From Convolutriloba macropyga (lineage: Eukaryota), in assembly GCF_964194025.1 (NCBI RefSeq), contig NC_134468.1, positions 86,056,001 through 86,120,000 on the forward strand: a DNA stretch of 64,000 nucleotides. The letters run 5' to 3'. This document shows positions 1 through 64,000 of this stretch, piece by piece. The notes beneath the pieces are model-generated. The model made no database searches. It saw only the letters and a program-made list of their open reading frames with translations, and was not told the DNA's origin. A program made the position numbers and the translations under genes. Position 1 is the first letter of the stretch. Each line of letters begins with the position of its first letter.

Positions 1-38
1 CAAGAAGTCAAGGTCATTACAACATGCCTTTGTTTCAG

Positions 39-334
39 GCAAAATCCAGAAAGTCCTGGACCTCAGAGAAAGTCTTCAGGAGCTGGCCATGAAATACTAC
101 AAAGAGAAGAGTATCCTTGTTATGGGAAGGGGCTACAACTATGCCACCTGCCTGGAGGGTGCTCTCAAGATCAAAGAAATCACGTACATGCATTCCGAGG
201 GTATTATGAGTGGAGAGTTGAAACACGGACCTCTGGCTCTGGTCGAACCTACAATGCCAATCATCATGGTTGCAGTCAAAGACTCAGTCTATGTCAAGTG
301 CCAAAATGCCCTGGAACAAGTCACATCCAGAGGG
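39..334 (+). CDS. GFPT: Glutamine--fructose-6-phosphate aminotransferase (GFAT), internal exon, second SIS domain; gene starts upstream of the window
   Basis: TTTCAG acceptor ends at 38 and GTAAGT donor starts at 335. Translation [46 protein letters not shown] is the GFAT SIS2 signature. Confidence 0.97.
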
Positions 335-906
335 GTAAGTGCGTTATAATTTAGCCTCTATAGACTTTTGAGCTGAATTAAGTAATGATACCAAAAAAAT
401 CCAGGGATCATCTATTTCAGTTTTACTCCAGGCCATGAGGTTTTTACGCTTTGTTTTGTTTCGAGACTCTTTAGATCTTTGCGCTTTGTTTTATTAAACT
501 AATTGTTGTTCTAAACTTATTAAATAGAGATTGATAGCTAACAATCCTGCTCTCATTAGAAAGACTTGAAATGTTGGATGACCAAGGAGAAATATCCAAA
601 ACTGAGCTGACAAAAAAAACGCCAAAGGTATCTAGCTGAGAAAATTTTGACGATTGCAAAACGAAATCATTGTCTCAAACGACAAATTGTGGATAATACG
701 AACAACATCCTTGCAATTGGCATGAGAGTTCTTGAGCTTGAACGATACTACAGAAAAGCATGTCAGTAATTTATTCAGTTGAAACATACTACCCAAATTG
801 CGATATTAGCATTATTGTCTATAATTAGTAATTTGCTGCAAATAAGCGTCCAGGAGGATGGCATAGGGGCTATTTAGTTCCTGAAGGAAGGTGCCATACC
901 GTACCA

Positions 907-1073
907 NNNNNNNNNNNNNNNNNNNNNNNNNNNNNNNNNNNNNNNNNNNNNNNNNNNNNNNNNNNNNNNNNNNNNNNNNNNNNNNNNNNNNNNNNNNNNN
1001 NNNNNNNNNNNNNNNNNNNNNNNNNNNNNNNNNNNNNNNNNNNNNNNNNNNNNNNNNNNNNNNNNNNNNNNNN
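907..1073. other. Assembly gap (N run)
   Basis: Run of N next to the 3' end of a LINE fragment. Confidence 0.99.
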
Positions 1074-1074
1074 G

Positions 1075-2340
1075 TGATCCACGTGTTCGCATAAAACCCG
1101 GTTATTGAGTTGTTCAAAATTTATTGTTATTTACGTAAAGATGAGTTTCTTCAAGTCTCTACAGTTATTGCAGCCACACAAGAGACGCCAAGTGCAAGGG
1201 TCTGATTCGTTGTAGCGCGATATGAAGAACCGATTGTAGAGTTCCAGGAGTTTGCTTTTGTGCTCTCGATCAAGCAGGATATCATATTTGAAATAATCAT
1301 TGAACAGATTTGCAAGGTGACAGGCTCGGTACCAAAAATCTGACTCTCTTCTGCAACTGCATATGCCTGCAGATAAAATTTCTAGTGACTTGGGCTCTCC
1401 GGGTTCCCACCTCAGCTAGAGTGACATGGCTTTGCCAGTCTATATCAACTTTTCCCGATAACATTTTTGCAAATAATAACACGACATGAAGTTCTTGATA
1501 TAGAGACGGTGGCAAGATGTTGATTTTTCTTTCAATTTTTTCCTTGTATGAGAGGACGCTGTTGCTGGTCTTGAATATCCAGGACATTGCTTTTCGTTGA
1601 ACACTTTCAAGTAAGGTTAAATCGCTATTTGATGGTTTCCACAAGGCCGCGCCATAGCTGACAATTGGCACGACGTAGCAAACATATGTATTTTTCCTGG
1701 TTGCAAAATTTGCCTTGCAAAGGTTTCGGTGCAGCAGAAAGATTGCATTCAAGGCTTTTTCGGTTCTTTTCCTCGCGTGTAGTGTCCAGTTTAAAGAGTC
1801 AAGTAACAAAGAGGCCCAAATCTTTAATCGATTGAGTGGCTTCGAAGGTATAATTGGGCAGAGATATTTGGGCAGAGCCTTTAATACACAGCAGCTTGCG
1901 TTTCGTCAGGTTCATTGACATCAGATTATCCTCACACCACCTCCACAGTTAAAGACAAAGTTCTTTTGAGGTTGTATTTATTCGCACTGTCTGTTTCCGA
2001 TTTGACAGATAGCTTCGAAGCAGACTTAGGCAGTTTCCTCCGATGTCAAGCGCCGATAGTTTGTCTAAAAGTAGATCGTGAGAGACTTTGTCGAATGCCT
2101 TCTGGAAATCGATATAAAAGGTCGTGAGGTAGGAAGGGTTGGAGTCCAGGCAGCTGAAGATCTCATGCAAGTACTCTATTAGATTTGTTGTGGTCGATCG
2201 TTTAGGCCGAAAACCATGCTGTGCGGGATTTAAGGTTGGGTAGACTACTGGAATCAGTTTGCTGAAGATGAGCGTTCCTAGCAATTTCGACACTGCAGAC
2301 AGAAGGCTGATTGGTCTATAGTCAGAGGCGTCCTGTTTGA
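1075..2340 (-). mobile_element. Decayed non-LTR retrotransposon (CR1/L2-group) ORF2 fragment in a GFAT intron
   Basis: Minus-strand ORFs contain DYRPISLLSAVSKLL, QHGFRPKRSTTTNL, FYIDFQKAFDKVSH and LRSYLSNRKQTVRIN, then Y...VVPIVSYGAALWKP...LESVQRKA. The RT core (YADD region) appears deleted and there are frameshifts. Confidence 0.9.
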
Positions 2341-3358
2341 TGGAATGATAAAGGGAACTTGCCGCAACTATTTTGATCATACGGATAGAGAGGTGAAAGA
2401 TACAAATGATATAATATAAATTGAGAGGAACTAAGCTGGTTGAGGAAGGGTGTTGACTACAGTGTCGAGGTAGGACGTCCTGACAGTAGGTCCGCCCAAA
2501 GATATCGTTAGAGATAATTGATATATCATCGTGATAAGCTTTTCCAGAAATCAATGAGTCTGGGGGCCCGCGTATTCATTTTAATAATCTGAAACTATTT
2601 AATAAGAACACCGAGACTTATTGTGGAAGCGAAAACCCGGCTGAAAATATCAGAAAACAGTGAAAACAGACTAGTAATAATCGAGGAGCTCCTCGTCCCA
2701 ATGGACAGGGAAATTAAGCTAACAGCACCTTGGACTAGAATTCCATTGATTACCCGTCGACAGAGAGTCTACATTGTTAACCCAAATATATATGGTTCGG
2801 AACCTGTGGAATTAAAGAGTCCTGAAGAACTTAGAGCGTTTGAACTTGAAACAGTTGAACGTGGCTCACCTAACGAATTACCCTTTTACGATAGGCTTAT
2901 TGGCACTCTAAGTCATCCGTCGCCTCCGAAATCGACGTGAAAATCCGCTAACTAGGCACCTGATCTATTCAATTAACAGGTACACAAACGTGATCGAGTT
3001 ATCTTCTCAAGAAACTGAACAGGAACAGGCCTCGAAAATGATGCGCAACAAAAAAGACGCTATTGATGAGGACAATCAACAGAACAGAAGAGACCTAAGC
3101 CGATCAATTGTCCGCATTAATAGCTGACATCAACCAGTGTTTCTGAATAGCTTTTTGAACAAATTATTATGGTATATAAAACAAGAAGTCAGTTAAATGG
3201 CCTTCCGAAACTTAAATCAAGTGTCATGAAAACGTCTACTCAGTATCGGAGCACAGAATTGATCAACATTTTGATGAAATGTAGAAGATTCTTTGGCATT
3301 ACATTTAGTAGTGTGGAACATGTACAAAGTTTTGCTCGTACATTTGAAAACATTTATT

Positions 3359-5280
3359 AATAGCCGCCGACAGCCTCTCAACGGCTGTTATTTAGGCGCT
3401 CTCCTTTTTACAATTCAAAGAATTTGAATTGTATTGGGGCGCTGTCTTTTTACGACTCGAAGAGGAGTTTTGGAGAAGTCCTTCTTTTAAATCAATTTTA
3501 TTGGAGTGAATTTTGAAGCAGGAAATGAAGCACGAGAAACAATTTGAGCAATTTCGTTGCTGAACAAAATGAACAGTAGAGCGAAAAGAGAGTGGTTTTT
3601 TGTTCATATCGCTGTTTTCTAGAGAGCGAGAAATTGAGGTGTGAAAAAAATTTCAGAAAGCGAGCGAAATTTTTTTGTTCACGTGCGGTATTTTAAAGCA
3701 GTTTTTTTTTCATTTTTCGGTTGAGGTTTGGTTATGATTTTGTTTTATTTTTAGGCTGGTTTTGGTAGTGGTTTGAAAGTTTCTGGAAATTCATAAGAAT
3801 TTTATGCTAATTCGTAGGTTTTTCATGTATTTTGCTGATTTTTAGGCTAATTTTGTGACGATTGTTTTGTTTTAATGCCTCAAATGGGTATTGAAAAGAC
3901 CCCTATGACTTGGGCAATTTTTAGATACTAAGTGGATGAAGTTTTGTGGATATAAAGCATTTTTGTTGAGAAATATGACAAAAACTGGCGAAAATAGAAA
4001 CTATTTTTCTAAATTTATTTGCACTTTTTCGTTTTTCCGTTTTTTAGGCAAATTTTTTTGCCTACTATGACTTGCCTATTGTTTTGCGAGCATCTGGATA
4101 CACTATTGGCTAAAGGGTATTTTTCTTCCGTTTTCTGTGTTTTTGTTAAAAAAATTTTTGACTTTTTCGTTTTTTAAGTCAAAGTTGTTTGTAAGAGCTT
4201 AATTTTTCATGATTTGGCTTCAAGTTTTTTTTTAAATTCTCATAAGTGGTTTTAGTAGGTACTAGTTGTTTTGATGGAGTACTGTTGGCAAAGATAGTTA
4301 TATCGGCATCTCAATTTATGACAAAATTGGATCAGATTTTTTTTATCATTTTTAACAGATTTGATTTTCTTTTTTTACTTTTTTTGTTTTATGGTTTTGT
4401 CTAAGGTAATCATAAAGTAGTGGAGGCAAGTTTTTTCTGATGAGTAGTTGGATGGCGTTTAAGTGGATTGCAGCTTCGGGTCGTGTTTCCGGAATTCTTC
4501 TGGCTATGTTTTTTTTTCAATATCTGCACTTATTTTCATGATTTTTGAAGTCAAATTGGAGTAGTGATTTTGGTGACAGGAAGTGGAGTGAAAAAGAGAG
4601 TGGTTTTGCGGCGTGACATTTTTTCACTCTAATTTTAAATTAGAGTGAGAAAACGGTGTTTGAACAAAAATTCGCTTGCTCGCTAGTGGAGTTTTGTTCA
4701 CATGCGACATTCTGACGTTGATTTTCACTTTTTTTAAATTATTTGATCTTATTTTTGTGGGAAATGGTTTTCCCAATTCTCTCATAGTCCGTTCTAGCAC
4801 TGGGTTTTGTTTAGTCAATGAAAAGTTTTTGAATTGTACATCAGGACTTGTCTTGCTATGTTTTTTTTAATTCGCTTTCCCTTTTGATCACGTTTTTCGT
4901 TTTACGTAAATCACGATTTTCACGTTTGAATTCTGACTTACTTTACTCACTTGTTCAACTGAATGGATTTTAGATTCTTTCAGGCATTGAATTGTCTAAA
5001 GTGGTGAGTACTGTCAAAGTCAAAAGATCAAAATCAAAAGAGACAGGATAAACCGATAAAGCCCGGTCATTAAGTCATTGAGAAATAGGTTACCAAAGTT
5101 CATTTGGAGTGTTTGCTAGCTGACATTGGTATTAAGCTTATTAGATTTCATTTTATAATCTGAATTAAGTGTAGTTTTAGAATCCAACTGAATTTGCACG
5201 CCAAATTAGAACACATTTTCACACTGAAAAAAAAACAGAAAAAAATTTGGTCAATTCATTTCTTCTGTGCATCTCGATGC
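3359..5280 (+). mobile_element. HINE/DINE-1-like element, family A, long copy with truncated 3' end
   Basis: Starts AATAGCCGCCGACAGCCTCTCAACGGCTGTT; the body is homologous to 24027-25024, 25128-25615 and 39614-40125. Confidence 0.6.
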
Positions 5281-5334
5281 CCACTACCACCACCACCAAC
5301 ATCTATATAACAGTCGAAGACATTTTAATTGTAG

Positions 5335-5529
5335 GGTTGGCCGATAGTGATCTGTGATGAGGATGACACTGTGCTGGAGTCTATTGTGGAGAAAAACAGG
5401 AAAAGCAAACAGGAGGGTGCCCCTATCACAGTGAAAGTGCCCAAGACAGTGGACTGTCTCGCTGGAATTCTAACTGTCATTCCATTCCAACTCCTCTCAC
5501 TCTACATCGCAGTTGCCAATGAACGCAAT
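5335..5529 (+). CDS. GFPT: GFAT penultimate exon
   Basis: TTGTAG acceptor ends at 5334. Reads [11 protein letters not shown]...[31 protein letters not shown] in phase with the previous exon; GTAAGT donor at 5530. Confidence 0.95.
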
Positions 5530-5908
5530 GTAAGTGAGATGTTCACGTGATGTTGACTGTCGCTTTATGGTCTTATTATTATGCCAAAACAGCTATGTCA
5601 TTGGTTGTACTGTAAAAGTATATGGTGTGTGATTTGAAACAGAGAACCGGCAATCAACTCAGCTTCAAAATTCTCGTATTTCTAAAATCTTTGTTTTTAA
5701 CGCATTATTGTTATTAGCTGTTGTCGAACGAAGTTTCAAGCAATTATTGTAAGCCCGTGTTTTTTTAATAAAAAATTTTTGCTTGACCGTTTTGTTCTAG
5801 AACATTTTTTTCGATTTCATTTTTCGAGTAACTTTTTTACGATTGAGTTTTTGATTTTTGAGTGATCTGGATTGCGCGCATTCATGAATTAAGTCTGTTG
5901 CTAAATTA

Positions 5909-6127
5909 TACTGAACGGCAAAAGTAAGTTAGCACACCCTATTTTCACTAAGTAAAAATTCAATATTACTCCAATTTTAAATCAAATTTCAAAAACAATT
6001 TTTACGCCATTGGTCCCCTACACTAGTCCTCTCGTCTACCTTTGAAATTCACCCAGTGTAAAGATGATGAGCCCCATCCAAGTTTCACAGTAAAAACCAA
6101 GTTGATACAAGATCACTATTTATTCAT

Positions 6128-6173
<46 letters not shown>

Positions 6174-6465
6174 ATGCTTAACACAAGTGCTAACTTAGCC
6201 ACAGTTGAACAAACCTGAAAACATATCACATTTTGTGATAATTTTCATTTTACTGTGAAACTCGGATGGAGTGCATCAACTTTTCATTGGGATTATTGGT
6301 AAGTGAGTGTTGTGTTTTATCTGAATTTCAAAGGTAGACAAGAGGACTAGTGTAGGGACCAATTGTGTATCAAAATGTGATTTTAGGTTGGAGTAATATT
6401 GCCTAAAGAAATTTAATTTATACTTGTAAACATAGGAGGTGCTAACTTTCTTTTGCCGCTCAGTA
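5909..6465. mobile_element. Foldback MITE, Tc1/mariner-like, TA target-site duplication, central (CT)n
   Basis: TACTGAACGGCAAAAG...CTTTTGCCGCTCAGTA termini with long imperfect inverted arms (e.g. ACACTAGTCCTCT / AGAGGACTAGTGT). Removing it restores the host element sequence CTAAAT-TA-AAACCGATTG. Confidence 0.85.
6133..6172. repeat. (CT)n microsatellite
   Basis: About 20 CT units. Confidence 0.95.
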
Positions 6466-6821
6466 TAAAACCGATTGTGAGAGATGAGAGTACGTAGTCC
6501 TGCTAGCCTAAAGGGCTATTCCGCAATTCTAATCCAAGAGGTCGCGTGTTCGAACCTTCACACAGTCTGAAGTTTTTGCACCATGAAAGATTCTCTAGCC
6601 TATGCCCCTTCTAAATTGTTTGCGTCTCCAGTTGTTCAAGAGTAATTCGTTTGATGTTTAAGTGTCGGTTTATGTACACATGATGTTGACTCGTTGTATG
6701 TTCTGATGTAGTTTATGGTTCTGTAGCAATTATCTGGGCGCTGGTCCATTTTGTGCCCGATTCGCCTTCTTCCATTAAGTTTTCAACCGCGTTGTAGCTT
6801 TCAGACCAGAATTTATTTATT

Positions 6822-7320
6822 AATAGCCGCACAGCGATAGCTGAGGCTATTATTGGCCTTCTCTTGGTTTTTTTTTTATTTCGTCGTCATGATTTTTGTT
6901 ACGACCATATGACGTCACAGCCATTTTTTGTTCATTCGTTCATGCAATTTCAATTGAATTGCATGTGTGACGTCATTTTTCGCTCTTAGTGGAGCGAGTT
7001 TTTTTGTTCATGCGCGTGATTAAATTTTTGGTCACACTTGACTTACCTCACTCTCAAAAATGACTTCCTCACTTTGAAATTGACTTTTATTTACTTTAAT
7101 TCAAAGAGATAAGGTCAAATGGGTGTGTATTACTCTAAATGAAGGTTATTTGAGATCAGCTAATAGAGGCAGCAATAACTTATACAGATTTTTAATCAAA
7201 ATATAACAGATCAGTCTTCAATGAAAAGATAAATTTTTTTGGTCTGTCTTTTTTACTGTTTTTTTAGACTGCCGATCTACGAATCTATTGCGGCTATTTT
7301 CTGGCAATCTGCCAGCTATG
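6822..7320 (+). mobile_element. HINE/DINE-1-like element, family A
   Basis: 5' AATAGCCGC with nearby partial inverted repeat GAGGCTATT, a GGTCTGTCT motif, 3' subTIR GCGGCTATT and 3' hairpin CTGGCA-ATC-TGCCAG, ending in a T run. Confidence 0.75.
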
Positions 7321-7356
7321 TTTTAATTATCTTGAACATTCAACACACCACAAGTT

Positions 7357-7863
7357 AATAGCCGCGAAGCAATAACTGAGGCTATTATTGGCCTTCTCTT
7401 GGTTTTTTTTTATTTATTTCGTCGTCAAGATTTTTGTTATGACGTCACAACCACTTCAAATTTGCTTTTTGTTCATTCGTTCATGCAATTTCAACTGAAT
7501 TGCGTGCGTGACGTCATTTTTCACTCTTAGTGGAGCAAATTTTGTTGTTCATTCGCGTGATTAAATTTTTGGTCACACGTGACTTACCTCACTCTTAAAA
7601 ATGACTTCCTCACTCTGAAATTGACTTTTCTTCGCTTTAACTCAGAGATAAGGTCAAATGAGTGATTGTCACTCTAATTGAAGGTTATTTAAGCGCAGCA
7701 AATAGCAACGGCGATAAGTTATACAGATTCCTAATCAAATATTAATATCTCAGCCCTTAATGAAAAGAATACGTTTCTTTTTTGGTCTGTCTTTTTTACC
7801 TTCTTTTTGAGACTACAGATCTATGAAGCTGTTGTGGCTATTTTCTGGCAATTTGACAGCTAT
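7357..7863 (+). mobile_element. HINE/DINE-1-like element, family A (tandem second copy)
   Basis: Closely similar to 6822-7320 with the same termini. Confidence 0.75.
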
Positions 7864-8112
7864 TTTATACAATTTGAAATACTCTCAAGAAGGGACAGGC
7901 CAGAAAGTCAACAGAAGGCTTGTAGAAGTTCAACCAAGAAATAACAATACAGTAATGAGGCATCAAAACAATTGTACAAAGGAAAAATGTAAGGTCTAAT
8001 CAAAAACAAGATTTTAATAATTTTCATACTTGATTATACAGCGCAAAATCAGAAAATGCTAATAAAAATTGTTCATAGGATAACTCTTTGGAACCAATTT
8101 TTTTGACCTATA

Positions 8113-8229
8113 TAATGGATGCTTTGATTTGCCCAAGAGTTAACAATAAACCACAACTCACGCAGAGTCCTTCGTATTAAATTTCCGGGGGGTATAAAGA
8201 CACTCCCAGGATCATCAAAGCATCCATTA
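8113..8229. mobile_element. Small MITE-like element
   Basis: 16-bp perfect inverted repeats TAATGGATGCTTTGAT / ATCAAAGCATCCATTA. Confidence 0.5.
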
Positions 8230-8672
8230 AAGCAGAATTGCTTTAAAAGCTTTCAATCTGCAGTGAAATTTGTTATAACTGCAGTCGACTTCTAAGGCTA
8301 GCTCTATTCAGGTCATTATTACGACTTACTAGGTAGATAATAAGTACTAGCCTAATAAGTAATAGTTACTGTATTATTGAATTGAGGTTATTTCGATTGT
8401 CTCTTATTTGGTTCGTGATAAGCAATTGCGTAGACTCAAGTTTTGCAAACAACTCGTATCAGAGTTGGACTAAGAGTCTTGCAATCGAGGTTTGATCTGG
8501 CTCAAATTCGTCTGAATTATTAACAAAAGTTGGTTGATCTATTTCACGCAGTTGTTTACATTTCTTTAGCAATTATTGGAGCTCAAAGTTGAACCAAGAA
8601 GGTTCAGTTAAGGAACTTCGAATCGAGATAGGTTCTCAAAATTTTGTGAATTTTACTCGCATACTCTTTACA

Positions 8673-8991
8673 ATGTCCTGTCACAAATTTTTCGTCGTTC
8701 TTCACCTAATCATGCTCTGTGCATATGCGGCGAATGCAATTATGCATGAAAAAGATTGCTACGCAACTCGTTCGAATTACGCGCCTGTTGTGGGAATTAT
8801 GGCTGAGGACAGTTACACAGAATCCGATTTGGAACACGGAAGCAGCCATATCGAAGCATCGTACGTTAAATGGGCAGAGATGGCTGGCATGCGGGTGGTG
8901 CCAGTACTTTTGAACAGATCACAGGAGTACTACGCGTCAGTTTATAAGAGAGTAAATGGATTGATTTTACCCGGAGGGGGAGTAATTATGG
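8673..8991 (+). CDS. GGH: Gamma-glutamyl hydrolase (peptidase C26) exon 1, with signal peptide
   Basis: MSCHKFFVVLHLIMLCAYAANA (hydrophobic leader), then PVVGIMA...SHIEASYVKWAEMAGMRVVPV...VNGLILPGGG. Phase-1 GT donor at 8992. Confidence 0.93.
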
Positions 8992-9191
8992 GTGGGTAGT
9001 TGCTCAATCAAGGTTACTGTGTTTCTTGTTAGAAGGTTGAGAGAGGGCAGCCTAATGTAAATTGTGCATAAGATTAGCTTGACAAGAAGCTCTACTTGTT
9101 CAACGTATACTTGGCTAGAGAAATGAAGCCTTGAGGAACAAGAAAGAACATGAGAACGGGTTATAAGAGACGCCCAAGTTCGAGAGCTTAA

Positions 9192-9264
9192 GACCAGTTG
9201 GTGTAATTGGGTAGCACACTAGGCTTGCAAGTAGGAGACGCTGGTTCGAATTCAGTACTGGTCC
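9192..9264 (+). ncRNA. tRNA-like Pol III element (tRNA-Ala(TGC)-like pseudogene or SINE head) in the GGH intron
   Basis: Perfect 7-bp acceptor stem GACCAGT/ACTGGTC, D-stem GTGT/GCAC, T-arm GCTGG-TTCGAAT-TCAGT and loop CTTGCAA. The anticodon stem is broken. TTTT follows immediately. Confidence 0.65.
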
Positions 9265-9937
9265 ATTTTCACAGTAGTTGCGCCTGAATAGACCACCTAA
9301 CATTTCTAAAAGGATAGCAGAGAGTAAATACACTTGGTGTAGGTATAGAAGGTGTTAGATGTAAGGTTTCTGTGAGTGAGCCAAGGAGTAAAGTACTAAC
9401 TCATAGCAATATCAAGTGAAAAAAGAGCCCGGACCGAACTCCAATTCTAAATCAGTACTGCGCAAGTCTTGTTTTCACTTGTTTTCAGTACTAGTATTGA
9501 AGCAGATATGTACTTATTGCTGTACTGATATTGACTGGTATTAGGTCCGGGTTTGAAATAGATTGGCCACAAAATGTACAGTAGAAAGTTTTGTTGGATG
9601 TGGAATTATGTTACGATTTAATGATAATAATAATAATAAATTGCTTTCTGTATTCAGCAAAATCACACAATGATGACGCTCATTTACAAAATACATCAAC
9701 AATACTAAAGTTAGATCGCTATTAGGCCAATGACCAGTTCTGAAGTGTGTTCCAGGAATAGATTGATTTTCCGCTTCATCTTTCTGAATTTTAAAAACCA
9801 GGCAACTTGCATTAAAAGAACGCGAGGGTTTTGAGAATATTAAGATTTTCTTGCAAAATTTTACTAGTTAAGTGTTTGTTTTCTATAACTAAAGAACAGT
9901 AACAAATAAAAGTAGTGAAATGAGACTTCAAAATTAG

Positions 9938-10593
9938 GAGTTGGCGACTACTACAACACAACTAAACTGTTTCTCAAGTGGAGTTCAAATGACAGAGTCC
10001 AAAATGGTCTTTACTTTCCTATTTTTGGAATCTGCATGGGCTATGAAGTTCTCTTGTATATTCTTAACGGTGAACAAGAGTGCAGGTTCAACAGCAGTGG
10101 AACTCATGGCGTATCTTTGGCCTTGAACTTTTCTTCGAATTTTCATGAGTCTCGATTGTTCGGCAGAGCTCCTGATTGGTTAATAAGTGAGCTATCAAAC
10201 CAGCCAATCACAGCCAACTTTCATACCAAGTCAGTAGCATTGAATTTTTACGAAAGCAGTCAGGCTTTAATGAAGTCGATAAATGTTTTGTCGACAAATG
10301 TGGACGGCGACGGAATTGAGTTTATCTCGACAGTAGAGCATAAAAATTTACCCATTTATGGTCTGCAATGGCACCCTGAGAAGAATCAATTTATATATGA
10401 AACCGCAAACGACGTGATCGATCATTCTCTTAATGCTGTTAAAGTGATGCAGTATTTCGGAAATTTCTTGTCCGAAGAGCTGAGCAAATCGTGCCATGAA
10501 TATCCGGAAGATGAATTTGTAATTGATCAAATTTGGAACTACAAAATTGTCTATTCTTCTACGGACCTGAAACTCAAGTTCTATTTTGATTAG
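9938..10593 (+). CDS. GGH: Gamma-glutamyl hydrolase exon 2 (total CDS 975 nt, 324 aa)
   Basis: ATTAG acceptor ends at 9937, in phase with exon 1. Contains FPIFGICMGYE (catalytic Cys), ITANFH, FISTVEHKNLPIYGLQWHPEK (catalytic His) and stop TAG. Confidence 0.93.
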
Positions 10594-11736
10594 TTGAATT
10601 AATTTCTGGGAATTCCTTGTTTTTGATTCTGATAGTGAAAAAACTGATACATATTAGACAGGAGATTTTTGTAGACAGCTCAAAAAATTAACATGTATAC
10701 TTCTGTGAGTGAACTGGCACTTGGATTTTAATGATGCAAGCATTAAAGTTCATACTGACTTCTACCTAATTTTCCCCCTCAACATTGCAATGAGATTGAA
10801 GTTATTGACCTTAAAAGGCAATTAAGGCAAAGGTATTGATCTGCAGCTCAATGAACAGTTAATGAATAAACCTTAAAAAATCTGCAACGTCAATTTTTCC
10901 TATGTAAGTAACTCCGGCGCTAACTTGACTGCATGGCTCAAATCTTTACTGTAGTTATTTAGACTTTACTTTGTAGCTTTTTTTGCTCGATAAAAATGAC
11001 CGCATAGTTTTTTTCACCATCGAGAAATTGTTTATCTCGCAAGTCGAAAATAATCTTTGTTTTTCAAAAACCAACTGCGGTTTTTTACGCTTGCTTAGTC
11101 CAACGCATTACCCTTCAAACATAATTCACAAATTTCCCATTATTTAATGAATATTACCCCACGGTTATTAGCACCATCAAACTAGAAAGCGAAGCCGAGT
11201 TGTAAATTGATTTCAACGATGTTTGTAGCAATTATATCAGTCATGCTGTCCTTTATGCGATTTTTTTGTCTGACGCTTTGACTTTTCGACCTCAAAAACT
11301 GCTAAGAAGGTAAAGCCCAGAGGACCTTAAGTTGCTTAGCTCTTCTGTTAGATTTTTACTATTTTTACTCTAAGTGTACAATTGACAGAAGCTGCTGAGA
11401 ATTTATTGGTGTCCCCCCTGCAACAATTCAACCCCTAACCAACCACCCCACCGTTGACTAGAAACAATACCACACTGTTTTTTTATCGCGAACCGGGAAT
11501 AGATCAATGACTCAGCTTGGCCTCGTAGTTTGATGGTGATAATACCCCTGGGGAAAATGTTCTTTAATTAATCAGAAGGTTATCAAAATATTCGTGGCGT
11601 AGATTGTTGAATGTTTCATGAGTAAATAATGGTTAAGTACAACTATGCCCATTTTAAACAGTGCCGAAACTGAAGAAAGCAAGAATAGTGCTCACTGAAA
11701 TGATTTTCAAAGCAGCGAGGGAAAGTTGATCAGTAG

Positions 11737-12597
11737 TTCGGTTGTGATAGGTTTATATGAAGTCCCGAGGGCCGCTCGGAAATGATCATGGTCCGCAACT
11801 ATCATTGTTTGTTTAAATTTATCTTGCTCCGAAGAATTGTAAAATTAATAATCTCACCGCTGCATTATGATTGGTTCCGTTTTTGAGACCCAATTTCATT
11901 TAAGTGATCTGATTGGTTTAGAAGTTTAGCGAGTGAAAAATCGAATAAATATTTGCCAAGGGTTGCAATTCTGATTGTGATCTGATTGGTTTAGAAGTTT
12001 ATCGAGTGAAAAATGAATAAATATTTGCCAAGGGTTGCAATTCTGATTGTGATCTGATTGGTTTAGAAGTTAATCGAGTGAAAAATCGAAAAATTATTTG
12101 CCAAACGCCCTCGCCAATCGTTGCAATTCGTTCGGCGGTAGTCGGTTAAATGGTTTTATTTTTTTGTAGAAAAATCTTTTCTACCACTTTTTGTATTTTA
12201 AGTTTGTTTATTGTTTTCTTTTGAATTTATTGTTTAACTTTTGATTTAGCGGGAATGCCTCCCTCCGTTTTGTTAGTACTAAAGTGCAACTAGGTTACAG
12301 CTTATAACCATTGATAAGGTGAATAGGACTTTCGCCATAAATGCCGAAAGCCATATTTGTGACAATGGTAGTTAAATAGGGTGACGTCTTAACAAATAGA
12401 CGTACTAAAATCTAGAATTTTCAACGGATGTGACTGGTTCACAAATTTAAAACACTATATCTTTATGCGTTCAATTAGCCTAAGTTGAACATAGCCTAAT
12501 TCTAGATGATATATTTTACCGCATCTGGCCATGCCTCGCGGGCCATGGCCATGCCTCAGCGGCCTGTGGGACTTAATATGAAACTATCACAGCCGAA
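11737..12597. mobile_element. TIR-bounded non-autonomous DNA element with an internal minisatellite
   Basis: TTCGGTTGTGATAG.TT.ATAT.AAGTCCC..GGCCGC at 11737 is inverted relative to 12555-12597; a related solo end lies at ~62602-62680. Confidence 0.55.
11904..12103. repeat. ~73-bp minisatellite, about 2.7 units, each containing CTGATTGGTT
   Basis: GTGATCTGATTGGTTTAGAAGTT...TATTTGCCAA repeated three times. Confidence 0.9.
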
Positions 12598-13181
12598 ATT
12601 TTAGACCAGTATCCCCCAAAATAAATTATTTTTCTCTTTCGGCTTATCGCTATTTCTGAGCAACTTTACGTTAACATTCATATGCTATTTTAAAACATGG
12701 AGCATTTGTTGAGGAATCAGCCAATCAGAAAGCAATACTCCAATTTACTCAATTGTGATTGGCGAGCAATAGAATGTCTATATTTTGGTACGTCTGCCAT
12801 TTTCACTAGCGCCGTTAAATTGAATTAGGATGCAAACCACTTATGTATCCGGCTATTAGAGATATTATTCCTAATTTATTATGAAAGTTCCACATGCATA
12901 AGTTATTGCGGTTTTTATTTCTTTCTAATTGCGCTTGAACGAAGTTGGAATCAATAGCCTGAGTTGTCTTTCTTCTACAATAATTTTTTGAATTGGCTAC
13001 AATTGCCCCTCCCCCTAACCAACGCCCTCCGGATTGAAGTCCACAAAAACTATTCCGAGGCGATTATTCGGGTGCAATTTGTACGTCGTTAGTTGTTCAT
13101 GCTCTGTTTATGCGTGCCCTTTTCCATTTTTTCACTGTTAGGAGTGCTTGTTCTCGTTGAATTTAATTTCAAAATTTGTAG

Positions 13182-13226
13182 GTGGACTGTCCTCGAAATC
13201 TGGCCAAATCAGTGACTGTGGAGTGA
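13182..13226 (+). CDS. GFPT: GFAT terminal coding exon (copy 1)
   Basis: TTTGTAG acceptor, then VDCPRNLAKSVTVE-stop, the conserved GFAT C-terminus; in phase with the donor at 5530. AATAAA at ~13254. Confidence 0.96.
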   Translation: MDCPRNLAKSVTVE

Positions 13227-16200
13227 GACCAGAGAAAACATTCAGTGGAACCCAATAAAGCTGTTCAATATCTGATGAATACAGTACTCACTCACATGTA
13301 CTTGGTTATCTTTTGCAATCATCGCCTGAATTCGGGAACCTATGGAACGGTTCTTGGAGAAAGTTATTGCTCACGTATTTCCAATTCCGGAACCTATGGA
13401 AGGGATCTTTTTCCAATGGATTCTGAGCTTGTCTCTGTTGCAACGATCAATTTATATGACCAAATTTTCACCATATTTTCTTTGCAAATGTCTGTTCTAC
13501 TTATTTATGCAATCTCATCGTTTGTTTAATGGAGCTCTTGACTCACGTTTCGTCTGTTCAACAGAAGGAGTTCTTGGAGAACTTTCACCAATCAAACGAA
13601 TTTGGAATAAATTTTGAAGGGGTATGATGTTAATAATGAAATTAAAACTAGGTGCTACTATATGAAGATAAATATTACCCTGTTCATAAATAAATGTATT
13701 ATAGCTGCAACTGTTAATGGGTGCAATTTCACTTAAAACCACCGAAATTCTGATAATATTCATCTTAGTTCTTAGGCTTAAATATTGCATGCCACGAAAT
13801 AAAATTTGAAGTTTCACTGGGCTCAACATAATTTTTCTTAGCTATAATAATCAGAAATTTTTTTCCAATATAGTTATTTCGGGTCCTCTTTATAGACTCC
13901 CCCCGTCCCGAAGTTCAGGTATAATTACCATGATTGGGGGGCTTTACCTTATATGAAGATATGGTGGTGGTGGGGGGGGGGGGGTCGATCTTTATGAGAT
14001 GCAGGTACTTTACATGTTATCAAAATTTCAGTGAGCGTCATTTTGTCTGTTAAAATTTGGCTTATTTCTCTGTATAATGTTGAAAGTAGTATTGTTATAA
14101 ATGCTGTCCATCTTGTCTATTGATATAGTGGGTGGGGTATTATGGTTGTTTGTTCTGTGTCTTACTGTTGCCGCCTGGAGTAGTTAGAATCTAATGTGGA
14201 TCTTCAAATTTATTTCCTTTTATTCTTTAATAAATACTTCAATTTTACCAAGACTCAAAGTTGTTCAATAAATAGTCTTCTCTGCCAAATTTTTGAAATG
14301 AACCTCAATTAGGAACTGAATGCGAGTTTCAGATGCTGTACGACGCACTTTTGAGTGAACGCCAGTCGAGACCGGATGGCTATCTTGCAAGACGATTGGT
14401 TATCTTGCCAAATTTTACAAGATCTTGCAAGTTAAACATTTGAAATTGACTTAGGAGTCGAGAGCAAAAATAAAATATTTGTTACTCACCGAAAATGCGA
14501 ACTCGGAAATAATTTACACAGTCATAATATTATAATAAGGATGTGGTTTGAATAGCTCGTATTCTGAAGTTAAGTCTGTTGCTAAAATAAAACCGATTGT
14601 GATCGATGAGCTTAAATAGCCCCTGTCGCGATCAGGTTAAGGCCATGGACTTCTTTGTAGAGGACGGGGGATAGAACCTCACCATTGTCAAAGTTTTTGC
14701 GCCTGTACCGTTCTAAATTGTTTGCCTCGCCAGTGGTTTGAGAGCAATTCGCCCGACGTTGGTCGTTTTTTTAAACTTCATACTGCGATAAAAGTTAGTA
14801 CTTTTCAACCACCCCCTCTTTCGAATTCAGTTTTTTGTATTCATGTCGCTTTTAAATTGACCTTCGTCTGCACCGTCAACTTTTGATATGATAATAAGTT
14901 TTTTTCATACGAATGAACAGTATAATTTGAAACGGCCTCTCGCGATTATTTAAAATGGCTTTACTTGCTGACCTTTACAAGCAAACTCAAGAAAACGCAT
15001 TCTAATTGAAAACTAGTTCAGCGCAAAATCGGCGACATCATACAAGTTCATCAAAAAAGTTTGTTTATCTCGATATGACTCTCAACTCTTCGAATTCGTT
15101 GTTGTCTCAGGGTAGGATGACAAATTTTTTGTTCCGACCCACTTTAGTGGGGGGAGGAACTATATACTCTAATGGACTTTTTTTCGTTGTCAATTTTGGC
15201 CGATCGATATAATCATGGTAGAAAGTTGTGTGTGGTATCACTAGAAAGCCCGTCCAGCGTAGAGTATGGAATTAAAAAGTGTTTTTGATTTTCACTTTTT
15301 ACAGCGAGTTATCGAGGTTTAAAATTTTGGGAATAGAAGAAGATATTCCGTTGTTTTTTTCACATTTTCCGTAATTTTGGCCAAATTTTCGCGAATTTTG
15401 CTAAAATATGTTAATTGTTAACGGTAGTGGGATTGATTTTATCTTTAAAGATAGACGAGGGTTGTTGATTTGTTCAATCTGAGTTTTCTTGGCTATAATT
15501 CACGCTAGATTTCTAAATGCAGACTTTTTTTGTCGAAAATGGGACCAAATATGTTTTTTTTAGCCCACTTTCTTTAAATTTGCCGGAAGTGGACACCTTA
15601 AGACTGCTGTCATATTCTTCGTTAGCTCGACAAAAGCTAGCTGTTCTCCCACTGGCTTTAATAGTCTTCTGGAATTATAACAGCCAGTTTTTCGCAATTT
15701 TTAACTCGATGATTATTCAAAATGTATTTTTTTTGATATTATACTGTGTTTACAAAAAATGAGACCCAGGTTTTTATGGCTCTGACCAATTGTTTTTGTA
15801 AAATTGTATGGACTTATGTTCTGCTTTCATTTGTATTTTTTTTTGTAGTCCACTGACTTAGTCTCCTCAATCAGTGATCAATTGACTTTTTATGAGGAAG
15901 AAGGGAACCGAGTCAATGCTTTCAGTTGTTATCTAATGTCTCATGACTTTGAATACATTTGTTTTCAGAAACTGTCTGTGCTTTTTCGAACTTTGCAACT
16001 ATTTAAAAATAATTCAGTCGAACTTTGCAACTATTTTCGAACTTTGCAGCTATTCAGTCTCAGTAAAAACAGGCGGAAAACTATTGCTTGAGAGTTGACG
16101 GGTGCAATTGAAGGAAAGTATAGTCAACAAAATAAACAGCGTTGAAAAAAGGCGTATCTAAATATGTTTCTTGATTTTGTTAAATAGTTTATTCTTTGGT

Positions 16201-18313
16201 CTGAGACACAAGTTCTCTAGCAATATTTAGTGGATGTTTTTTGTCTTTGCGTATGTTTGTCTTGCCTTTTGTTTTTGTACAACATATACCTGATAATTGG
16301 TTATTTCAGTTGCTCTAGGACCCATTACTGATTCACTTTAAAGATTTCGTTTTATAGCTTGTTTTTTTGACTTTCAAGTTAATTTTAAATAAAGTTTTCA
16401 ACTGTCCTTTTTTCTCTCATTTTTGCCACCATGTAACTCAATCTCGTCTCACTATTAGGTAGTCTCAAATTCTTGTTGCTTCAAACAACAAAAGTATGTT
16501 TGTTAGTTTTTTCTCTGTTAGTTATTTATTTTGACTAATGGCTTCGACAATATAATTTCACTAAAAATTTTAGATTTTTCTACTGTTAATTTTGGTAATT
16601 TTGGGTCTTTTTGTAGTCGTTTCTCCGTTTTCATTTTATAAGGAAGACACTCGTTTTCAAAAACATTGTAATTTTGAGCTCTGCGATTTTTATTTCTTTT
16701 TCAGTCGATTGGTAGCTTATTATCTATAGAGACAGGTTACGACCCGTTTCCAGTAATGTATAATTTAATCTTTAAACCGGTTTTTATTTCAACCAGTTGT
16801 TTGGATTTGTTACTTCTGTTACCACGAGAGTTCATAATGTTTTTTATTTGCACATTTTAACCGGCTTTTATTTTCTTTTTAAAATATATCAATAAAGGTA
16901 GGTACCATTGGCTTTGAAATATTGAGCAATTGAACATTTTTGATGATCTGTGACAAGTTTATGGTTTTAACGGCTTCACTGCAATTTCTTCGCAAAGTTG
17001 AATTAAACTTTTTAATTCTGCTGGTTTTTGTAGTCGGATGACGTACACTGGATAATGACAGGTATCAATTGCTTCCTATGGAGATATACATGAAGATCTT
17101 AGCGATTTCAGTTAATATCTTAAGACAATAATCACTTCGAATTTAAATGTTTTTGTAAAAAGAAACGTATTTTTGAACTTCGCTCCTTTTTGCTCTTTTT
17201 TGTGGACTTGTTACCCAGTCGCTTGAGGACAGGTCCCACATTTTTTCTAATGTATTATAGGTTAATTTGTTTTGTCTAACATTTTATCTTATGCGAGTTT
17301 GATATTGTTATGATCTTGTTAATGTATATCGAGTTTTGGTCGTTATTAATGTTTATTTGGTTTTTATTATCCTTTTCTAGTATTCTTATTAACAACAAAT
17401 TTCATTAACAACAATTCTTATTAACAACAAAGAATGTGGATTAGCAGGGCCGTAACAATGTGCGTACGCACATTACCAAGCCTCCTTGATTTGTCTATCT
17501 GACAAATGTGTTGAGATAGTCGCTGGTGTGTGTAGGGGGGGTGTGAATGACCACGGATAGATAATCTTTCCGCTATTTCAGGATAAAATTGCTATTTAAA
17601 CAATGCTTTTGAAACTTACCTACGCTTTATTTCTTTTTTCCCTCATTCGGATAGACGCACACTCGGAAAGATTGGCGTCCTTTCCAACATTTTCATTGGC
17701 GGAAAATTGTTAAAATTTCTTCCACAAACGTGTTTTAGTTGAAAGTAGCAGCTCAATTTCGCGAATATCTACCTGATTTTTACCAATCTGTTAATATTTA
17801 TCCAATAATTCTGTTTAAAGCTCTATATCTCCTTCTCGATGTTCGGAATCAGCCAATCAGAAAGCAATACTCCAATTTACTCAATTGTGATTGGCGAGCA
17901 ATAGAATGTCTATATTTTGGTACGTCTGCCATTTTCACTAGCGCCGTTAAATTGAATTAGGATGCAAACCACTTATGTATCCGGCTATTAGAGATATTAT
18001 TCCTAATTTATTATGAAAGTTCCACATGCATAAGTTATTGCGGTTTTTATTTCTTTCTAATTGCGCTTGAACGAAGTTGGAATCAATAGCCTGAGTTGTC
18101 TTTCTTCTACAATAATTTTTTGAATTGGCTACAATTGCCCCTCCCCCTAACCAACGCCCTCCGGATTGAAGTCCACAAAAACTATTCCGAGGCGATTATT
18201 CGGGTGCAATTTGTACGTCGTTAGTTGTTCATGCTCTGTTTATGCGTGCCCTTTTCCATTTTTTCACTGTTAGGAGTGCTTGTTCTCGTTGAATTTAATT
18301 TCAAAATTTGTAG

Positions 18314-18358
18314 GTGGACTGTCCTCGAAATCTGGCCAAATCAGTGACTGTGGAGTGA
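18314..18358 (+). CDS. GFPT: GFAT terminal coding exon (duplicate copy 2)
   Basis: Identical to 13182-13226 including the acceptor; lies in the second half of the tandem duplication. Confidence 0.7.
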   Translation: MDCPRNLAKSVTVE

Positions 18359-21300
18359 GACCAGAGAAAACATTCAGTGGAACCCAATAAAGCTGTTCAA
18401 TATCTGATGAATACAGTACTCACTCACATGTACTTGGTTATCTTTTGCAATCATCGCCTGAATTCGGGAACCTATGGAACGGTTCTTGGAGAAAGTTATT
18501 GCTCACGTATTTCCAATTCCGGAACCTATGGAAGGGATCTTTTTCCAATGGATTCTGAGCTTGTCTCTGTTGCAACGATCAATTTATATGACCAAATTTT
18601 CACCATATTTTCTTTGCAAATGTCTGTTCTACTTATTTATGCAATCTCATCGTTTGTTTAATGGAGCTCTTGACTCACGTTTCGTCTGTTCAACAGAAGG
18701 AGTTCTTGGAGAACTTTCACCAATCAAACGAATTTGGAATAAATTTTGAAGGGGTATGATGTTAATAATGAAATTAAAACTAGGTGCTACTATATGAAGA
18801 TAAATATTACCCTGTTCATAAATAAATGTATTATAGCTGCAACTGTTAATGGGTGCAATTTCACTTAAAACCACCGAAATTCTGATAATATTCATCTTAG
18901 TTCTTAGGCTTAAATATTGCATGCCACGAAATAAAATTTGAAGTTTCACTGGGCTCAACATAATTTTTCTTAGCTATAATAATCAGAAATTTTTTTCCAA
19001 TATAGTTATTTCGGGTCCTCTTTATAGACTCCCCCCGTCCCGAAGTTCAGGTATAATTACCATGATTGGGGGGCTTTACCTTATATGAAGATATGGTGGT
19101 GGTGGGGGGGGGGGTCGATCTTTATGAGATGCAGGTACTTTACATGTTATCAAAATTTCAGTGAGCGTCATTTTGTCTGTTAAAATTTGGCTTATTTCTC
19201 TGTATAATGTTGAAAGTAGTATTGTTATAAATGCTGTCCATCTTGTCTATTGATATAGTGGGTGGGGTATTATGGTTGTTTGTTCTGTGTCTTACTGTTG
19301 CCGCCTGGAGTAGTTAGAATCTAATGTGGATCTTCAAATTTATTTCCTTTTATTCTTTAATAAATACTTCAATTTTACCAAGACTCAAAGTTGTTCAATA
19401 AATAGTCTTCTCTGCCAAATTTTTGAAATGAACCTCAATTAGGAACTGAATGCGAGTTTCAGATGCTGTACGACGCACTTTTGAGTGAACGCCAGTCGAG
19501 ACCGGATGGCTATCTTGCAAGACGATTGGTTATCTTGCCAAATTTTACAAGATCTTGCAAGTTAAACATTTGAAATTGACTTAGGAGTCGAGAGCAAAAA
19601 TAAAATATTTGTTACTCACCGAAAATGCGAACTCGGAAATAATTTACACAGTCATAATATTATAATAAGGATGTGGTTTGAATAGCTCGTATTCTGAAGT
19701 TAAGTCTGTTGCTAAAATAAAACCGATTGTGATCGATGAGCTTAAATAGCCCCTGTCGCGATCAGGTTAAGGCCATGGACTTCTTTGTAGAGGACGGGGG
19801 ATAGAACCTCACCATTGTCAAAGTTTTTGCGCCTGTACCGTTCTAAATTGTTTGCCTCGCCAGTGGTTTGAGAGCAATTCGCCCGACGTTGGTCGTTTTT
19901 TTAAACTTCATACTGCGATAAAAGTTAGTACTTTTCAACCACCCCCTCTTTCGAATTCAGTTTTTTGTATTCATGTCGCTTTTAAATTGACCTTCGTCTG
20001 CACCGTCAACTTTTGATATGATAATAAGTTTTTTTCATACGAATGAACAGTATAATTTGAAACGGCCTCTCGCGATTATTTAAAATGGCTTTACTTGCTG
20101 ACCTTTACAAGCAAACTCAAGAAAACGCATTCTAATTGAAAACTAGTTCAGCGCAAAATCGGCGACATCATACAAGTTCATCAAAAAAGTTTGTTTATCT
20201 CGATATGACTCTCAACTCTTCGAATTCGTTGTTGTCTCAGGGTAGGATGACAAATTTTTTGTTCCGACCCACTTTAGTGGGGGGAGGAACTATATACTCT
20301 AATGGACTTTTTTTCGTTGTCAATTTTGGCCGATCGATATAATCATGGTAGAAAGTTGTGTGTGGTATCACTAGAAAGCCCGTCCAGCGTAGAGTATGGA
20401 ATTAAAAAGTGTTTTTGATTTTCACTTTTTACAGCGAGTTATCGAGGTTTAAAATTTTGGGAATAGAAGAAGATATTCCGTTGTTTTTTTCACATTTTCC
20501 GTAATTTTGGCCAAATTTTCGCGAATTTTGCTAAAATATGTTAATTGTTAACGGTAGTGGGATTGATTTTATCTTTAAAGATAGACGAGGGTTGTTGATT
20601 TGTTCAATCTGAGTTTTCTTGGCTATAATTCACGCTAGATTTCTAAATGCAGACTTTTTTTGTCGAAAATGGGACCAAATATGTTTTTTTAGCCCACTTT
20701 CTTTAAATTTGCCGGAAGTGGACACCTTAAGACTGCTGTCATATTCTTCGTTAGCTCGACAAAAGCTAGCTGTTCTCCCACTGGCTTTAATAGTCTTCTG
20801 GAATTATAACAGCCAGTTTTTCGCAATTTTTAACTCGATGATTATTCAAAATGTATTTTTTTTGATATTATACTGTGTTTACAAAAAATGAGACCCAGGT
20901 TTTTATGGCTCTGACCAATTGTTTTTGTAAAATTGTATGGACTTATGTTCTGCTTTCATTTGTATTTTTTTTTGTAGTCCACTGACTTAGTCTCCTCAAT
21001 CAGTGATCAATTGACTTTTTATGAGGAAGAAGGGAACCGAGTCAATGCTTTCAGTTGTTATCTAATGTCTCATGACTTTGAATACATTTGTTTTCAGAAA
21101 CTGTCTGTGCTTTTTCGAACTTTGCAACTATTTAAAAATAATTCAGTCGAACTTTGCAACTATTTTCGAACTTTGCAGCTATTCAGTCTCAGTAAAAACA
21201 GGCGGAAAACTATTGCTTGAGAGTTGACGGGTGCAATTGAAGGAAAGTATAGTCAACAAAATAAACAGCGTTGAAAAAAGGCGTATCTAAATATGTTTCT

Positions 21301-23703
21301 TGATTTTGTTAAATAGTTTATTCTTTGGTCTGAGACACAAGTTCTCTAGCAATATTTAGTGGATGTTTTTTGTCTTTGCGTATGTTTGTCTTGCCTTTTG
21401 TTTTTGTACAACATATACCTGATAATTGGTTATTTCAGTTGCTCTAGGACCCATTACTGATTCACTTTAAAGATTTCGTTTTATAGCTTGTTTTTTTGAC
21501 TTTCAAGTTAATTTTAAATAAAGTTTTCAACTGTCCTTTTTTCTCTCATTTTTGCCACCATGTAACTCAATCTCGTCTCACTATTAGGTAGTCTCAAATT
21601 CTTGTTGCTTCAAACAACAAAAGTATGTTTGTTAGTTTTTTCTCTGTTAGTTATTTATTTTGACTAATGGCTTCGACAATATAATTTCACTAAAAATTTT
21701 AGATTTTTCTACTGTTAATTTTGGTAATTTTGGGTCTTTTTGTAGTCGTTTCTCCGTTTTCATTTTATAAGGAAGACACTCGTTTTCAAAAACATTGTAA
21801 TTTTGAGCTCTGCGATTTTTATTTCTTTTTCAGTCGATTGGTAGCTTATTATCTATAGAGACAGGTTACGACCCGTTTCCAGTAATGTATAATTTAATCT
21901 TTAAACCGGTTTTTATTTCAACCAGTTGTTTGGATTTGTTACTTCTGTTACCACGAGAGTTCATAATGTTTTTTATTTGCACATTTTAACCGGCTTTTAT
22001 TTTCTTTTTAAAATATATCAATAAAGGTAGGTACCATTGGCTTTGAAATATTGAGCAATTGAACATTTTTGATGATCTGTGACAAGTTTATGGTTTTAAC
22101 GGCTTCACTGCAATTTCTTCGCAAAGTTGAATTAAACTTTTTAATTCTGCTGGTTTTTGTAGTCGGATGACGTACACTGGATAATGACAGGTATCAATTG
22201 CTTCCTATGGAGATATACATGAAGATCTTAGCGATTTCAGTTAATATCTTAAGACAATAATCACTTCGAATTTAAATGTTTTTGTAAAAAGAAACGTATT
22301 TTTGAACTTCGCTCCTTTTTGCTCTTTTTTGTGGACTTGTTACCCAGTCGCTTGAGGACAGGTCCCACATTTTTTCTAATGTATTATAGGTTAATTTGTT
22401 TTGTCTAACATTTTATCTTATGCGAGTTTGATATTGTTATGATCTTGTTAATGTATATCGAGTTTTGGTCGTTATTAATGTTTATTTGGTTTTTATTATC
22501 CTTTTCTAGTATTCTTATTAACAACAAATTTCATTAACAACAATTCTTATTAACAACAAAGAATGTGGATTAGCAGGGCCGTAACAATGTGCGTACGCAC
22601 ATTACCAAGCCTCCTTGATTTGTCTATCTGACAAATGTGTTGAGATAGTCGCTGGTGTGTGTAGGGGGGGTGTGAATGACCACGGATAGATAATCTTTCC
22701 GCTATTTCAGGATAAAATTGCTATTTAAACAATGCTTTTGAAACTTACCTACGCTTTATTTCTTTTTTCCCTCATTCGGATAGACGCACACTCGGAAAGA
22801 TTGGCGTCCTTTCCAACATTTTCATTGGCGGAAAATTGTTAAAATTTCTTCCACAAACGTGTTTTAGTTGAAAGTAGCAGCTCAATTTCGCGAATATCTA
22901 CCTGATTTTTACCAATCTGTTAATATTTATCCAATAATTCTGTTTAAAGCTCTATATCTCCTTCTCGATGTTGACGGCAAGGATTGAAGTTTTCAACGTT
23001 TGTTTGTACGATGAAAACTTTTTTGAAGGAATTTCTTCAGTTTGATTTTTGACATTTAAATGTTTTGACCATTTAAAGTGTCTAAAACGTTTGGTTATCA
23101 TAAAATGTTGACACCGAAGCTCTAATGCATCTGCTCCAGCGTCAGGTTTCTTATTCATTTTGTATAACAATTTGAAATCTTAAAGGTTATTAAGAATTTT
23201 GTCAATTTAAAGCTTCCGGATCAACTACTAGAGTAGTTATTGCAGGGGTTTTAATGAGCAGCTTCTGTTATGCATTAAGAGATTTTTGTTTCGCATTACT
23301 GAAAATCAGCTAATTTTTAGAAAAATCAGGCTAGTAAAGTAATGATAAACTACATTAATCTTCATCACGATCTTTATTTGATTTGCAGTTGTTAGCCCAA
23401 GAGATATTTGAACACCGAAACGTGTGACATTATATCATTTGGACAGTTTTTTTAAAAAAAAAATTGACTGTCCCTTCCTACATGCTCAGTACTCTAGTTT
23501 AAACTTTTTATTAGCTCTGAATATCTCACGCAGTATGCTGGGCGCTAGACTAGGTAGCAGAAGACGAAGCTTAAGCATAAGCCCCGGAAATCCACACTAC
23601 GCTTTAGTTACCCGATTATCAGTTTACATAAACGTTGGCGCTAATTGAGGCGGTGAAAAGACAATAACGTTGCTCAGATCGCATTCAAAGTTTCAGGTGT
23701 TAA

Positions 23704-23843
23704 ATGTCTCTATTGTTGAACAACCGTGGGCTGCCTCCAACTGTGAGTTGGAAACAGTTTTTGCCCAAAAGCCCTACGAAGAGAAGAGAGAAGCGTGGAC
23801 ACAGGAAGCTTTTCATAGCACCTGCACTCATACAAAAAAGCAG
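23704..23843 (+). CDS. EXOSC6: Exosome complex component MTR3, exon 1
   Basis: MSLLLNNRGLPPTVSWKQFLPKSPTKRREKRGHRKLFIAPALIQKS-AG|GTAACA. The phase-2 donor joins A-GGC-TCC to give KSRGSCYVECG, matching the RNase PH N-terminal R..R....R...GS.Y.E pattern. Confidence 0.85.
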
Positions 23844-24026
23844 GTAACATCAGTTATTTTTCTGACCTCCATTTTAGTGGCAGGAGGATGCTATATGGTC
23901 AACTGGTTTTTCTTGGTCAGTCAGTTTTGATCTTTCGATAGGCGTCTTGAAGAAATGGGCGTGTTTTTCTCATAATGGGCATGTTTGTAACTTTGTATGT
24001 CAATAATCAGCCGAGTTGATTAAAGG

Positions 24027-25024
24027 GGCCTCTCAACGGCTATTATTTAGTCGCTCTCTTTTACAATTCAAATAATTTGATTAGTATTGGGGGGCTGTCA
24101 TTTAAGCTCTGTTCACTCATTTCCATGATTTTTGAAGTCAAATTGGAGTAGTGATTTTGGTCACGCCGAAACAGGAAGTGGAGCGAAAAAGCGAGTGGTT
24201 TTGCGGCGTAAAATTTTTTCACTCTAATTTTAAAGAGTGAGCAAACGGTGTTTGAACAAAAATTCGCTTTCTCGCTACTGGTTTGTTTGTTCACGTGCGG
24301 CAATTTCACTTTGATTTTTACAATCAGTTTTTCAATTTTCTGGATCAGATTTTTTTTCTAAATGGTTTTCCCAATCCATTCATTCATAGTTCGTTTTCGG
24401 CCCAGTTTTTTGTTTGATCTAAATTGCCCTTCCTCACTAGTGGTTTTTGGTTCACATGCGGCATCTTGACATTAATTTTATGTTTTTTTTTCTATTTTTT
24501 TCTGATTTGTTTGGGAAATGGTTCTTGGTCTAGTTTTGTGCTTAGTCAGTAGCAATTCTTTAGTCAGTGAAAACATGTCCTGCTATGTTTTTTAATTCGC
24601 ATAAGTCAGGCATAAGATTTTCACGTTTGCCTTCTGACTAACTTACTCACTGTTTCAACTGAATGGATTGTAAACGCTTACAATCATGCAGTGTGGCATA
24701 TACTGTCAAAGTCAAAAGATTAAAATTGAAAGAGATACCCCAATAAACCGATAAAGCTCGGTCATTAAGTCATTGAGAATTAGCTTATTAAGTTCATTAG
24801 TGTTTGCCAGCTGACATTGGTATTGACCCTATTATTTGCTCTGTTTAGAAGCCGAATTAAGTATAGTTTTAGAATCTAACTGAAACTGTACGCCAAATTA
24901 GAATTCTTTTTGACACTGAAAAAAAACCAAAAAAATGCGGTCAATTCGTCTCTTCTTTTTTCTCTTTCAATCCCGATGTGCATCAAGCGCGTCAACGGCG
25001 GCTATTTTCCGGCAATCTGTCTGC
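24027..25024 (+). mobile_element. HINE/DINE-1-like element, family A
   Basis: Homologous to 3359-5280; ends GCGGCTATTTTCCGGCAATCTGTCTGC. Confidence 0.7.
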
Positions 25025-25127
25025 TTTTTTACTTTTAAATATGTAATTGAAGGTGAATAGAGTGGAACTAAAATACGGCGCTCAAGTCCTGAATGGACAG
25101 TTTTTTTCAAGTATTTGAGTAATTTTT

Positions 25128-25615
25128 AATAGCCGCCGTCAGCCTCTCAAAGGGCTATTTTTAAGGCGCTCATTTTTTTAATATTCCGCTGTTCATTTTG
25201 ATCACGTTTTTTGTTTTACATGAGTCAGGATTTGTACGTTTGACATCTGACTTACTTTACTCACTGTTTCAACTGAATGGACTTTTAAATTCTTTCGTGC
25301 ATTGAATTACGAAACAGTGAATCAAAACAGACGTGATAAACGGATGAAGCCCGGTCATTAGGTCATTGAAAATTAGGTTATCAAAGTTTATTAGAGAGTT
25401 TGCTAGCTGACATTGGTATTAAGCTTATTAAGGTTTCAGTTTAGAAGCTGAATTAAGAATGATGTTAGAATCCGACTGAAACTGCGCGACAAATTAAAAC
25501 ACTTTGACTCTAAAAAAAAAGAAAAATTCGGTCAATTTATTTTTTCTTTCTGTTTCAATCCCGATGTGATCAAGCCCGTCAACGGCGGCTATTTTCTGGC
25601 AACCTGTCGGCTATG
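25128..25615 (+). mobile_element. HINE/DINE-1-like element, family A
   Basis: AATAGCCGCCGTCAGCC...GCGGCTATTTTCTGGCAACCTGTCGGCTATG. Confidence 0.75.
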
Positions 25616-28600
25616 GTGTTAGTCCTTTTGGTGTTTTTTTACATAGATTTTTTGCGTGAGATTTTTTGTCTGACCTATTTGACTTTTCGTCTTCAAAAAC
25701 GAGATAAACAGGTAGCGCCCAGCGGGCATTAAGTTCTCTTAGATGTCTTTAGCTCACTAGTCTCCAATTATGCGCGTAAGAGAAATTGTGTTGAGACTTA
25801 TTTTTATGATTTATTTTTATGACTTATTATTCTTCTCAAAACCAACTATTATGTATTGCAATCTTTCTGTGCCACTTCATTCCAAGATCAAACAGGAAAT
25901 TAGTGCATATGTTGAAATTTCTTAGTAATTTTGTTTTAATTTGATTACTGAGGTATACACTAAGCCGATGGCTAATAAAGTCAATATCATTTTCAACCGT
26001 TTCAATATATATTAATTATGTGACTTTCAAAGTTAAATCAATAATAAAATCACGATTTTAATGATTTTTTCCAAAACGTTAAAACAGATACAACACAAGA
26101 ACCACTTACGGGTTGAAAAAAATCCTATCTCCATTGAATAAAATAAAGTATGTGCAATAATTTTTTTTAAAATAAAGCTCTGGCAGAGAAAAATAAAGCT
26201 GTGACAGAGTGCTCTTTACAAGATTATCAGCAAAATAATCTCTTACTAACAATATCAACCATTTTATTACCATCACTGCTATCACTAACCATCTCATAGT
26301 TAAAACAATTGCATGACATATAACACCATCAACAGCAGCTTCAAATTCAGAACTAAGTTGTATTGGCTGTGGTCCTATATATTCACTTTGATATCTAGTC
26401 TCAGATATTTATAATCTACGATTACTTTCAATTGTTTTATTATTTATATATGGTTTATTATAAAGTAATCCATTATGATTTTGATTAAGATTCACTATCT
26501 CTTTAAACACCTCATTATAATTTAGTTCCATAATCTATATTCATCCTATCTTCGGGATAAAACTCACTGCCGATCTTACACTAACAGTCAGTAACTTCCA
26601 TTATTTTAAATAAACATGCATCTTTATCTTGTACCTTAACATTATTCTTCTCAAAACCAACTATTATGTTTTGCAATCTTTCTGTGCCACTTCATTCCAA
26701 GATCAAACAGGAAATTAGTGCATATGTTGAATTTTTTTAGTAATTTTATTTTAATTTGATTACTGAGGTATACACTAAGCCGATGGCTAATAAAGTCAAT
26801 ATCATTTTCAACCGTTTCAATATATATTAATTATGTGACTTTCAAAGTTAAATCAATAATAAAATCACGATTTTAATGATTTTTTTCCAAAACGTTAAAA
26901 CAGAAACAACACAAGAACCACTTGCGGGTTGAAAAAAAATCCTATCTCCATTGAATAAAATAAAGTATGTGCAATAATTTTTTTTAAAGTAAAGCTCTGG
27001 CAGAGAAAAATAAAGCTGTGACAGAGTGCTCTTTACAAGATTATCAGCAAAATAATCTCTTACTAACAATATCAACCATTTTATTACCATCACTGCTATC
27101 ACTAACCATCTCATAGTTAAAACAATTGCATGACATATAACACCATCAACAGCAGCTTTAAATTTAAAATTTAAGTTGTATTGGCTGTGGTCCTATATAT
27201 TCACTTTGATATCTAGTCTCAGATATTTATAATCTACGATTACTTTCAATTGTTTTATGATTTATATATGGTTTATTATAAAGTAATCCATTATGATTTT
27301 GATTAAGATTCACTATCTCTTTAAACACCTCATTATAATTTAGTTCCATAATCTATATTCATCCTATCTTCGGGATAAAACTCACTGCCGATCTTACACT
27401 AACAGTCAGTAACTTCCATTATTTTAAATAAACATGCATCTTTAACTTGTACCTTAACATTATTCTTCTCAAAACCAACTATTATGTTTTGCAATCTTTC
27501 TGTGCCACTTCATTCCAAGGTCAAACAGGAAATTAGTGCATATGTTGAATTTTTTTAGTAATTTTATTTTAATTTGATTACTGAGGTATACACTAAGCCG
27601 ATGGCTAATAAAGTCAATATCATTTTCAACCGTTTCAATATATATTAATTATGTGACTTTCAAAGTTAAATCAATAATAAAATCACGTTTTTAATGATTT
27701 TTTTCCAAAACGTTAAAACAGAAACAACACAAGAACCACTTACGGGTTGAAAAAAAATCCTATCTCCATTGAATAAAATAAAGTATGTGCAATATTTTTT
27801 TTTAAAATAAAGCTCTGGCAGAGAAAAATAAAGCTGTGACAGAGTGCTCTTTACAAGATTATCAGCAAAATAATCTCTTACTAACAATATCAACCATTTT
27901 ATTACCATCACTGCTATCACTAACCATCTCATAGTTAAAACAATTGCATGACATATAACACCATCAACAGCAGCTTTAAATTTAAAACTTAAGTTGTATT
28001 GGCTGTGGTCCTATATATTCACTTTGATATCTAGTCTCAGATATTTATAATCTACGATTACTTTCAATTGTTTTATGATTTATATATGGTTTATTATAAA
28101 GTATTCCATTATGATTTTGATTGAGATTCACTATCTCTTTAAACACCTCATTGTGAGTATTAGTTCCATAATCTATATTCATCCTATCTTCAGGATAAAA
28201 CTCACTGCCGATCTTACACTAACAGTCAGTAACTTCCATTATTTTAAATAATTATGCATCTTTAACTTGTACCTTAACATTTTCTCCTCAAAACCAACTA
28301 TTATGAATTGCAATCTTTCTGTGCCACTTCATTCCAAGATCAAACAGGAAATTAGTGCATATGTTGAATTTTTTTAGTAATTTTATTTTAATTTGATTAC
28401 TGAGGTATACACTAAGCCGATGGCTAATAAAGTCAATATCATTTTCAACCGTTTCAATATATATTAATTATGTGACTTTCAAAGTTAAATCAATAATAAA
28501 ATCACGTTTTTAATGATTTTTTTCCAAAACGTTAAAACAGAAACAACACAAGAACCACTTACGGGTTGAAAAAAAATCCTATCTCCATTGAATAAAATAA

Positions 28601-29610
28601 AGTATGTGCAATATTTTTTTTAAAATAAAGCTCTGGCAGAGAAAAATAAAGCTGTGACAGAGTGCTCTTTACAAGATTATCAGCAAAATAATCTCTTACT
28701 AACAATATCAACCATTTTATTACCATCACTGCTATCACTAACCATCTCATAGTTAAAACAATTGCATGACATATAACACCATCAACAGCAGCTTTAAATT
28801 TAAAACTTAAGTTGTATTGGCTGTGGTCCTATATATTCACTTTGATATCTAGTCTCAGATATTTATAATGTACGATTACTTTCAATTGTTTTATGATTTA
28901 TATATGGTTTATTATAAAGTATTCCATTATGATTTTGATTGAGATTCACTATCTCTTTAAACACCTCATTGTGAGTATTAGTTCCATAATCTATATTCAT
29001 CCTATCTTCAGGATAAAACTCACTGCCGATCTTACACTAACAGTCAGTAACTTCCATTATTTTAAATAATTATGCATCTTTAACTTGTACCTTAACATTT
29101 TCTCCTCAAAACCAACTATTATGTATTGCAATCTTTCTGTGCCACTTCATTCCAAGATCAAACAAGAAATTAGTGCATATATTGAATTTTTTTAGTAATT
29201 TTATTTTAATTTGATTACTGAGTTATACACTGAGCCGATGGCTAATAAAGTCAATATCATTTTCAACAGTTTTACCATTCACTCAGTTACGCAAATTTTT
29301 TATTTAACGACTCTTTTAACCCACTAGATATACCTCGGTTTTCAGTTGTTTTGATACTAATTTATTGTAATCTTAATACGTGTAGTTGGCTCTAGATTCT
29401 ATAGCCTATCCGAATACATAGAGGAGGATTAAAATCTGGAAAATTACGCCATACCCTATCTTAAATACGGGGTCCTCACCCCCTCCCCGTGCTGATCTCT
29501 CCACCTATATTCTACTGACGCAAAACAACGGCATTTGACAGATTATTAATGCTCCTCTTAGAGTATCTTAGAGGTTGTTATTTACTATTCTTAATTGATA
29601 GTCTATTCAG

Positions 29611-29813
29611 AGGCTCCTGTTACGTAGAATGTGGAAACACGATAGTAGTGGCTGCTGTGTATGGCCCTCGTGAGAACTTGAAGAGTGATGTGAATGTGAT
29701 GGAGGGAAAACTATCCTGTCAATTTGTGATTAGCCCTTTTGCAACTGTGCCAGGTGAACAGGCCACAACAGCAGGGGCTGTTAATGAAAGAGAGACGCAA
29801 AAACTTTGTGCAG
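29611..29813 (+). CDS. EXOSC6: EXOSC6 exon 2, copy 1 (open frame, K>I variant)
   Basis: TTCAG acceptor, 203 nt, GSCYVECGNTIVVAAVYGPRE..., GTAGAG donor. Confidence 0.55.
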
Positions 29814-31308
29814 GTAGAGAATAAATTTATCCCGGATTCGAAATCGTTTGAGGGCAAATCGCGGGAAGTTGGTAGGTTTTGTTTTTGAATATCAGATTTG
29901 GCGATCTTTTCCTTTAATTAGATTTATAATATGAAAAGTTGACCTCAAACTGTTTTTTTTCCATTTTTGCTGTTCTGCCTTGAATCACTCCTTTGGTCGC
30001 TGGCGTGATTAAAAAAACGTTCAACTTGTGCTTAAATATTTTGGTCTTAGAACTCTGGTCAAGTTTTCAAATAGCAGTAGTGGGTTATTTGTGCTATGCG
30101 ACCACGAAACGAAAGATGATTGCATAGCACATATTGCCCACTACTACCCTAATTTTGAAAAACTAAATACGAAATGTATACTAATTAAGTGACTTTCAAA
30201 GTTAAATCAATAATAAAACCACGATTCTAATGATTTTTTTCCATAACGTTAAAACAGAAACAACAGGAACACTTACGGTTTAAAAATCCTATCTCCATTG
30301 AATAAAATAAAGTATGTTTGCAAAATTTTTTTTGAAAAATAAAGCTGAGACAGAGCGCTCTTTACAAGATTATCAGCAAAGTCATTATCTCTTACTAACA
30401 ATATCAACCATTTTATTACCATTACTGCTAACACTGACCATCTCTTAGTTAAAACAAATGCATGACATATAACATCATCAACAGCAGCTTCAAATTCAGA
30501 ACTAAGTTGTATTGGCTGTGGTCCTATATAATCACTTTGATATCTAGTCTCAGATATTTATATTCTACGATTACTGTCAAATGTTTTATGATTTATATAT
30601 GGTTTATTATTGTAAAGTTATCCATCATAATTTTGATTAAAATTCATTATCTCTTTAAACACATTGTAATTATTAGTTCCATAATCTATATTCGTTCTAC
30701 CTTCGGGATAAAACTCACCGCCAGTCTTACACTAACAGTCAGTAACTTCCATTATTTTAAGTAAACATGCATCTTTAACTTGTACCTTAACATTCTTCTT
30801 CTCAAAACCAACTATTATGAATTGCAATCTTTCCGTGCCACTTTACTCCAAGGTCAAACAAGAAATTAGTGCATATATTGATTATTTTTAGTAATTTTAT
30901 GTAAATTTGATTACTGATGTATACACTAAGCCGATGGCTAATAAAGTCAAAATCATTTTCAACAGTTTTACCATTTACTCAGTTACGCAAATTTTTTATT
31001 TAACGACTCTTTTAACCCACTAGATATACCTCGGTTTTCAGTTGTTTTGATACTAATTTATTGTAATATCTTAATATTTGTAGGTGGCTCTAGATTCTGT
31101 AGCCTATCCGAATACATAGAGCAGGATTCAAATCTGGAAAATTACGCCATACCCTCTCTTAAATACGGGGTCCTCACCCCCTCCCCGTGCTGGTCTCTCC
31201 AACTATTTTTTACTGACGCAAAACAACGGCATTTGACAGATTTTTAATGCTCCTCTTAGAGTATCTAAGAGGTTGTTATTTACTATTCTTAATTGATAGT
31301 CTATTCAG

Positions 31309-31510
31309 AGGCTTCTGTTACGTAGAATGTGGAAACATGATTGTAGTGGCTGCTGTGTATGGCCTTCGTGAGAACTTGAAGAGGGATGTGAATGTGATGG
31401 AGGGAAACTATCCTGTTAATTTGTGATTAGATCTTTTGCAACTGTGCCAGGTGAACAGGCCACAACAGCAGGGGCTGTTAATGAAAGAGAGACGCAAAAA
31501 ATTTGTGCAG
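31309..31510 (+). pseudogene. EXOSC6: EXOSC6 exon 2, copy 2 (frameshifted pseudo-exon)
   Basis: 1-nt deletion (GGAAACTA vs GGAAAACTA) plus S>F and P>L changes. Confidence 0.85.
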
Positions 31511-33911
31511 GTAGAGAATAAATTTATCCAGGATTCGAAGTCGTTTGAGGGCAAATCGCGCGAAGTTGGTAGGTTTTGTTTTCGAATATCAGATTTGGCG
31601 ATCTATTCCTTTAATTAGATTTATAATATAAAAAGTTGACCTCAAACTGGTTTTTTCCATTTTTGCTGTTCTGCTTTGAATCACTCCTTTGGTCGCTGGC
31701 GTGATTAAAAAAACGTTTAACTTGTGCTTAAAGATTTTGGTCTTAGAACTCTGGTCAAAATTTTCAAATGGCAGTAGTGAGTTATTTGTGCTATGCGACC
31801 ACGAAACGAAAGATGATTGCATAGCACATATTGCCCACTACTACCCTAATTTTGAAAAACTAAATACGAAATGTAAACTAATTAAGTGACTTTCAAAGTT
31901 AAATCAATAATGAAATCACGATTCTAATGATTTTTCCATAACGTTAAAACAGAAAAAACAGGAACACTTACGGTTAAAAAATCCTATCTCCATTGAATAA
32001 AATAAAGTATGTTTGCAAAAAATTTATTTGAAAAATAATCAAAGCTGAGACAGAGCGCTCTTTACAAGATTATCAGCAAAGTCATTCTCTTACTAACAAT
32101 ATCAACCATTTTATTACCAGTACTGCTAACACTAACCATCTATTAGTTGAAACAAATGCATGACAAATAACATCATCAACAGCAGCTTCAAATTCAGAAC
32201 TAAGTTGTATTGGCTGTGGTCCTATATAATCACTTTGATATCTAGTCTCAGATATTTATAATCTACGATTACTTTCAATTGTTTTATGATTTATATATGG
32301 TTTATTATAAAGTAGTCCATTATGTTTTTGATTAAGATTCACTATCTCTTTAAACACCACATTATAATTATTAGTTCCATAATCTATATTCATCCTATCT
32401 TCGGGATAAAACTCACTGCCGATCTTACACTAACAGTCAGTAACTTCCATTATTTTAAATAAACATGCATCTTTAACTTGTACCTTAACATTGTTCTTCT
32501 CAAAACCAACTATTATGTATTGCAATCTTTCCGTGCCACTTGACTCCAAGGTGAAACAAGAAATTAGTGCATATATTGATTATTTTTAGTAATTTTATGT
32601 AAATTTGATTACTGAGGTATACACTAAGCCGATGGCTAATAAAGTCAATATCATTTTCAACAGTTGTACCAATTACTCAGTTACGCAAATTTTTTTTTAA
32701 CGACTCTTTTAACCCACTAGATATACCTCGGTTTTCAGTTGTTTTGATACTAATTTATTGTAATATATTGTATACTAATTAAGTGACTTTCAAAGTTAAA
32801 TCAATAATGAAATCACGATTCTAATGATTTTTTTCCATAACGTTAAAACAGAAAAAACAGGAACACTTACGGTTAAAAAATCCTATCTCCATTGAATAAA
32901 ATAAAGTATGTTTGCAAAAATTTTTTTGAAAAATAATCAAAGCTGAGACAGAGCGCTCTTTACAAGATTATCAGCAAAGTCATTCTCTTACTAACAATAT
33001 CAACCATTTTATTACCAGTACTGCTAACACTAACCATCTATTAGTTGAAACAAATGCATGACAAATAACATCATCAACAGCAGCTTCAAATTCAGAACTA
33101 AGTTGTATTGGCTGTGGTCCTATATAATCACTTTGATATCTAGTCTCAGATATTTATAATCTACGATTACTTTCAATTGTTTTATGATTTATATATGGTT
33201 TATTATAAAGTAATCCATTATGATTTTGATTAAGATTCACTATCTCTTTAAACACCATATTATAATTATTAGTTCCATAATCTATATTCATCCTATCTTC
33301 GGGATAAAACTCACTGCCGATCTTACACTAACAGTCAGTAACTTCCATTATTTTAAATAAACATGCATCTTTAACTTTTACCTTAACATTATTCTTCTCA
33401 AAACCAACTATTATGTATTGCAATCTTTCCGTGCCACTTGACTCCAAGGTGAAACAAGAAATTAGTGCATATATTGATTATTTTTAGTAATTTTATGTAA
33501 ATTTGATTACTGAGGTATACACTAAGCCGATGGCTAATAAAGTCAATATCATTTTCAACAGTTGTACCAATTACTCAGTTAGTTACGCAAATTTTTAGTT
33601 TAACGACTCTTTTAACCCACTAGATATACCTGGGTTTTCAGTTGTTTTGATACTAATTCATTGTAATATCTTAATACGTGTAGGTGGCTCTAGATTCTAT
33701 AGCCTATCCGAATACATAGAGGAGGATTAAAATCTGGAAAATTACGCCATACCCTATCTTAAATACATGAGAGTCCTCGCCCACTCCCCTTGCTGGTCTG
33801 TCCACCTATATACTACTGACGCAAAACAACGGAATTTGACAGATTATTAATACTCCTCTTAGAGTATCTTAGAGGTTGTTATTTACTATTCTTATTTGAT
33901 AGTCTATTCAG

Positions 33912-34114
33912 AGGCTCCTGTTACGTGGAATGTGGAAACACGAAAGTAGTGGCTGCTGTGTATGGCCCCCGTGAGAACTTGAAGAGTGATGTGAATGTGA
34001 TGGAGGGAAAACTATCCTGTCAATTTGTGATTAGCCCTTTTGCAACTGTGCCAGGTGAACAGGCCACAACAGCAGGGGCTGTTAATGAAAGAGAGACGCA
34101 AAAACTTTGTGCAG
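33912..34114 (+). CDS. EXOSC6: EXOSC6 exon 2, copy 3 (open frame)
   Basis: AG/GT bounded, 203 nt, GSCYVECGNTKVVAAVYGPRE...TAGAVNERETQKLCA. Confidence 0.6.
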
Positions 34115-35684
34115 GTAGAGAATAAATTTATCCAGGATTCGAAATCTCGTTTGAGGGCAAATCGCGCGAAGTTGGTAGGTTTTGTTTTTGAATATCAGAT
34201 TTGGCGATCTTCTCCTTTAATTAGATTTATAATATAAAAAGTTGACCTCAAACTGCTTTTTTCCATTTTTGCTGTTCTGCTTTGAATCACTCCTTTGGTC
34301 GCTGGCGTGATTAAAAAAAACGTTTAACTTGTGCTTAAATATTTTGGTCTTTGAACTTTGGTCAAAATTTTCAAATGGCAGTAGTGGGTTATTTGTGCTA
34401 TGCGACCACGAAACGAAAGATGATTGCATAGCACATATTGCCCAAATTTTGACAACCTAAATACGAAATGTATACTAATTAAGTGACTTTCAAAGTTAAA
34501 TCTACCCTACCATACTACCCTAATTTTGAAAAACTAAATACGAAATGTATACTAATTAAGTGACTTTCAAAGTTAAATCAATAATAAAATCACGATTCTA
34601 ATAATTTTTCCATAGCGTTAAAACAGAAACAGCAGGAACACTTACGGTTTAAAAATCCTATCTCCATTGAATAAAATAAAGTATGTTTGGAAAATTGTTT
34701 TTGAAAAATAAAGCTGAGACAGAGCGCTTTTTACAAGATTATCAGCAAAGTCATTATCTCTTACTAACAATATCAACCATTTTGTTACCAGTACTGCTAA
34801 CACTAACCATCTATTAGTTGAAACAAATGCATGACAAATAACATCATCAACAGCAGCTTCAAATTCAGAACTAAGTTGTATTGGCTGTGGTCCTATATAA
34901 TCACTTTGATATCTAGTCTCAGATATTTATAATCTACGATTACTTTCAATTGTTTTATGATTTATATATGGTTTATTATAAAGTAATCCATTATGATTTT
35001 GATTAAGATTCACTATCTCTTTAAACACCACATTATAATTATTAGTTCCATAATCTATATTCATCCTATCTTCGGGATAAAACTCACTGCCGATCTTACA
35101 CTAACAGTCAGTAACTTCCATTATTTTAAATAAACATGCATCTTTAACTTGTACCTTAACATTATTCTTCTCAAAACCAACTATTATGTATTGCAATCTT
35201 TCCGTGCAACTTTACTCCAAGGTCAAACAAGAAATTAGTGTATATATTGATTATTTTTAGTAATTTTATGTAAGTTTGATTACTGAGGTATACACTAAGC
35301 CGATGGCTAATAAAGTCAATATCATTTTCAACAGTTGTACCAATTACTCAGTTAGTTACGCAAATTTTTAGTTTAACGACTCTTTTAACCCACTAGATAT
35401 ACCTGGGTTTTCAGTTGTTTTGATACTAATTCATTGTAATATCTTAATACGTGTAGGTGGCTCTAGATTCTATAGCCTATCCGAATACATAGAGGAGGAT
35501 TAAAATCTGGAAAATTACGCCATACCCTATCTTAAATACATGAGAGTCCTCGCCCACTCCCCGTGCTGGTCTGTCCAACTATATACTACTGACGCAAAAC
35601 AACGGAATTTGACAGATTATTAATACTCCTCTTAGAGTATCTTAGAGGTTGTTATTTACTATTCTTATTTGATAGTCTCTTCAG

Positions 35685-35887
35685 AGGCTCCTGTTACGTG
35701 GAATGTGGAAACACGAAAGTAGTGGCTGCTGTGTATGGCCCCCGTGAGAACTTGAAGAGTGATGTGAATGTGATGGAGGGAAAACTATCCTGTCAATTTG
35801 TGATTAGCCCTTTTGCAACTGTGCCAGGTGAACAGGCCACAACAGTCGGGGCTGTTAATGAAAGAGAGACGCAAAAACTTTGTGCAG
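35685..35887 (+). CDS. EXOSC6: EXOSC6 exon 2, copy 4 (open frame, A>V variant)
   Basis: AG/GT bounded, 203 nt, ...TTVGAVNERETQKLCA. Confidence 0.55.
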
Positions 35888-37388
35888 GTAGAGAATAAAT
35901 TTATCCAGGATTCGAAATCGTTTGAGGGCAAATCGCGCGAAGTTGGTAGGTTTTGTTTTTGAATATCAGATTTGGCGATGTTCTCCTTTAATTAGATTTA
36001 TAATATAAAAAGTTGACCTCAAACTGTTTTTTCCATTTTTGCTGTTCTGCTTTGAATCACTCCTTTGGTCGCTGGCGTGATTAAAAAAACGTTTAACTTG
36101 TGCTTAAATATTTTGGTCTTAGAACTTTGGTCAAAATTTTCAAATGGCAGTAGTGGGTTATTTGTGCTATGCGACCACGAAACGAAAGATGATTGCATAG
36201 CACATATTGCCCACTACTACCCTAATTTTGAAAAACTAAATACGAAATGTATACTAATTAAGTGACTTTCAAAGTTAAATCAATAATAAAATCACGATTC
36301 TAATGATTTTTTTCCATAGCGTTAAAACAGAAACAACAGGAACACTTACGGTTTAAAAATCCTATCTCCATTGAATAAAATAAAGTATGTTTGCAAAATT
36401 TTTTTTGAAAAATAAAGCTGAGACAGAGCGCTTTTTACAAGATTATCAGCAAAGTCATTATCTCTTACTAACAATATCAACCATTTTATTACCATTACTG
36501 CTAACACTAACCATCTCTTAGTTAAAACAAATGCATGACATATAACATTATCAGCAGCAGCTTTAAATTCAGAACTAAGTTGTATTGGCTGTGGTCTTAT
36601 ATAATCACTTTGATATCTAGTCTCAGATATTTATATTCTACGATTACTATCAAATGTTTTATGATTTATATATGGTTTATTATTGTAAAGTTATCCATCA
36701 TAATTTTGATTAAAATTCACTATCTCTTTAAACACATTGTATTTATTAGTTCCATAATCTATATTCATCCTACCTTCGGGATAAAACTCACCGCCAATCT
36801 TACACTAACTGTCAGTAACTTCCATTATTTTAAGTAAACATGCATCTTTAACTTGTACCTTAACATTCTTCTTCTCAAAACCAACTATTATGTATTGCAA
36901 TCTTTCCGTGCCACTTTACTCCAAGGTCAAACAAGAAATTAGTGCATATATTGATTATTTTTAGTAATTTTATGTAAGTTTGATTACTGAGGTATACACT
37001 AAGCCGATGGCTAATAAAGTCAATATCATTTTCAACAGTTGTACCAATTACTCAGTTAGTTACGCAAATTTTTAGTTTAACGACTCTTTTAACCCACTAG
37101 ATATATCTGGGTTTTCAGTTGTTTTGATATTTATTTATTGTAATATCTTAATACGTGTAGGTGGCTCTAGATTCTATATCCTATCCGAATACATAGAGGA
37201 GGATTCAAGTCTGGAAAAATACGCCATAACCTATCTTAAATACATGAGAGTCCTCGCCCACTCCCCGTGCTGGTCTGTCCACCTATATACTACTGACGCA
37301 AAACAACGGAATTTGACAGATTATTAATACTCCTCTTAGAGTATATTAGAGGTTGTTATTTACTATTCTTATTTGATAGTCTATTCAG

Positions 37389-37591
37389 AGGCTCCTGTTA
37401 CGTGGAATGTGGAAACACGAAAGTAGTGGCTGCTGTGTATGGCCCCCGTGAGAACTTGAAGAGTGATGTGAATGTGATGGAGGGAAAACTATCCTGTCAA
37501 TTTGTGATTAGCCCTTTTGCAACTGTGCCAGGTGAACAGGCCACAACAGCAGGGGCTGCTGATGAAAGAGAGACACAAAAGCTGTGTGCAG
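37389..37591 (+). CDS. EXOSC6: EXOSC6 exon 2, copy 5 (probable primary copy, followed by unique intron sequence)
   Basis: AG/GT bounded, 203 nt, ...TAGAADERETQKLCA; phase 1 joins exon 3 (G|AT). Confidence 0.85.
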
Positions 37592-37992
37592 GTAGGGAAT
37601 CAGGTTTTCCATGATTTCCAAATTGTGGAACGTTCCCTGTAAAAATGATAGGTATTTTAACACGTTAAATTGTTCACACATGGTAAAGGAAATAAAAATC
37701 TCACGGGGGAAAGGATGGAAAGTTCAGTTCCAAATTCTCATACGATTTCATAATATGCGTTCTTAACGGTGTTTTTACTACGTTGCTTCCCGATGTTGTT
37801 TTTAACTTCAATCATGAGAACTAAATTTTGCAGATTTTTGGTGCCGTACATTTTCAAAGATTTTGGTTGATAATTTTGACAATTAGGAACCGAAGACCGA
37901 CTTTTTATGATGACTTTTTTTAATTTCCTTTAATTGATTACTTTTTTTCTCAGTACTGATAGAGGTGTGATTTTTTTGAAACGATGTTACAG

Positions 37993-38237
37993 ATTACGAG
38001 TCCTTTGTGGAGGAATGTTTCTGCTCAGTTGTAGATCGGACCAAGTTTCCCAAGTCTACTCTTGATCTGACTGTGCTGGTATTGGAGAATGATGGAGGCG
38101 TACTGGCCCAGTCTCTCACTGCCCTCTCCTGTGCAATAACAAATGCTGGAATTGAGATGCACGATCTCTTAATTGGAGTGAACTCTGCCGTTTTGACCAA
38201 GGATTGGACAAATGATGATAGTCAATCTGATGCAGAA
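37993..38237 (+). CDS. EXOSC6: EXOSC6 exon 3
   Basis: TTACAG acceptor; FPKSTLDLTVLVLENDGGVLAQSLTALSCAITNAGIEMHDL is the RNase PH core; GTTAGT donor at 38238. Confidence 0.93.
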
Positions 38238-38392
38238 GTTAGTTTTTCTTCATGTTATTAGTGAGCTGTATTGTCACAGGTTTGTTTACACCATCTAGAA
38301 AGGTTTTGAATATTTTTGAGAGGGCGATGACAGCCCTTTTTAATCATTTTTTTTTTTTGAGGTTACAGAAATGTAAGTGAATTCAACATTTT

Positions 38393-38805
38393 AATTGCTC
38401 TGGAACGAATTTTGAAGTAATTGTTGTACACGTGTTTGTCTTTTTATGCAAAATTTTTTGCTTCACCGTTTTCTTCTAGAATATTTTTGGATTTCACTTC
38501 TTGAGTGAATTTACACGAGTGTGTTTTTGATATTTTGCGGGACCTAATTTCATCTTATCGAGTACCGAGAAATTAAGTTTTGGTTGTTATTAAATCAAAA
38601 GCGATTGTAAGCTAGGAGAGCAAAAAGGCCAGACAGCAGAGTGGTAAATGCTTCAGTTTATAACGGAGCATGTCAAGGATCCGAATCCCGCCTTGGTGAG
38701 ATTTTTTTGCACCCATAAAGAATATTTTCTTTGCTACAGCGCCGTTTGATTAATTTTCCCCGCCTGTCATTCAAGAGCGATTTGTCTGATATTAGTCAGT
38801 GTATG
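38393..38805 (+). mobile_element. HINE-like element, family B, with tRNA-like core 38628-38698
   Basis: AATTGCTCTGGAACGA ... CATTCAAGAGCGATT subTIRs; 3' hairpin CTGA-TATTAG-TCAG; D-arm GCAGAGTGGTAAATGC. Confidence 0.65.
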
Positions 38806-38950
38806 TTTTGTTGACTAAACGACAAATTTCTGTCATTCTTCATATAGCAATAGTGGCTAGAAAAGATTTGACCTTTTAATGCAATTTGTACGCATCGTGT
38901 AATCAGTTTATCGCCTAACACACAGTAGAAGGGATTTAAATTATCTGTTT

Positions 38951-39371
38951 GATAGCCACACTGCGATAGCTGGGACTATTATTGGACGTCCTCTTGGTTT
39001 TTTGTGGTCAAGATTTTTGTTAAGACCATATGACGTCACAGGCACTTGAAATCTGCCTTTTGTTCATTCGTTCATGCAATTTCAACAGAAGTGTGTGCGT
39101 GACGTCATTTCTCACTCTGAGTGGAGCGAGTTTTTTGTTCATTCGCGTATAAGGTCAAGTGAATGTGTGTCAATCTAAATGAAGTTTGAGAACAGCTAAT
39201 AGAGGTAGCAATAACTTATACAGATTCATAATCTGTATAATATCTCACTGTATAAATCTTTTGGTCTGTCTTTACTGTTTTTACACTGCAGATCTTTTAA
39301 ATCTTTTACTGTTTTTAGACTGCAGATCCACGAAGCTAATGTGGCTATTTTCTGGCAATCTGTCAGCTATG
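38951..39371 (+). mobile_element. HINE/DINE-1-like element, family A (duplicate at 44287-44681)
   Basis: GATAGCCACACTGCGATAGCTG...GTGGCTATTTTCTGGCAATCTGTCAGCTATG. Confidence 0.7.
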
Positions 39372-39477
39372 TTAAGTGAGAGCTCATCCTTACTTACAGA
39401 CTTCCCGGAGGCAGGGGATCGAATTATCGATCGTTGGCGTGTCAATCACACGCCTTAACTCTCGGCTATGACGCCAC
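39372..39477 (-). mobile_element. tRNA-derived SINE (other copies 44682-44787 minus and ~62190-62300 plus)
   Basis: Minus strand reads GTGGCGTCATAGCCGAGAGTTAAGGCG (A box)...ATTCGATCCC (B box), with a tail GATGAGCTCT.ACTTAAC shared by the 62190 copy. Confidence 0.6.
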
Positions 39478-39613
39478 TGTTTCTTAGTTTCAATACCCAA
39501 TGGGTTTTTTAGGAACTATATCCGAAAAAAGAAAACTTGAACAGTTAAAATTATACTAAGTTTTTTGATCGCATTGTAAACGTTAGAATTACAGTCGCAA
39601 TTTTGTTTTGATT

Positions 39614-40125
39614 AATAGCCGCCGTCAGCCTCTCAACTGCTATTATTTTGGCGCTTTTTTAATTCGCTTTACCGTTTGATCACGTTTTTTTGTTCTTAAG
39701 TCTCGATTTTCTTGATTGACTTGATTTACCTCACTCACTTGTTCAACTGAATGGATTTTAAATTCTTTCACGGATTGAATTACGCAATGTAGTGAATACG
39801 GTCAAAGTCAAAAGATCAAAATCAAAAGAAACAGGGTAAGCATTAAGGCCGGTCATTAAGTCATAGTGCATTAGGTTATCAAAGTTCATTAAAGTGATTG
39901 ATAGCTGGCATTAGAATTATGCTTAATAGCGTTCCGTATAGAAGTTGAATTAAGTGTAATTTAGGAATCTAGCCGAATATGCAGAATTTGCACACCAAAT
40001 AAAAAAGTTTTGACACTTAAAAATATTATGTCAATTTCTCTCTTATTCTTCTCTTTTTCTGTTTCAATCCTAATGTGCGCCAAGAGGGTAAACAGCGGAT
40101 TTTTTTTGGCAATTTGCCGGCTATG
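39614..40125 (+). mobile_element. HINE/DINE-1-like element, family A
   Basis: AATAGCCGCCGTCAGCC...TGGCAATTTGCCGGCTATG. Confidence 0.7.
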
Positions 40126-40428
40126 TTTGACTTATAAACGTTTACAACATTTTTCTAGTACACTTTGTGCGCAATGAATTTTTGAGCATCGTGTAATCAA
40201 ACAATACTAATTGAAATTTAGATTTCCCGGTCTCATCACACAATTAATGAATGCAACTAAAACGAAAACTAAAAGTTAAAATTTTACAAGGATATTGGTC
40301 GTACCGTAAACGTTAGGTTTCTATTCGCAATTTTGATTTTTGTCGTGCCTGATCGGACCTTAAGCCTCTAGATTCCTGCTGTTAATTATACTGTTGTTTA
40401 CTCTTTGTCAAGCTGAATGGATGTTTAG

Positions 40429-40710
40429 GAAACATGTGAATACTCAATAGACCCTTGCTTTAATGATGAAACAATTAATTACGACAACGAACCCGACCAA
40501 TCAACGGCTGATGATCAACGTACATTATCGGTAGTAACTATCGGCTATCTTCCGAATGTGAATCAAATTGCAACTCTTAACCACCTGGGCCAGTGTCCTT
40601 CAGCAGAAGTGCTCTCAACAGCTGTCAAAAAATTCATTGAGAGTTGCCCACAAGTCTATGCTGCCGTCCAAACCTTTTTGAAACAAGATGCCCAAAATGA
40701 AAATATTTGA
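40429..40710 (+). CDS. EXOSC6: EXOSC6 terminal exon, copy 1 (gene about 289 aa)
   Basis: TTTAG acceptor, phase 0. ETCEYSIDP...VVTIGYLPNVNQIATL..LG...LSTAVKKFIESCPQVYAAVQTFL..stop matches the MTR3 C-terminus (DP; TVA.MP.LNQV; GC..LY..LQ..L). Confidence 0.88.
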   Translation, partial: ETCEYSIDPCFNDETINYDNEPDQSTADDQRTLSVVTIGYLPNVNQIATLNHLGQCPSAEVLSTAVKKFIESCPQVYAAVQTFLKQDAQNENI

Positions 40711-41542
40711 GAGAGTTTGTGTTTTCTATCGTTTATAGTTGAATGAACTATTAGAGAAGTATCTGGCTATGACTATGTCTTTTGTTTACTGATATCTGAT
40801 AGAATTTTAGTGTTCACATCTACTTTTTACTATTCACAGTGTCTTTTTTAATCAGTACTTTTGTTGGAGTGAAATTGGAGCTGAAATGACATTGAAAATG
40901 AGAGCGATTAGTTCCTCTTTAGTCAGTATTATATCTTTCATAAGGGATCAGGACATTTTTATTGATGAGTTTTGCTGCACGAACGCTGACTTAAGTGCAG
41001 CTTTGGTGAAAAAAAAAACAAATTCAAAGCTTCAAAACTGCACAACTTGTTTTATTAGATCATTTTGTGTTAACAGCAACAGCTACAATACGGGCTTGAT
41101 TTTTCAATTTTTTAAAAGGAAACTATTCTAAAAGTACCTTCAATCTACCTTAACACTCTTGTTTCAATGAAATGCAATTATCCCTCTTACAATTTGCGAA
41201 AACTTAGATTTTGGGGGGTGCTAAATTAACGGCTCTATGGGGGGGGCTAGCAGAAAAGATCAAGTTATTGCAGGTTAAGGAGACCTAAATATTTCCTTGA
41301 AAGAAACTGGATAAAATGGCTACTAATGCTCTAATAGTGCTACCATAAAAGCACGGTTTAAATCTAAAGAATGCTTGAGGAGGCAGATTTTCTTGAAGAG
41401 CGATTCTGCACCTCGTCCTTATTTTAATATCTCCTTCGCTTTTTTCGGGCCCTCTGAGCTAGCTACTCTATGCTCAATGAAACTAAAACCAAAGCCAACC
41501 CCTCCGCTTGAGACCGCTATCTGACGCTAGTCGTTTGTTTGT

Positions 41543-42181
41543 AATAGCCGCGAAGTGATAGCGGCTATTATTGAGGACATCGTGGTTTTTTAATTCGTCG
41601 TTACCATCGATGATTCTTGCGACCTGACTTCTTGGAATTGACTTTTTCAATTTCACTGATTTCTACTGCTTTGCAGTTAAAATTTGTGTGCGTGACGTCA
41701 TTTGTTCTGCTTTTAGGTAAATTGCGTGACTTACCTCACTCACAAAATGACTTCTGAACTCGCTTAATAAACCTTTACTAGTTGTCAATAGTGTGCATCT
41801 AAGTAGTGACAAACGTGTATGCCCTAATTCTTGAGAATTAGAGTCTTGATTTTATGGTTCCGAATATTAATTTTGAAAAAGCTCTATTAGGGTTTTTTAA
41901 AAAGACCACCAGTCCTTTAATAGATTTAATAGACCACTAGACTTTTTGGTTAGATTCAGACTCTCATTTTTATAACACATACGCTCTATAAGCTCAATTT
42001 TGAAAGAGCTTATATAGCGTATGTGTTAAAAAAATGACATTCCGAATCTAAGCAAAGTCTAGTGGTCTATTAAATCTATGAAAGGACTGGTGGTCAATCT
42101 ATCTTATTTCTTTTGTTGTTTCACTTCATAGAAGGCCACAAGCGTCTATCGCGGCTATTTTCCGGCAATCTGTTGGCTATG
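41543..42181 (+). mobile_element. HINE/DINE-1-like element, family A, containing a 192-bp foldback
   Basis: AATAGCCGCGAAGTGATAGCGGCTATT ... GCGGCTATTTTCCGGCAATCTGTTGGCTATG. Confidence 0.7.
41904..42095. repeat. Long inverted repeat (~92-bp arms, 10-nt loop)
   Basis: GACCACCAGTCCTTT...ATAAGCTC-AATTTTGAAA-GAGCTTAT...AAAGGACTGGTGGTC. Confidence 0.9.
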
Positions 42182-42924
42182 TTTGATATCAAATGTTGCG
42201 AAGTATTCCTTTAAGTATATTTATAATGTAATAATAATAAATGTAATAATAATAATTTATCGGGTAAGTCAGCTCGAGATGACTTCAATTTTGTCGCTGT
42301 CTGGATTTGAAGGACTTCGATTTTCGCTGTTTCATTTTGAAAGGCGCCCTGGTCACTGCTCGTGCAATAATAGAAATATGTTCTACTTGTGCTTCTGCTT
42401 GTTGTTCTTAGAATTTCTGTCAACTTTTCAGTTGAAACGCAGATAAAACTCCTCGAGAAACTGTTGAATTTTTGCAGTTGAGAGTGGGCAGATTGCGATT
42501 ATCCAACTTGGGAAAACTTATGTCAAATTAAACACCGCTCTTGAAATTTTTGGTTTAAATTTTGTCTTTCATTTGCGGGATTGTTCCGTTATTGCCCCCG
42601 CCCTCAAGTTTGTTATTCCCTCGTTACAAAATTTGCAATATTGCATGGACAACAAGTGCGCTATTATACTAGCAACGGTTGCGTGATTGTAAATATTTTT
42701 TTACTGCTTAAATTGTTTTTTTTTTTACAATTTATGGAGCGTTTTTCTTTACTTGTGCGATTTTGTGAAAAAACAACATTGAAGCGTTGACACACACTTA
42801 TGTTTTGAGCGTTATTGTCAGTAAAAAAATTATTCGCAATTGGGACCCTGCTAGCTTTTTGAGGCGTTTTTAAGTCAATATAATCTCGTTATTTTATTTT
42901 TGAATGGTTTCTGATTTGCTTGTT

Positions 42925-43197
42925 AATTGCTCTCAAACGAAGTTTTGTAGCAATTATATTGGTCCTGTCGGTCTTTTTATTTATGCGATTTTTATATATG
43001 CAATCATATGCGTTTTTTCTCTTGACCAATTTTTCGTCTGACGCATTTGAATTTTCGACCTCAAAAACGAGATAAACAGGGTAGCTTCCGGCGAGCATTA
43101 AGCTAAAGCTAGCCTGACTAAACCGTGGCTAGCTACTGACGAAGCCAACCGCTCGCCGGTTGTTTGAGAGCAATTCGCCCGACGTTAGTGCGGAATG
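42925..43197 (+). mobile_element. HINE-like element, family B termini with a non-tRNA interior
   Basis: AATTGCTCTCAAACGA ... TTGTTTGAGAGCAATT; interior shared with ~11250-11340 and ~25660-25735. Confidence 0.65.
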
Positions 43198-43289
43198 TTT
43201 TTTGTGTTATTCTAAATGGGACTATTTTGATTTTTTTGTTCAAATTCTTCGCCTACAAGGTTAAATAAGGATTTTCAAAAAAAACTTTT

Positions 43290-43676
43290 ATTTGTTGCTC
43301 CAGCGAAGCAATATTTTTACAAAACTTTTTTTACAAAACATTGCGTTTGATCGTTGCCCTCGAGAAAGTTTTCTCGATCTTACTTTTCGAGTGAATTTTT
43401 CACGCTTGACTGTTTGAATTTTTTCGAGTGCTATGAATTGTGCGGATTCAGAAAAGTCTGTTACTAAAATAAAACCGATTGTTATCGATGACCTTACTTT
43501 GCACTGTGCGTAGTGTCTATGAGCCCGTGTAGCATACTGGCATCCGAGAGGTGGCCGGTTCGAACCCCTCACCAAGTGTTTACCACCATAAAAGTTCCTA
43601 TAGCTATCTATTGTCAACTTAAGTAATTCGCCTCGCCACTCGTTCAAGATCAATTTGTACGTCAGTCGTTTTATGT
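43290..43676 (+). mobile_element. HINE-like element, family B, with a tRNA-like core (~43500-43578)
   Basis: Scaffold AAGTCTGTTACTAAAATAAAACCGATTG, B box GGTTCGAACCC and 3' TCGTTCAAGATCAATT. Confidence 0.65.
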
Positions 43677-44966
43677 TTGTTCAAACATTGAAATGGGGCG
43701 GGTCAAAATAAGTAGTGATAAATATGTTGATAGACTTTGATGTCAATCAATTTTTACTGTGATAGTGTCGACGATTCCACTTCGTTTTTAGATTGTTATA
43801 TAAATCATCTTCACGCGGGGAAAAACCGAAGCTTGAATTCGAACGCGAATGTGCACTTTATAATATGGCAGACGTTACTACCATTACAGCCAGCTTGAAT
43901 TTGTGTAGAGTCCGGGGCTTCTGAAAAATTTCGGCAGCTCGTGAATTTTGATTGGTTGCTAAACCATTTTGTCGAGTTATTGTTACTGCAAAATTAAATT
44001 TTTTGCTTCAAGGATTGAGACCATATAAAACCCTTTTTTCCGTAGGGAACCAGAAGATTATTAATAGTTTGTGGAACATTCTATTATTCGTTTAGGCGCA
44101 ATATTGGTTGAAATTTTTTAGTCCTGCGGAGTAGGGATTTGTTTTGTTGACTAAACGACAAATTTCTGTCATTCTTCATATAGCAATAGTGGCTAGAAAA
44201 GATTTGACTTTTTAATGCAATTTGAACGTATCGTGTAATCAGTTTAGTGCCTAACACACAGTAGAATGGATTTAAATTATGTGTTTGATAGCCACACTGC
44301 GATAGCTGGGACTATTATTGGACTTCCTGTTGGTTTTTTGTAGTCAAGATTTTTGTTAAGACCATATGACGTCACAGGCACTTCAAATCTGCCTTTTGTT
44401 AATTCGTTCATGCAATTTCAACATAAGTGCGTGCGTGACGTCATTTCTCACTCTGAGTGGAGCGAGTTTTTTGTTCATTCGCGTATAAGGTCAAGTGAAT
44501 GTGTGTCAATCTAAATGAAGTTTAATTGAGAACAGCTAATAGAGGTAGCAATAACTTACACAGATTCATAATCTGTATAACATCTCAGTGTATAAATCTC
44601 TTGGTCTGTCTTTTTTTACGGTTTTTAGACTGCAGATCCACGAAGCTATTGCGGCTATTTTCTGGCAATCTGTCAGCTATGTTAAGTGAGAGCTCATCCT
44701 TACTTACAGACTTCCGGAGGCAGGAGATCGAACTATCGATCATTGGCGTGTCAATCACACGCCTTAACTCTCGGCTATGACGCCACTGTTTCTTAGTTTC
44801 AATACCCAATGGGTTTTTTAGGAACTATATCCCAAACTATATCCTAAACGTTAGGTTTCTATTCGCAATTTTGATTTTTGTCGTGCCTGATCGGACCTTA
44901 AGCCTCTAGAATCCTGCTGTTAATTATACTGTTGCTTACTCTTTGTCAAGCTGAATGGATATTTAG

Positions 44967-45248
44967 GAGACATGTGAATACTCAATAGACCCTTGCTTTG
45001 ATGATGAAACAATTGATTACGACAATGAACCCGACCAATCAACGGCTGATGATCAACGTACATTATCGGTAGTAACTATCGGCTATCTTCCGAATGTGAA
45101 CCAAATTGCGACTCTTAACCACCTGGGCCAGTGTCCTTCAGCAGAAGTGCTCTCAACAGCTGTCAAAAAATGCATTGAGAGTTGCCCACAAGTCTATGCT
45201 GCTGTCCAAACTTTTTTGAAACAAGATGCCCAAAATGAAGATATTTGA
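44967..45248 (+). CDS. EXOSC6: EXOSC6 terminal exon, duplicate copy 2 (open frame)
   Basis: TTTAG acceptor, 282 nt, no indels or premature stops; differs from copy 1 by about 10 substitutions. Confidence 0.65.
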   Translation, partial: ETCEYSIDPCFDDETIDYDNEPDQSTADDQRTLSVVTIGYLPNVNQIATLNHLGQCPSAEVLSTAVKKCIESCPQVYAAVQTFLKQDAQNEDI

Positions 45249-45960
45249 GATTGTTTTCTATCGTTTTTAGTTGAAAGAACTATTAGAGAAGTATCTGGCT
45301 ATGACTATGTCTTTTGTTTACTGATATCTGATAGAATTTTATTGTTCACATCTACTTTTTACTATTCACAGTGTCTTTTTTAATCAGTACTTTGGTTGGA
45401 GTGAAATTGGAGCTGAAATGATATTGAAAATGAGAGCGATTAGTTCGTCTTTAGTCAGTATTATATCTTTCATAAGGGATCAGGACATTTTTATTGCTGT
45501 GTTTTGCTGCACGAACGCTGACTTAAGTGCAGCTTTGGCGAAAAACACAAATTCAAAGCTTCAAAACTGCACAACTTGTTGGAGGTTTCTGCAGTTATTA
45601 CAGTTGCTAGAATGAGGCCATTTTTGGCTAACATACAAAACTTGGGCGTAATGTCCTGACTAATTTCCTGATTTGCCAAATTAATCCCCTCCGCACCAAC
45701 AATGTTCGCTCGAAGATTGGCATTAACGAATTAAGTAAAATATGTAATATGCTGCCTGACTGAAATCTTATCGGATAAAATTGCAGTCACCTGTCGTCGG
45801 ATCATCAAAATATCCTGATTATCAGTTACCGTCCCGTGAAAATAATTTTAAGTGGCGTCTAGGAAGACGTAGAAGAGGCAAATCTAGAAAGGGCCACAAC
45901 AACGGCAACCAAATCACAAAGAGTGTTTTTGATACGTCAATGTGCTGATGACAAACAACT

Positions 45961-47218
45961 GAAGATTGTGGGAATTTTCGAACAATCAGTCTAATGAGTC
46001 ACACCCTGAAAATCCTCTTTAAGGTTTTGCTAGCTCGAATAAAACCAGTGCTGCACAATGAGATCAATGAGTGCCAATATGGGTTTATGCCGGGCAAAGG
46101 TACCAGAAACGCAATTTTTATCCTCCGTATGCCCAGTGAACGTTGCATTAAAGTCAACCGAGATGTCTACTGCTGTTTCGTTGATTTCAAGAAAGCATTC
46201 GACAGAGTCCAACATAACATCTTGTTTGAACTCTTGTCCGACTTGGATATAATGGACAAAGATCTCAGGATAATCTCAGAACGTGTACTTTTATCAGCAA
46301 GCTGTCGTTCGTCTTGACAACGAGATGCCTGAACCAGTATCCATCTGTAGAGGTGATCGACAAGGCTGTGTGATGTCGCCAGATCTGTTCTCATATTACT
46401 CAGAGGTAATTCTGCGTGAAGCAGATGGTTGTCGTGGAGGTGGTAGTGGTCGGTGGTTTGAATTTGACCAACATCCGGTACTCCGTGACACAGTCCTAGT
46501 GAGCTCAGAGAGAATTGCAACATCTTCTGGACGTTGTCAACGAGAAATGCAAACAATTTGATATGCATATCAACGCCCAAAAGACAAGTGATGGTAATAT
46601 CGAAAACCCCCCGTGTCCGTAACAGCGAATATCTTTCTCGATGGCGCTCCTTTGAAAACAGTCAGATCTTTTGTGTCCCTGGGATCTAAACTGTCGGCTG
46701 ATGGTCGATTGCACGAAGATATCTGCAACCGAATGAGCCATGCCAAAAGTGCCTTCTTCAAGAGGAAATCGCTTCTCTGCAACCCCAAGCTGGATTTGGG
46801 AATGAGGTTTAGACTCTGGCGCTGCTACGTCCTTCCCATTCTGTTGTATGGATGCGAATCATGGACGACTCTTGAAACAGGTCGACGGAAAATGGCGGCT
46901 CTTGAAATGTGGTTCCTCCGCAGGATGCTGCGAATCAAGTGGACTGATAAAGTCAGTAACGAAGAGGTGATGGTCCGAGCAGGAGGACAGCGGTACCTAT
47001 TGAATAGTATTGTCAAGCGACAAGTTCATTTTTTTGGACTCTTGATGAGAAAACAAGATTGAATGGCAAGTGATGACTGGGAAGATTATAAACAAGAAGT
47101 CTTGAGGTTGACAAAGATTGAGCCGCGTCGAATTGTGCAACAACCGCTGTTTTTGAGAGGCTGAGAGAGAGAGAATTGGTCGCCGAATGACATATATTGG
47201 TCGCCATATCATATCAGA
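45961..47218 (+). mobile_element. Decayed RTE-clade LINE ORF2 (RT) fragment
   Basis: FRTISLMSHTLKIL, QYGFMPGKGTRNAIFILR, FVDFKKAFDRVQH, RQGCVMSPDLF and YVLPILLYGCESWT...EMWFLRRMLRIKWTDKVSNEEV; frameshifted. Confidence 0.92.
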
Positions 47219-47425
47219 NNNNNNNNNNNNNNNNNNNNNNNNNNNNNNNNNNNNNNNNNNNNNNNNNNNNNNNNNNNNNNNNNNNNNNNNNNNNNNNNNN
47301 NNNNNNNNNNNNNNNNNNNNNNNNNNNNNNNNNNNNNNNNNNNNNNNNNNNNNNNNNNNNNNNNNNNNNNNNNNNNNNNNNNNNNNNNNNNNNNNNNNNN
47401 NNNNNNNNNNNNNNNNNNNNNNNNN
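47219..47425. other. Assembly gap (N run)
   Basis: Run of N next to the RTE fragment. Confidence 0.99.
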
Positions 47426-48310
47426 GTAAATTGAGCGGAAGTAGAAAAATTGTCGGACATTTTACAATTATTCGAGATCGACCACTGAGTACTTCCTGTA
47501 CACCGACCTAGAGACCTGTTGTCATACACCATGGCTTCGATAGTGAAAATTCGATGCAGTTAAATTGGCGATCACCTACCTGAAGCTTCAAGCATGTATT
47601 AGAGAACCCAGGGTACGATTTTTTTGGTCACTAAAACTTGCAAATGCTGTTTTGCGGCCCAAACTTAGCGGCCCTCTCGCACTAAGGAAACATAATTTTT
47701 GGTGGTGAGACCGAAACCACTAATACTTTTGACATTTCCCATCAAAACCTGAAAACAGGAAATAGCTGAAAAGCAGGAAAAAAATAGAAAAATTGACGAA
47801 AACTTCTCGTTTAATAATTTGCAGAACTGTACTCTTAATTTCAATTTTAATTAAAGTCTAATCCCCTTCGTACCCTTTGGTTCTCTAAATAAGTTAGCAC
47901 ATGAGTCTTAGCCCCCCCCCCCTCGGGCAGCTAAGATTTATGTGCTAACATAGACTTTAAAATGTTTCATGTGAGCAGTTGAAAACGGCTAACCCACTCC
48001 CTGCTAAAGTCAACGAACACAGGAATACAACTTTCTCTGAAACTGTTTCTTAAATTTAATTAATTTGATTAACTGCCATGCTCGACTAATTTTAAGATCA
48101 GTGAGTTTAAAATTGCTCTTTAATACCGTCTTATAGGAGCTTTGTTATGCTAAAATTAAGCCCTAATCAGCCGGCTTCTTTTAAGCTGTTGGATTCAACT
48201 CCCCCTACTCATGCATTGAGTGAAATCTTGTTGCAAGGTGAATTGTTTTCTGATACTATGTCGCTTTTTAGTGTCTTCCATTGCGCTCTTTTTCGTCTTT
48301 CAGGATAGTC

Positions 48311-50086
48311 ATGTCTGTTGAAGATGAAGCAGACAGTGACTTCGATGTGAACAACCTGAATGAAACCAACATTGTCGAGTTTCTAAACAAGAAATGCAAG
48401 TCGGTAGACGATGTCAAATACTGGCTCGAGTTTTTCTCTAACCGGCTTAAAAATTTAGATCTGCAAAATGAAGGCGATAGCTCAAATGAGCTATCGTTAC
48501 TCCGAAGTATGACAGAAGAGGCGAGAGCTGATTTAGTCAGGATGCGAGAACTGAAGAAAAAGCGGGAACTCTTAATGAGAAAAATAGCAAATATTCAGCT
48601 CGAAACTGAAGAATTTGTGGACAGTTTGAGGGAAAAATGCGATCGGCTGAAGAAATTGGAAAAGCAGCGTGAACAAATGGTGGCTTTGAAGGAGTTCAAA
48701 TCAATTTTGAAGAAAATGAACGATGCATATCAAGAATCGACCCCTAAAGCCATCATGTTTTACTCTGAAGCTGTAACTGTTTATCAGAACTTACCAAAAG
48801 ATTGCAACCAAAATTTGGAAGTTAAAATTTATGCAAAAATTGAGGAATGGGAAACGAAGTTGATCGAAACTGTTAAAAGCGACTTTTTACGGACAATGTC
48901 AAAGTTAGGATGGGGTAGTAATGAAATGAATGCCTTATCAGGTAGTCAACTGAAAGAGGCCGAAAGAGAGCAATTAGTTAGTCAAAGAAATTCGTTATTT
49001 CTACAACTGCTCGGTTTACAAAAACCAGTCAAAAGAAACATTCTTGAATTGCAAAATGATTCGGAAAATGTAGGCGAATTATTACCCCCAATAAGTGCAC
49101 TCCTAATTGTGTTTAAAAAGCGATTCTATTTCCATTTTTATGGAGATAGAAAGACAAATAACGTTGAGAAACCCGAATGGTATTTAACCCAAGTTCTAAA
49201 ATGGGTTCAGGACAGCAGAGACTATTTAGACGAAGAGTTCCAGCCACTTGTAAACAAAATGTGGAGTAAACCTGTCAATGTGAAAGTTATGTTTGTGGAG
49301 GGTTTACTGGGCTTTATTAGGACCAAAATGCGACAGGACCTGACACAAGTTGTTTATAACGAAACTTTGTTGTCGCATTACGTTGATGAAGTTCTGAATT
49401 TCGATCGCGAATTGGAAAGCTCGATTGATGTTGAAAATATCGATTGTTGTTTCTACTCGCCTATCCAGCAATTGCTTTTGAATGAATCTGTATTCCCAAA
49501 ATGGATTGAAATGGAGTCGAACTTGGTCAAGGAAAAGCTGGACTTGCTCCTCTCGGACTGGGAAAACTGTTGGAAACCGGAAGTATTGGACGATCCGTAT
49601 CTCAAGTTCATTCCTCGATCGGCCAACATGTTTTTAACACTTTTAGATTGCATTTCAAATCGATATCAAAGGTTGCCAAGTTTCAAACATCGCAAACAGT
49701 TTTTTCTTGTTCAACTCGAGCTGTTAGATGAGTTTCGCACTCGTTTGATGCAGTTGAAAAATCAGGAAAAGGTGATTCCTCTGAACGAGTCCTTCATAGG
49801 TATCCTGAACTCGGCGTATTACGTCACTCGAGTTTTGACACAATGGTCGAGCGAGGTGCAATATTCCACATTATCGCTCCCCAATGTTGATGGCGTTGTC
49901 AATTCATCAACAATTGAGATTCAGGGTAATGTTGGCCCGTTTGATTATCAGATTGAGACTATGAATTTGTTCATACAGGATTGTGAATTAATTTTGGCTC
50001 GCTATGTGGCCAATCAGATCAAAGAGAAGGTGCAGCTCTACAGGTCGCAGAAGTTTTGGTCCAAGAGTGAACCTAAAAAGTCGCAG
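48311..50086 (+). CDS. RINT1: RAD50-interacting protein 1 / TIP20 family, exon 1
   Basis: N-terminal coiled coil, then FKKRFYFHFYGDRKTNNVEKPEWYLTQVLKW, LLSHYVDEVLNFDREL and FFLVQLELLDEFRTRL; CAG|GTAAAG donor. Confidence 0.95.
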
Positions 50087-51847
50087 GTAAAGATTTAATC
50101 TTGTAAATTTATATCGAGTTTTTTGACGTTTCATAATGTCGCCTGTAACATGTAATACCGGCAGAGTTTATGAAAAATTAATTTTATGAGTTTATGAAAA
50201 ATTAATTTAATTGTGTTTTCGAGCTATATACTGGAGCTATATACTAAATAAACAATATTGTTCATGTCAAATAATGGTTCAGACTAACTGAAATTAGACG
50301 ATGCAAATTTGATACTCTTTCCAAAAACACGCATTTGGTATATTTCACGGTGTTTTTTCGGAGCGAAATTTTTGAGCATGCTTTTCCAACAACTCAGATC
50401 TATCAACTGAAAAAAACATTTGCTTTGATTTAACAACTATTTCATGTCAAAATCTCTTTTTAATCTGTCGTTTTCATGCGGTAACTTCTTCTCTCCAATT
50501 TGTGAGAATCGACTATTGATGTTATTTTCATAATCTTTCTCCGTTCTAAGAAGTCAACAAAGATTGAAACTCATTACAAATATTTCAAAACAGCTCATCT
50601 ATAGCTCCGAGCTGATGAGGAAATCTTTACCGCGGTTGTCTTGAATCTTTTGTTTCGTCCTATCATCTTCATATATATTTTTTCATGCAGCCAAGTTAAA
50701 AAGCGATTTTGTTAGAAAATATCATGCTACCCATTGAAATTTATTAATACGACGTCATGTGTTATATATCAGTATTGAGTTTTGCGGAATTTGTGTAATT
50801 GTATTTTAGATCATTGTGGGAATAGTCACTAGATGATTTTAGTCTGAATAAATTTTATCGCTTAGGGTAAAGAATAATGGCTGATGCTGCACATCACGTT
50901 AAGGCCAATAACGGACTATTTTTGTGACGAATGAATGATAAAAGTTGATGTTTTCAATTTACAGTTGGATATTGGATATCTCAAATAGTGAAAATCTTTT
51001 TTGGAAGTTATACAGGTCTTCCCAGCAAAAATAGTGTTTAAATTTTTTGCAATAATGTCCCTTAGAACAAGCCAATTGTCATGCTTCATCATAAACTCTA
51101 AGAGCAAGAATAATTTTCCAAATCAATACCTCAAATACTTAAGATCTTTGCCCCCCCCCTCAATAATTGCCCCCCCTTTTGCAAAAGGGGGGCCTATTCT
51201 TGAATAGAATTTAAGCGATCGATTTATTAACCAATCAGAGACGACTAAATTTTCCGTGTATGCTCATACTGTGTTAAACTGGATAGAATAAAGTGCGCCA
51301 TGCTAGGGCAATTAGCCGAATTGGAATACAAAGCGAAAAGAATATCCGACTGGTGGGTCGGTGGGCGCGCTTCGCGCAGGTCGCGGCTTCGCCGCGATAA
51401 CCGACCCGCGATTTCCCGATTACATCCCACAGCGCGTGAGAGGCATGACCGTGAACAGCGGTCCGCAATTGCACTTAAACTGATATTCGGCTATCTAAAC
51501 TGTATGCCAACTATTATTGGAGTAAAGTATAGCACAAAAGGGGTGGCGATTCTCTACTAGGTACCAAAGGGGGGGCAATTGTTGAAAAGATCCAAATTAT
51601 TGGAGAAATGTAATCGATACTATTGGCTATCCTTGTCAATGTTTCGGTAATTATTTTCAGTGGCATTGATTGTTCAGCAGGCATTATGTAAAGTAACGTT
51701 TGGCTCATCCGAGAAATGTTGATTCACTGAGGGAAGTAGCCGTAATTTACTTTTGCAGTGGCTGGCAATATTTACCGAGAAATTCAGAAATATTTGAGAT
51801 TCGTAAACACTTATTTTAAGCAAATTTGATTATTTTGGAAAGTTATT

Positions 51848-52187
51848 AATTGCTCTTGAACGAAGTTCATAGCAGTTATTGTAAACGTGTTGGTCTTTTT
51901 TATGGAAATGTTTCGCTTTACCATTTTGCGCTGTTCTTCTAGAACATTCTTTTTTTCACGCTTTCGTTCTTCATTTTTGAGTGGTCTCTATTGCTCTCAC
52001 TCCGAAGTAATGCTTGTTGCTAATATAAAGTCGGTTGCACCATAGCAAAAATGGGGGACAAATAGCACAGTCGGCAGTGCATATGGTTATAAAGCGGGAG
52101 GGCGATGGTTCGAATACCGGTGCGGTCAAATAATTTTCCACCCGCCTGTCGTTCGAGACCAATTCTTCCGACTTTTGTCGGTTTATG
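51848..52187 (+). mobile_element. HINE-like element, family B, with tRNA-like core 52057-52128
   Basis: subTIRs AATTGCTCTTGAACGA / TCGTTCGAGACCAATT; perfect 3' hairpin CCGAC-TTTT-GTCGG; A box TAGCACAGTCGG and B box GGTTCGAATACC. Confidence 0.75.
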
Positions 52188-53296
52188 TTCTTGTTATACT
52201 TTTTGAGTGAGAATTTAAGCAGGATTATCGCTAATCCTACAAACAAACCTACAAACACAACTTACATTTTGAATAAGATTGAAATAAGTTTGAATAAAGT
52301 TTAGAAACCAATATGATTCACTCTGTCAAACAAATGCGTTCATGCTAATTTTTCATTATATTTGAGAGGTTGCTAAAATCTGATATCACGCTGAAAATAT
52401 CTGCCTTATTGAACCATATCACAAAATTTAGATTCGAAATCTTTATTGAAAGCGTGTCCGGACAAAACAGTCGCTGATAAACGTCTCATTTTGCAAAATA
52501 TTCCAAGACAAAGTAGTACAATGAAAGCAGACACACTAGTCCCAGACCAAACAGTCCCGAATAAATTTTGAAAAAAAATTAGTTGGAATCTATAAACAAT
52601 TAGAAAACATAATCTAGGAGTTAAGCCTCTTATTGCATTGTTTCCATTTGAGATGAAATAAGAAGCACGAAACTGAATTCAGATTACAGAATCTAGAAAA
52701 TTGAGTCGTAAGCAACTTAGTATTTGTTAAATTGCATTCAATTATATGCTTAACTCAGGGAGTTTGTTTCTTATATGGTGTGCATATGTTTAATTCTATA
52801 CGTTTAATTGCGAATATTTCATCAGGGATTTTTTGCCTGCTTTCGTGGGACTATTTTCTCTGGGACTGCTCTATCTGTTCACCTTCAAGTTATCAGTCGA
52901 GATTAGTTTTGTCTCGATTACGATGTATCTTTAGCGCTGTTGTTCTTTGGCGCCTTTATTCTGCTCAAAATTAACAACTCGTACCCTGCGAATCGTTAAT
53001 GTATAGGCTCGAGAAATAAAACCAGGGTTTTATTTAACCAATTTTTTGCCTAGAAATTGGCGCAAGAAGTTGCTTCCTTATTGTTAAGGGTTCAGAATAT
53101 TTCCTGTCGTTTTCCCTTTTCACGTTCGCGGGATAATATATAGCAATATGATCTGTAACCATCGCCATTAATTGAACTAGAAATAAAACAGCAAGCCAAG
53201 TTTCAAAACCTACAAGTCACCATAGTTTTCATTATAATAGTGACGTAGTAATCAGCCTTCAGTTCAGTTCAGCTGCGATATTGATAAGTGTTTCAG

Positions 53297-53764
53297 GAAC
53301 AAAAGGAGGAACAAATATCTGTCTCCACAGTCGCCTCCGACATACTGCATCCTTTCGCAGCCGAGTTGGAACAGCTGAGCACGGCTCTAAACGAGACCGC
53401 CTTCAGAAACACCTGGAAATTAGTGTGCAGCTTCGTGGACAAAGTGCTCTACATTGACCTTGCTCTCAAAACTAACTTTTCACGCTTCGGTAGCTCTCAA
53501 TTCGTGACCGACTTGACACAGGGACTGTTTCCTATATTTGGGCAATACACACGGGCTCCAAGGAATTTTTTCCCTTGTTTATCTGATATCGTGACGCTGT
53601 TTTCACTTTCAAAGGGAACCTATCTTCTTTTGAAAGATCACTTAGAACAGGTTGAAAATGGAAAGTGTGCTTCGAATGAAATTGAACTGATTTGCAACGA
53701 GTATAAACTGACAGGATTGACAAACGCTTCTCAGATTTTGAAGGTTTTATCAAAACTTATTTGA
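53297..53764 (+). CDS. RINT1: RINT1 exon 2 (total about 747 aa)
   Basis: TTTCAG acceptor, phase 0; NFSRFGSSQFVTDLTQGLFPIFGQYTRAPRNFF matches the RINT1 C-terminal region; stop TGA. Confidence 0.93.
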   Translation, partial: EQKEEQISVSTVASDILHPFAAELEQLSTALNETAFRNTWKLVCSFVDKVLYIDLALKTNFSRFGSSQFVTDLTQGLFPIFGQYTRAPRNFFPCLSDIVTLFSLSKGTYLLLKDHLEQVENGKCASNEIELICNEYKLTGLTNASQILKVLSKLI

Positions 53765-55834
53765 AAGCTTCTGGAAATAACTATATTAATTTAAATTGAT
53801 AAACGTTTTGTCATTATTTGTGATTGGGAATATTATTTGTGGTTGGCTATTTTTTCGCATCAGCCGGAAGAGTTCTAAACGTCGTGAATAAAATACAAAA
53901 CGATTTGAGATTGTTTTGGAACAAACTTTTATTGAGTGGTATTTTTCTGGGTAGACAGGTAAGCCAGGCTCTGGCGTTTAGACTCTGGCGTTTATCCAGA
54001 GGAAAGATTTTTAATCAAAACTTGTCACTCCGTCACAATCATTGAGCTTGAAAGAAAATCAACCACGGCGTGACGAAAACATGCAAAATACCGAATTCAG
54101 AACTTCTGTCGGAGATGAAAGCTAAAAGGCAATTTCTCACCGCTCCGATGATAGCGCGTGATGATTAGCAAAATAAGCAAACTGTTACTTTCAGAATAAC
54201 TTAACTAAAAATAATAATAAATGCCAAATTTAAGGGTGAGCCGCCAAGAATTGCAGCAAACGGGAGCCTTACTAATGTGCAGTTCTACTGTTTTTATTCT
54301 TACCTGACCAAAGTGGTGAGAATAGAAACAAACATTTTACATGTGGAAATTTTTTTAAAAAATGCTGATGAAATGTGATTCATAAACTGTTGATCTGTTG
54401 TATTGATAAACACCGTTATGTTAACCAAATTAATTGTCAATTAAATTGAATTTTAGGGTTGCACACTGACGTTATACATAAAAGCTATTTGAAGAAACGA
54501 AATGTTCCTCGGATTAAGCTCGGTACCCGATTTATAAATATTCTGACGGAAAAGAGACTGCTGATTTTGAAGATCAAGCAATTTTGAATGAGTGACTTAT
54601 TTTGACTATAGTAAACATGGCAATATTGCGTCGAATGTTGAAACTACCGGTGCAAATGAGATTAATCTTTAACTCACTTTTCCACACTAAATTTCAACCC
54701 CAGTAGCATTATGTCTTCATGGCCTAGGATGTGCCGTAACCGTTTATGCTCAACTTACCGAGAGTGATTTCAGTTAGAATTTAAGTTTCTCATTGTCCTA
54801 AATTAGTGCAACAATTCAATCATTATTTATACAGATAATTTTTTGCCCTTTTGAATGACAGTATGCGTTTCAAGATGTTTATATTGACCTATTTGGCAAT
54901 TATCAGACAAGTTTTGTCTTAAAATGACAAATTCCGTACAATAAATGCGACAGGAAAATCACATCTGAACCTTAAGTGACATTTCAGAATAAACATCAGC
55001 GAGTTCCAAATGAATTGTCGAAGAAAATCTGAGTATCAAAGAAATGGTGTAAGTTAAGGTGAACAAAATTTTAATTTGATTTACTGACAACGATACTCTC
55101 TAATGTCACGTGTTCTGTAAGCGAGGGAGAAATTCGCAGAAATTGCTAAAATGTTTTGAAGACAAACTACTAAATTAGACTGAACGTATAATAAAATATT
55201 ACTCGATTTTTAAGGTCAGAGCACATCTGCATTTTTAGCGCTCTTTCGCAAATATAAGCTAGAAACGAAGGCTCGCTTGTTTGCTCGACACAGAATGTTC
55301 CCACGTTCCCCTTGGAAAGCATATAACGCATCAAAGCGCCATATCATAAATGTTTTAGCAAACTACTGCGAAAAATGCAACTATCTTAGCGCGTTTGAAA
55401 AAGAAGGAGTATTTAGAGGAACCAAAAATTCACTCACAATCGAAAAAATTCTGCAGTTTTCCGAAGTTTTGCATAAAAGTTGTCGAAAGTCATTAAAATA
55501 CTAACATTAATACCACTTTTCTTTTTCGTGTTATCGGCTGTTTTAATTTCGCTTCTTCATTTGTTCCCCCACTTTGTCTACAAGATATTGATTTCTAACA
55601 TTTCCATGGCCCATTTGATTGCCTCCAATCAAGAATTAATTGAATTCAAACTGTCTATTAATCCCACACAATACGCTGACGTCAAAACCAACTGCAATTT
55701 CATGTTAGGAGAATAACTAGAGTAAGCTCGTTTAGAATGTACACATATTTTCTTGTTAAAAAACGGTAGGAACAAAAAACTATAGGCTCATGAAATGAGC
55801 TCAAGTATAGAAATTCAATTTTATTTTTGAAAAA

Positions 55835-56269
55835 GGATCTTTTCTGTTTTTGCCCCCAGTCCTATATAAATAGTCCGTTTGCACCCCCCCCCCCCCCCCA
55901 AATATGTACTTTTCGTCCTAAGAGATCTTTCAATTTCGGCACAATAAATTGCCGGCACCGGTACAAGATTGGATGGATTTTTGTTACCGGTTGTCAAAGA
56001 AATTAGTGTCATAAAGTCAATCCTATAAAAGATAAGCGCAAAAATAGCAACAACAAGCATTATTATTGGTCTGTTTACATTATAAGCTAATTTGAATTAT
56101 TGTAAATGTGTTAAATTCAAAAATTCGCTGCATAATTAAATTAAAATTGCTGTTTGTGCATAATTGAATATGTAATTGTATAAAATGCAAACAATATGCT
56201 ATAACTTGTGTAAGTTGGGGGGGGGGGTGCAAATGGACGTCGGAGGGGGGGGGCAAACAGAAAAGATCC
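55835..56269. mobile_element. GGATCTTTTC-terminal MITE
   Basis: GGATCTTTTCTGTTT...AAACAGAAAAGATCC; imperfect 8-bp TSD TTGAAAAA/TTGGAAAA. Confidence 0.7.
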
Positions 56270-57762
56270 TTGGAAAATCAGTAGCTTCAAATTTAATAAA
56301 ATACAACTACTCTTTGAATTTTCAAACAAAAGCGCAACACATAGCACCCATAGCGTACTAACAAAAATAAATAGATTACTGAAACGTCCATGAGACCTAT
56401 CTGAGAAAAAAATTATAAAAACAAAAATGTTACAGATATTTTCGAGTTAATTTTAGAACCATAGGGCACATACACTGAAGCTGGCCCAAATTATGGTAAA
56501 AATTAAAAGAGAACCTGAGGCTTGTCAATTATTCGTCCTCAGTTAAAAAAAACCTCAAAATTAACCTTAGTTCACAAGATGGCTTTTAAAAGAAATCATA
56601 TCAGTAATCATTGTAAAAACCTTGTCATCAATGCGCGCAGGGAGCAGAAAATTAGGTAACGACTGATTTTAAAAAACGATGAATTTGAAGTTTTTTTTGG
56701 AAAACGTTGATTCTAAGTAAAGAAGATATTGAATAAAATTGAATACACTAGTATCAAGAATACATTGTGTTGAACTTAAGCATTAAAAGTTAGAAACTGT
56801 TATCAGGGATACCCAGGGAAACCCATAAAACTGTAATTCAGGCAGAATTAAATATTTTCCAATATCTTTTACAACAATTTGTAATAAATGCAGCAGTTGT
56901 CAGTATCCCAATCAGCCAATAGCGCAATTTAAATACGTAGGAATGAAAATTGTCGCTTATTGACAAGACTGAAAAGTGAAAGGAGAAAAACATTGAATAA
57001 AGAACTAAAAAAACGCCACACACCACAAGAGATCAAACACTCGCAAGAATCTGTTTATTCTGTTTTCAACTTAGTTCCTGTGTTGAAATGCTATCCAAAT
57101 GCTTTGAATTGTAAAAAGTAGCGTAATATTAAAAGCCCACTGAAGATAGACGACGCACTTCTAAATAACCAATTTTGGTTATTCTCTTCAAAAGCTGAAA
57201 CAAGTTTCCTTTAAAAAAAATAAGTTCATTGGATGCAGAAAACGTAAGAAACTGTAGAATTTTGCTATTTTTTTCTGGCTTCCCATCAACTCTCAGAGTA
57301 GCAAAGAATAGTACGCAATGCACAACCAGTTTTTTTGTTGTTTTTTGCAATTGAGTCTGTGGACCAATGTTCAAAACAAATAACGTTTTGTAATTTTTAA
57401 TATTTGATGTGAAAGATTTTCATAAGTATTGTTATTTTCTCGAAACATCATGAAAATTTACTTACACTAATTTTCTTCTTGTTTCTCAAAACTTAGAAAA
57501 TTTGTAAAAACAATCAAGAGACCTATAAGTTGAAAAGATGTAAAAACTAGTTTACAGAATTGGCTAAATTGGAATGAAATTGCTGAAACAATGGGAATCT
57601 TTGCTCAGTGGGTGCGTACTATTTTTAAGTCTCAATTCTAAATGGAGACAGTTTTAGAAAAATAAGATAACTGTTAGACTGAGATACCCTCGCAAAAACC
57701 ACAAGTTGTCTGAAAAAGTCGAAATATAAGCTAATTTCAGGAGAAACTTGATAAAAAAAATT

Positions 57763-57924
57763 GGATCTTTTCCGTTTGTGCCCCCCCAGCTTAGTGGGTG
57801 CATATTATTTGCAACCCCCAGACGCACGTGCAATATTTTTACATAATGATTTACTATGTAATGACACGTGCTCTGTCACTGGGGGGAGCATAACGTACTG
57901 GGGGGGCACAAACGGAAAAGATCC
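57763..57924. mobile_element. GGATCTTTTC-terminal MITE with 8-bp TSD (relatives at 59208-59381, 61660-61818, ~62961-63144, ~51143-51592)
   Basis: TIR GGATCTTTTCCGTTTGTGCCCCCCCAG / CTGGGGGGGCACAAACGGAAAAGATCC; TSD AAAAAATT on both sides. Confidence 0.85.
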
Positions 57925-58545
57925 AAAAAATTAGGCTGAATCGATCCGGAAAAAAATTCTCAAAATTTCTTTTATTGAATTTTTTGGGGTATGGGGTTTT
58001 AAGTTGATACCACATATGCTAGAGTTGAATGCCCTACAAATCCCCCCCCCCACACACACACACACACTCAAAATTATAGCCCCCCTCCACGAAACTATAG
58101 CCCTCAAATATAGCCCTCAAATTTTGTTGTTTTTTCAAAAATGTGGTAACAATTATGGCTGCCGCAAGTAATTTTTTTCTTTGCGCGGCCTGGTTTAAAT
58201 GTACGGATCATTTTTACATCATGATGGTAACATTAAAGGTTGAATAAAAAATATTCAGAGATTCTTCTTTTGTTCAAATGCTTGTATACAATATTCTAAA
58301 TTTTAGCACGTGCTCATGCTTCAATGTTTAACAGCTGATTAGAATACTGTTGGCTGTATTGTGTATTTTAAAACACGCAGTAGCTACTGTTATGCACTTT
58401 AATCTGATTTACCTGTTGTAGAGAATATCATATCTGTTGTTATTTGATTGTTTATTTGAGACTTAACCAACGAATACATCGAAGAGGAGATATATATTGA
58501 GTGGTTGTGGATATTACGTAGACTTCAGTTGTTTAGAAACCCAAA

Positions 58546-58548
58546 ATG
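58546..58548 (+). CDS. CFAP45: CFAP45 first coding exon (ATG only)
   Basis: CCCAAAATG|GTGAGA donor, phase 0, joining CCG GGC to give MPGSVIS... Confidence 0.6.
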
Positions 58549-58932
58549 GTGAGAGGTTGCGTTTTTTTGTTCATTTTGTGTAGATGGAAAACTCCACCTG
58601 AAGAAAATATTAATATCCCGTGAAAGTTAACCCGTAAATAACTCGGTGAGTAAGCTTGTAAAAGTTAGATGGGTTTTTCCCATTTCTGCTATTGCCCCAC
58701 TCCCCATTAAGTTATGGGGTTTTTTCCATTATAGCCCCTCCATGAAATTATAGCCCCCATTACGGTATATTTACCATGATGGGGGGGCTATAGGTTATCT
58801 GACCCCTAGGCTGGGGGGGGGGGGTGTACAATGGGAAAGGCCCAAGTTATGATTACCGTGATGGGGGGGTGGGGTAGGGACTATAATGAGAAAGACCAAG
58901 CAATTGTGCCTATTTTTTTAAATCTTTTTAAG

Positions 58933-59180
58933 CCGGGCAGTGTGATCAGCTACAGTGCCTCGAGTGCAGCCGGGAGCAGAGGCAAGGGTCCCGTCTACAA
59001 AACAGTGTCACGTGAATCAAGAGTCGACGAACTCCTGTTTGGAAAAGGGAAGCAGCAGCCATCGGGGTCTGCTGGACCAGCGGCCTTTGACTGTGGAGAC
59101 AGACACAACTCAGCTCCTGGAAAGACAAAGAAGCCAGAACAGATCCAAGTTATCACAAAAGACCTCATCCGAAAATTGAT
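58933..59180 (+). CDS. CFAP45: Cilia- and flagella-associated protein 45 (CCDC19), exon 2
   Basis: TTTTTAAG acceptor; PGSVISYSASSAAGSRG..YKTVSRESRVDELLFG...IQVITKDLIRKL; phase-2 GT donor. Confidence 0.9.
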
Positions 59181-62100
59181 GTACGATTCAACTTTTTAAA
59201 GTTTTTTGGGCCTTTTCCGTTTGTGCCCCCCCCTAGCTTAGTGGGCGCATATTATTTGCACCCACAGACACAGGTGCCATATTTTTGCATAACGATTTAC
59301 TATGCAATGGCACGTGCTCTGTAACGGGGGGGGGGGGGTGCATAACGCACTGAGGGGGAGGAGGGCAAACGGAAAAGATTCTCCGTCTCTGTCAACACAT
59401 AGAAAATTTTTGGATCTTTTCCGTTATTAATTGCACCCCAAATTGTGCGTGATATATTTGCACATACTGTCTTTTTATTATACTCAACCATAAATTACAC
59501 TCTATTATCAAAAAAACTATTGCCACCAAAATGATATTCAATATTCATCAAAAGCGCTGGCATTCTGCTAACAACAAATGGGTCTTGCCCATTATAGCCC
59601 AGCTCAGTGGTCAGATAACGGATTCCCCCTCCCCCCTCAAACACTACCATACTAAAATATACCATAATGAGGGGCATAAATTCGACGGCGAGTAAAATGG
59701 GAAAGACAAAAAGAATAAAAAAATAACAAGTTAATTCCTGAAATGATATATAAAATATATCATTCAGGTAGTGTTTGTAATAAATAAATAATAAGCAGAA
59801 AAGTTCCGTTTGACTTGATAACAACAATAATTAAATAGATAGGAACAGCACACATCAAGAACTAAATTTAAAGTCACGCCACATCAATTGGTCAAATTGA
59901 AATTGTTCTGGGTCCTTCTTGTATTTTTCTAAAAATTGAGCTGTGTATCTTTTTGGCTTTACTAGAAGATTTTGACAATGTTTCACTTGCCGTTGAAATT
60001 TCATTATGATATCTTACACCACTACTTATCACACCGTGTTCAAGGTACTTAGATCTAGCAACAATTTTTTAAACTAACTTTTTGGTCTGATTGTGAAACT
60101 AAAAGTTTGCCTATGGATATTTTGAAATGCTTGCTAACTATATTTGAAAATTGGTCAGGTTGACAGTGCGACTTTTTTTATATTAACCACCAAACAGGTA
60201 AATCAACTCTATTAAAAGAAACTAATTTTACGCTTCTCAAATCTTGTTCTAATCAAGAAAAAGACAAATTTTGCTACTATTTTGCTTTGTATAAAATGTG
60301 CTGACATCATGCACTTTAAAACCGTCAAATTTGATTTTTTTATTAAAGAAATTATAATTACTTATCCAAAACATTTTAAATCTATATTGCATATCAGCTT
60401 TTACTACGTTTTCTTACTTATTCGCCGTTGGAGACAATTCTATTCTCACTTAAATTGCAACACTTTTGCATGCAACTGAGACGTCGTTACACAAAAATGT
60501 TCGTTCTCAATATAGACCCTTACAAGATTAATATCCCCATTATGGCGTACTTAACATAATTTGCGGGAAGCGAGAGGGGCTATTCGTTGTAGAACCACTA
60601 AACCTGTAGGTCCTAAATTGTGAACATTGCAAAAAGTCTTAGAGATTACGCTTTAAACAAATTTTCATTTTGAAACCGATGTTCAAAAAATATGGCATAC
60701 AGTTGCGGAATCACTTGATATCAAGCAAATTAATTTTTTTACTTAGGACAAGATCTAACTATTGATTTATGTTCCAATTAACTTATCGGTTTTGAGATGT
60801 TGAAAATCTTGTCAACAAAAACTGAAAGTTTTGGTGCAATATCTGGCTAAAAACCTTTAAAAATCTCTGTTGATGCTCTCGTTAAAAATCTGATAATTTT
60901 TTATTGTTTTTTTTCAAAATGTCTTGTAATGGTCTTAATTTTTAATTTTTCATACTTCTGCTTGCCTAAGGTGTATAGGGCCTCATGCAATACATTAGCT
61001 AAGCTTTTTATTTCTCAAGTGCTATTGCGAAAACAGTCTATTGCGGAACTTTTTCTTCGATTTCTAAGTTTATAAGGTTATGTGAAAGATATCACCGTTA
61101 AAATACATATATCTAGAGTTTTAATAGAATTGTGTTAAGCAGACTGAACTTGAAAAATGACTTGTCGACTTAGATTGAATTTGCGCGACACAAACTTTCC
61201 AAATTGATTATTCAGTTTATTTAAGGAAGTTTTCAATTAGTGGTTAATTATTCTCTTGAGCATTTTTGTTGCATATATTTATTCTTTAAAACTGTTTGAA
61301 AAAAAATAAATCTTTATGCGAAAACAGAAGAGTTTTTGGAAGAGCGCGAAAAAAGAGACTTTCATCAGAAGTTGTTTTTTTACCGAATATTTAAATTTGC
61401 CTCAATTGAAACCACCATCAATAATTTACTTCATTCAAATTTTATCAAATTATCTGGTGAGATCACGTTTATGTCATTTTGTGAGCCCTTAAGCTTGTTG
61501 TGTCTAATGAAAAAATGACTTTCACGACAGGAAAAAACTGGCTGTTTTATGATTTAAAATGTTATAGTTCGGCTGCTGTTTGACTGGTGACCTAAATGGC
61601 TGTAGGTTACCATAGTCTACTGGTTCTATCCGTTTCATGGACATATTCAAACCTGAGTAGGATTTTTCCGTTTCTGCCCCATCCCCACTACGTTCTGCCC
61701 TTCCCAGTTATAGGGCACGTGCCATTACAAAGTAAATTGTTTTAAAATTATGGCACGTGAGTCACGGATGCAAATTAAGTGCTCCCACTAAGCTGGGGCG
61801 GCCCAATCAGAAAAATCCCTTCGTTATATTTTTTTAACGTTTAAAGTGAACATAATTCGCCAAAACGCATAATTCGCCAAAACGCAGCCGTAAATCACCA
61901 ATATATGATTAGACAGACTGAGACAGAAATTAGATCAATGGCAGATCCTTGACTAATGTAGTTCCTTAGTCAAGTCAAGGAGCTTTGACAAGGAACCATG
62001 TAAAAAGCACAAAACACAACTGCCTGTTCCCGTTATTTATCAAAGACTTTTTAGATGTTTTTAGGCGAGCATATTTGCTCGAACGTGTCACTGTTTACCG

Positions 62101-62764
62101 CGATAAATTTTAACAATGTTAATTAGGCAGATATGAAAGAAAATTCAATTGCTAATTAATTCCGTAAAAAGTCCCTCGGATTTCTAATTGTGGCGTGATA
62201 ACAGATGGTAAAGTGAGTGTAACACACCAATGATCGATAGTTCAATCCCTTGCCTCCGTGAAGCTGTCTGTGTGAGAATGAGCTCTTACTTAACCATAGC
62301 TTCAGGTTTACCATAGCATGACCAATTTTGTCTGCAAAATTGGTTGCACGTGAAAGTCTCGGACGCTAAAGAAGTGGCCATAGTCACCAAAAAAGAGCAT
62401 TTATGCTCCCAAACTGAACAGTTTGAGATGTGGGGAATAATAGAAAAAGGACAGCTAATAACATGCTACTATTAATGTACAGAAGACTAAAAATCTAACT
62501 TTGCTCCGCTGCGATTACGCAGAAACAACATTATTATATTATAAGACTACTAATTGATGATTAGAAATATCTTATATATAAATTTCGGCCGTAATAATTT
62601 GTTCGGTTGTGATAGTTTCATATCAAGTCTCACGGGCCGCTAAGGCATGGCTATGGCCCGCGAGGCATGGCCAAACGCGCTAAATGTGCATCTCTTAAAC
62701 AGTCGCTAGCGATACCTCACCCTGGGTAAACTTATCGTTTGATCAGTTTGTGTTTTTTTTTCAG

Positions 62765-62909
62765 AGTGCCCAGAGAGGACCCATCTGGTGAGTCTATAGT
62801 GCTGCCCAAGGGGGAGTATGACAGGATAAAGAGGGCGAGCAAAGTTCTGAGTAAAGAGGAGAGGGAGGCACAGCTCAGAGCCATCAAGGAGGAGAAGGAA
62901 TACCAGGAG
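62765..62909 (+). CDS. CFAP45: CFAP45 exon 3
   Basis: Poly-T TCAG acceptor; (I)VPREDPSGESIVLPKGEYDRIKRASKVLSKEERE; GTCAGT donor. Confidence 0.92.
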
Positions 62910-63290
62910 GTCAGTGTCCTCTTCGTCTTGTATCCTCCTTTGTAACCTGTCACAGAGGTCGGATCTATTCTGTTTTGGACCCCAGCCCCCACCTCCACCC
63001 TGCTTAATGGGCATAAAATTTTAATGCTCCACCAGGCGCGCGTGCTATCTTTTTGCGTGCTGCGTAAAATAGCATGATTTGTAACGGGGGGGGGGGGGGG
63101 GGCATAAAAACACAAAAACACGGGTGGGGACAAAACAATATATCTCAACTATCTTTATTAATTCAAGGCAATATCCCCTTAAAACTTTCGGAAATTCTAA
63201 AACTATGCCAAATTTTGTCAAAATTACTACGACGGGCGTATAAATATCATACAAGTTACAAGTTAGTTGAAACGTTGCGATTGATTTTAG

Positions 63291-63640
63291 TCAGAGGCTT
63301 CGAAGCGGAAGCAACTCCTGGCCGAAGAAGATCTAAAACGAAAGAAGAACGAAAAACTGAGCGACTTGGAAGAAGAGGTCAAACAGCAACGTGAACACCT
63401 TTTGGCCAAAGCTCAGGAACTACGAGACGAACAGACAGACGAGATCAAACTTCTAAACGAATTGATTCTGAACTCGAAGTGCCACGCAATCAGAGATGCT
63501 CAGATTCTTGAGAAGGATATAATTGAGAAGGAGCTGACGGAGGAGGAGCAGAGATTGGATGCAATGATGGAACACGAGAGACAGAGGAAGATCAAACTGC
63601 AGGAGGAATATGATCTCATAAAGAAACACAAGCAGCTTGA
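63291..63640 (+). CDS. CFAP45: CFAP45 exon 4 (gene continues beyond the window)
   Basis: TTTTAG acceptor; KLSDLEEE...EQTDEIKLLNELILNSKCHAIRDAQILEK...EEEQRLDAMME; GTTAGT donor. Confidence 0.93.
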
Positions 63641-64000
63641 GTTAGTTCAAAAGTTGATCCAGAGTCTATAATTTTTAGCGCAATTTTACCCCCGATGCTC
63701 TTCAAGTTAAATTGATCGATCGAAAAATCAGTTCAAATACTGTAAAAAGTGTGTTCATAACATTTAAGTGATGGTAAATTATGGAATTAAATTGCAGAAA
63801 ATGCAGGAAGGCATCTTTTGTGGGTGAAAGGTACATAATAAAGATTATGGAAAATAATTACTAATCTTTAAACAAACCAAGATAACGAAACGACAAAATT
63901 TTAATTCGTTTTATAAACCATATATGGTCCGTATTATGGCGAGTAGGTTTGACCAACTTTTTTTCCACCTTAGCGTCTAGATTAAGAGTGATTTAATTTT

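Follow-up and report, generated by a model that had tools for sequence, protein, structure and literature searches.

Fragments of dead transposable elements can be amplified head-to-tail into tandem repeats or satellites, the copies of which show nested divergence and mosaic homogenisation, and endogenous viral elements, such as those of mosquitoes, can act as piRNA sources in that viral sequence is transcribed antisense from a host locus. Mavericks (Polintons), as described in PMC8097293, carry a double-jelly-roll major capsid gene, AGTAGT/ACTACT ends, TIRs and 6-bp TSDs, and most of their genomic copies are decayed; in another acoel they make up 4.5% of the genome, according to PMC6451197. 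In U2AF1 exons Ab/3, described in PMC5224494, an internal exon has been duplicated together with its upstream intron, and double inclusion breaks the reading frame.

The locus described here lies in the acoel Convolutriloba macropyga, in a window of 64,000 nucleotides, where a tandem array occupies intron 1 of EXOSC6/MTR3, a single-copy RNA-exosome gene laid out as follows:

23704..23843, plus strand: EXOSC6/MTR3 coding exon 1, with a GT donor (100% match to residues 1-47 of protein P0001)
25826..37626: whole tandem array (self-BLAST and mapping on the last unit)
37389..37591, plus strand: annotated exon 2, 203 nt, donor +5 G (identical to P0001)
37993..38237, plus strand: exon 3
40429..40710, plus strand: duplicate of terminal exon 4, with an open frame, 4 amino-acid changes and the AG acceptor retained
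44967..45248, plus strand: annotated terminal exon 4 (100% match to P0001 residues 197-289)

For this species the protein collection contains a single EXOSC6 protein, which uses the last copy of exon 2. No tRNA was found in the window, and in a metagenome search P0001 had three matches, of 19 residues each, which were considered spurious. Like transposon-derived satellites, the array consists of a dead-element fragment repeated head-to-tail with nested divergence and mosaic homogenisation, but it has nine copies only, is intragenic, and takes in, with its long unit, one coding exon of a gene that is both essential and single-copy. Unlike a Maverick, the ~1.15-kb unit combines two families, has no matching TIRs or TSD, is not autonomous and has multiplied in tandem, not by integration. 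In contrast to U2AF1, EXOSC6 exon 2 is found in five copies, with no annotated alternative isoform, a common weakened donor in the extra copies, one decayed copy and a spacer of viral DNA. The array may be likened to the piRNA sources of mosquitoes as viral sequence lying antisense in a host gene, whereas it is ~80% identical to a young family, and its target would be a resident element that is abundant and itself offers many better templates. It is best read as an ordinary transposon-derived tandem repeat.

The array cores are fragments of a Maverick double-jelly-roll capsid gene, each comprising its 3' ~40% and lying antisense to EXOSC6, and nine such copies were detected by tblastn with an intact genomic capsid ORF as query (E 1e-43 to 1e-54):

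25835..25937, minus strand: partial capsid-gene fragment (tblastn)
26242..26722, minus strand: capsid 3' fragment, copy 1 (tblastn)
27059..27540, minus strand: copy 2 (tblastn)
27877..28359, minus strand: copy 3 (tblastn)
28695..29177, minus strand: copy 4 (tblastn)
30391..30875, minus strand: copy 5, upstream limit approximate
32089..32573, minus strand: copy 6, upstream limit approximate; its unit ends early at ~32769, without an exon
32987..33471, minus strand: copy 7, upstream limit approximate
34760..35244, minus strand: copy 8, upstream limit approximate
36464..36947, minus strand: copy 9, residues ~253-414 of the 414-aa ORF

The C-termini of the nine copies (26245, 27062, 27880, 28698, 30394, 32092, 32990, 34763 and 36467) fall no more than 7 bp from the starts proposed in a first-pass annotation, whose partial copy at 25826 corresponds to the tblastn match at 25835-25937 and whose ~160-aa minus-strand peptide is present in the translation. 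The capsid identity that it had proposed from motifs is upheld: copy 9, with stops read as X, matches PF21738 (E 1.5e-8, 34.7 bits versus a cut-off of 27) and is 64% identical over 135 aa to the intact genomic capsid ORF. An alignment-based model of that ORF (pLDDT 91.7) retrieved by Foldseek the capsid of PBCV-1 (E 7e-15) and those of iridovirus, Sputnik and mavirus, with further matches to adomavirus LO7, MELD virus and adintovirus, this fold support being for the intact parent ORF; PDB sequence searches with the same ORF and its profile gave no match. All nine copies have the same two stops, at residues 300 and 359 of the capsid (positions in the 414-aa ORF), so that the gene was dead before amplification, as had been claimed, and frame breaks near residues 263 and ~400, visible in three-frame translations, leave separate pieces in most copies. 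Capsid and exon mapping likewise agrees with the proposed antisense orientation and position inside EXOSC6, and the expected ~4.4 kb of capsid sequence amounts to ~4,456 nt of the 21,542-nt EXOSC6 coding span (21%).

Sound as to the copies, that first description was incomplete: the array extends to 37626, and the exon-2 copies and the end of a second Maverick had been missed. A partial unit is followed by three ~817-bp short units (26004-28454) and then by longer units that reach ~1.7 kb; a copy of the 203-nt exon 2 (four extra copies and the annotated exon) is contained in five of these. Two units have been amplified, a long one (remnant, intron end and exon 2) and the short 817-bp sub-unit. 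The remnant in the long units is a ~1.15-kb chimera in which the terminal hairpin and capsid 3' end of an old Maverick adjoin a right end from a second family of Mavericks, and the latter stops 94 bp upstream of annotated exon 2:

30076..30151, plus strand: hairpin copy, likely old Maverick terminus
31773..31848, plus strand: hairpin copy
34380..34443, plus strand: hairpin copy, truncated
36149..36224, plus strand: 76-nt hairpin starting AGTAGT (fold z -9.5)
36942..37294, plus strand: right end of the second Maverick family (77-80% identical to dispersed elements), with the last protease codons and a TIR that has an internal deletion and finishes in ACTACT
29516, 31214, 33817 and 35590: further second-family right ends
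29611..29813, plus strand: extra exon 2 (a), open frame, 3 amino-acid changes, donor +5 A
31309..31510, plus strand: extra exon 2 (b), 1 nt deleted, 11 codons changed non-synonymously (one to a stop), same splice sites as the remaining extra copies
33912..34114, plus strand: extra exon 2 (c), open frame, 2 amino-acid changes, donor +5 A
35685..35887, plus strand: extra exon 2 (d), open frame, 3 amino-acid changes, donor +5 A

The hairpin is colinear with decayed capsid genes at three loci (L026, L027 and L071), has an inverted partner ~13 kb off at one of four loci tested, and probably marks the end of an older Maverick lineage in which the capsid gene is terminal. The two ends of the array unit come from different families and are flanked by different hexamers; mutually inverted ends with a TSD are not seen, and in the window neither a left end for the family-2 insertion nor a TSD partner was found. 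Movement of the unit as one chimeric mini-element was rejected for want of a TSD. Beyond the extra exons, a 260-bp spacer has no match above chance to introns 1, 2 or 3, save ~35 nt beside the exon.

Candidate capsid-domain loci number 1,792 in the genome (the 126 that were scored are all above cut-off), and a remnant inside an intron is therefore unremarkable. Related young elements with intact capsid ORFs (family 1) do exist, and the array is only ~80% identical to them. The best match outside the array is 80-81% (40 scored of 1,716 candidates and 40 scored of 1,520), no closer parent being found among the 40 scored in each of the two sets; older decayed relatives are 69-73% identical to the array, and the best natural protein among 140 matches (P0003-P0272) is 63% identical. 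The dispersed relatives are 14-16 kb long and resemble the Mavericks of PMC8097293 in their AGTAGT/ACTACT ends, TIRs and 6-bp TSDs. In three of the four family 1 elements tested, the TIRs match over 772, 138 and 747 bp at 95.7-99.3% identity, and (AGT)2 ends with perfect 6-bp TSDs were likewise found in three of four. Among the core genes of this family, capsid and Pox_A32 ATPase score above cut-off and integrase below it (E 3.6e-6), while pieces with no Pfam match are those which we take to be polymerase and protease, from sequence motifs and a weak DNA_pol_B_2 match in an older relative. Family 2 has a 524-bp TIR pair at 89.9% identity with a 6-bp TSD (L042/L029, one of six pairs tested), an integrase above cut-off, and weak Peptidase_C5 and Pox_A32 matches.

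Taking these observations together, we consider it probable that a broken chimera of two Mavericks in EXOSC6 intron 1 was copied in tandem, partly with exon 2 and likely by unequal crossover, and that the product is likely functionless. Two neighbouring or nested Maverick insertions would have been fused by deletion, and an initial duplication would have seeded more unequal exchanges, which would also have homogenised the first ~170 nt of the exon-2 copies. The four extra frame-shifting exons would be mostly skipped owing to their common weakened donor (+5 G to A), and transcripts with two exon-2 copies would be removed by NMD, which may explain why the essential EXOSC6 tolerates the array; the skipping and the absence of function are both likely, judging from the sequence. 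Neutral expansion, which the first-pass annotation had named as its alternative, appears to be a better fit than a defence cassette. Apart from the lesions common to all nine copies, their divergence is nested (0.9-8.6%) with mosaic relationships, and the capsid part shows 5.4% difference between the five long units, versus 4.7%, 5.7%, 3.5% and 4.0% in neighbouring segments; lying within the range of its flanks, it is not specially conserved. The region also duplicates readily: the exon 4 block is duplicated at 92-96% identity (self-BLAST and mapping), and an upstream 5.13-kb block with 0 mismatches and 3 gap bases. The dN/dS ratio among copies is 0.88-1.32 (7 of 10 pairs, those with at least 12 differences), although an RNA-level role predicts no dN/dS below 1, so that a value near 1 does not by itself speak against such a role. 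Several features weigh against neutral expansion. The weakened donors keep 7 Watson-Crick pairs with U1, and the +5 change may fail to silence them; three extra exons have open frames and kept acceptors; and the array adds 54 sense-strand AATAAA hexamers (4.6/kb versus 0.5-0.6/kb in other intron stretches), likely a cost that strict neutrality has to bear.

An unlikely alternative is that the extra exon-2 copies would be used as NMD-enforced mutually exclusive exons, yielding EXOSC6 variants with 2-3 substitutions or tuning EXOSC6 levels, with the viral DNA a passenger. Homologous adjacent exons with splice sites are present, as in mutually exclusive tandem exons. Three of the four have open frames, GT donors and unchanged or near-unchanged AG acceptors, and as 203 is not divisible by 3, double inclusion would shift the frame, a route described for U2AF1 in PMC5224494. 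The +5 G is absent from all four extra exons, with loss of the +5 G:C pair with the U1 5' end of this genome, and the 7 remaining pairs equal those of the working exon-1 donor. However, the single annotated EXOSC6 protein uses the last copy, and homogenisation from the working exon would also explain the open frames. Copy b, which has decayed freely, shares its splice sites with the other extra copies, so that using these sites would waste transcripts, and the changes (2-3 non-synonymous and 3-5 synonymous in each open-frame copy) are too few to show purifying selection. The 5 differences common to the extra exons all lie within the last 33 of 203 nt (an interval picked post hoc), as would be expected at the edge of a homogenising repeat. 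Less probable again is a real array whose copy number was inflated by assembly, for example through two haplotypes joined in tandem; the large blocks at 30142-32769 and 34513-37149 do repeat at 94-97% identity, and the near-perfect 5.13-kb duplication is adjacent, but nine nested copies and five distinct exon copies exceed what two haplotypes could supply, and the short and long units each have their own junctions.

The idea favoured by the first-pass annotation, in which a piRNA/siRNA pathway silencing Mavericks would be fed by EXOSC6 pre-mRNA with ~4.5 kb of RNA antisense to the capsid gene, and perhaps with the 76-nt hairpin, appears very improbable, even though the capsid identity, the antisense position in EXOSC6, the death before amplification and the existence of young relatives all stand. 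Antisense viral sequence does lie within the host transcript span, the hairpin is stable, Piwi-domain genes occur at 5 loci in the genome (at domain level only), and per copy 11-16 of the 65-66 28-mers differ from a young element at no more than 3 positions. However, at ~80% identity complementarity to an active target is not close. Of the 65-66 28-mers in a copy, 0-1 come within 1 mismatch of any of 15 loci (tested for 4 of 9 copies), whereas three ordinary copies of the family reach 65/65, 65/65 and 36/68; the median is 5 mismatches per 28-mer versus 0-1 for ordinary copies (15 young loci), and the longest exact match to young loci is 19-23 nt. Far better templates would be available among the ~1,800 candidate capsid loci, the antisense part is not selectively conserved, the copies evolve at dN/dS near 1, and the amplification took exon 2 and non-capsid DNA along, with neighbouring segments also duplicated. 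Searches of the open-access literature showed no description of the locus, no intragenic array derived from a Maverick and no piRNA data for C. macropyga, and the terms piwi, RNAi, Dicer and Argonaute are absent from PMC12849515. Fainter still is the prospect that the broadly expressed transcript of this essential gene would constantly supply small RNAs, from the antisense capsid sequence and the hairpin, that hold in check a young Maverick family with roughly a thousand copies or more, the array being kept despite five frame-shifting exon-2 copies. If array-specific small RNAs were found, the locus would amount to a defence, lodged inside a gene and driven by housekeeping expression, against an endogenous DNA virus.

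As an ordinary tandem repeat derived from transposons, the array is a natural experiment in which an essential single-copy gene has survived five-fold duplication of a frame-shifting exon, and the donor +5 change common to the extra exons offers a testable explanation of that survival. Finally, the locus points to a large and young Maverick population in this acoel, with many open capsid ORFs and TIRs up to 99% identical, which is of more interest to virologists than the array itself.

The tandem array at 25826-37626, delimited by self-comparison of the window, is a dead chimeric Maverick remnant made up of two nested repeat units, together with which an exon of the host gene has been co-amplified, the extra exons sharing a donor change and one of them having decayed. 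The sole close protein match of the host gene comes from the acoel Convolutriloba macropyga and bears the label exosome component MTR3-like; the gene (EXOSC6) is single-copy in the genome. Protein mapping placed its exons as follows.

23704-23843: exon 1
37389-37591: exon 2, annotated copy
37993-38237: exon 3
44967-45248: exon 4

By these positions the array falls in intron 1, in accordance with the location inside EXOSC6 given in the first-pass annotation. Querying the window with an intact 414-aa capsid ORF taken from another place in the same genome recovered nine minus-strand copies and a partial one where they had been placed; the capsid peptide quoted there is also present. The capsid identity was rightly assigned: copy 9 (the last), with X at its stops, matches PF21738 (Pfam) above the cut-off (E 1.5e-8) and shows 64% identity, in a 135-residue alignment, with the C-terminal region of the intact ORF. 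The model of this ORF (pLDDT 91.7, folded with a 72-sequence alignment) matches solved structures of double-jelly-roll capsids, namely those of PBCV-1, iridovirus, Sputnik, and mavirus. In every one of the nine copies the first ~250 residues are missing and stops occupy residues 300 and 359 (numbered by the intact ORF), and frame breaks recur near residues 263 and 400; thus, the capsid gene was dead before amplification, as had been claimed. Sense-strand AATAAA hexamers number 54 in the array (4.6/kb versus 0.5-0.6/kb in other intron stretches), an excess partly explained by low GC, which may constitute a premature polyadenylation load.

The last long unit is composed, in order, of the following elements.

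260-bp spacer after the extra exon
76-nt hairpin starting AGTAGT (fold z -9.5)
about 240 bp between the hairpin and the capsid end
36464-36947, minus strand: antisense capsid end
opposite strand to the capsid, ending ACTACT at 37294: last protease codons and deleted right TIR of family 2, a second Maverick family
94 bp of host intron, then exon 2

Exon 2 is absent from three short units (817 bp) and from a truncated one. The spacer (35923-36148) and its copies gave no match in the other introns of the gene and no clear match in the genome search. For family 2, a 524-bp TIR pair with a 6-bp TSD was found in one of six pairs tested. At three dispersed loci (L026, L027, and L071) the hairpin adjoins decayed capsid genes, and one of four loci tested carries an inverted partner of it at a distance of ~13 kb; it is thus probably the end sequence of an older Maverick lineage. 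The two ends of the unit are mutually dissimilar and lack a TSD, which makes two insertions joined by a deletion its best reading, and the resulting remnant then probably expanded by unequal crossover.

Candidate relatives of the array number 1,716 in the genome at the DNA level (40 scored) and 1,792 by the capsid domain (of 126 scored, all exceed the cut-off and most have no internal stops); 414-aa ORFs are open at many of the latter loci genome-wide. Family 1, which is young and dispersed, shows a median identity of 98.5% in the capsid segment (15 sampled loci), and three of four elements tested bear AGTAGT-ended TIRs (95.7-99.3% identical, spaced 15.6-16.3 kb as computed from coordinates) with perfect 6-bp TSDs, features that match the Maverick definition in PMC8097293. 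For a different acoel, PMC6451197 puts Mavericks at 4.5% of the genome. Identity between the array and the young family reaches just 79-81%, the best level among scored candidates (dS about 0.39, dN/dS about 0.5); its capsid represents an older subfamily, which first diverged under selection and later fell into decay. Besides family 1, the genome contains the second Maverick family, which is unrelated to it, and a decayed lineage of greater age. At four loci (L026, L031, L037, and L071), other Maverick remnants likewise have capsid or terminal pieces duplicated locally, in tandem or inverted, which suggests that such duplication is common in this genome.

Exon 2 is present five times, the extra copies starting at 29611, 31309, 33912, and 35685; three of these retain an open frame with 2-3 substitutions, and the other carries 11 non-synonymous changes along with a deletion and a stop. 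As the exon is 203 nt long, inclusion of two copies shifts the frame. The donors of all four read GTAGAG instead of the annotated GTAGGG, losing the +5 pair with the U1 of this genome; because they still pair with U1 as well as the exon-1 donor does, the change is a likely, not a proven, cause of skipping. All five differences common to the extra exons lie within the last 33 nt, a pattern expected if unequal exchange homogenises the repeat interior. We presume that the extra copies are skipped in splicing, with NMD as a possible back-up against unskipped ones, a route described for U2AF1 in PMC5224494. Use of the extra copies as alternative exons is unlikely, and would be compatible with the remnant reading.

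A second duplication inside EXOSC6 (38804-41051 versus 44140-45580) carries the terminal exon 4, the upstream copy of which (40429-40710) has an open frame, an AG acceptor, a stop codon, and four amino-acid changes, and hence could serve as an alternative last exon. Directly upstream of the gene lies a tandem 5.13-kb duplication (12713-17843/17845-22972; 0 mismatches, 3 gap bases) with no ORF above 108 aa, which is either very recent or an assembly duplication. The array itself is real in the assembly; partial inflation of its copy number by assembly is improbable, and it too could coexist with the remnant reading. Degraded reverse-transcriptase-like frames at 1297-2575 and 45952-47062 are presumably of LINE type, judging from their motifs. 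The window also contains the following genes.

8538-10593: gamma-glutamyl hydrolase-like gene (GATase/Peptidase_C26)
48272-53764: RINT1 gene
63291-63671: TPH-domain protein gene

The first-pass annotation had proposed a small-RNA cassette, in which EXOSC6 pre-mRNA supplies antisense-capsid RNA against Mavericks. The capsid is indeed antisense in the host gene, each pre-mRNA carries 4.5 kb of such sequence (~4.4 kb had been estimated), the young family offers a target, Piwi-domain genes exist at five loci, and about a fifth of array 28-mers are within three mismatches of young elements. However, the median is five mismatches per 28-mer, only 0-1 of 65-66 windows per copy (four copies tested) are within one mismatch, whereas three ordinary family copies reach 65/65, 65/65, and 36/68, and the longest exact match to young elements is 19-23 nt. 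Moreover, the capsid part diverges among units at the same pace as its flanks, the seven more divergent pairs of copies have a dN/dS close to 1 (in three pairs with 5 or fewer differences it is 0.26-0.39 or undefined), and amplification extended beyond the capsid part. Exon 4 of EXOSC6 is duplicated too, as is the 5.13-kb block directly upstream of the gene. Judged by these comparisons, a defence role is possible but unlikely, and is the least probable of the alternatives. The mechanism of fusion, expansion, and exon skipping, with the viral part of the array having no function, is as a whole probable.

No report of the EXOSC6 array was found in the literature searched. It combines a transposon-derived tandem repeat with tandem exon duplication, both of kinds already known. 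Its interest lies mostly in the tolerance of the gene for extra exons and in the young Maverick population.

What the first reader, a model, noticed from the sequence alone, without database searches (positions are those of the whole stretch)
29611..37591. Five tandem copies of EXOSC6 exon 2, a possible mutually exclusive exon cluster in formation
Seen: copies at 29611, 31309, 33912, 35685 and 37389 all keep the TTCAG acceptor and GTAG donor. Four are 203 nt with open frames encoding slightly different peptides (NTIVV vs NTKVV; TAGAVNE, TVGAVNE, TAGAADE); copy 2 is frameshifted. Since 203 is not a multiple of 3 (phase 2 to phase 1), including two or three intact copies shifts the frame, so one copy must normally be chosen. 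With two intact terminal exons, up to eight isoforms are possible. Known: tandem exon duplication is the usual origin of mutually exclusive exons; I do not know of it in this core exosome subunit.
Basis: partly seen in the sequence, partly recalled or inferred. Interest (0 to 1): 0.7.

Follow-up and report, generated by a model that had tools for sequence, protein, structure and literature searches.

The report
Exon copies inside an intronic tandem repeat
One of the two chromosome copies of an acoel worm's MTR3/EXOSC6 gene carries five copies of exon 2 because a 1.7-kb tandem repeat in intron 1 took the exon in; the last copy looks like the working exon and the other four look like neutrally drifting decoys.

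Summary
Five copies of a 203-nt RNase PH exon lie at the stated coordinates, and copy 2 is frameshifted. All keep the acceptor and a GT donor. The gene is the MTR3/EXOSC6-like gene of Convolutriloba macropyga (not human).

The duplicated thing is not an exon alone. It is a ~1.7-kb unit (exon + A + B + C) of a higher-order tandem repeat spanning 25826-37623. A B-only block lies upstream.

The array is on one haplotype only. A second contig from the same specimen, and a related acoel, each have a single exon 2 and a single terminal exon.

The annotated protein uses copy 5 and the distal terminal exon. Copy 5 encodes the same peptide as the other haplotype (0 nonsynonymous : 5 synonymous differences). 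Copies 1-4 show a neutral pattern (12:5, plus a frameshift and a stop in copy 2). They also carry K->I at a conserved Lys and a donor +5 G->A.

No docking/selector RNA pairing exceeds chance. No transcript data could be reached.

Verdict: a real, polymorphic tandem exon duplication. It is raw material for mutually exclusive splicing, with no sign that it works as such.

The parts
23704..23843 (+). Exon 1 of the MTR3/EXOSC6-like gene (46 codons + 2 nt; donor CAG|gtaaca)
   Evidence: tblastn of P0002; exact substring of annotated protein P0053; sequence
25826..29610 (+). B-only tandem block (one partial plus four ~815-bp B copies, 0.7-2.9% apart) followed by one C segment. This is the left part of the repeat array in intron 1.
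25826..37623 (+). Whole higher-order tandem repeat. After the B block come four units of [exon 2 + A (~358 bp) + B (~795 bp) + C (~348 bp)]. Unit 2 has an extra B and unit 3 a 77-bp internal duplication. The array ends about 32 nt after copy 5.
29611..29813 (+). Exon 2 copy 1: open, K->I at the conserved GNTKV motif, V/N type 3' end, donor GTAGAG
31309..31510 (+). Exon 2 copy 2: 202 nt, frameshifted, CAA->TAA, 8 nonsynonymous changes of its own; a dead copy
33912..34114 (+). Exon 2 copy 3: open, V/N type 3' end, donor GTAGAG; nt 1-168 identical to copy 5
35685..35887 (+). Exon 2 copy 4: open, extra A->V (GCA->GTC), V/N type 3' end, donor GTAGAG
37389..37591 (+). Exon 2 copy 5: the copy used in the annotated protein. 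Its peptide is identical to that of the other haplotype, and its donor is GTAGGG (+5 G, as in the other haplotype and in a related acoel). It is a mosaic: nt 1-168 are array-type and nt 169-203 are native-type.
36146..36221 (+). Local hairpin (32-nt arms, 12-nt loop) at the end of segment A, present in each unit. It is not a docking/selector pair.
37993..38237 (+). Exon 3 (rest of the RNase PH domain; donor GAA|gttagt)
40429..40710 (+). Proximal terminal-exon copy (E4a), inside the duplicated segment 40307-41051. It is not used in the annotated protein. It has 3 nonsynonymous changes of its own, including C->F at a Cys conserved in four acoel sequences. No AATAAA/ATTAAA occurs within 1 kb after its stop.
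41536..44142 (+). Segment X. On the other haplotype it lies in intron 1 directly upstream of exon 2 (94% identity). Here it lies between the two terminal-exon copies.
44140..44836 (+). Second copy of the intron-3 segment 38804-39527 (94-96% identity). It contains a dispersed repeat also seen at 6820-7867.
44967..45248 (+). Distal terminal exon (E4b), inside the duplicated segment 44845-45580. It is used in the annotated protein and is contiguous with the RINT1 intergenic region as on the other haplotype. The first AATAAA lies at 46038 and is conserved on the other haplotype.

Best explanation
On this haplotype of Convolutriloba macropyga, exon 2 of the MTR3/EXOSC6-like gene lies inside a non-coding higher-order tandem repeat in intron 1. 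The exon carries only 17 nt of its native upstream intron and about 34 nt downstream. Unequal crossing-over or gene conversion within that repeat multiplied the exon to five copies. The same haplotype also carries a second rearrangement: the terminal exon is duplicated and a piece of intron 1 has moved between the two copies. Copy 5 and the distal terminal exon are the working exons. Copies 1-4 and the proximal terminal exon are pseudo-exons that drift neutrally. A productive mRNA needs exon 1 joined to exactly one intact copy, and the annotation uses copy 5. Any second copy shifts the frame into an early stop. I infer, but have not shown, three reasons the allele is tolerated: the decoy donors are weaker (+5 G->A, which also removes a GGG), mis-spliced RNAs would be removed by nonsense-mediated decay, and the other haplotype carries an ordinary single-copy gene.
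For: The whole unit is repeated, not only the exon. B copies form two sub-families, as in higher-order repeats. Exon divergence is close to flank divergence for most pairs: c3-c4 1.0% against 0.9/1.1%, c1-c2 4.5% against 4.0/3.6%, c4-c5 3.4% against 3.4%. A second contig of the same specimen's assembly (L003, 44x) has exon 1, one exon 2, exon 3, one terminal exon and RINT1 downstream. The five-copy contig (L004, 47x) is identical to window 23348-41426. A related acoel contig (L002) has single exons in a compact gene. Homology of the other haplotype to every copy begins at -17. For copies 1-4 it ends near +34. The annotated protein P0053 equals exon 1 + copy 5 + exon 3 + E4b exactly. Copy 5 versus the other haplotype shows 0 nonsynonymous: 5 synonymous changes. 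The decoys show 12:5 plus a frameshift and a stop (Fisher p = 0.0096). Copy 5 keeps the A and D residues shared with the other haplotype and with L002. The +5 G of the donor is shared by copy 5, the other haplotype and L002 but is A in copies 1-4. The coding exons used on this haplotype, compared with the other haplotype, give pN/pS = 0.12.
Against: No transcript evidence could be reached. The annotation may rest on reads from the other haplotype, whose exon 2 and terminal exon resemble copy 5 and E4b most. With the dead copy 2 left out, the substitution contrast is not significant (4:4 against 0:5, p = 0.10). Copy 1 versus copy 3 is more alike in the exon (1.5%) than in the flanks (7.0% and 3.7%). 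The acceptors and upstream 348 nt of all copies are nearly identical. The decoy donors still pair with U1 at -3..+3, so some use of copies 1-4 is expected on first principles. The allelic status of L003 is inferred from synteny, coverage and the single annotated gene. Its synonymous divergence is high (0.13 overall, 0.32 in exon 1).
Confidence: 0.6

Rival explanations
1. A nascent mutually exclusive exon cluster that is already used. Copies 1, 3, 4 and 5 are each chosen singly and give MTR3 variants. Frame incompatibility plus nonsense-mediated decay enforces exclusivity.
For: Four copies are open, with the same length, phases and acceptor. A second copy gives an immediate stop. The copy 1 exon is more conserved than its flanks relative to copy 3. 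The intact decoys show 4 nonsynonymous: 4 synonymous changes, slightly below the neutral 77% nonsynonymous expectation (p = 0.09). Tandem duplication is the accepted origin of such clusters (PMC6071210, PMC9013439).
Against: The array is on one haplotype only and is absent from a related acoel. Copy 2 is dead. Copies 1 and 2 have K->I at a Lys kept in all relatives seen. Exon and flank divergence are mostly alike. No docking/selector pairing exceeds chance. The annotation has copy 5 only.
Confidence: 0.15
2. The array haplotype is a crippled (null or strongly hypomorphic) allele. Most of its transcripts include several exon-2 copies or end in the proximal terminal exon and are degraded. The ordinary allele on the other haplotype supplies the function.
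For: Five near-identical acceptors lie in series. The upstream intron context of copy 5 is itself array-derived. An intact single-copy allele exists in the same animal. The species also buds asexually according to the abstract of bioRxiv 10.64898/2026.03.06.710013. My inference is that this could shelter a recessive defect.
Against: Exon 1, copy 5, exon 3 and E4b are all intact, with pN/pS 0.12 against the other haplotype. Internal divergence of the array (up to 9% in C, 8.7% in B) shows it is not brand new, yet the used exons carry no disabling change.
Confidence: 0.15
3. Assembly artefact: the array is a false expansion of one exon-bearing unit in a highly heterozygous genome assembled from an amplified ultra-low-input HiFi library.
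For: Heterozygosity is 3.65%. The assembly (1176 Mb) is larger than the k-mer estimate (867 Mb). The library was amplified, and mean read length (~8 kb) is shorter than the 11.8-kb array (PMC13650328).
Against: Units differ by 1-9% with a consistent substructure, which is more than read error and involves more than two variants. A second assembly of the reads gives an identical 18-kb sequence. Contig coverage of 47x is like the other haplotype's 44x. The window has no N inside 25826-45580.
Confidence: 0.05

Closest known systems
Mutually exclusive exon clusters born by tandem exon duplication (e.g. Dscam, srp, ATE1; Ivanov & Pervouchine 2018, PMC6071210; Hatje et al. 2017, PMC5740500)
   Same: Tandem homologous exons of equal length and phase with shared splice sites. 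The length is not a multiple of three, so double inclusion is unproductive.
   Different: Known clusters are fixed, usually ancient, and every member is under purifying selection. Many have docking/selector RNA pairings. Here the array is on one haplotype, one copy is dead, the others show a neutral pattern, and no pairing exceeds chance.
Unannotated tandemly duplicated exons found by genome scans (Ivanov & Pervouchine 2022, PMC9013439)
   Same: Extra exon copies lie next to an annotated exon and are absent from the gene model.
   Different: That work adds statistical support for expression from RNA-seq panels. No expression data could be reached here.
Exon-containing intragenic macrosatellites or VNTRs, such as the KIV-2 repeat of human LPA (from my own knowledge, not tested here)
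   Same: A kilobase-scale unit holding exon plus intron is repeated head to tail. Copy number differs between alleles, and units are homogenised by unequal exchange.
   Different: In LPA the repeated coding length keeps the reading frame, so all copies are translated. Here each extra copy breaks the frame.
Out-of-frame intragenic exon duplications known as disease alleles, e.g. in DMD (from my own knowledge)
   Same: Duplication of an exon whose length is not a multiple of 3 is predicted to give a premature stop if both copies are spliced in.
   Different: Those are recent single duplications. Here there is a five-copy diverged array, with the used exons still under constraint.

Membership tests
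EXOSC6 / MTR3 (RNase PH-like ring subunit of the RNA exosome) | RNase PH domain 1 (PF01138) | tested here: met
   Exon 2 copies score E 2e-10 to 3e-11 and exon 3 scores E 2e-6.
EXOSC6 / MTR3 (RNase PH-like ring subunit of the RNA exosome) | Closer to MTR3 than to the other RNase PH-like subunits (RRP41, RRP46 and so on) | tested here: met
   The full-length orthologue P0002 (66% identical to the window's protein) gives human MTR3 E 6e-24 over residues 23-279, human RRP41 1e-12 and RRP46 9e-4. The source name of P0053 is 'MTR3-like'. Exon 2 alone does not discriminate. A joined model built from the window was not searched.
Mutually exclusive exon cluster | Adjacent homologous exons of the same length and phases with usable splice sites | tested here: met
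Mutually exclusive exon cluster | A mechanism that makes inclusion exclusive (frame incompatibility with decay, steric hindrance, incompatible spliceosomes, or competing RNA structures) | tested here: inconclusive
   Frame incompatibility is present. The introns of ~1.5 kb rule out steric hindrance. All sites are GT-AG of one type. No docking/selector complementarity exceeds shuffles (72/100 and 57/100 shuffles reach the observed score).
Mutually exclusive exon cluster | Each member is seen in mRNA, one at a time | not testable with these tools
   No transcript-derived protein of this species is in the searched collections. The only model, P0053, uses copy 5.
Mutually exclusive exon cluster | Members are kept by selection (open, constrained, conserved between individuals or species) | tested here: not met
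   Absent from the other haplotype and from a related acoel. Copy 2 is broken. The decoys show 12 nonsynonymous: 5 synonymous changes against 0:5 for copy 5.
Higher-order tandem repeat (macrosatellite) as a structural variant | Head-to-tail units including non-coding sequence, with sub-repeats and homogenised sub-families | tested here: met
Higher-order tandem repeat (macrosatellite) as a structural variant | Copy number differs between haplotypes | tested here: met
   Five copies on L004/the window against one on L003. That the two are alleles is inferred.
Dispersed transposable element carrying a captured exon | Copies elsewhere in the genome, or a coding or terminal signature of a transposon | tested here: inconclusive
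   No A/B/C copy occurs elsewhere in the window or in L003. The ORF cluster of B has members only on the same 103-kb contig. The repeat ORFs have no Pfam hit. The whole genome could not be searched.

The most novel reading that the evidence does not exclude
A mutually exclusive exon cluster caught at birth and still polymorphic. On one haplotype of an essential exosome gene, copies 1, 3, 4 and 5 would each be spliced in singly at appreciable levels. This would give MTR3 variants that differ at 2-3 residues, with frame incompatibility plus decay as the only enforcing mechanism. The same animal would carry the ancestral single-exon allele as a built-in control.
Probability: 0.12. Interest if true: 0.7.

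Novelty: new member of a known kind. Interest (0 to 1): 0.35.

Why it matters
Tandem exon duplication is the accepted source of mutually exclusive exons, but the earliest stage is rarely seen: a duplication still segregating, before any regulation has evolved. Here one animal carries both the five-copy allele and the single-copy allele of an essential gene. One RNA-seq experiment could therefore show what the spliceosome does by default with a row of near-identical exons. The possible outcomes are choosing the first, choosing the last, including all, or skipping the weak-donor copies. The same data would show how much unproductive splicing an essential gene tolerates. On present evidence it is an ordinary structural polymorphism inside an intronic tandem repeat, not a working splicing device.

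Tried and rejected
**Docking/selector RNA structures**
- The inverted-repeat scan found only a local hairpin inside segment A and AT-rich pairs at chance level.
- An ungapped helix score between the unique array flanks and the unit did not exceed dinucleotide shuffles.

**Transcript evidence through the protein collections**
- Three word searches (one search timed out) returned only genomic ORFs of this species and the one annotated protein.
- Which copy reaches mRNA therefore stays open.

**Is the repeat a transposon?**
- No Pfam hit for the repeat ORFs.
- No copies elsewhere in the window or on the other haplotype.
- ORF clusters are confined to one contig.
- ARAGORN found no tRNA in the window.
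- I rejected exon capture by a dispersed element as unsupported. It is not excluded.

**Does segment A derive from intron 2?**
- Similarity covers only the first ~34 nt. Beyond that it is no better than shuffles.

**Polyadenylation signals as a discriminator of the two terminal exons**
- The result is suggestive only. Finding no hexamer in ~1 kb has a chance probability of about 0.1 at this base composition, by my own estimate.

**Other**
I re-ran it by reference.
Full report
**What the window is**

The window is not human. A protein returned by the word search, P0053, is named 'exosome complex component MTR3-like [Convolutriloba macropyga]'. It is encoded at window 23704-45248. That stretch is chromosome record OZ077299.1 of assembly GCA_964194025.3. 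The fetched locus L001 is identical to the window over 23704-46000.

The N runs at 907-1073 and 47219-47425 were left as they are. L001 covers the place of the second run. I made only a true/false comparison of the whole overlap and a letter-level comparison restricted to 23704-46000. I did not read the letters at the N positions.

Neighbouring genes:
- a peptidase C26 / gamma-glutamyl-hydrolase-like gene at about 8.6-10.6 kb
- a RINT1/TIP1-family gene from 48281
- reverse-transcriptase fragments

Five copies of a 203-nt exon lie at 29611, 31309, 33912, 35685 and 37389. Each is preceded by TTCAG and followed by GTAG.
- Copy 2 has lost one base and also carries CAA->TAA.
- The other two frames of every copy contain stops. 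A second included copy would therefore end translation within about five codons.
- Each copy matches Pfam RNase_PH.

Exon 2 alone does not say which exosome subunit this is. The full-length orthologue P0002, found with the profile-free search, matches human MTR3/EXOSC6 far better than RRP41 or RRP46.

**Gene model**

| Exon | Coordinates |
|---|---|
| Exon 1 | 23704-23843 |
| Exon 2 | five copies, as above |
| Exon 3 | 37993-38237 |
| Terminal exon, proximal (E4a) | 40429-40710 |
| Terminal exon, distal (E4b) | 44967-45248 |

Exon by exon, the translations of exon 1, copy 5, exon 3 and E4b are exact substrings of P0053. Those of copies 1, 3 and 4 and of E4a are not.

I did not build or search a joined spliced model from the window. 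All searches used single exons by reference, or proteins that the tools returned.

**What is duplicated is a repeat unit, not an exon**

The sequence from one exon copy to the next is repeated as a whole at 94-96% identity. A unit consists of:
- the exon
- segment A (~358 bp)
- segment B (~795 bp)
- segment C (~348 bp)

Upstream of copy 1 lie one partial and four full B copies without any exon. Unit 2 has an extra B, and unit 3 has a 77-bp internal duplication. The array runs from 25826 to 37623.

B copies fall into two sub-families:
- 0.7-2.9% divergence within the upstream block
- 0.9-4.6% within the exon-bearing units
- 6.5-8.7% between the two sub-families

This is the pattern of a higher-order tandem repeat that evolves by unequal exchange. 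The repeat has no Pfam-recognisable coding capacity. It has no copy elsewhere in the window. An ORF cluster from B has members only on this one contig.

**The array is on one haplotype**

The cluster of the copy-5 ORF led to an ENA contig-level assembly, ERZ25071359. It holds two contigs for this locus.

- **L004 (47x coverage)** is identical to window 23348-41426, with all five copies.
- **L003 (44x coverage)** carries exon 1, one exon 2, exon 3 and one terminal exon, with RINT1 downstream.

The genome note reports the following (PMC13650328):
- a single specimen
- 3.65% heterozygosity
- a hifiasm primary assembly
- a separately deposited alternate haplotype

I take L003 to be that other haplotype. 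Synteny, similar coverage and a single annotated MTR3-like protein support this, but it is an inference.

A related acoel contig (L002, ENA ERZ25878734; the tool gave no species) also has single exons, in a compact gene. The single-copy state is therefore ancestral.

**Breakpoints**

The other haplotype is homologous to every exon-2 copy only from 17 nt upstream of the exon. Further upstream, identity falls to 23%, which is random. For copies 1-4, homology to intron 2 ends about 34 nt after the exon. Beyond that, segment A is no more similar to intron 2 than shuffled sequence is.

The native upstream intron piece of the other haplotype (L003 7377-9893) lies in the window at 41536-44142, between the two terminal-exon copies. 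Two duplicated segments complete the picture:
- 38804-39527 is duplicated at 44140-44836.
- 40307-41051 is duplicated at 44845-45580.

This haplotype is therefore a complex rearrangement, not a simple exon duplication. I cannot reconstruct the order of events.

**Copy 5 is a mosaic**

| Region | Copy 5 vs copy 3 | Copy 5 vs other haplotype |
|---|---|---|
| Exon nt 1-168 | identical (169/169 aligned columns) | 5 differences |
| Exon nt 169-203 | 5 differences in 35 | identical (35/35) |
| Start of intron 2 | 44/76 identical | 72/79 identical |

The latest homogenisation of the array therefore reached into the exon and stopped near position 168. This is an edge effect, as expected at the border of a tandem array.

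**Which copies look functional**

Copy 5 versus the other haplotype shows 5 differences, all synonymous. By chance alone that has p = 0.0007, given that 77% of random changes would be nonsynonymous.

Changes confined to copies 1-4 are 12 nonsynonymous and 5 synonymous, plus the frameshift and stop in copy 2. That matches the neutral expectation (p = 0.57) and differs from copy 5 (Fisher p = 0.0096). With copy 2 left out, the contrast is 4:4 against 0:5 (p = 0.10), so the case against the three intact decoys is suggestive, not proven.

Further points against the decoys:
- Copies 1 and 2 share K->I in the GNTKV motif. That Lys is kept in every relative seen.
- Copies 1-4 share A->V and D->N. Copy 5, the other haplotype and L002 keep A and D.

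Exon divergence is about the same as flank divergence for most pairs. The exception is copy 1 against copy 3: 1.5% in the exon against 7.0% and 3.7% in the flanks.

For the terminal exon, E4a has 3 nonsynonymous: 2 synonymous changes of its own, including C->F at a Cys shared by four acoel sequences. E4b has 1:4.

Over exon 1 + copy 5 + exon 3 + E4b, computed exon by exon, the two haplotypes differ with pN/pS = 0.12. The exons used in the annotation have therefore stayed under constraint.

**Splice signals**

The acceptors and the 348 nt upstream are array-derived and nearly identical for all five copies. Acceptor choice therefore cannot tell the copies apart.

The donors differ at one informative place:

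| Sequence | Donor |
|---|---|
| Copy 5 and the other haplotype | CAG\|GTAGGG |
| Related acoel (L002) | CAG\|GTGAGA |
| Copies 1-4 | CAG\|GTAGAG |

The conserved +5 G is A in the decoys. From general knowledge of U1 pairing, this weakens a donor but does not abolish it. I expect some use of the decoys.

No AATAAA or ATTAAA lies within 1 kb after E4a. The first one after E4b is at 46038, outside the duplicated segment, and is conserved on the other haplotype. This fits E4a being an incomplete terminal exon, but the absence is only weakly informative.

**Test of the competing-structure model**

Ivanov & Pervouchine (PMC6071210) propose that duplicating one arm of an intronic stem-loop creates selector sequences competing for one docking site. 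Here neither the unique part of intron 1 nor intron 2 pairs with the unit better than dinucleotide shuffles do. In 72 of 100 and 57 of 100 shuffles, the score reached the observed value. The inverted-repeat scan found only a hairpin internal to segment A.

**What could not be done**

No transcript-derived sequence of this species is in the collections I could search.

The annotation is weak evidence. Reads from the ordinary haplotype would map best to copy 5 and E4b.

The synonymous divergence between the two haplotypes is high and uneven: 0.32 in exon 1 and 0.05-0.13 elsewhere. I cannot explain this.

**Verdict**

- The array is real.
- It is a polymorphic tandem duplication of an exon carried inside an intronic higher-order repeat.
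- It has the formal properties from which mutually exclusive splicing can evolve.
- The tested evidence points to one working copy and four decoys.
- No paper linking EXOSC6 and exon duplication was found.

Noticed in passing
window 12713-17843 and 17845-22972: A 5.13-kb segment is repeated head to tail at 99.94% identity, ending about 730 bp upstream of MTR3 exon 1. It has no convincing ORFs. It is either a very recent duplication or an assembly artefact. The second assembly's contig with the array (L004) ends at window 23348, just beside it.
   Followed up: partly
window 38804-45580 (L003 7377-16494 for comparison): The terminal exon and part of intron 3 are duplicated. A 2.6-kb piece that is intron 1 on the other haplotype lies between the two copies. 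The three terminal-exon versions (E4a, E4b, other haplotype) are about equidistant, 3-4% apart, so the duplication is about as old as the haplotype split.
   Followed up: partly
window 23600-24020 against L003 6366-6792: The two haplotypes are only ~80% identical around exon 1 (synonymous divergence 0.32, 5 of 47 residues differ) but 94-97% identical further downstream. This is far more uneven than the genome-wide 3.65% heterozygosity would suggest.
   Followed up: partly
window 9192-9264 (+): Rfam gives a tRNA match above its gathering score (43.7 bits). ARAGORN finds no tRNA anywhere in the window. It may be a tRNA-derived repeat or a pseudogene, and it lies between the peptidase C26-like ORFs.
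   Followed up: no
window 6820-7867, 38949-39373, 44285-44684; L003 6928-7386 and 11458-11709: A dispersed repeat family of about 0.5 kb (77-89% identity between copies) lies at or near several of the rearrangement junctions. One copy sits directly upstream of segment X on the other haplotype, and another directly downstream of X in the window.
   Followed up: no
window 1297-2554 (-) and 46613-47062 (+); L003 1-1914 (-): Retroelement remains are present. One window ORF has an RVT_1 domain. On the other haplotype, a 2281-residue Pao/BEL-type polyprotein lies upstream of MTR3 and is absent from the matching place in the window.
   Followed up: no
window 41904-42095: A 192-nt stretch matches its own reverse complement at 88% (a palindrome) inside relocated segment X.
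   Followed up: no
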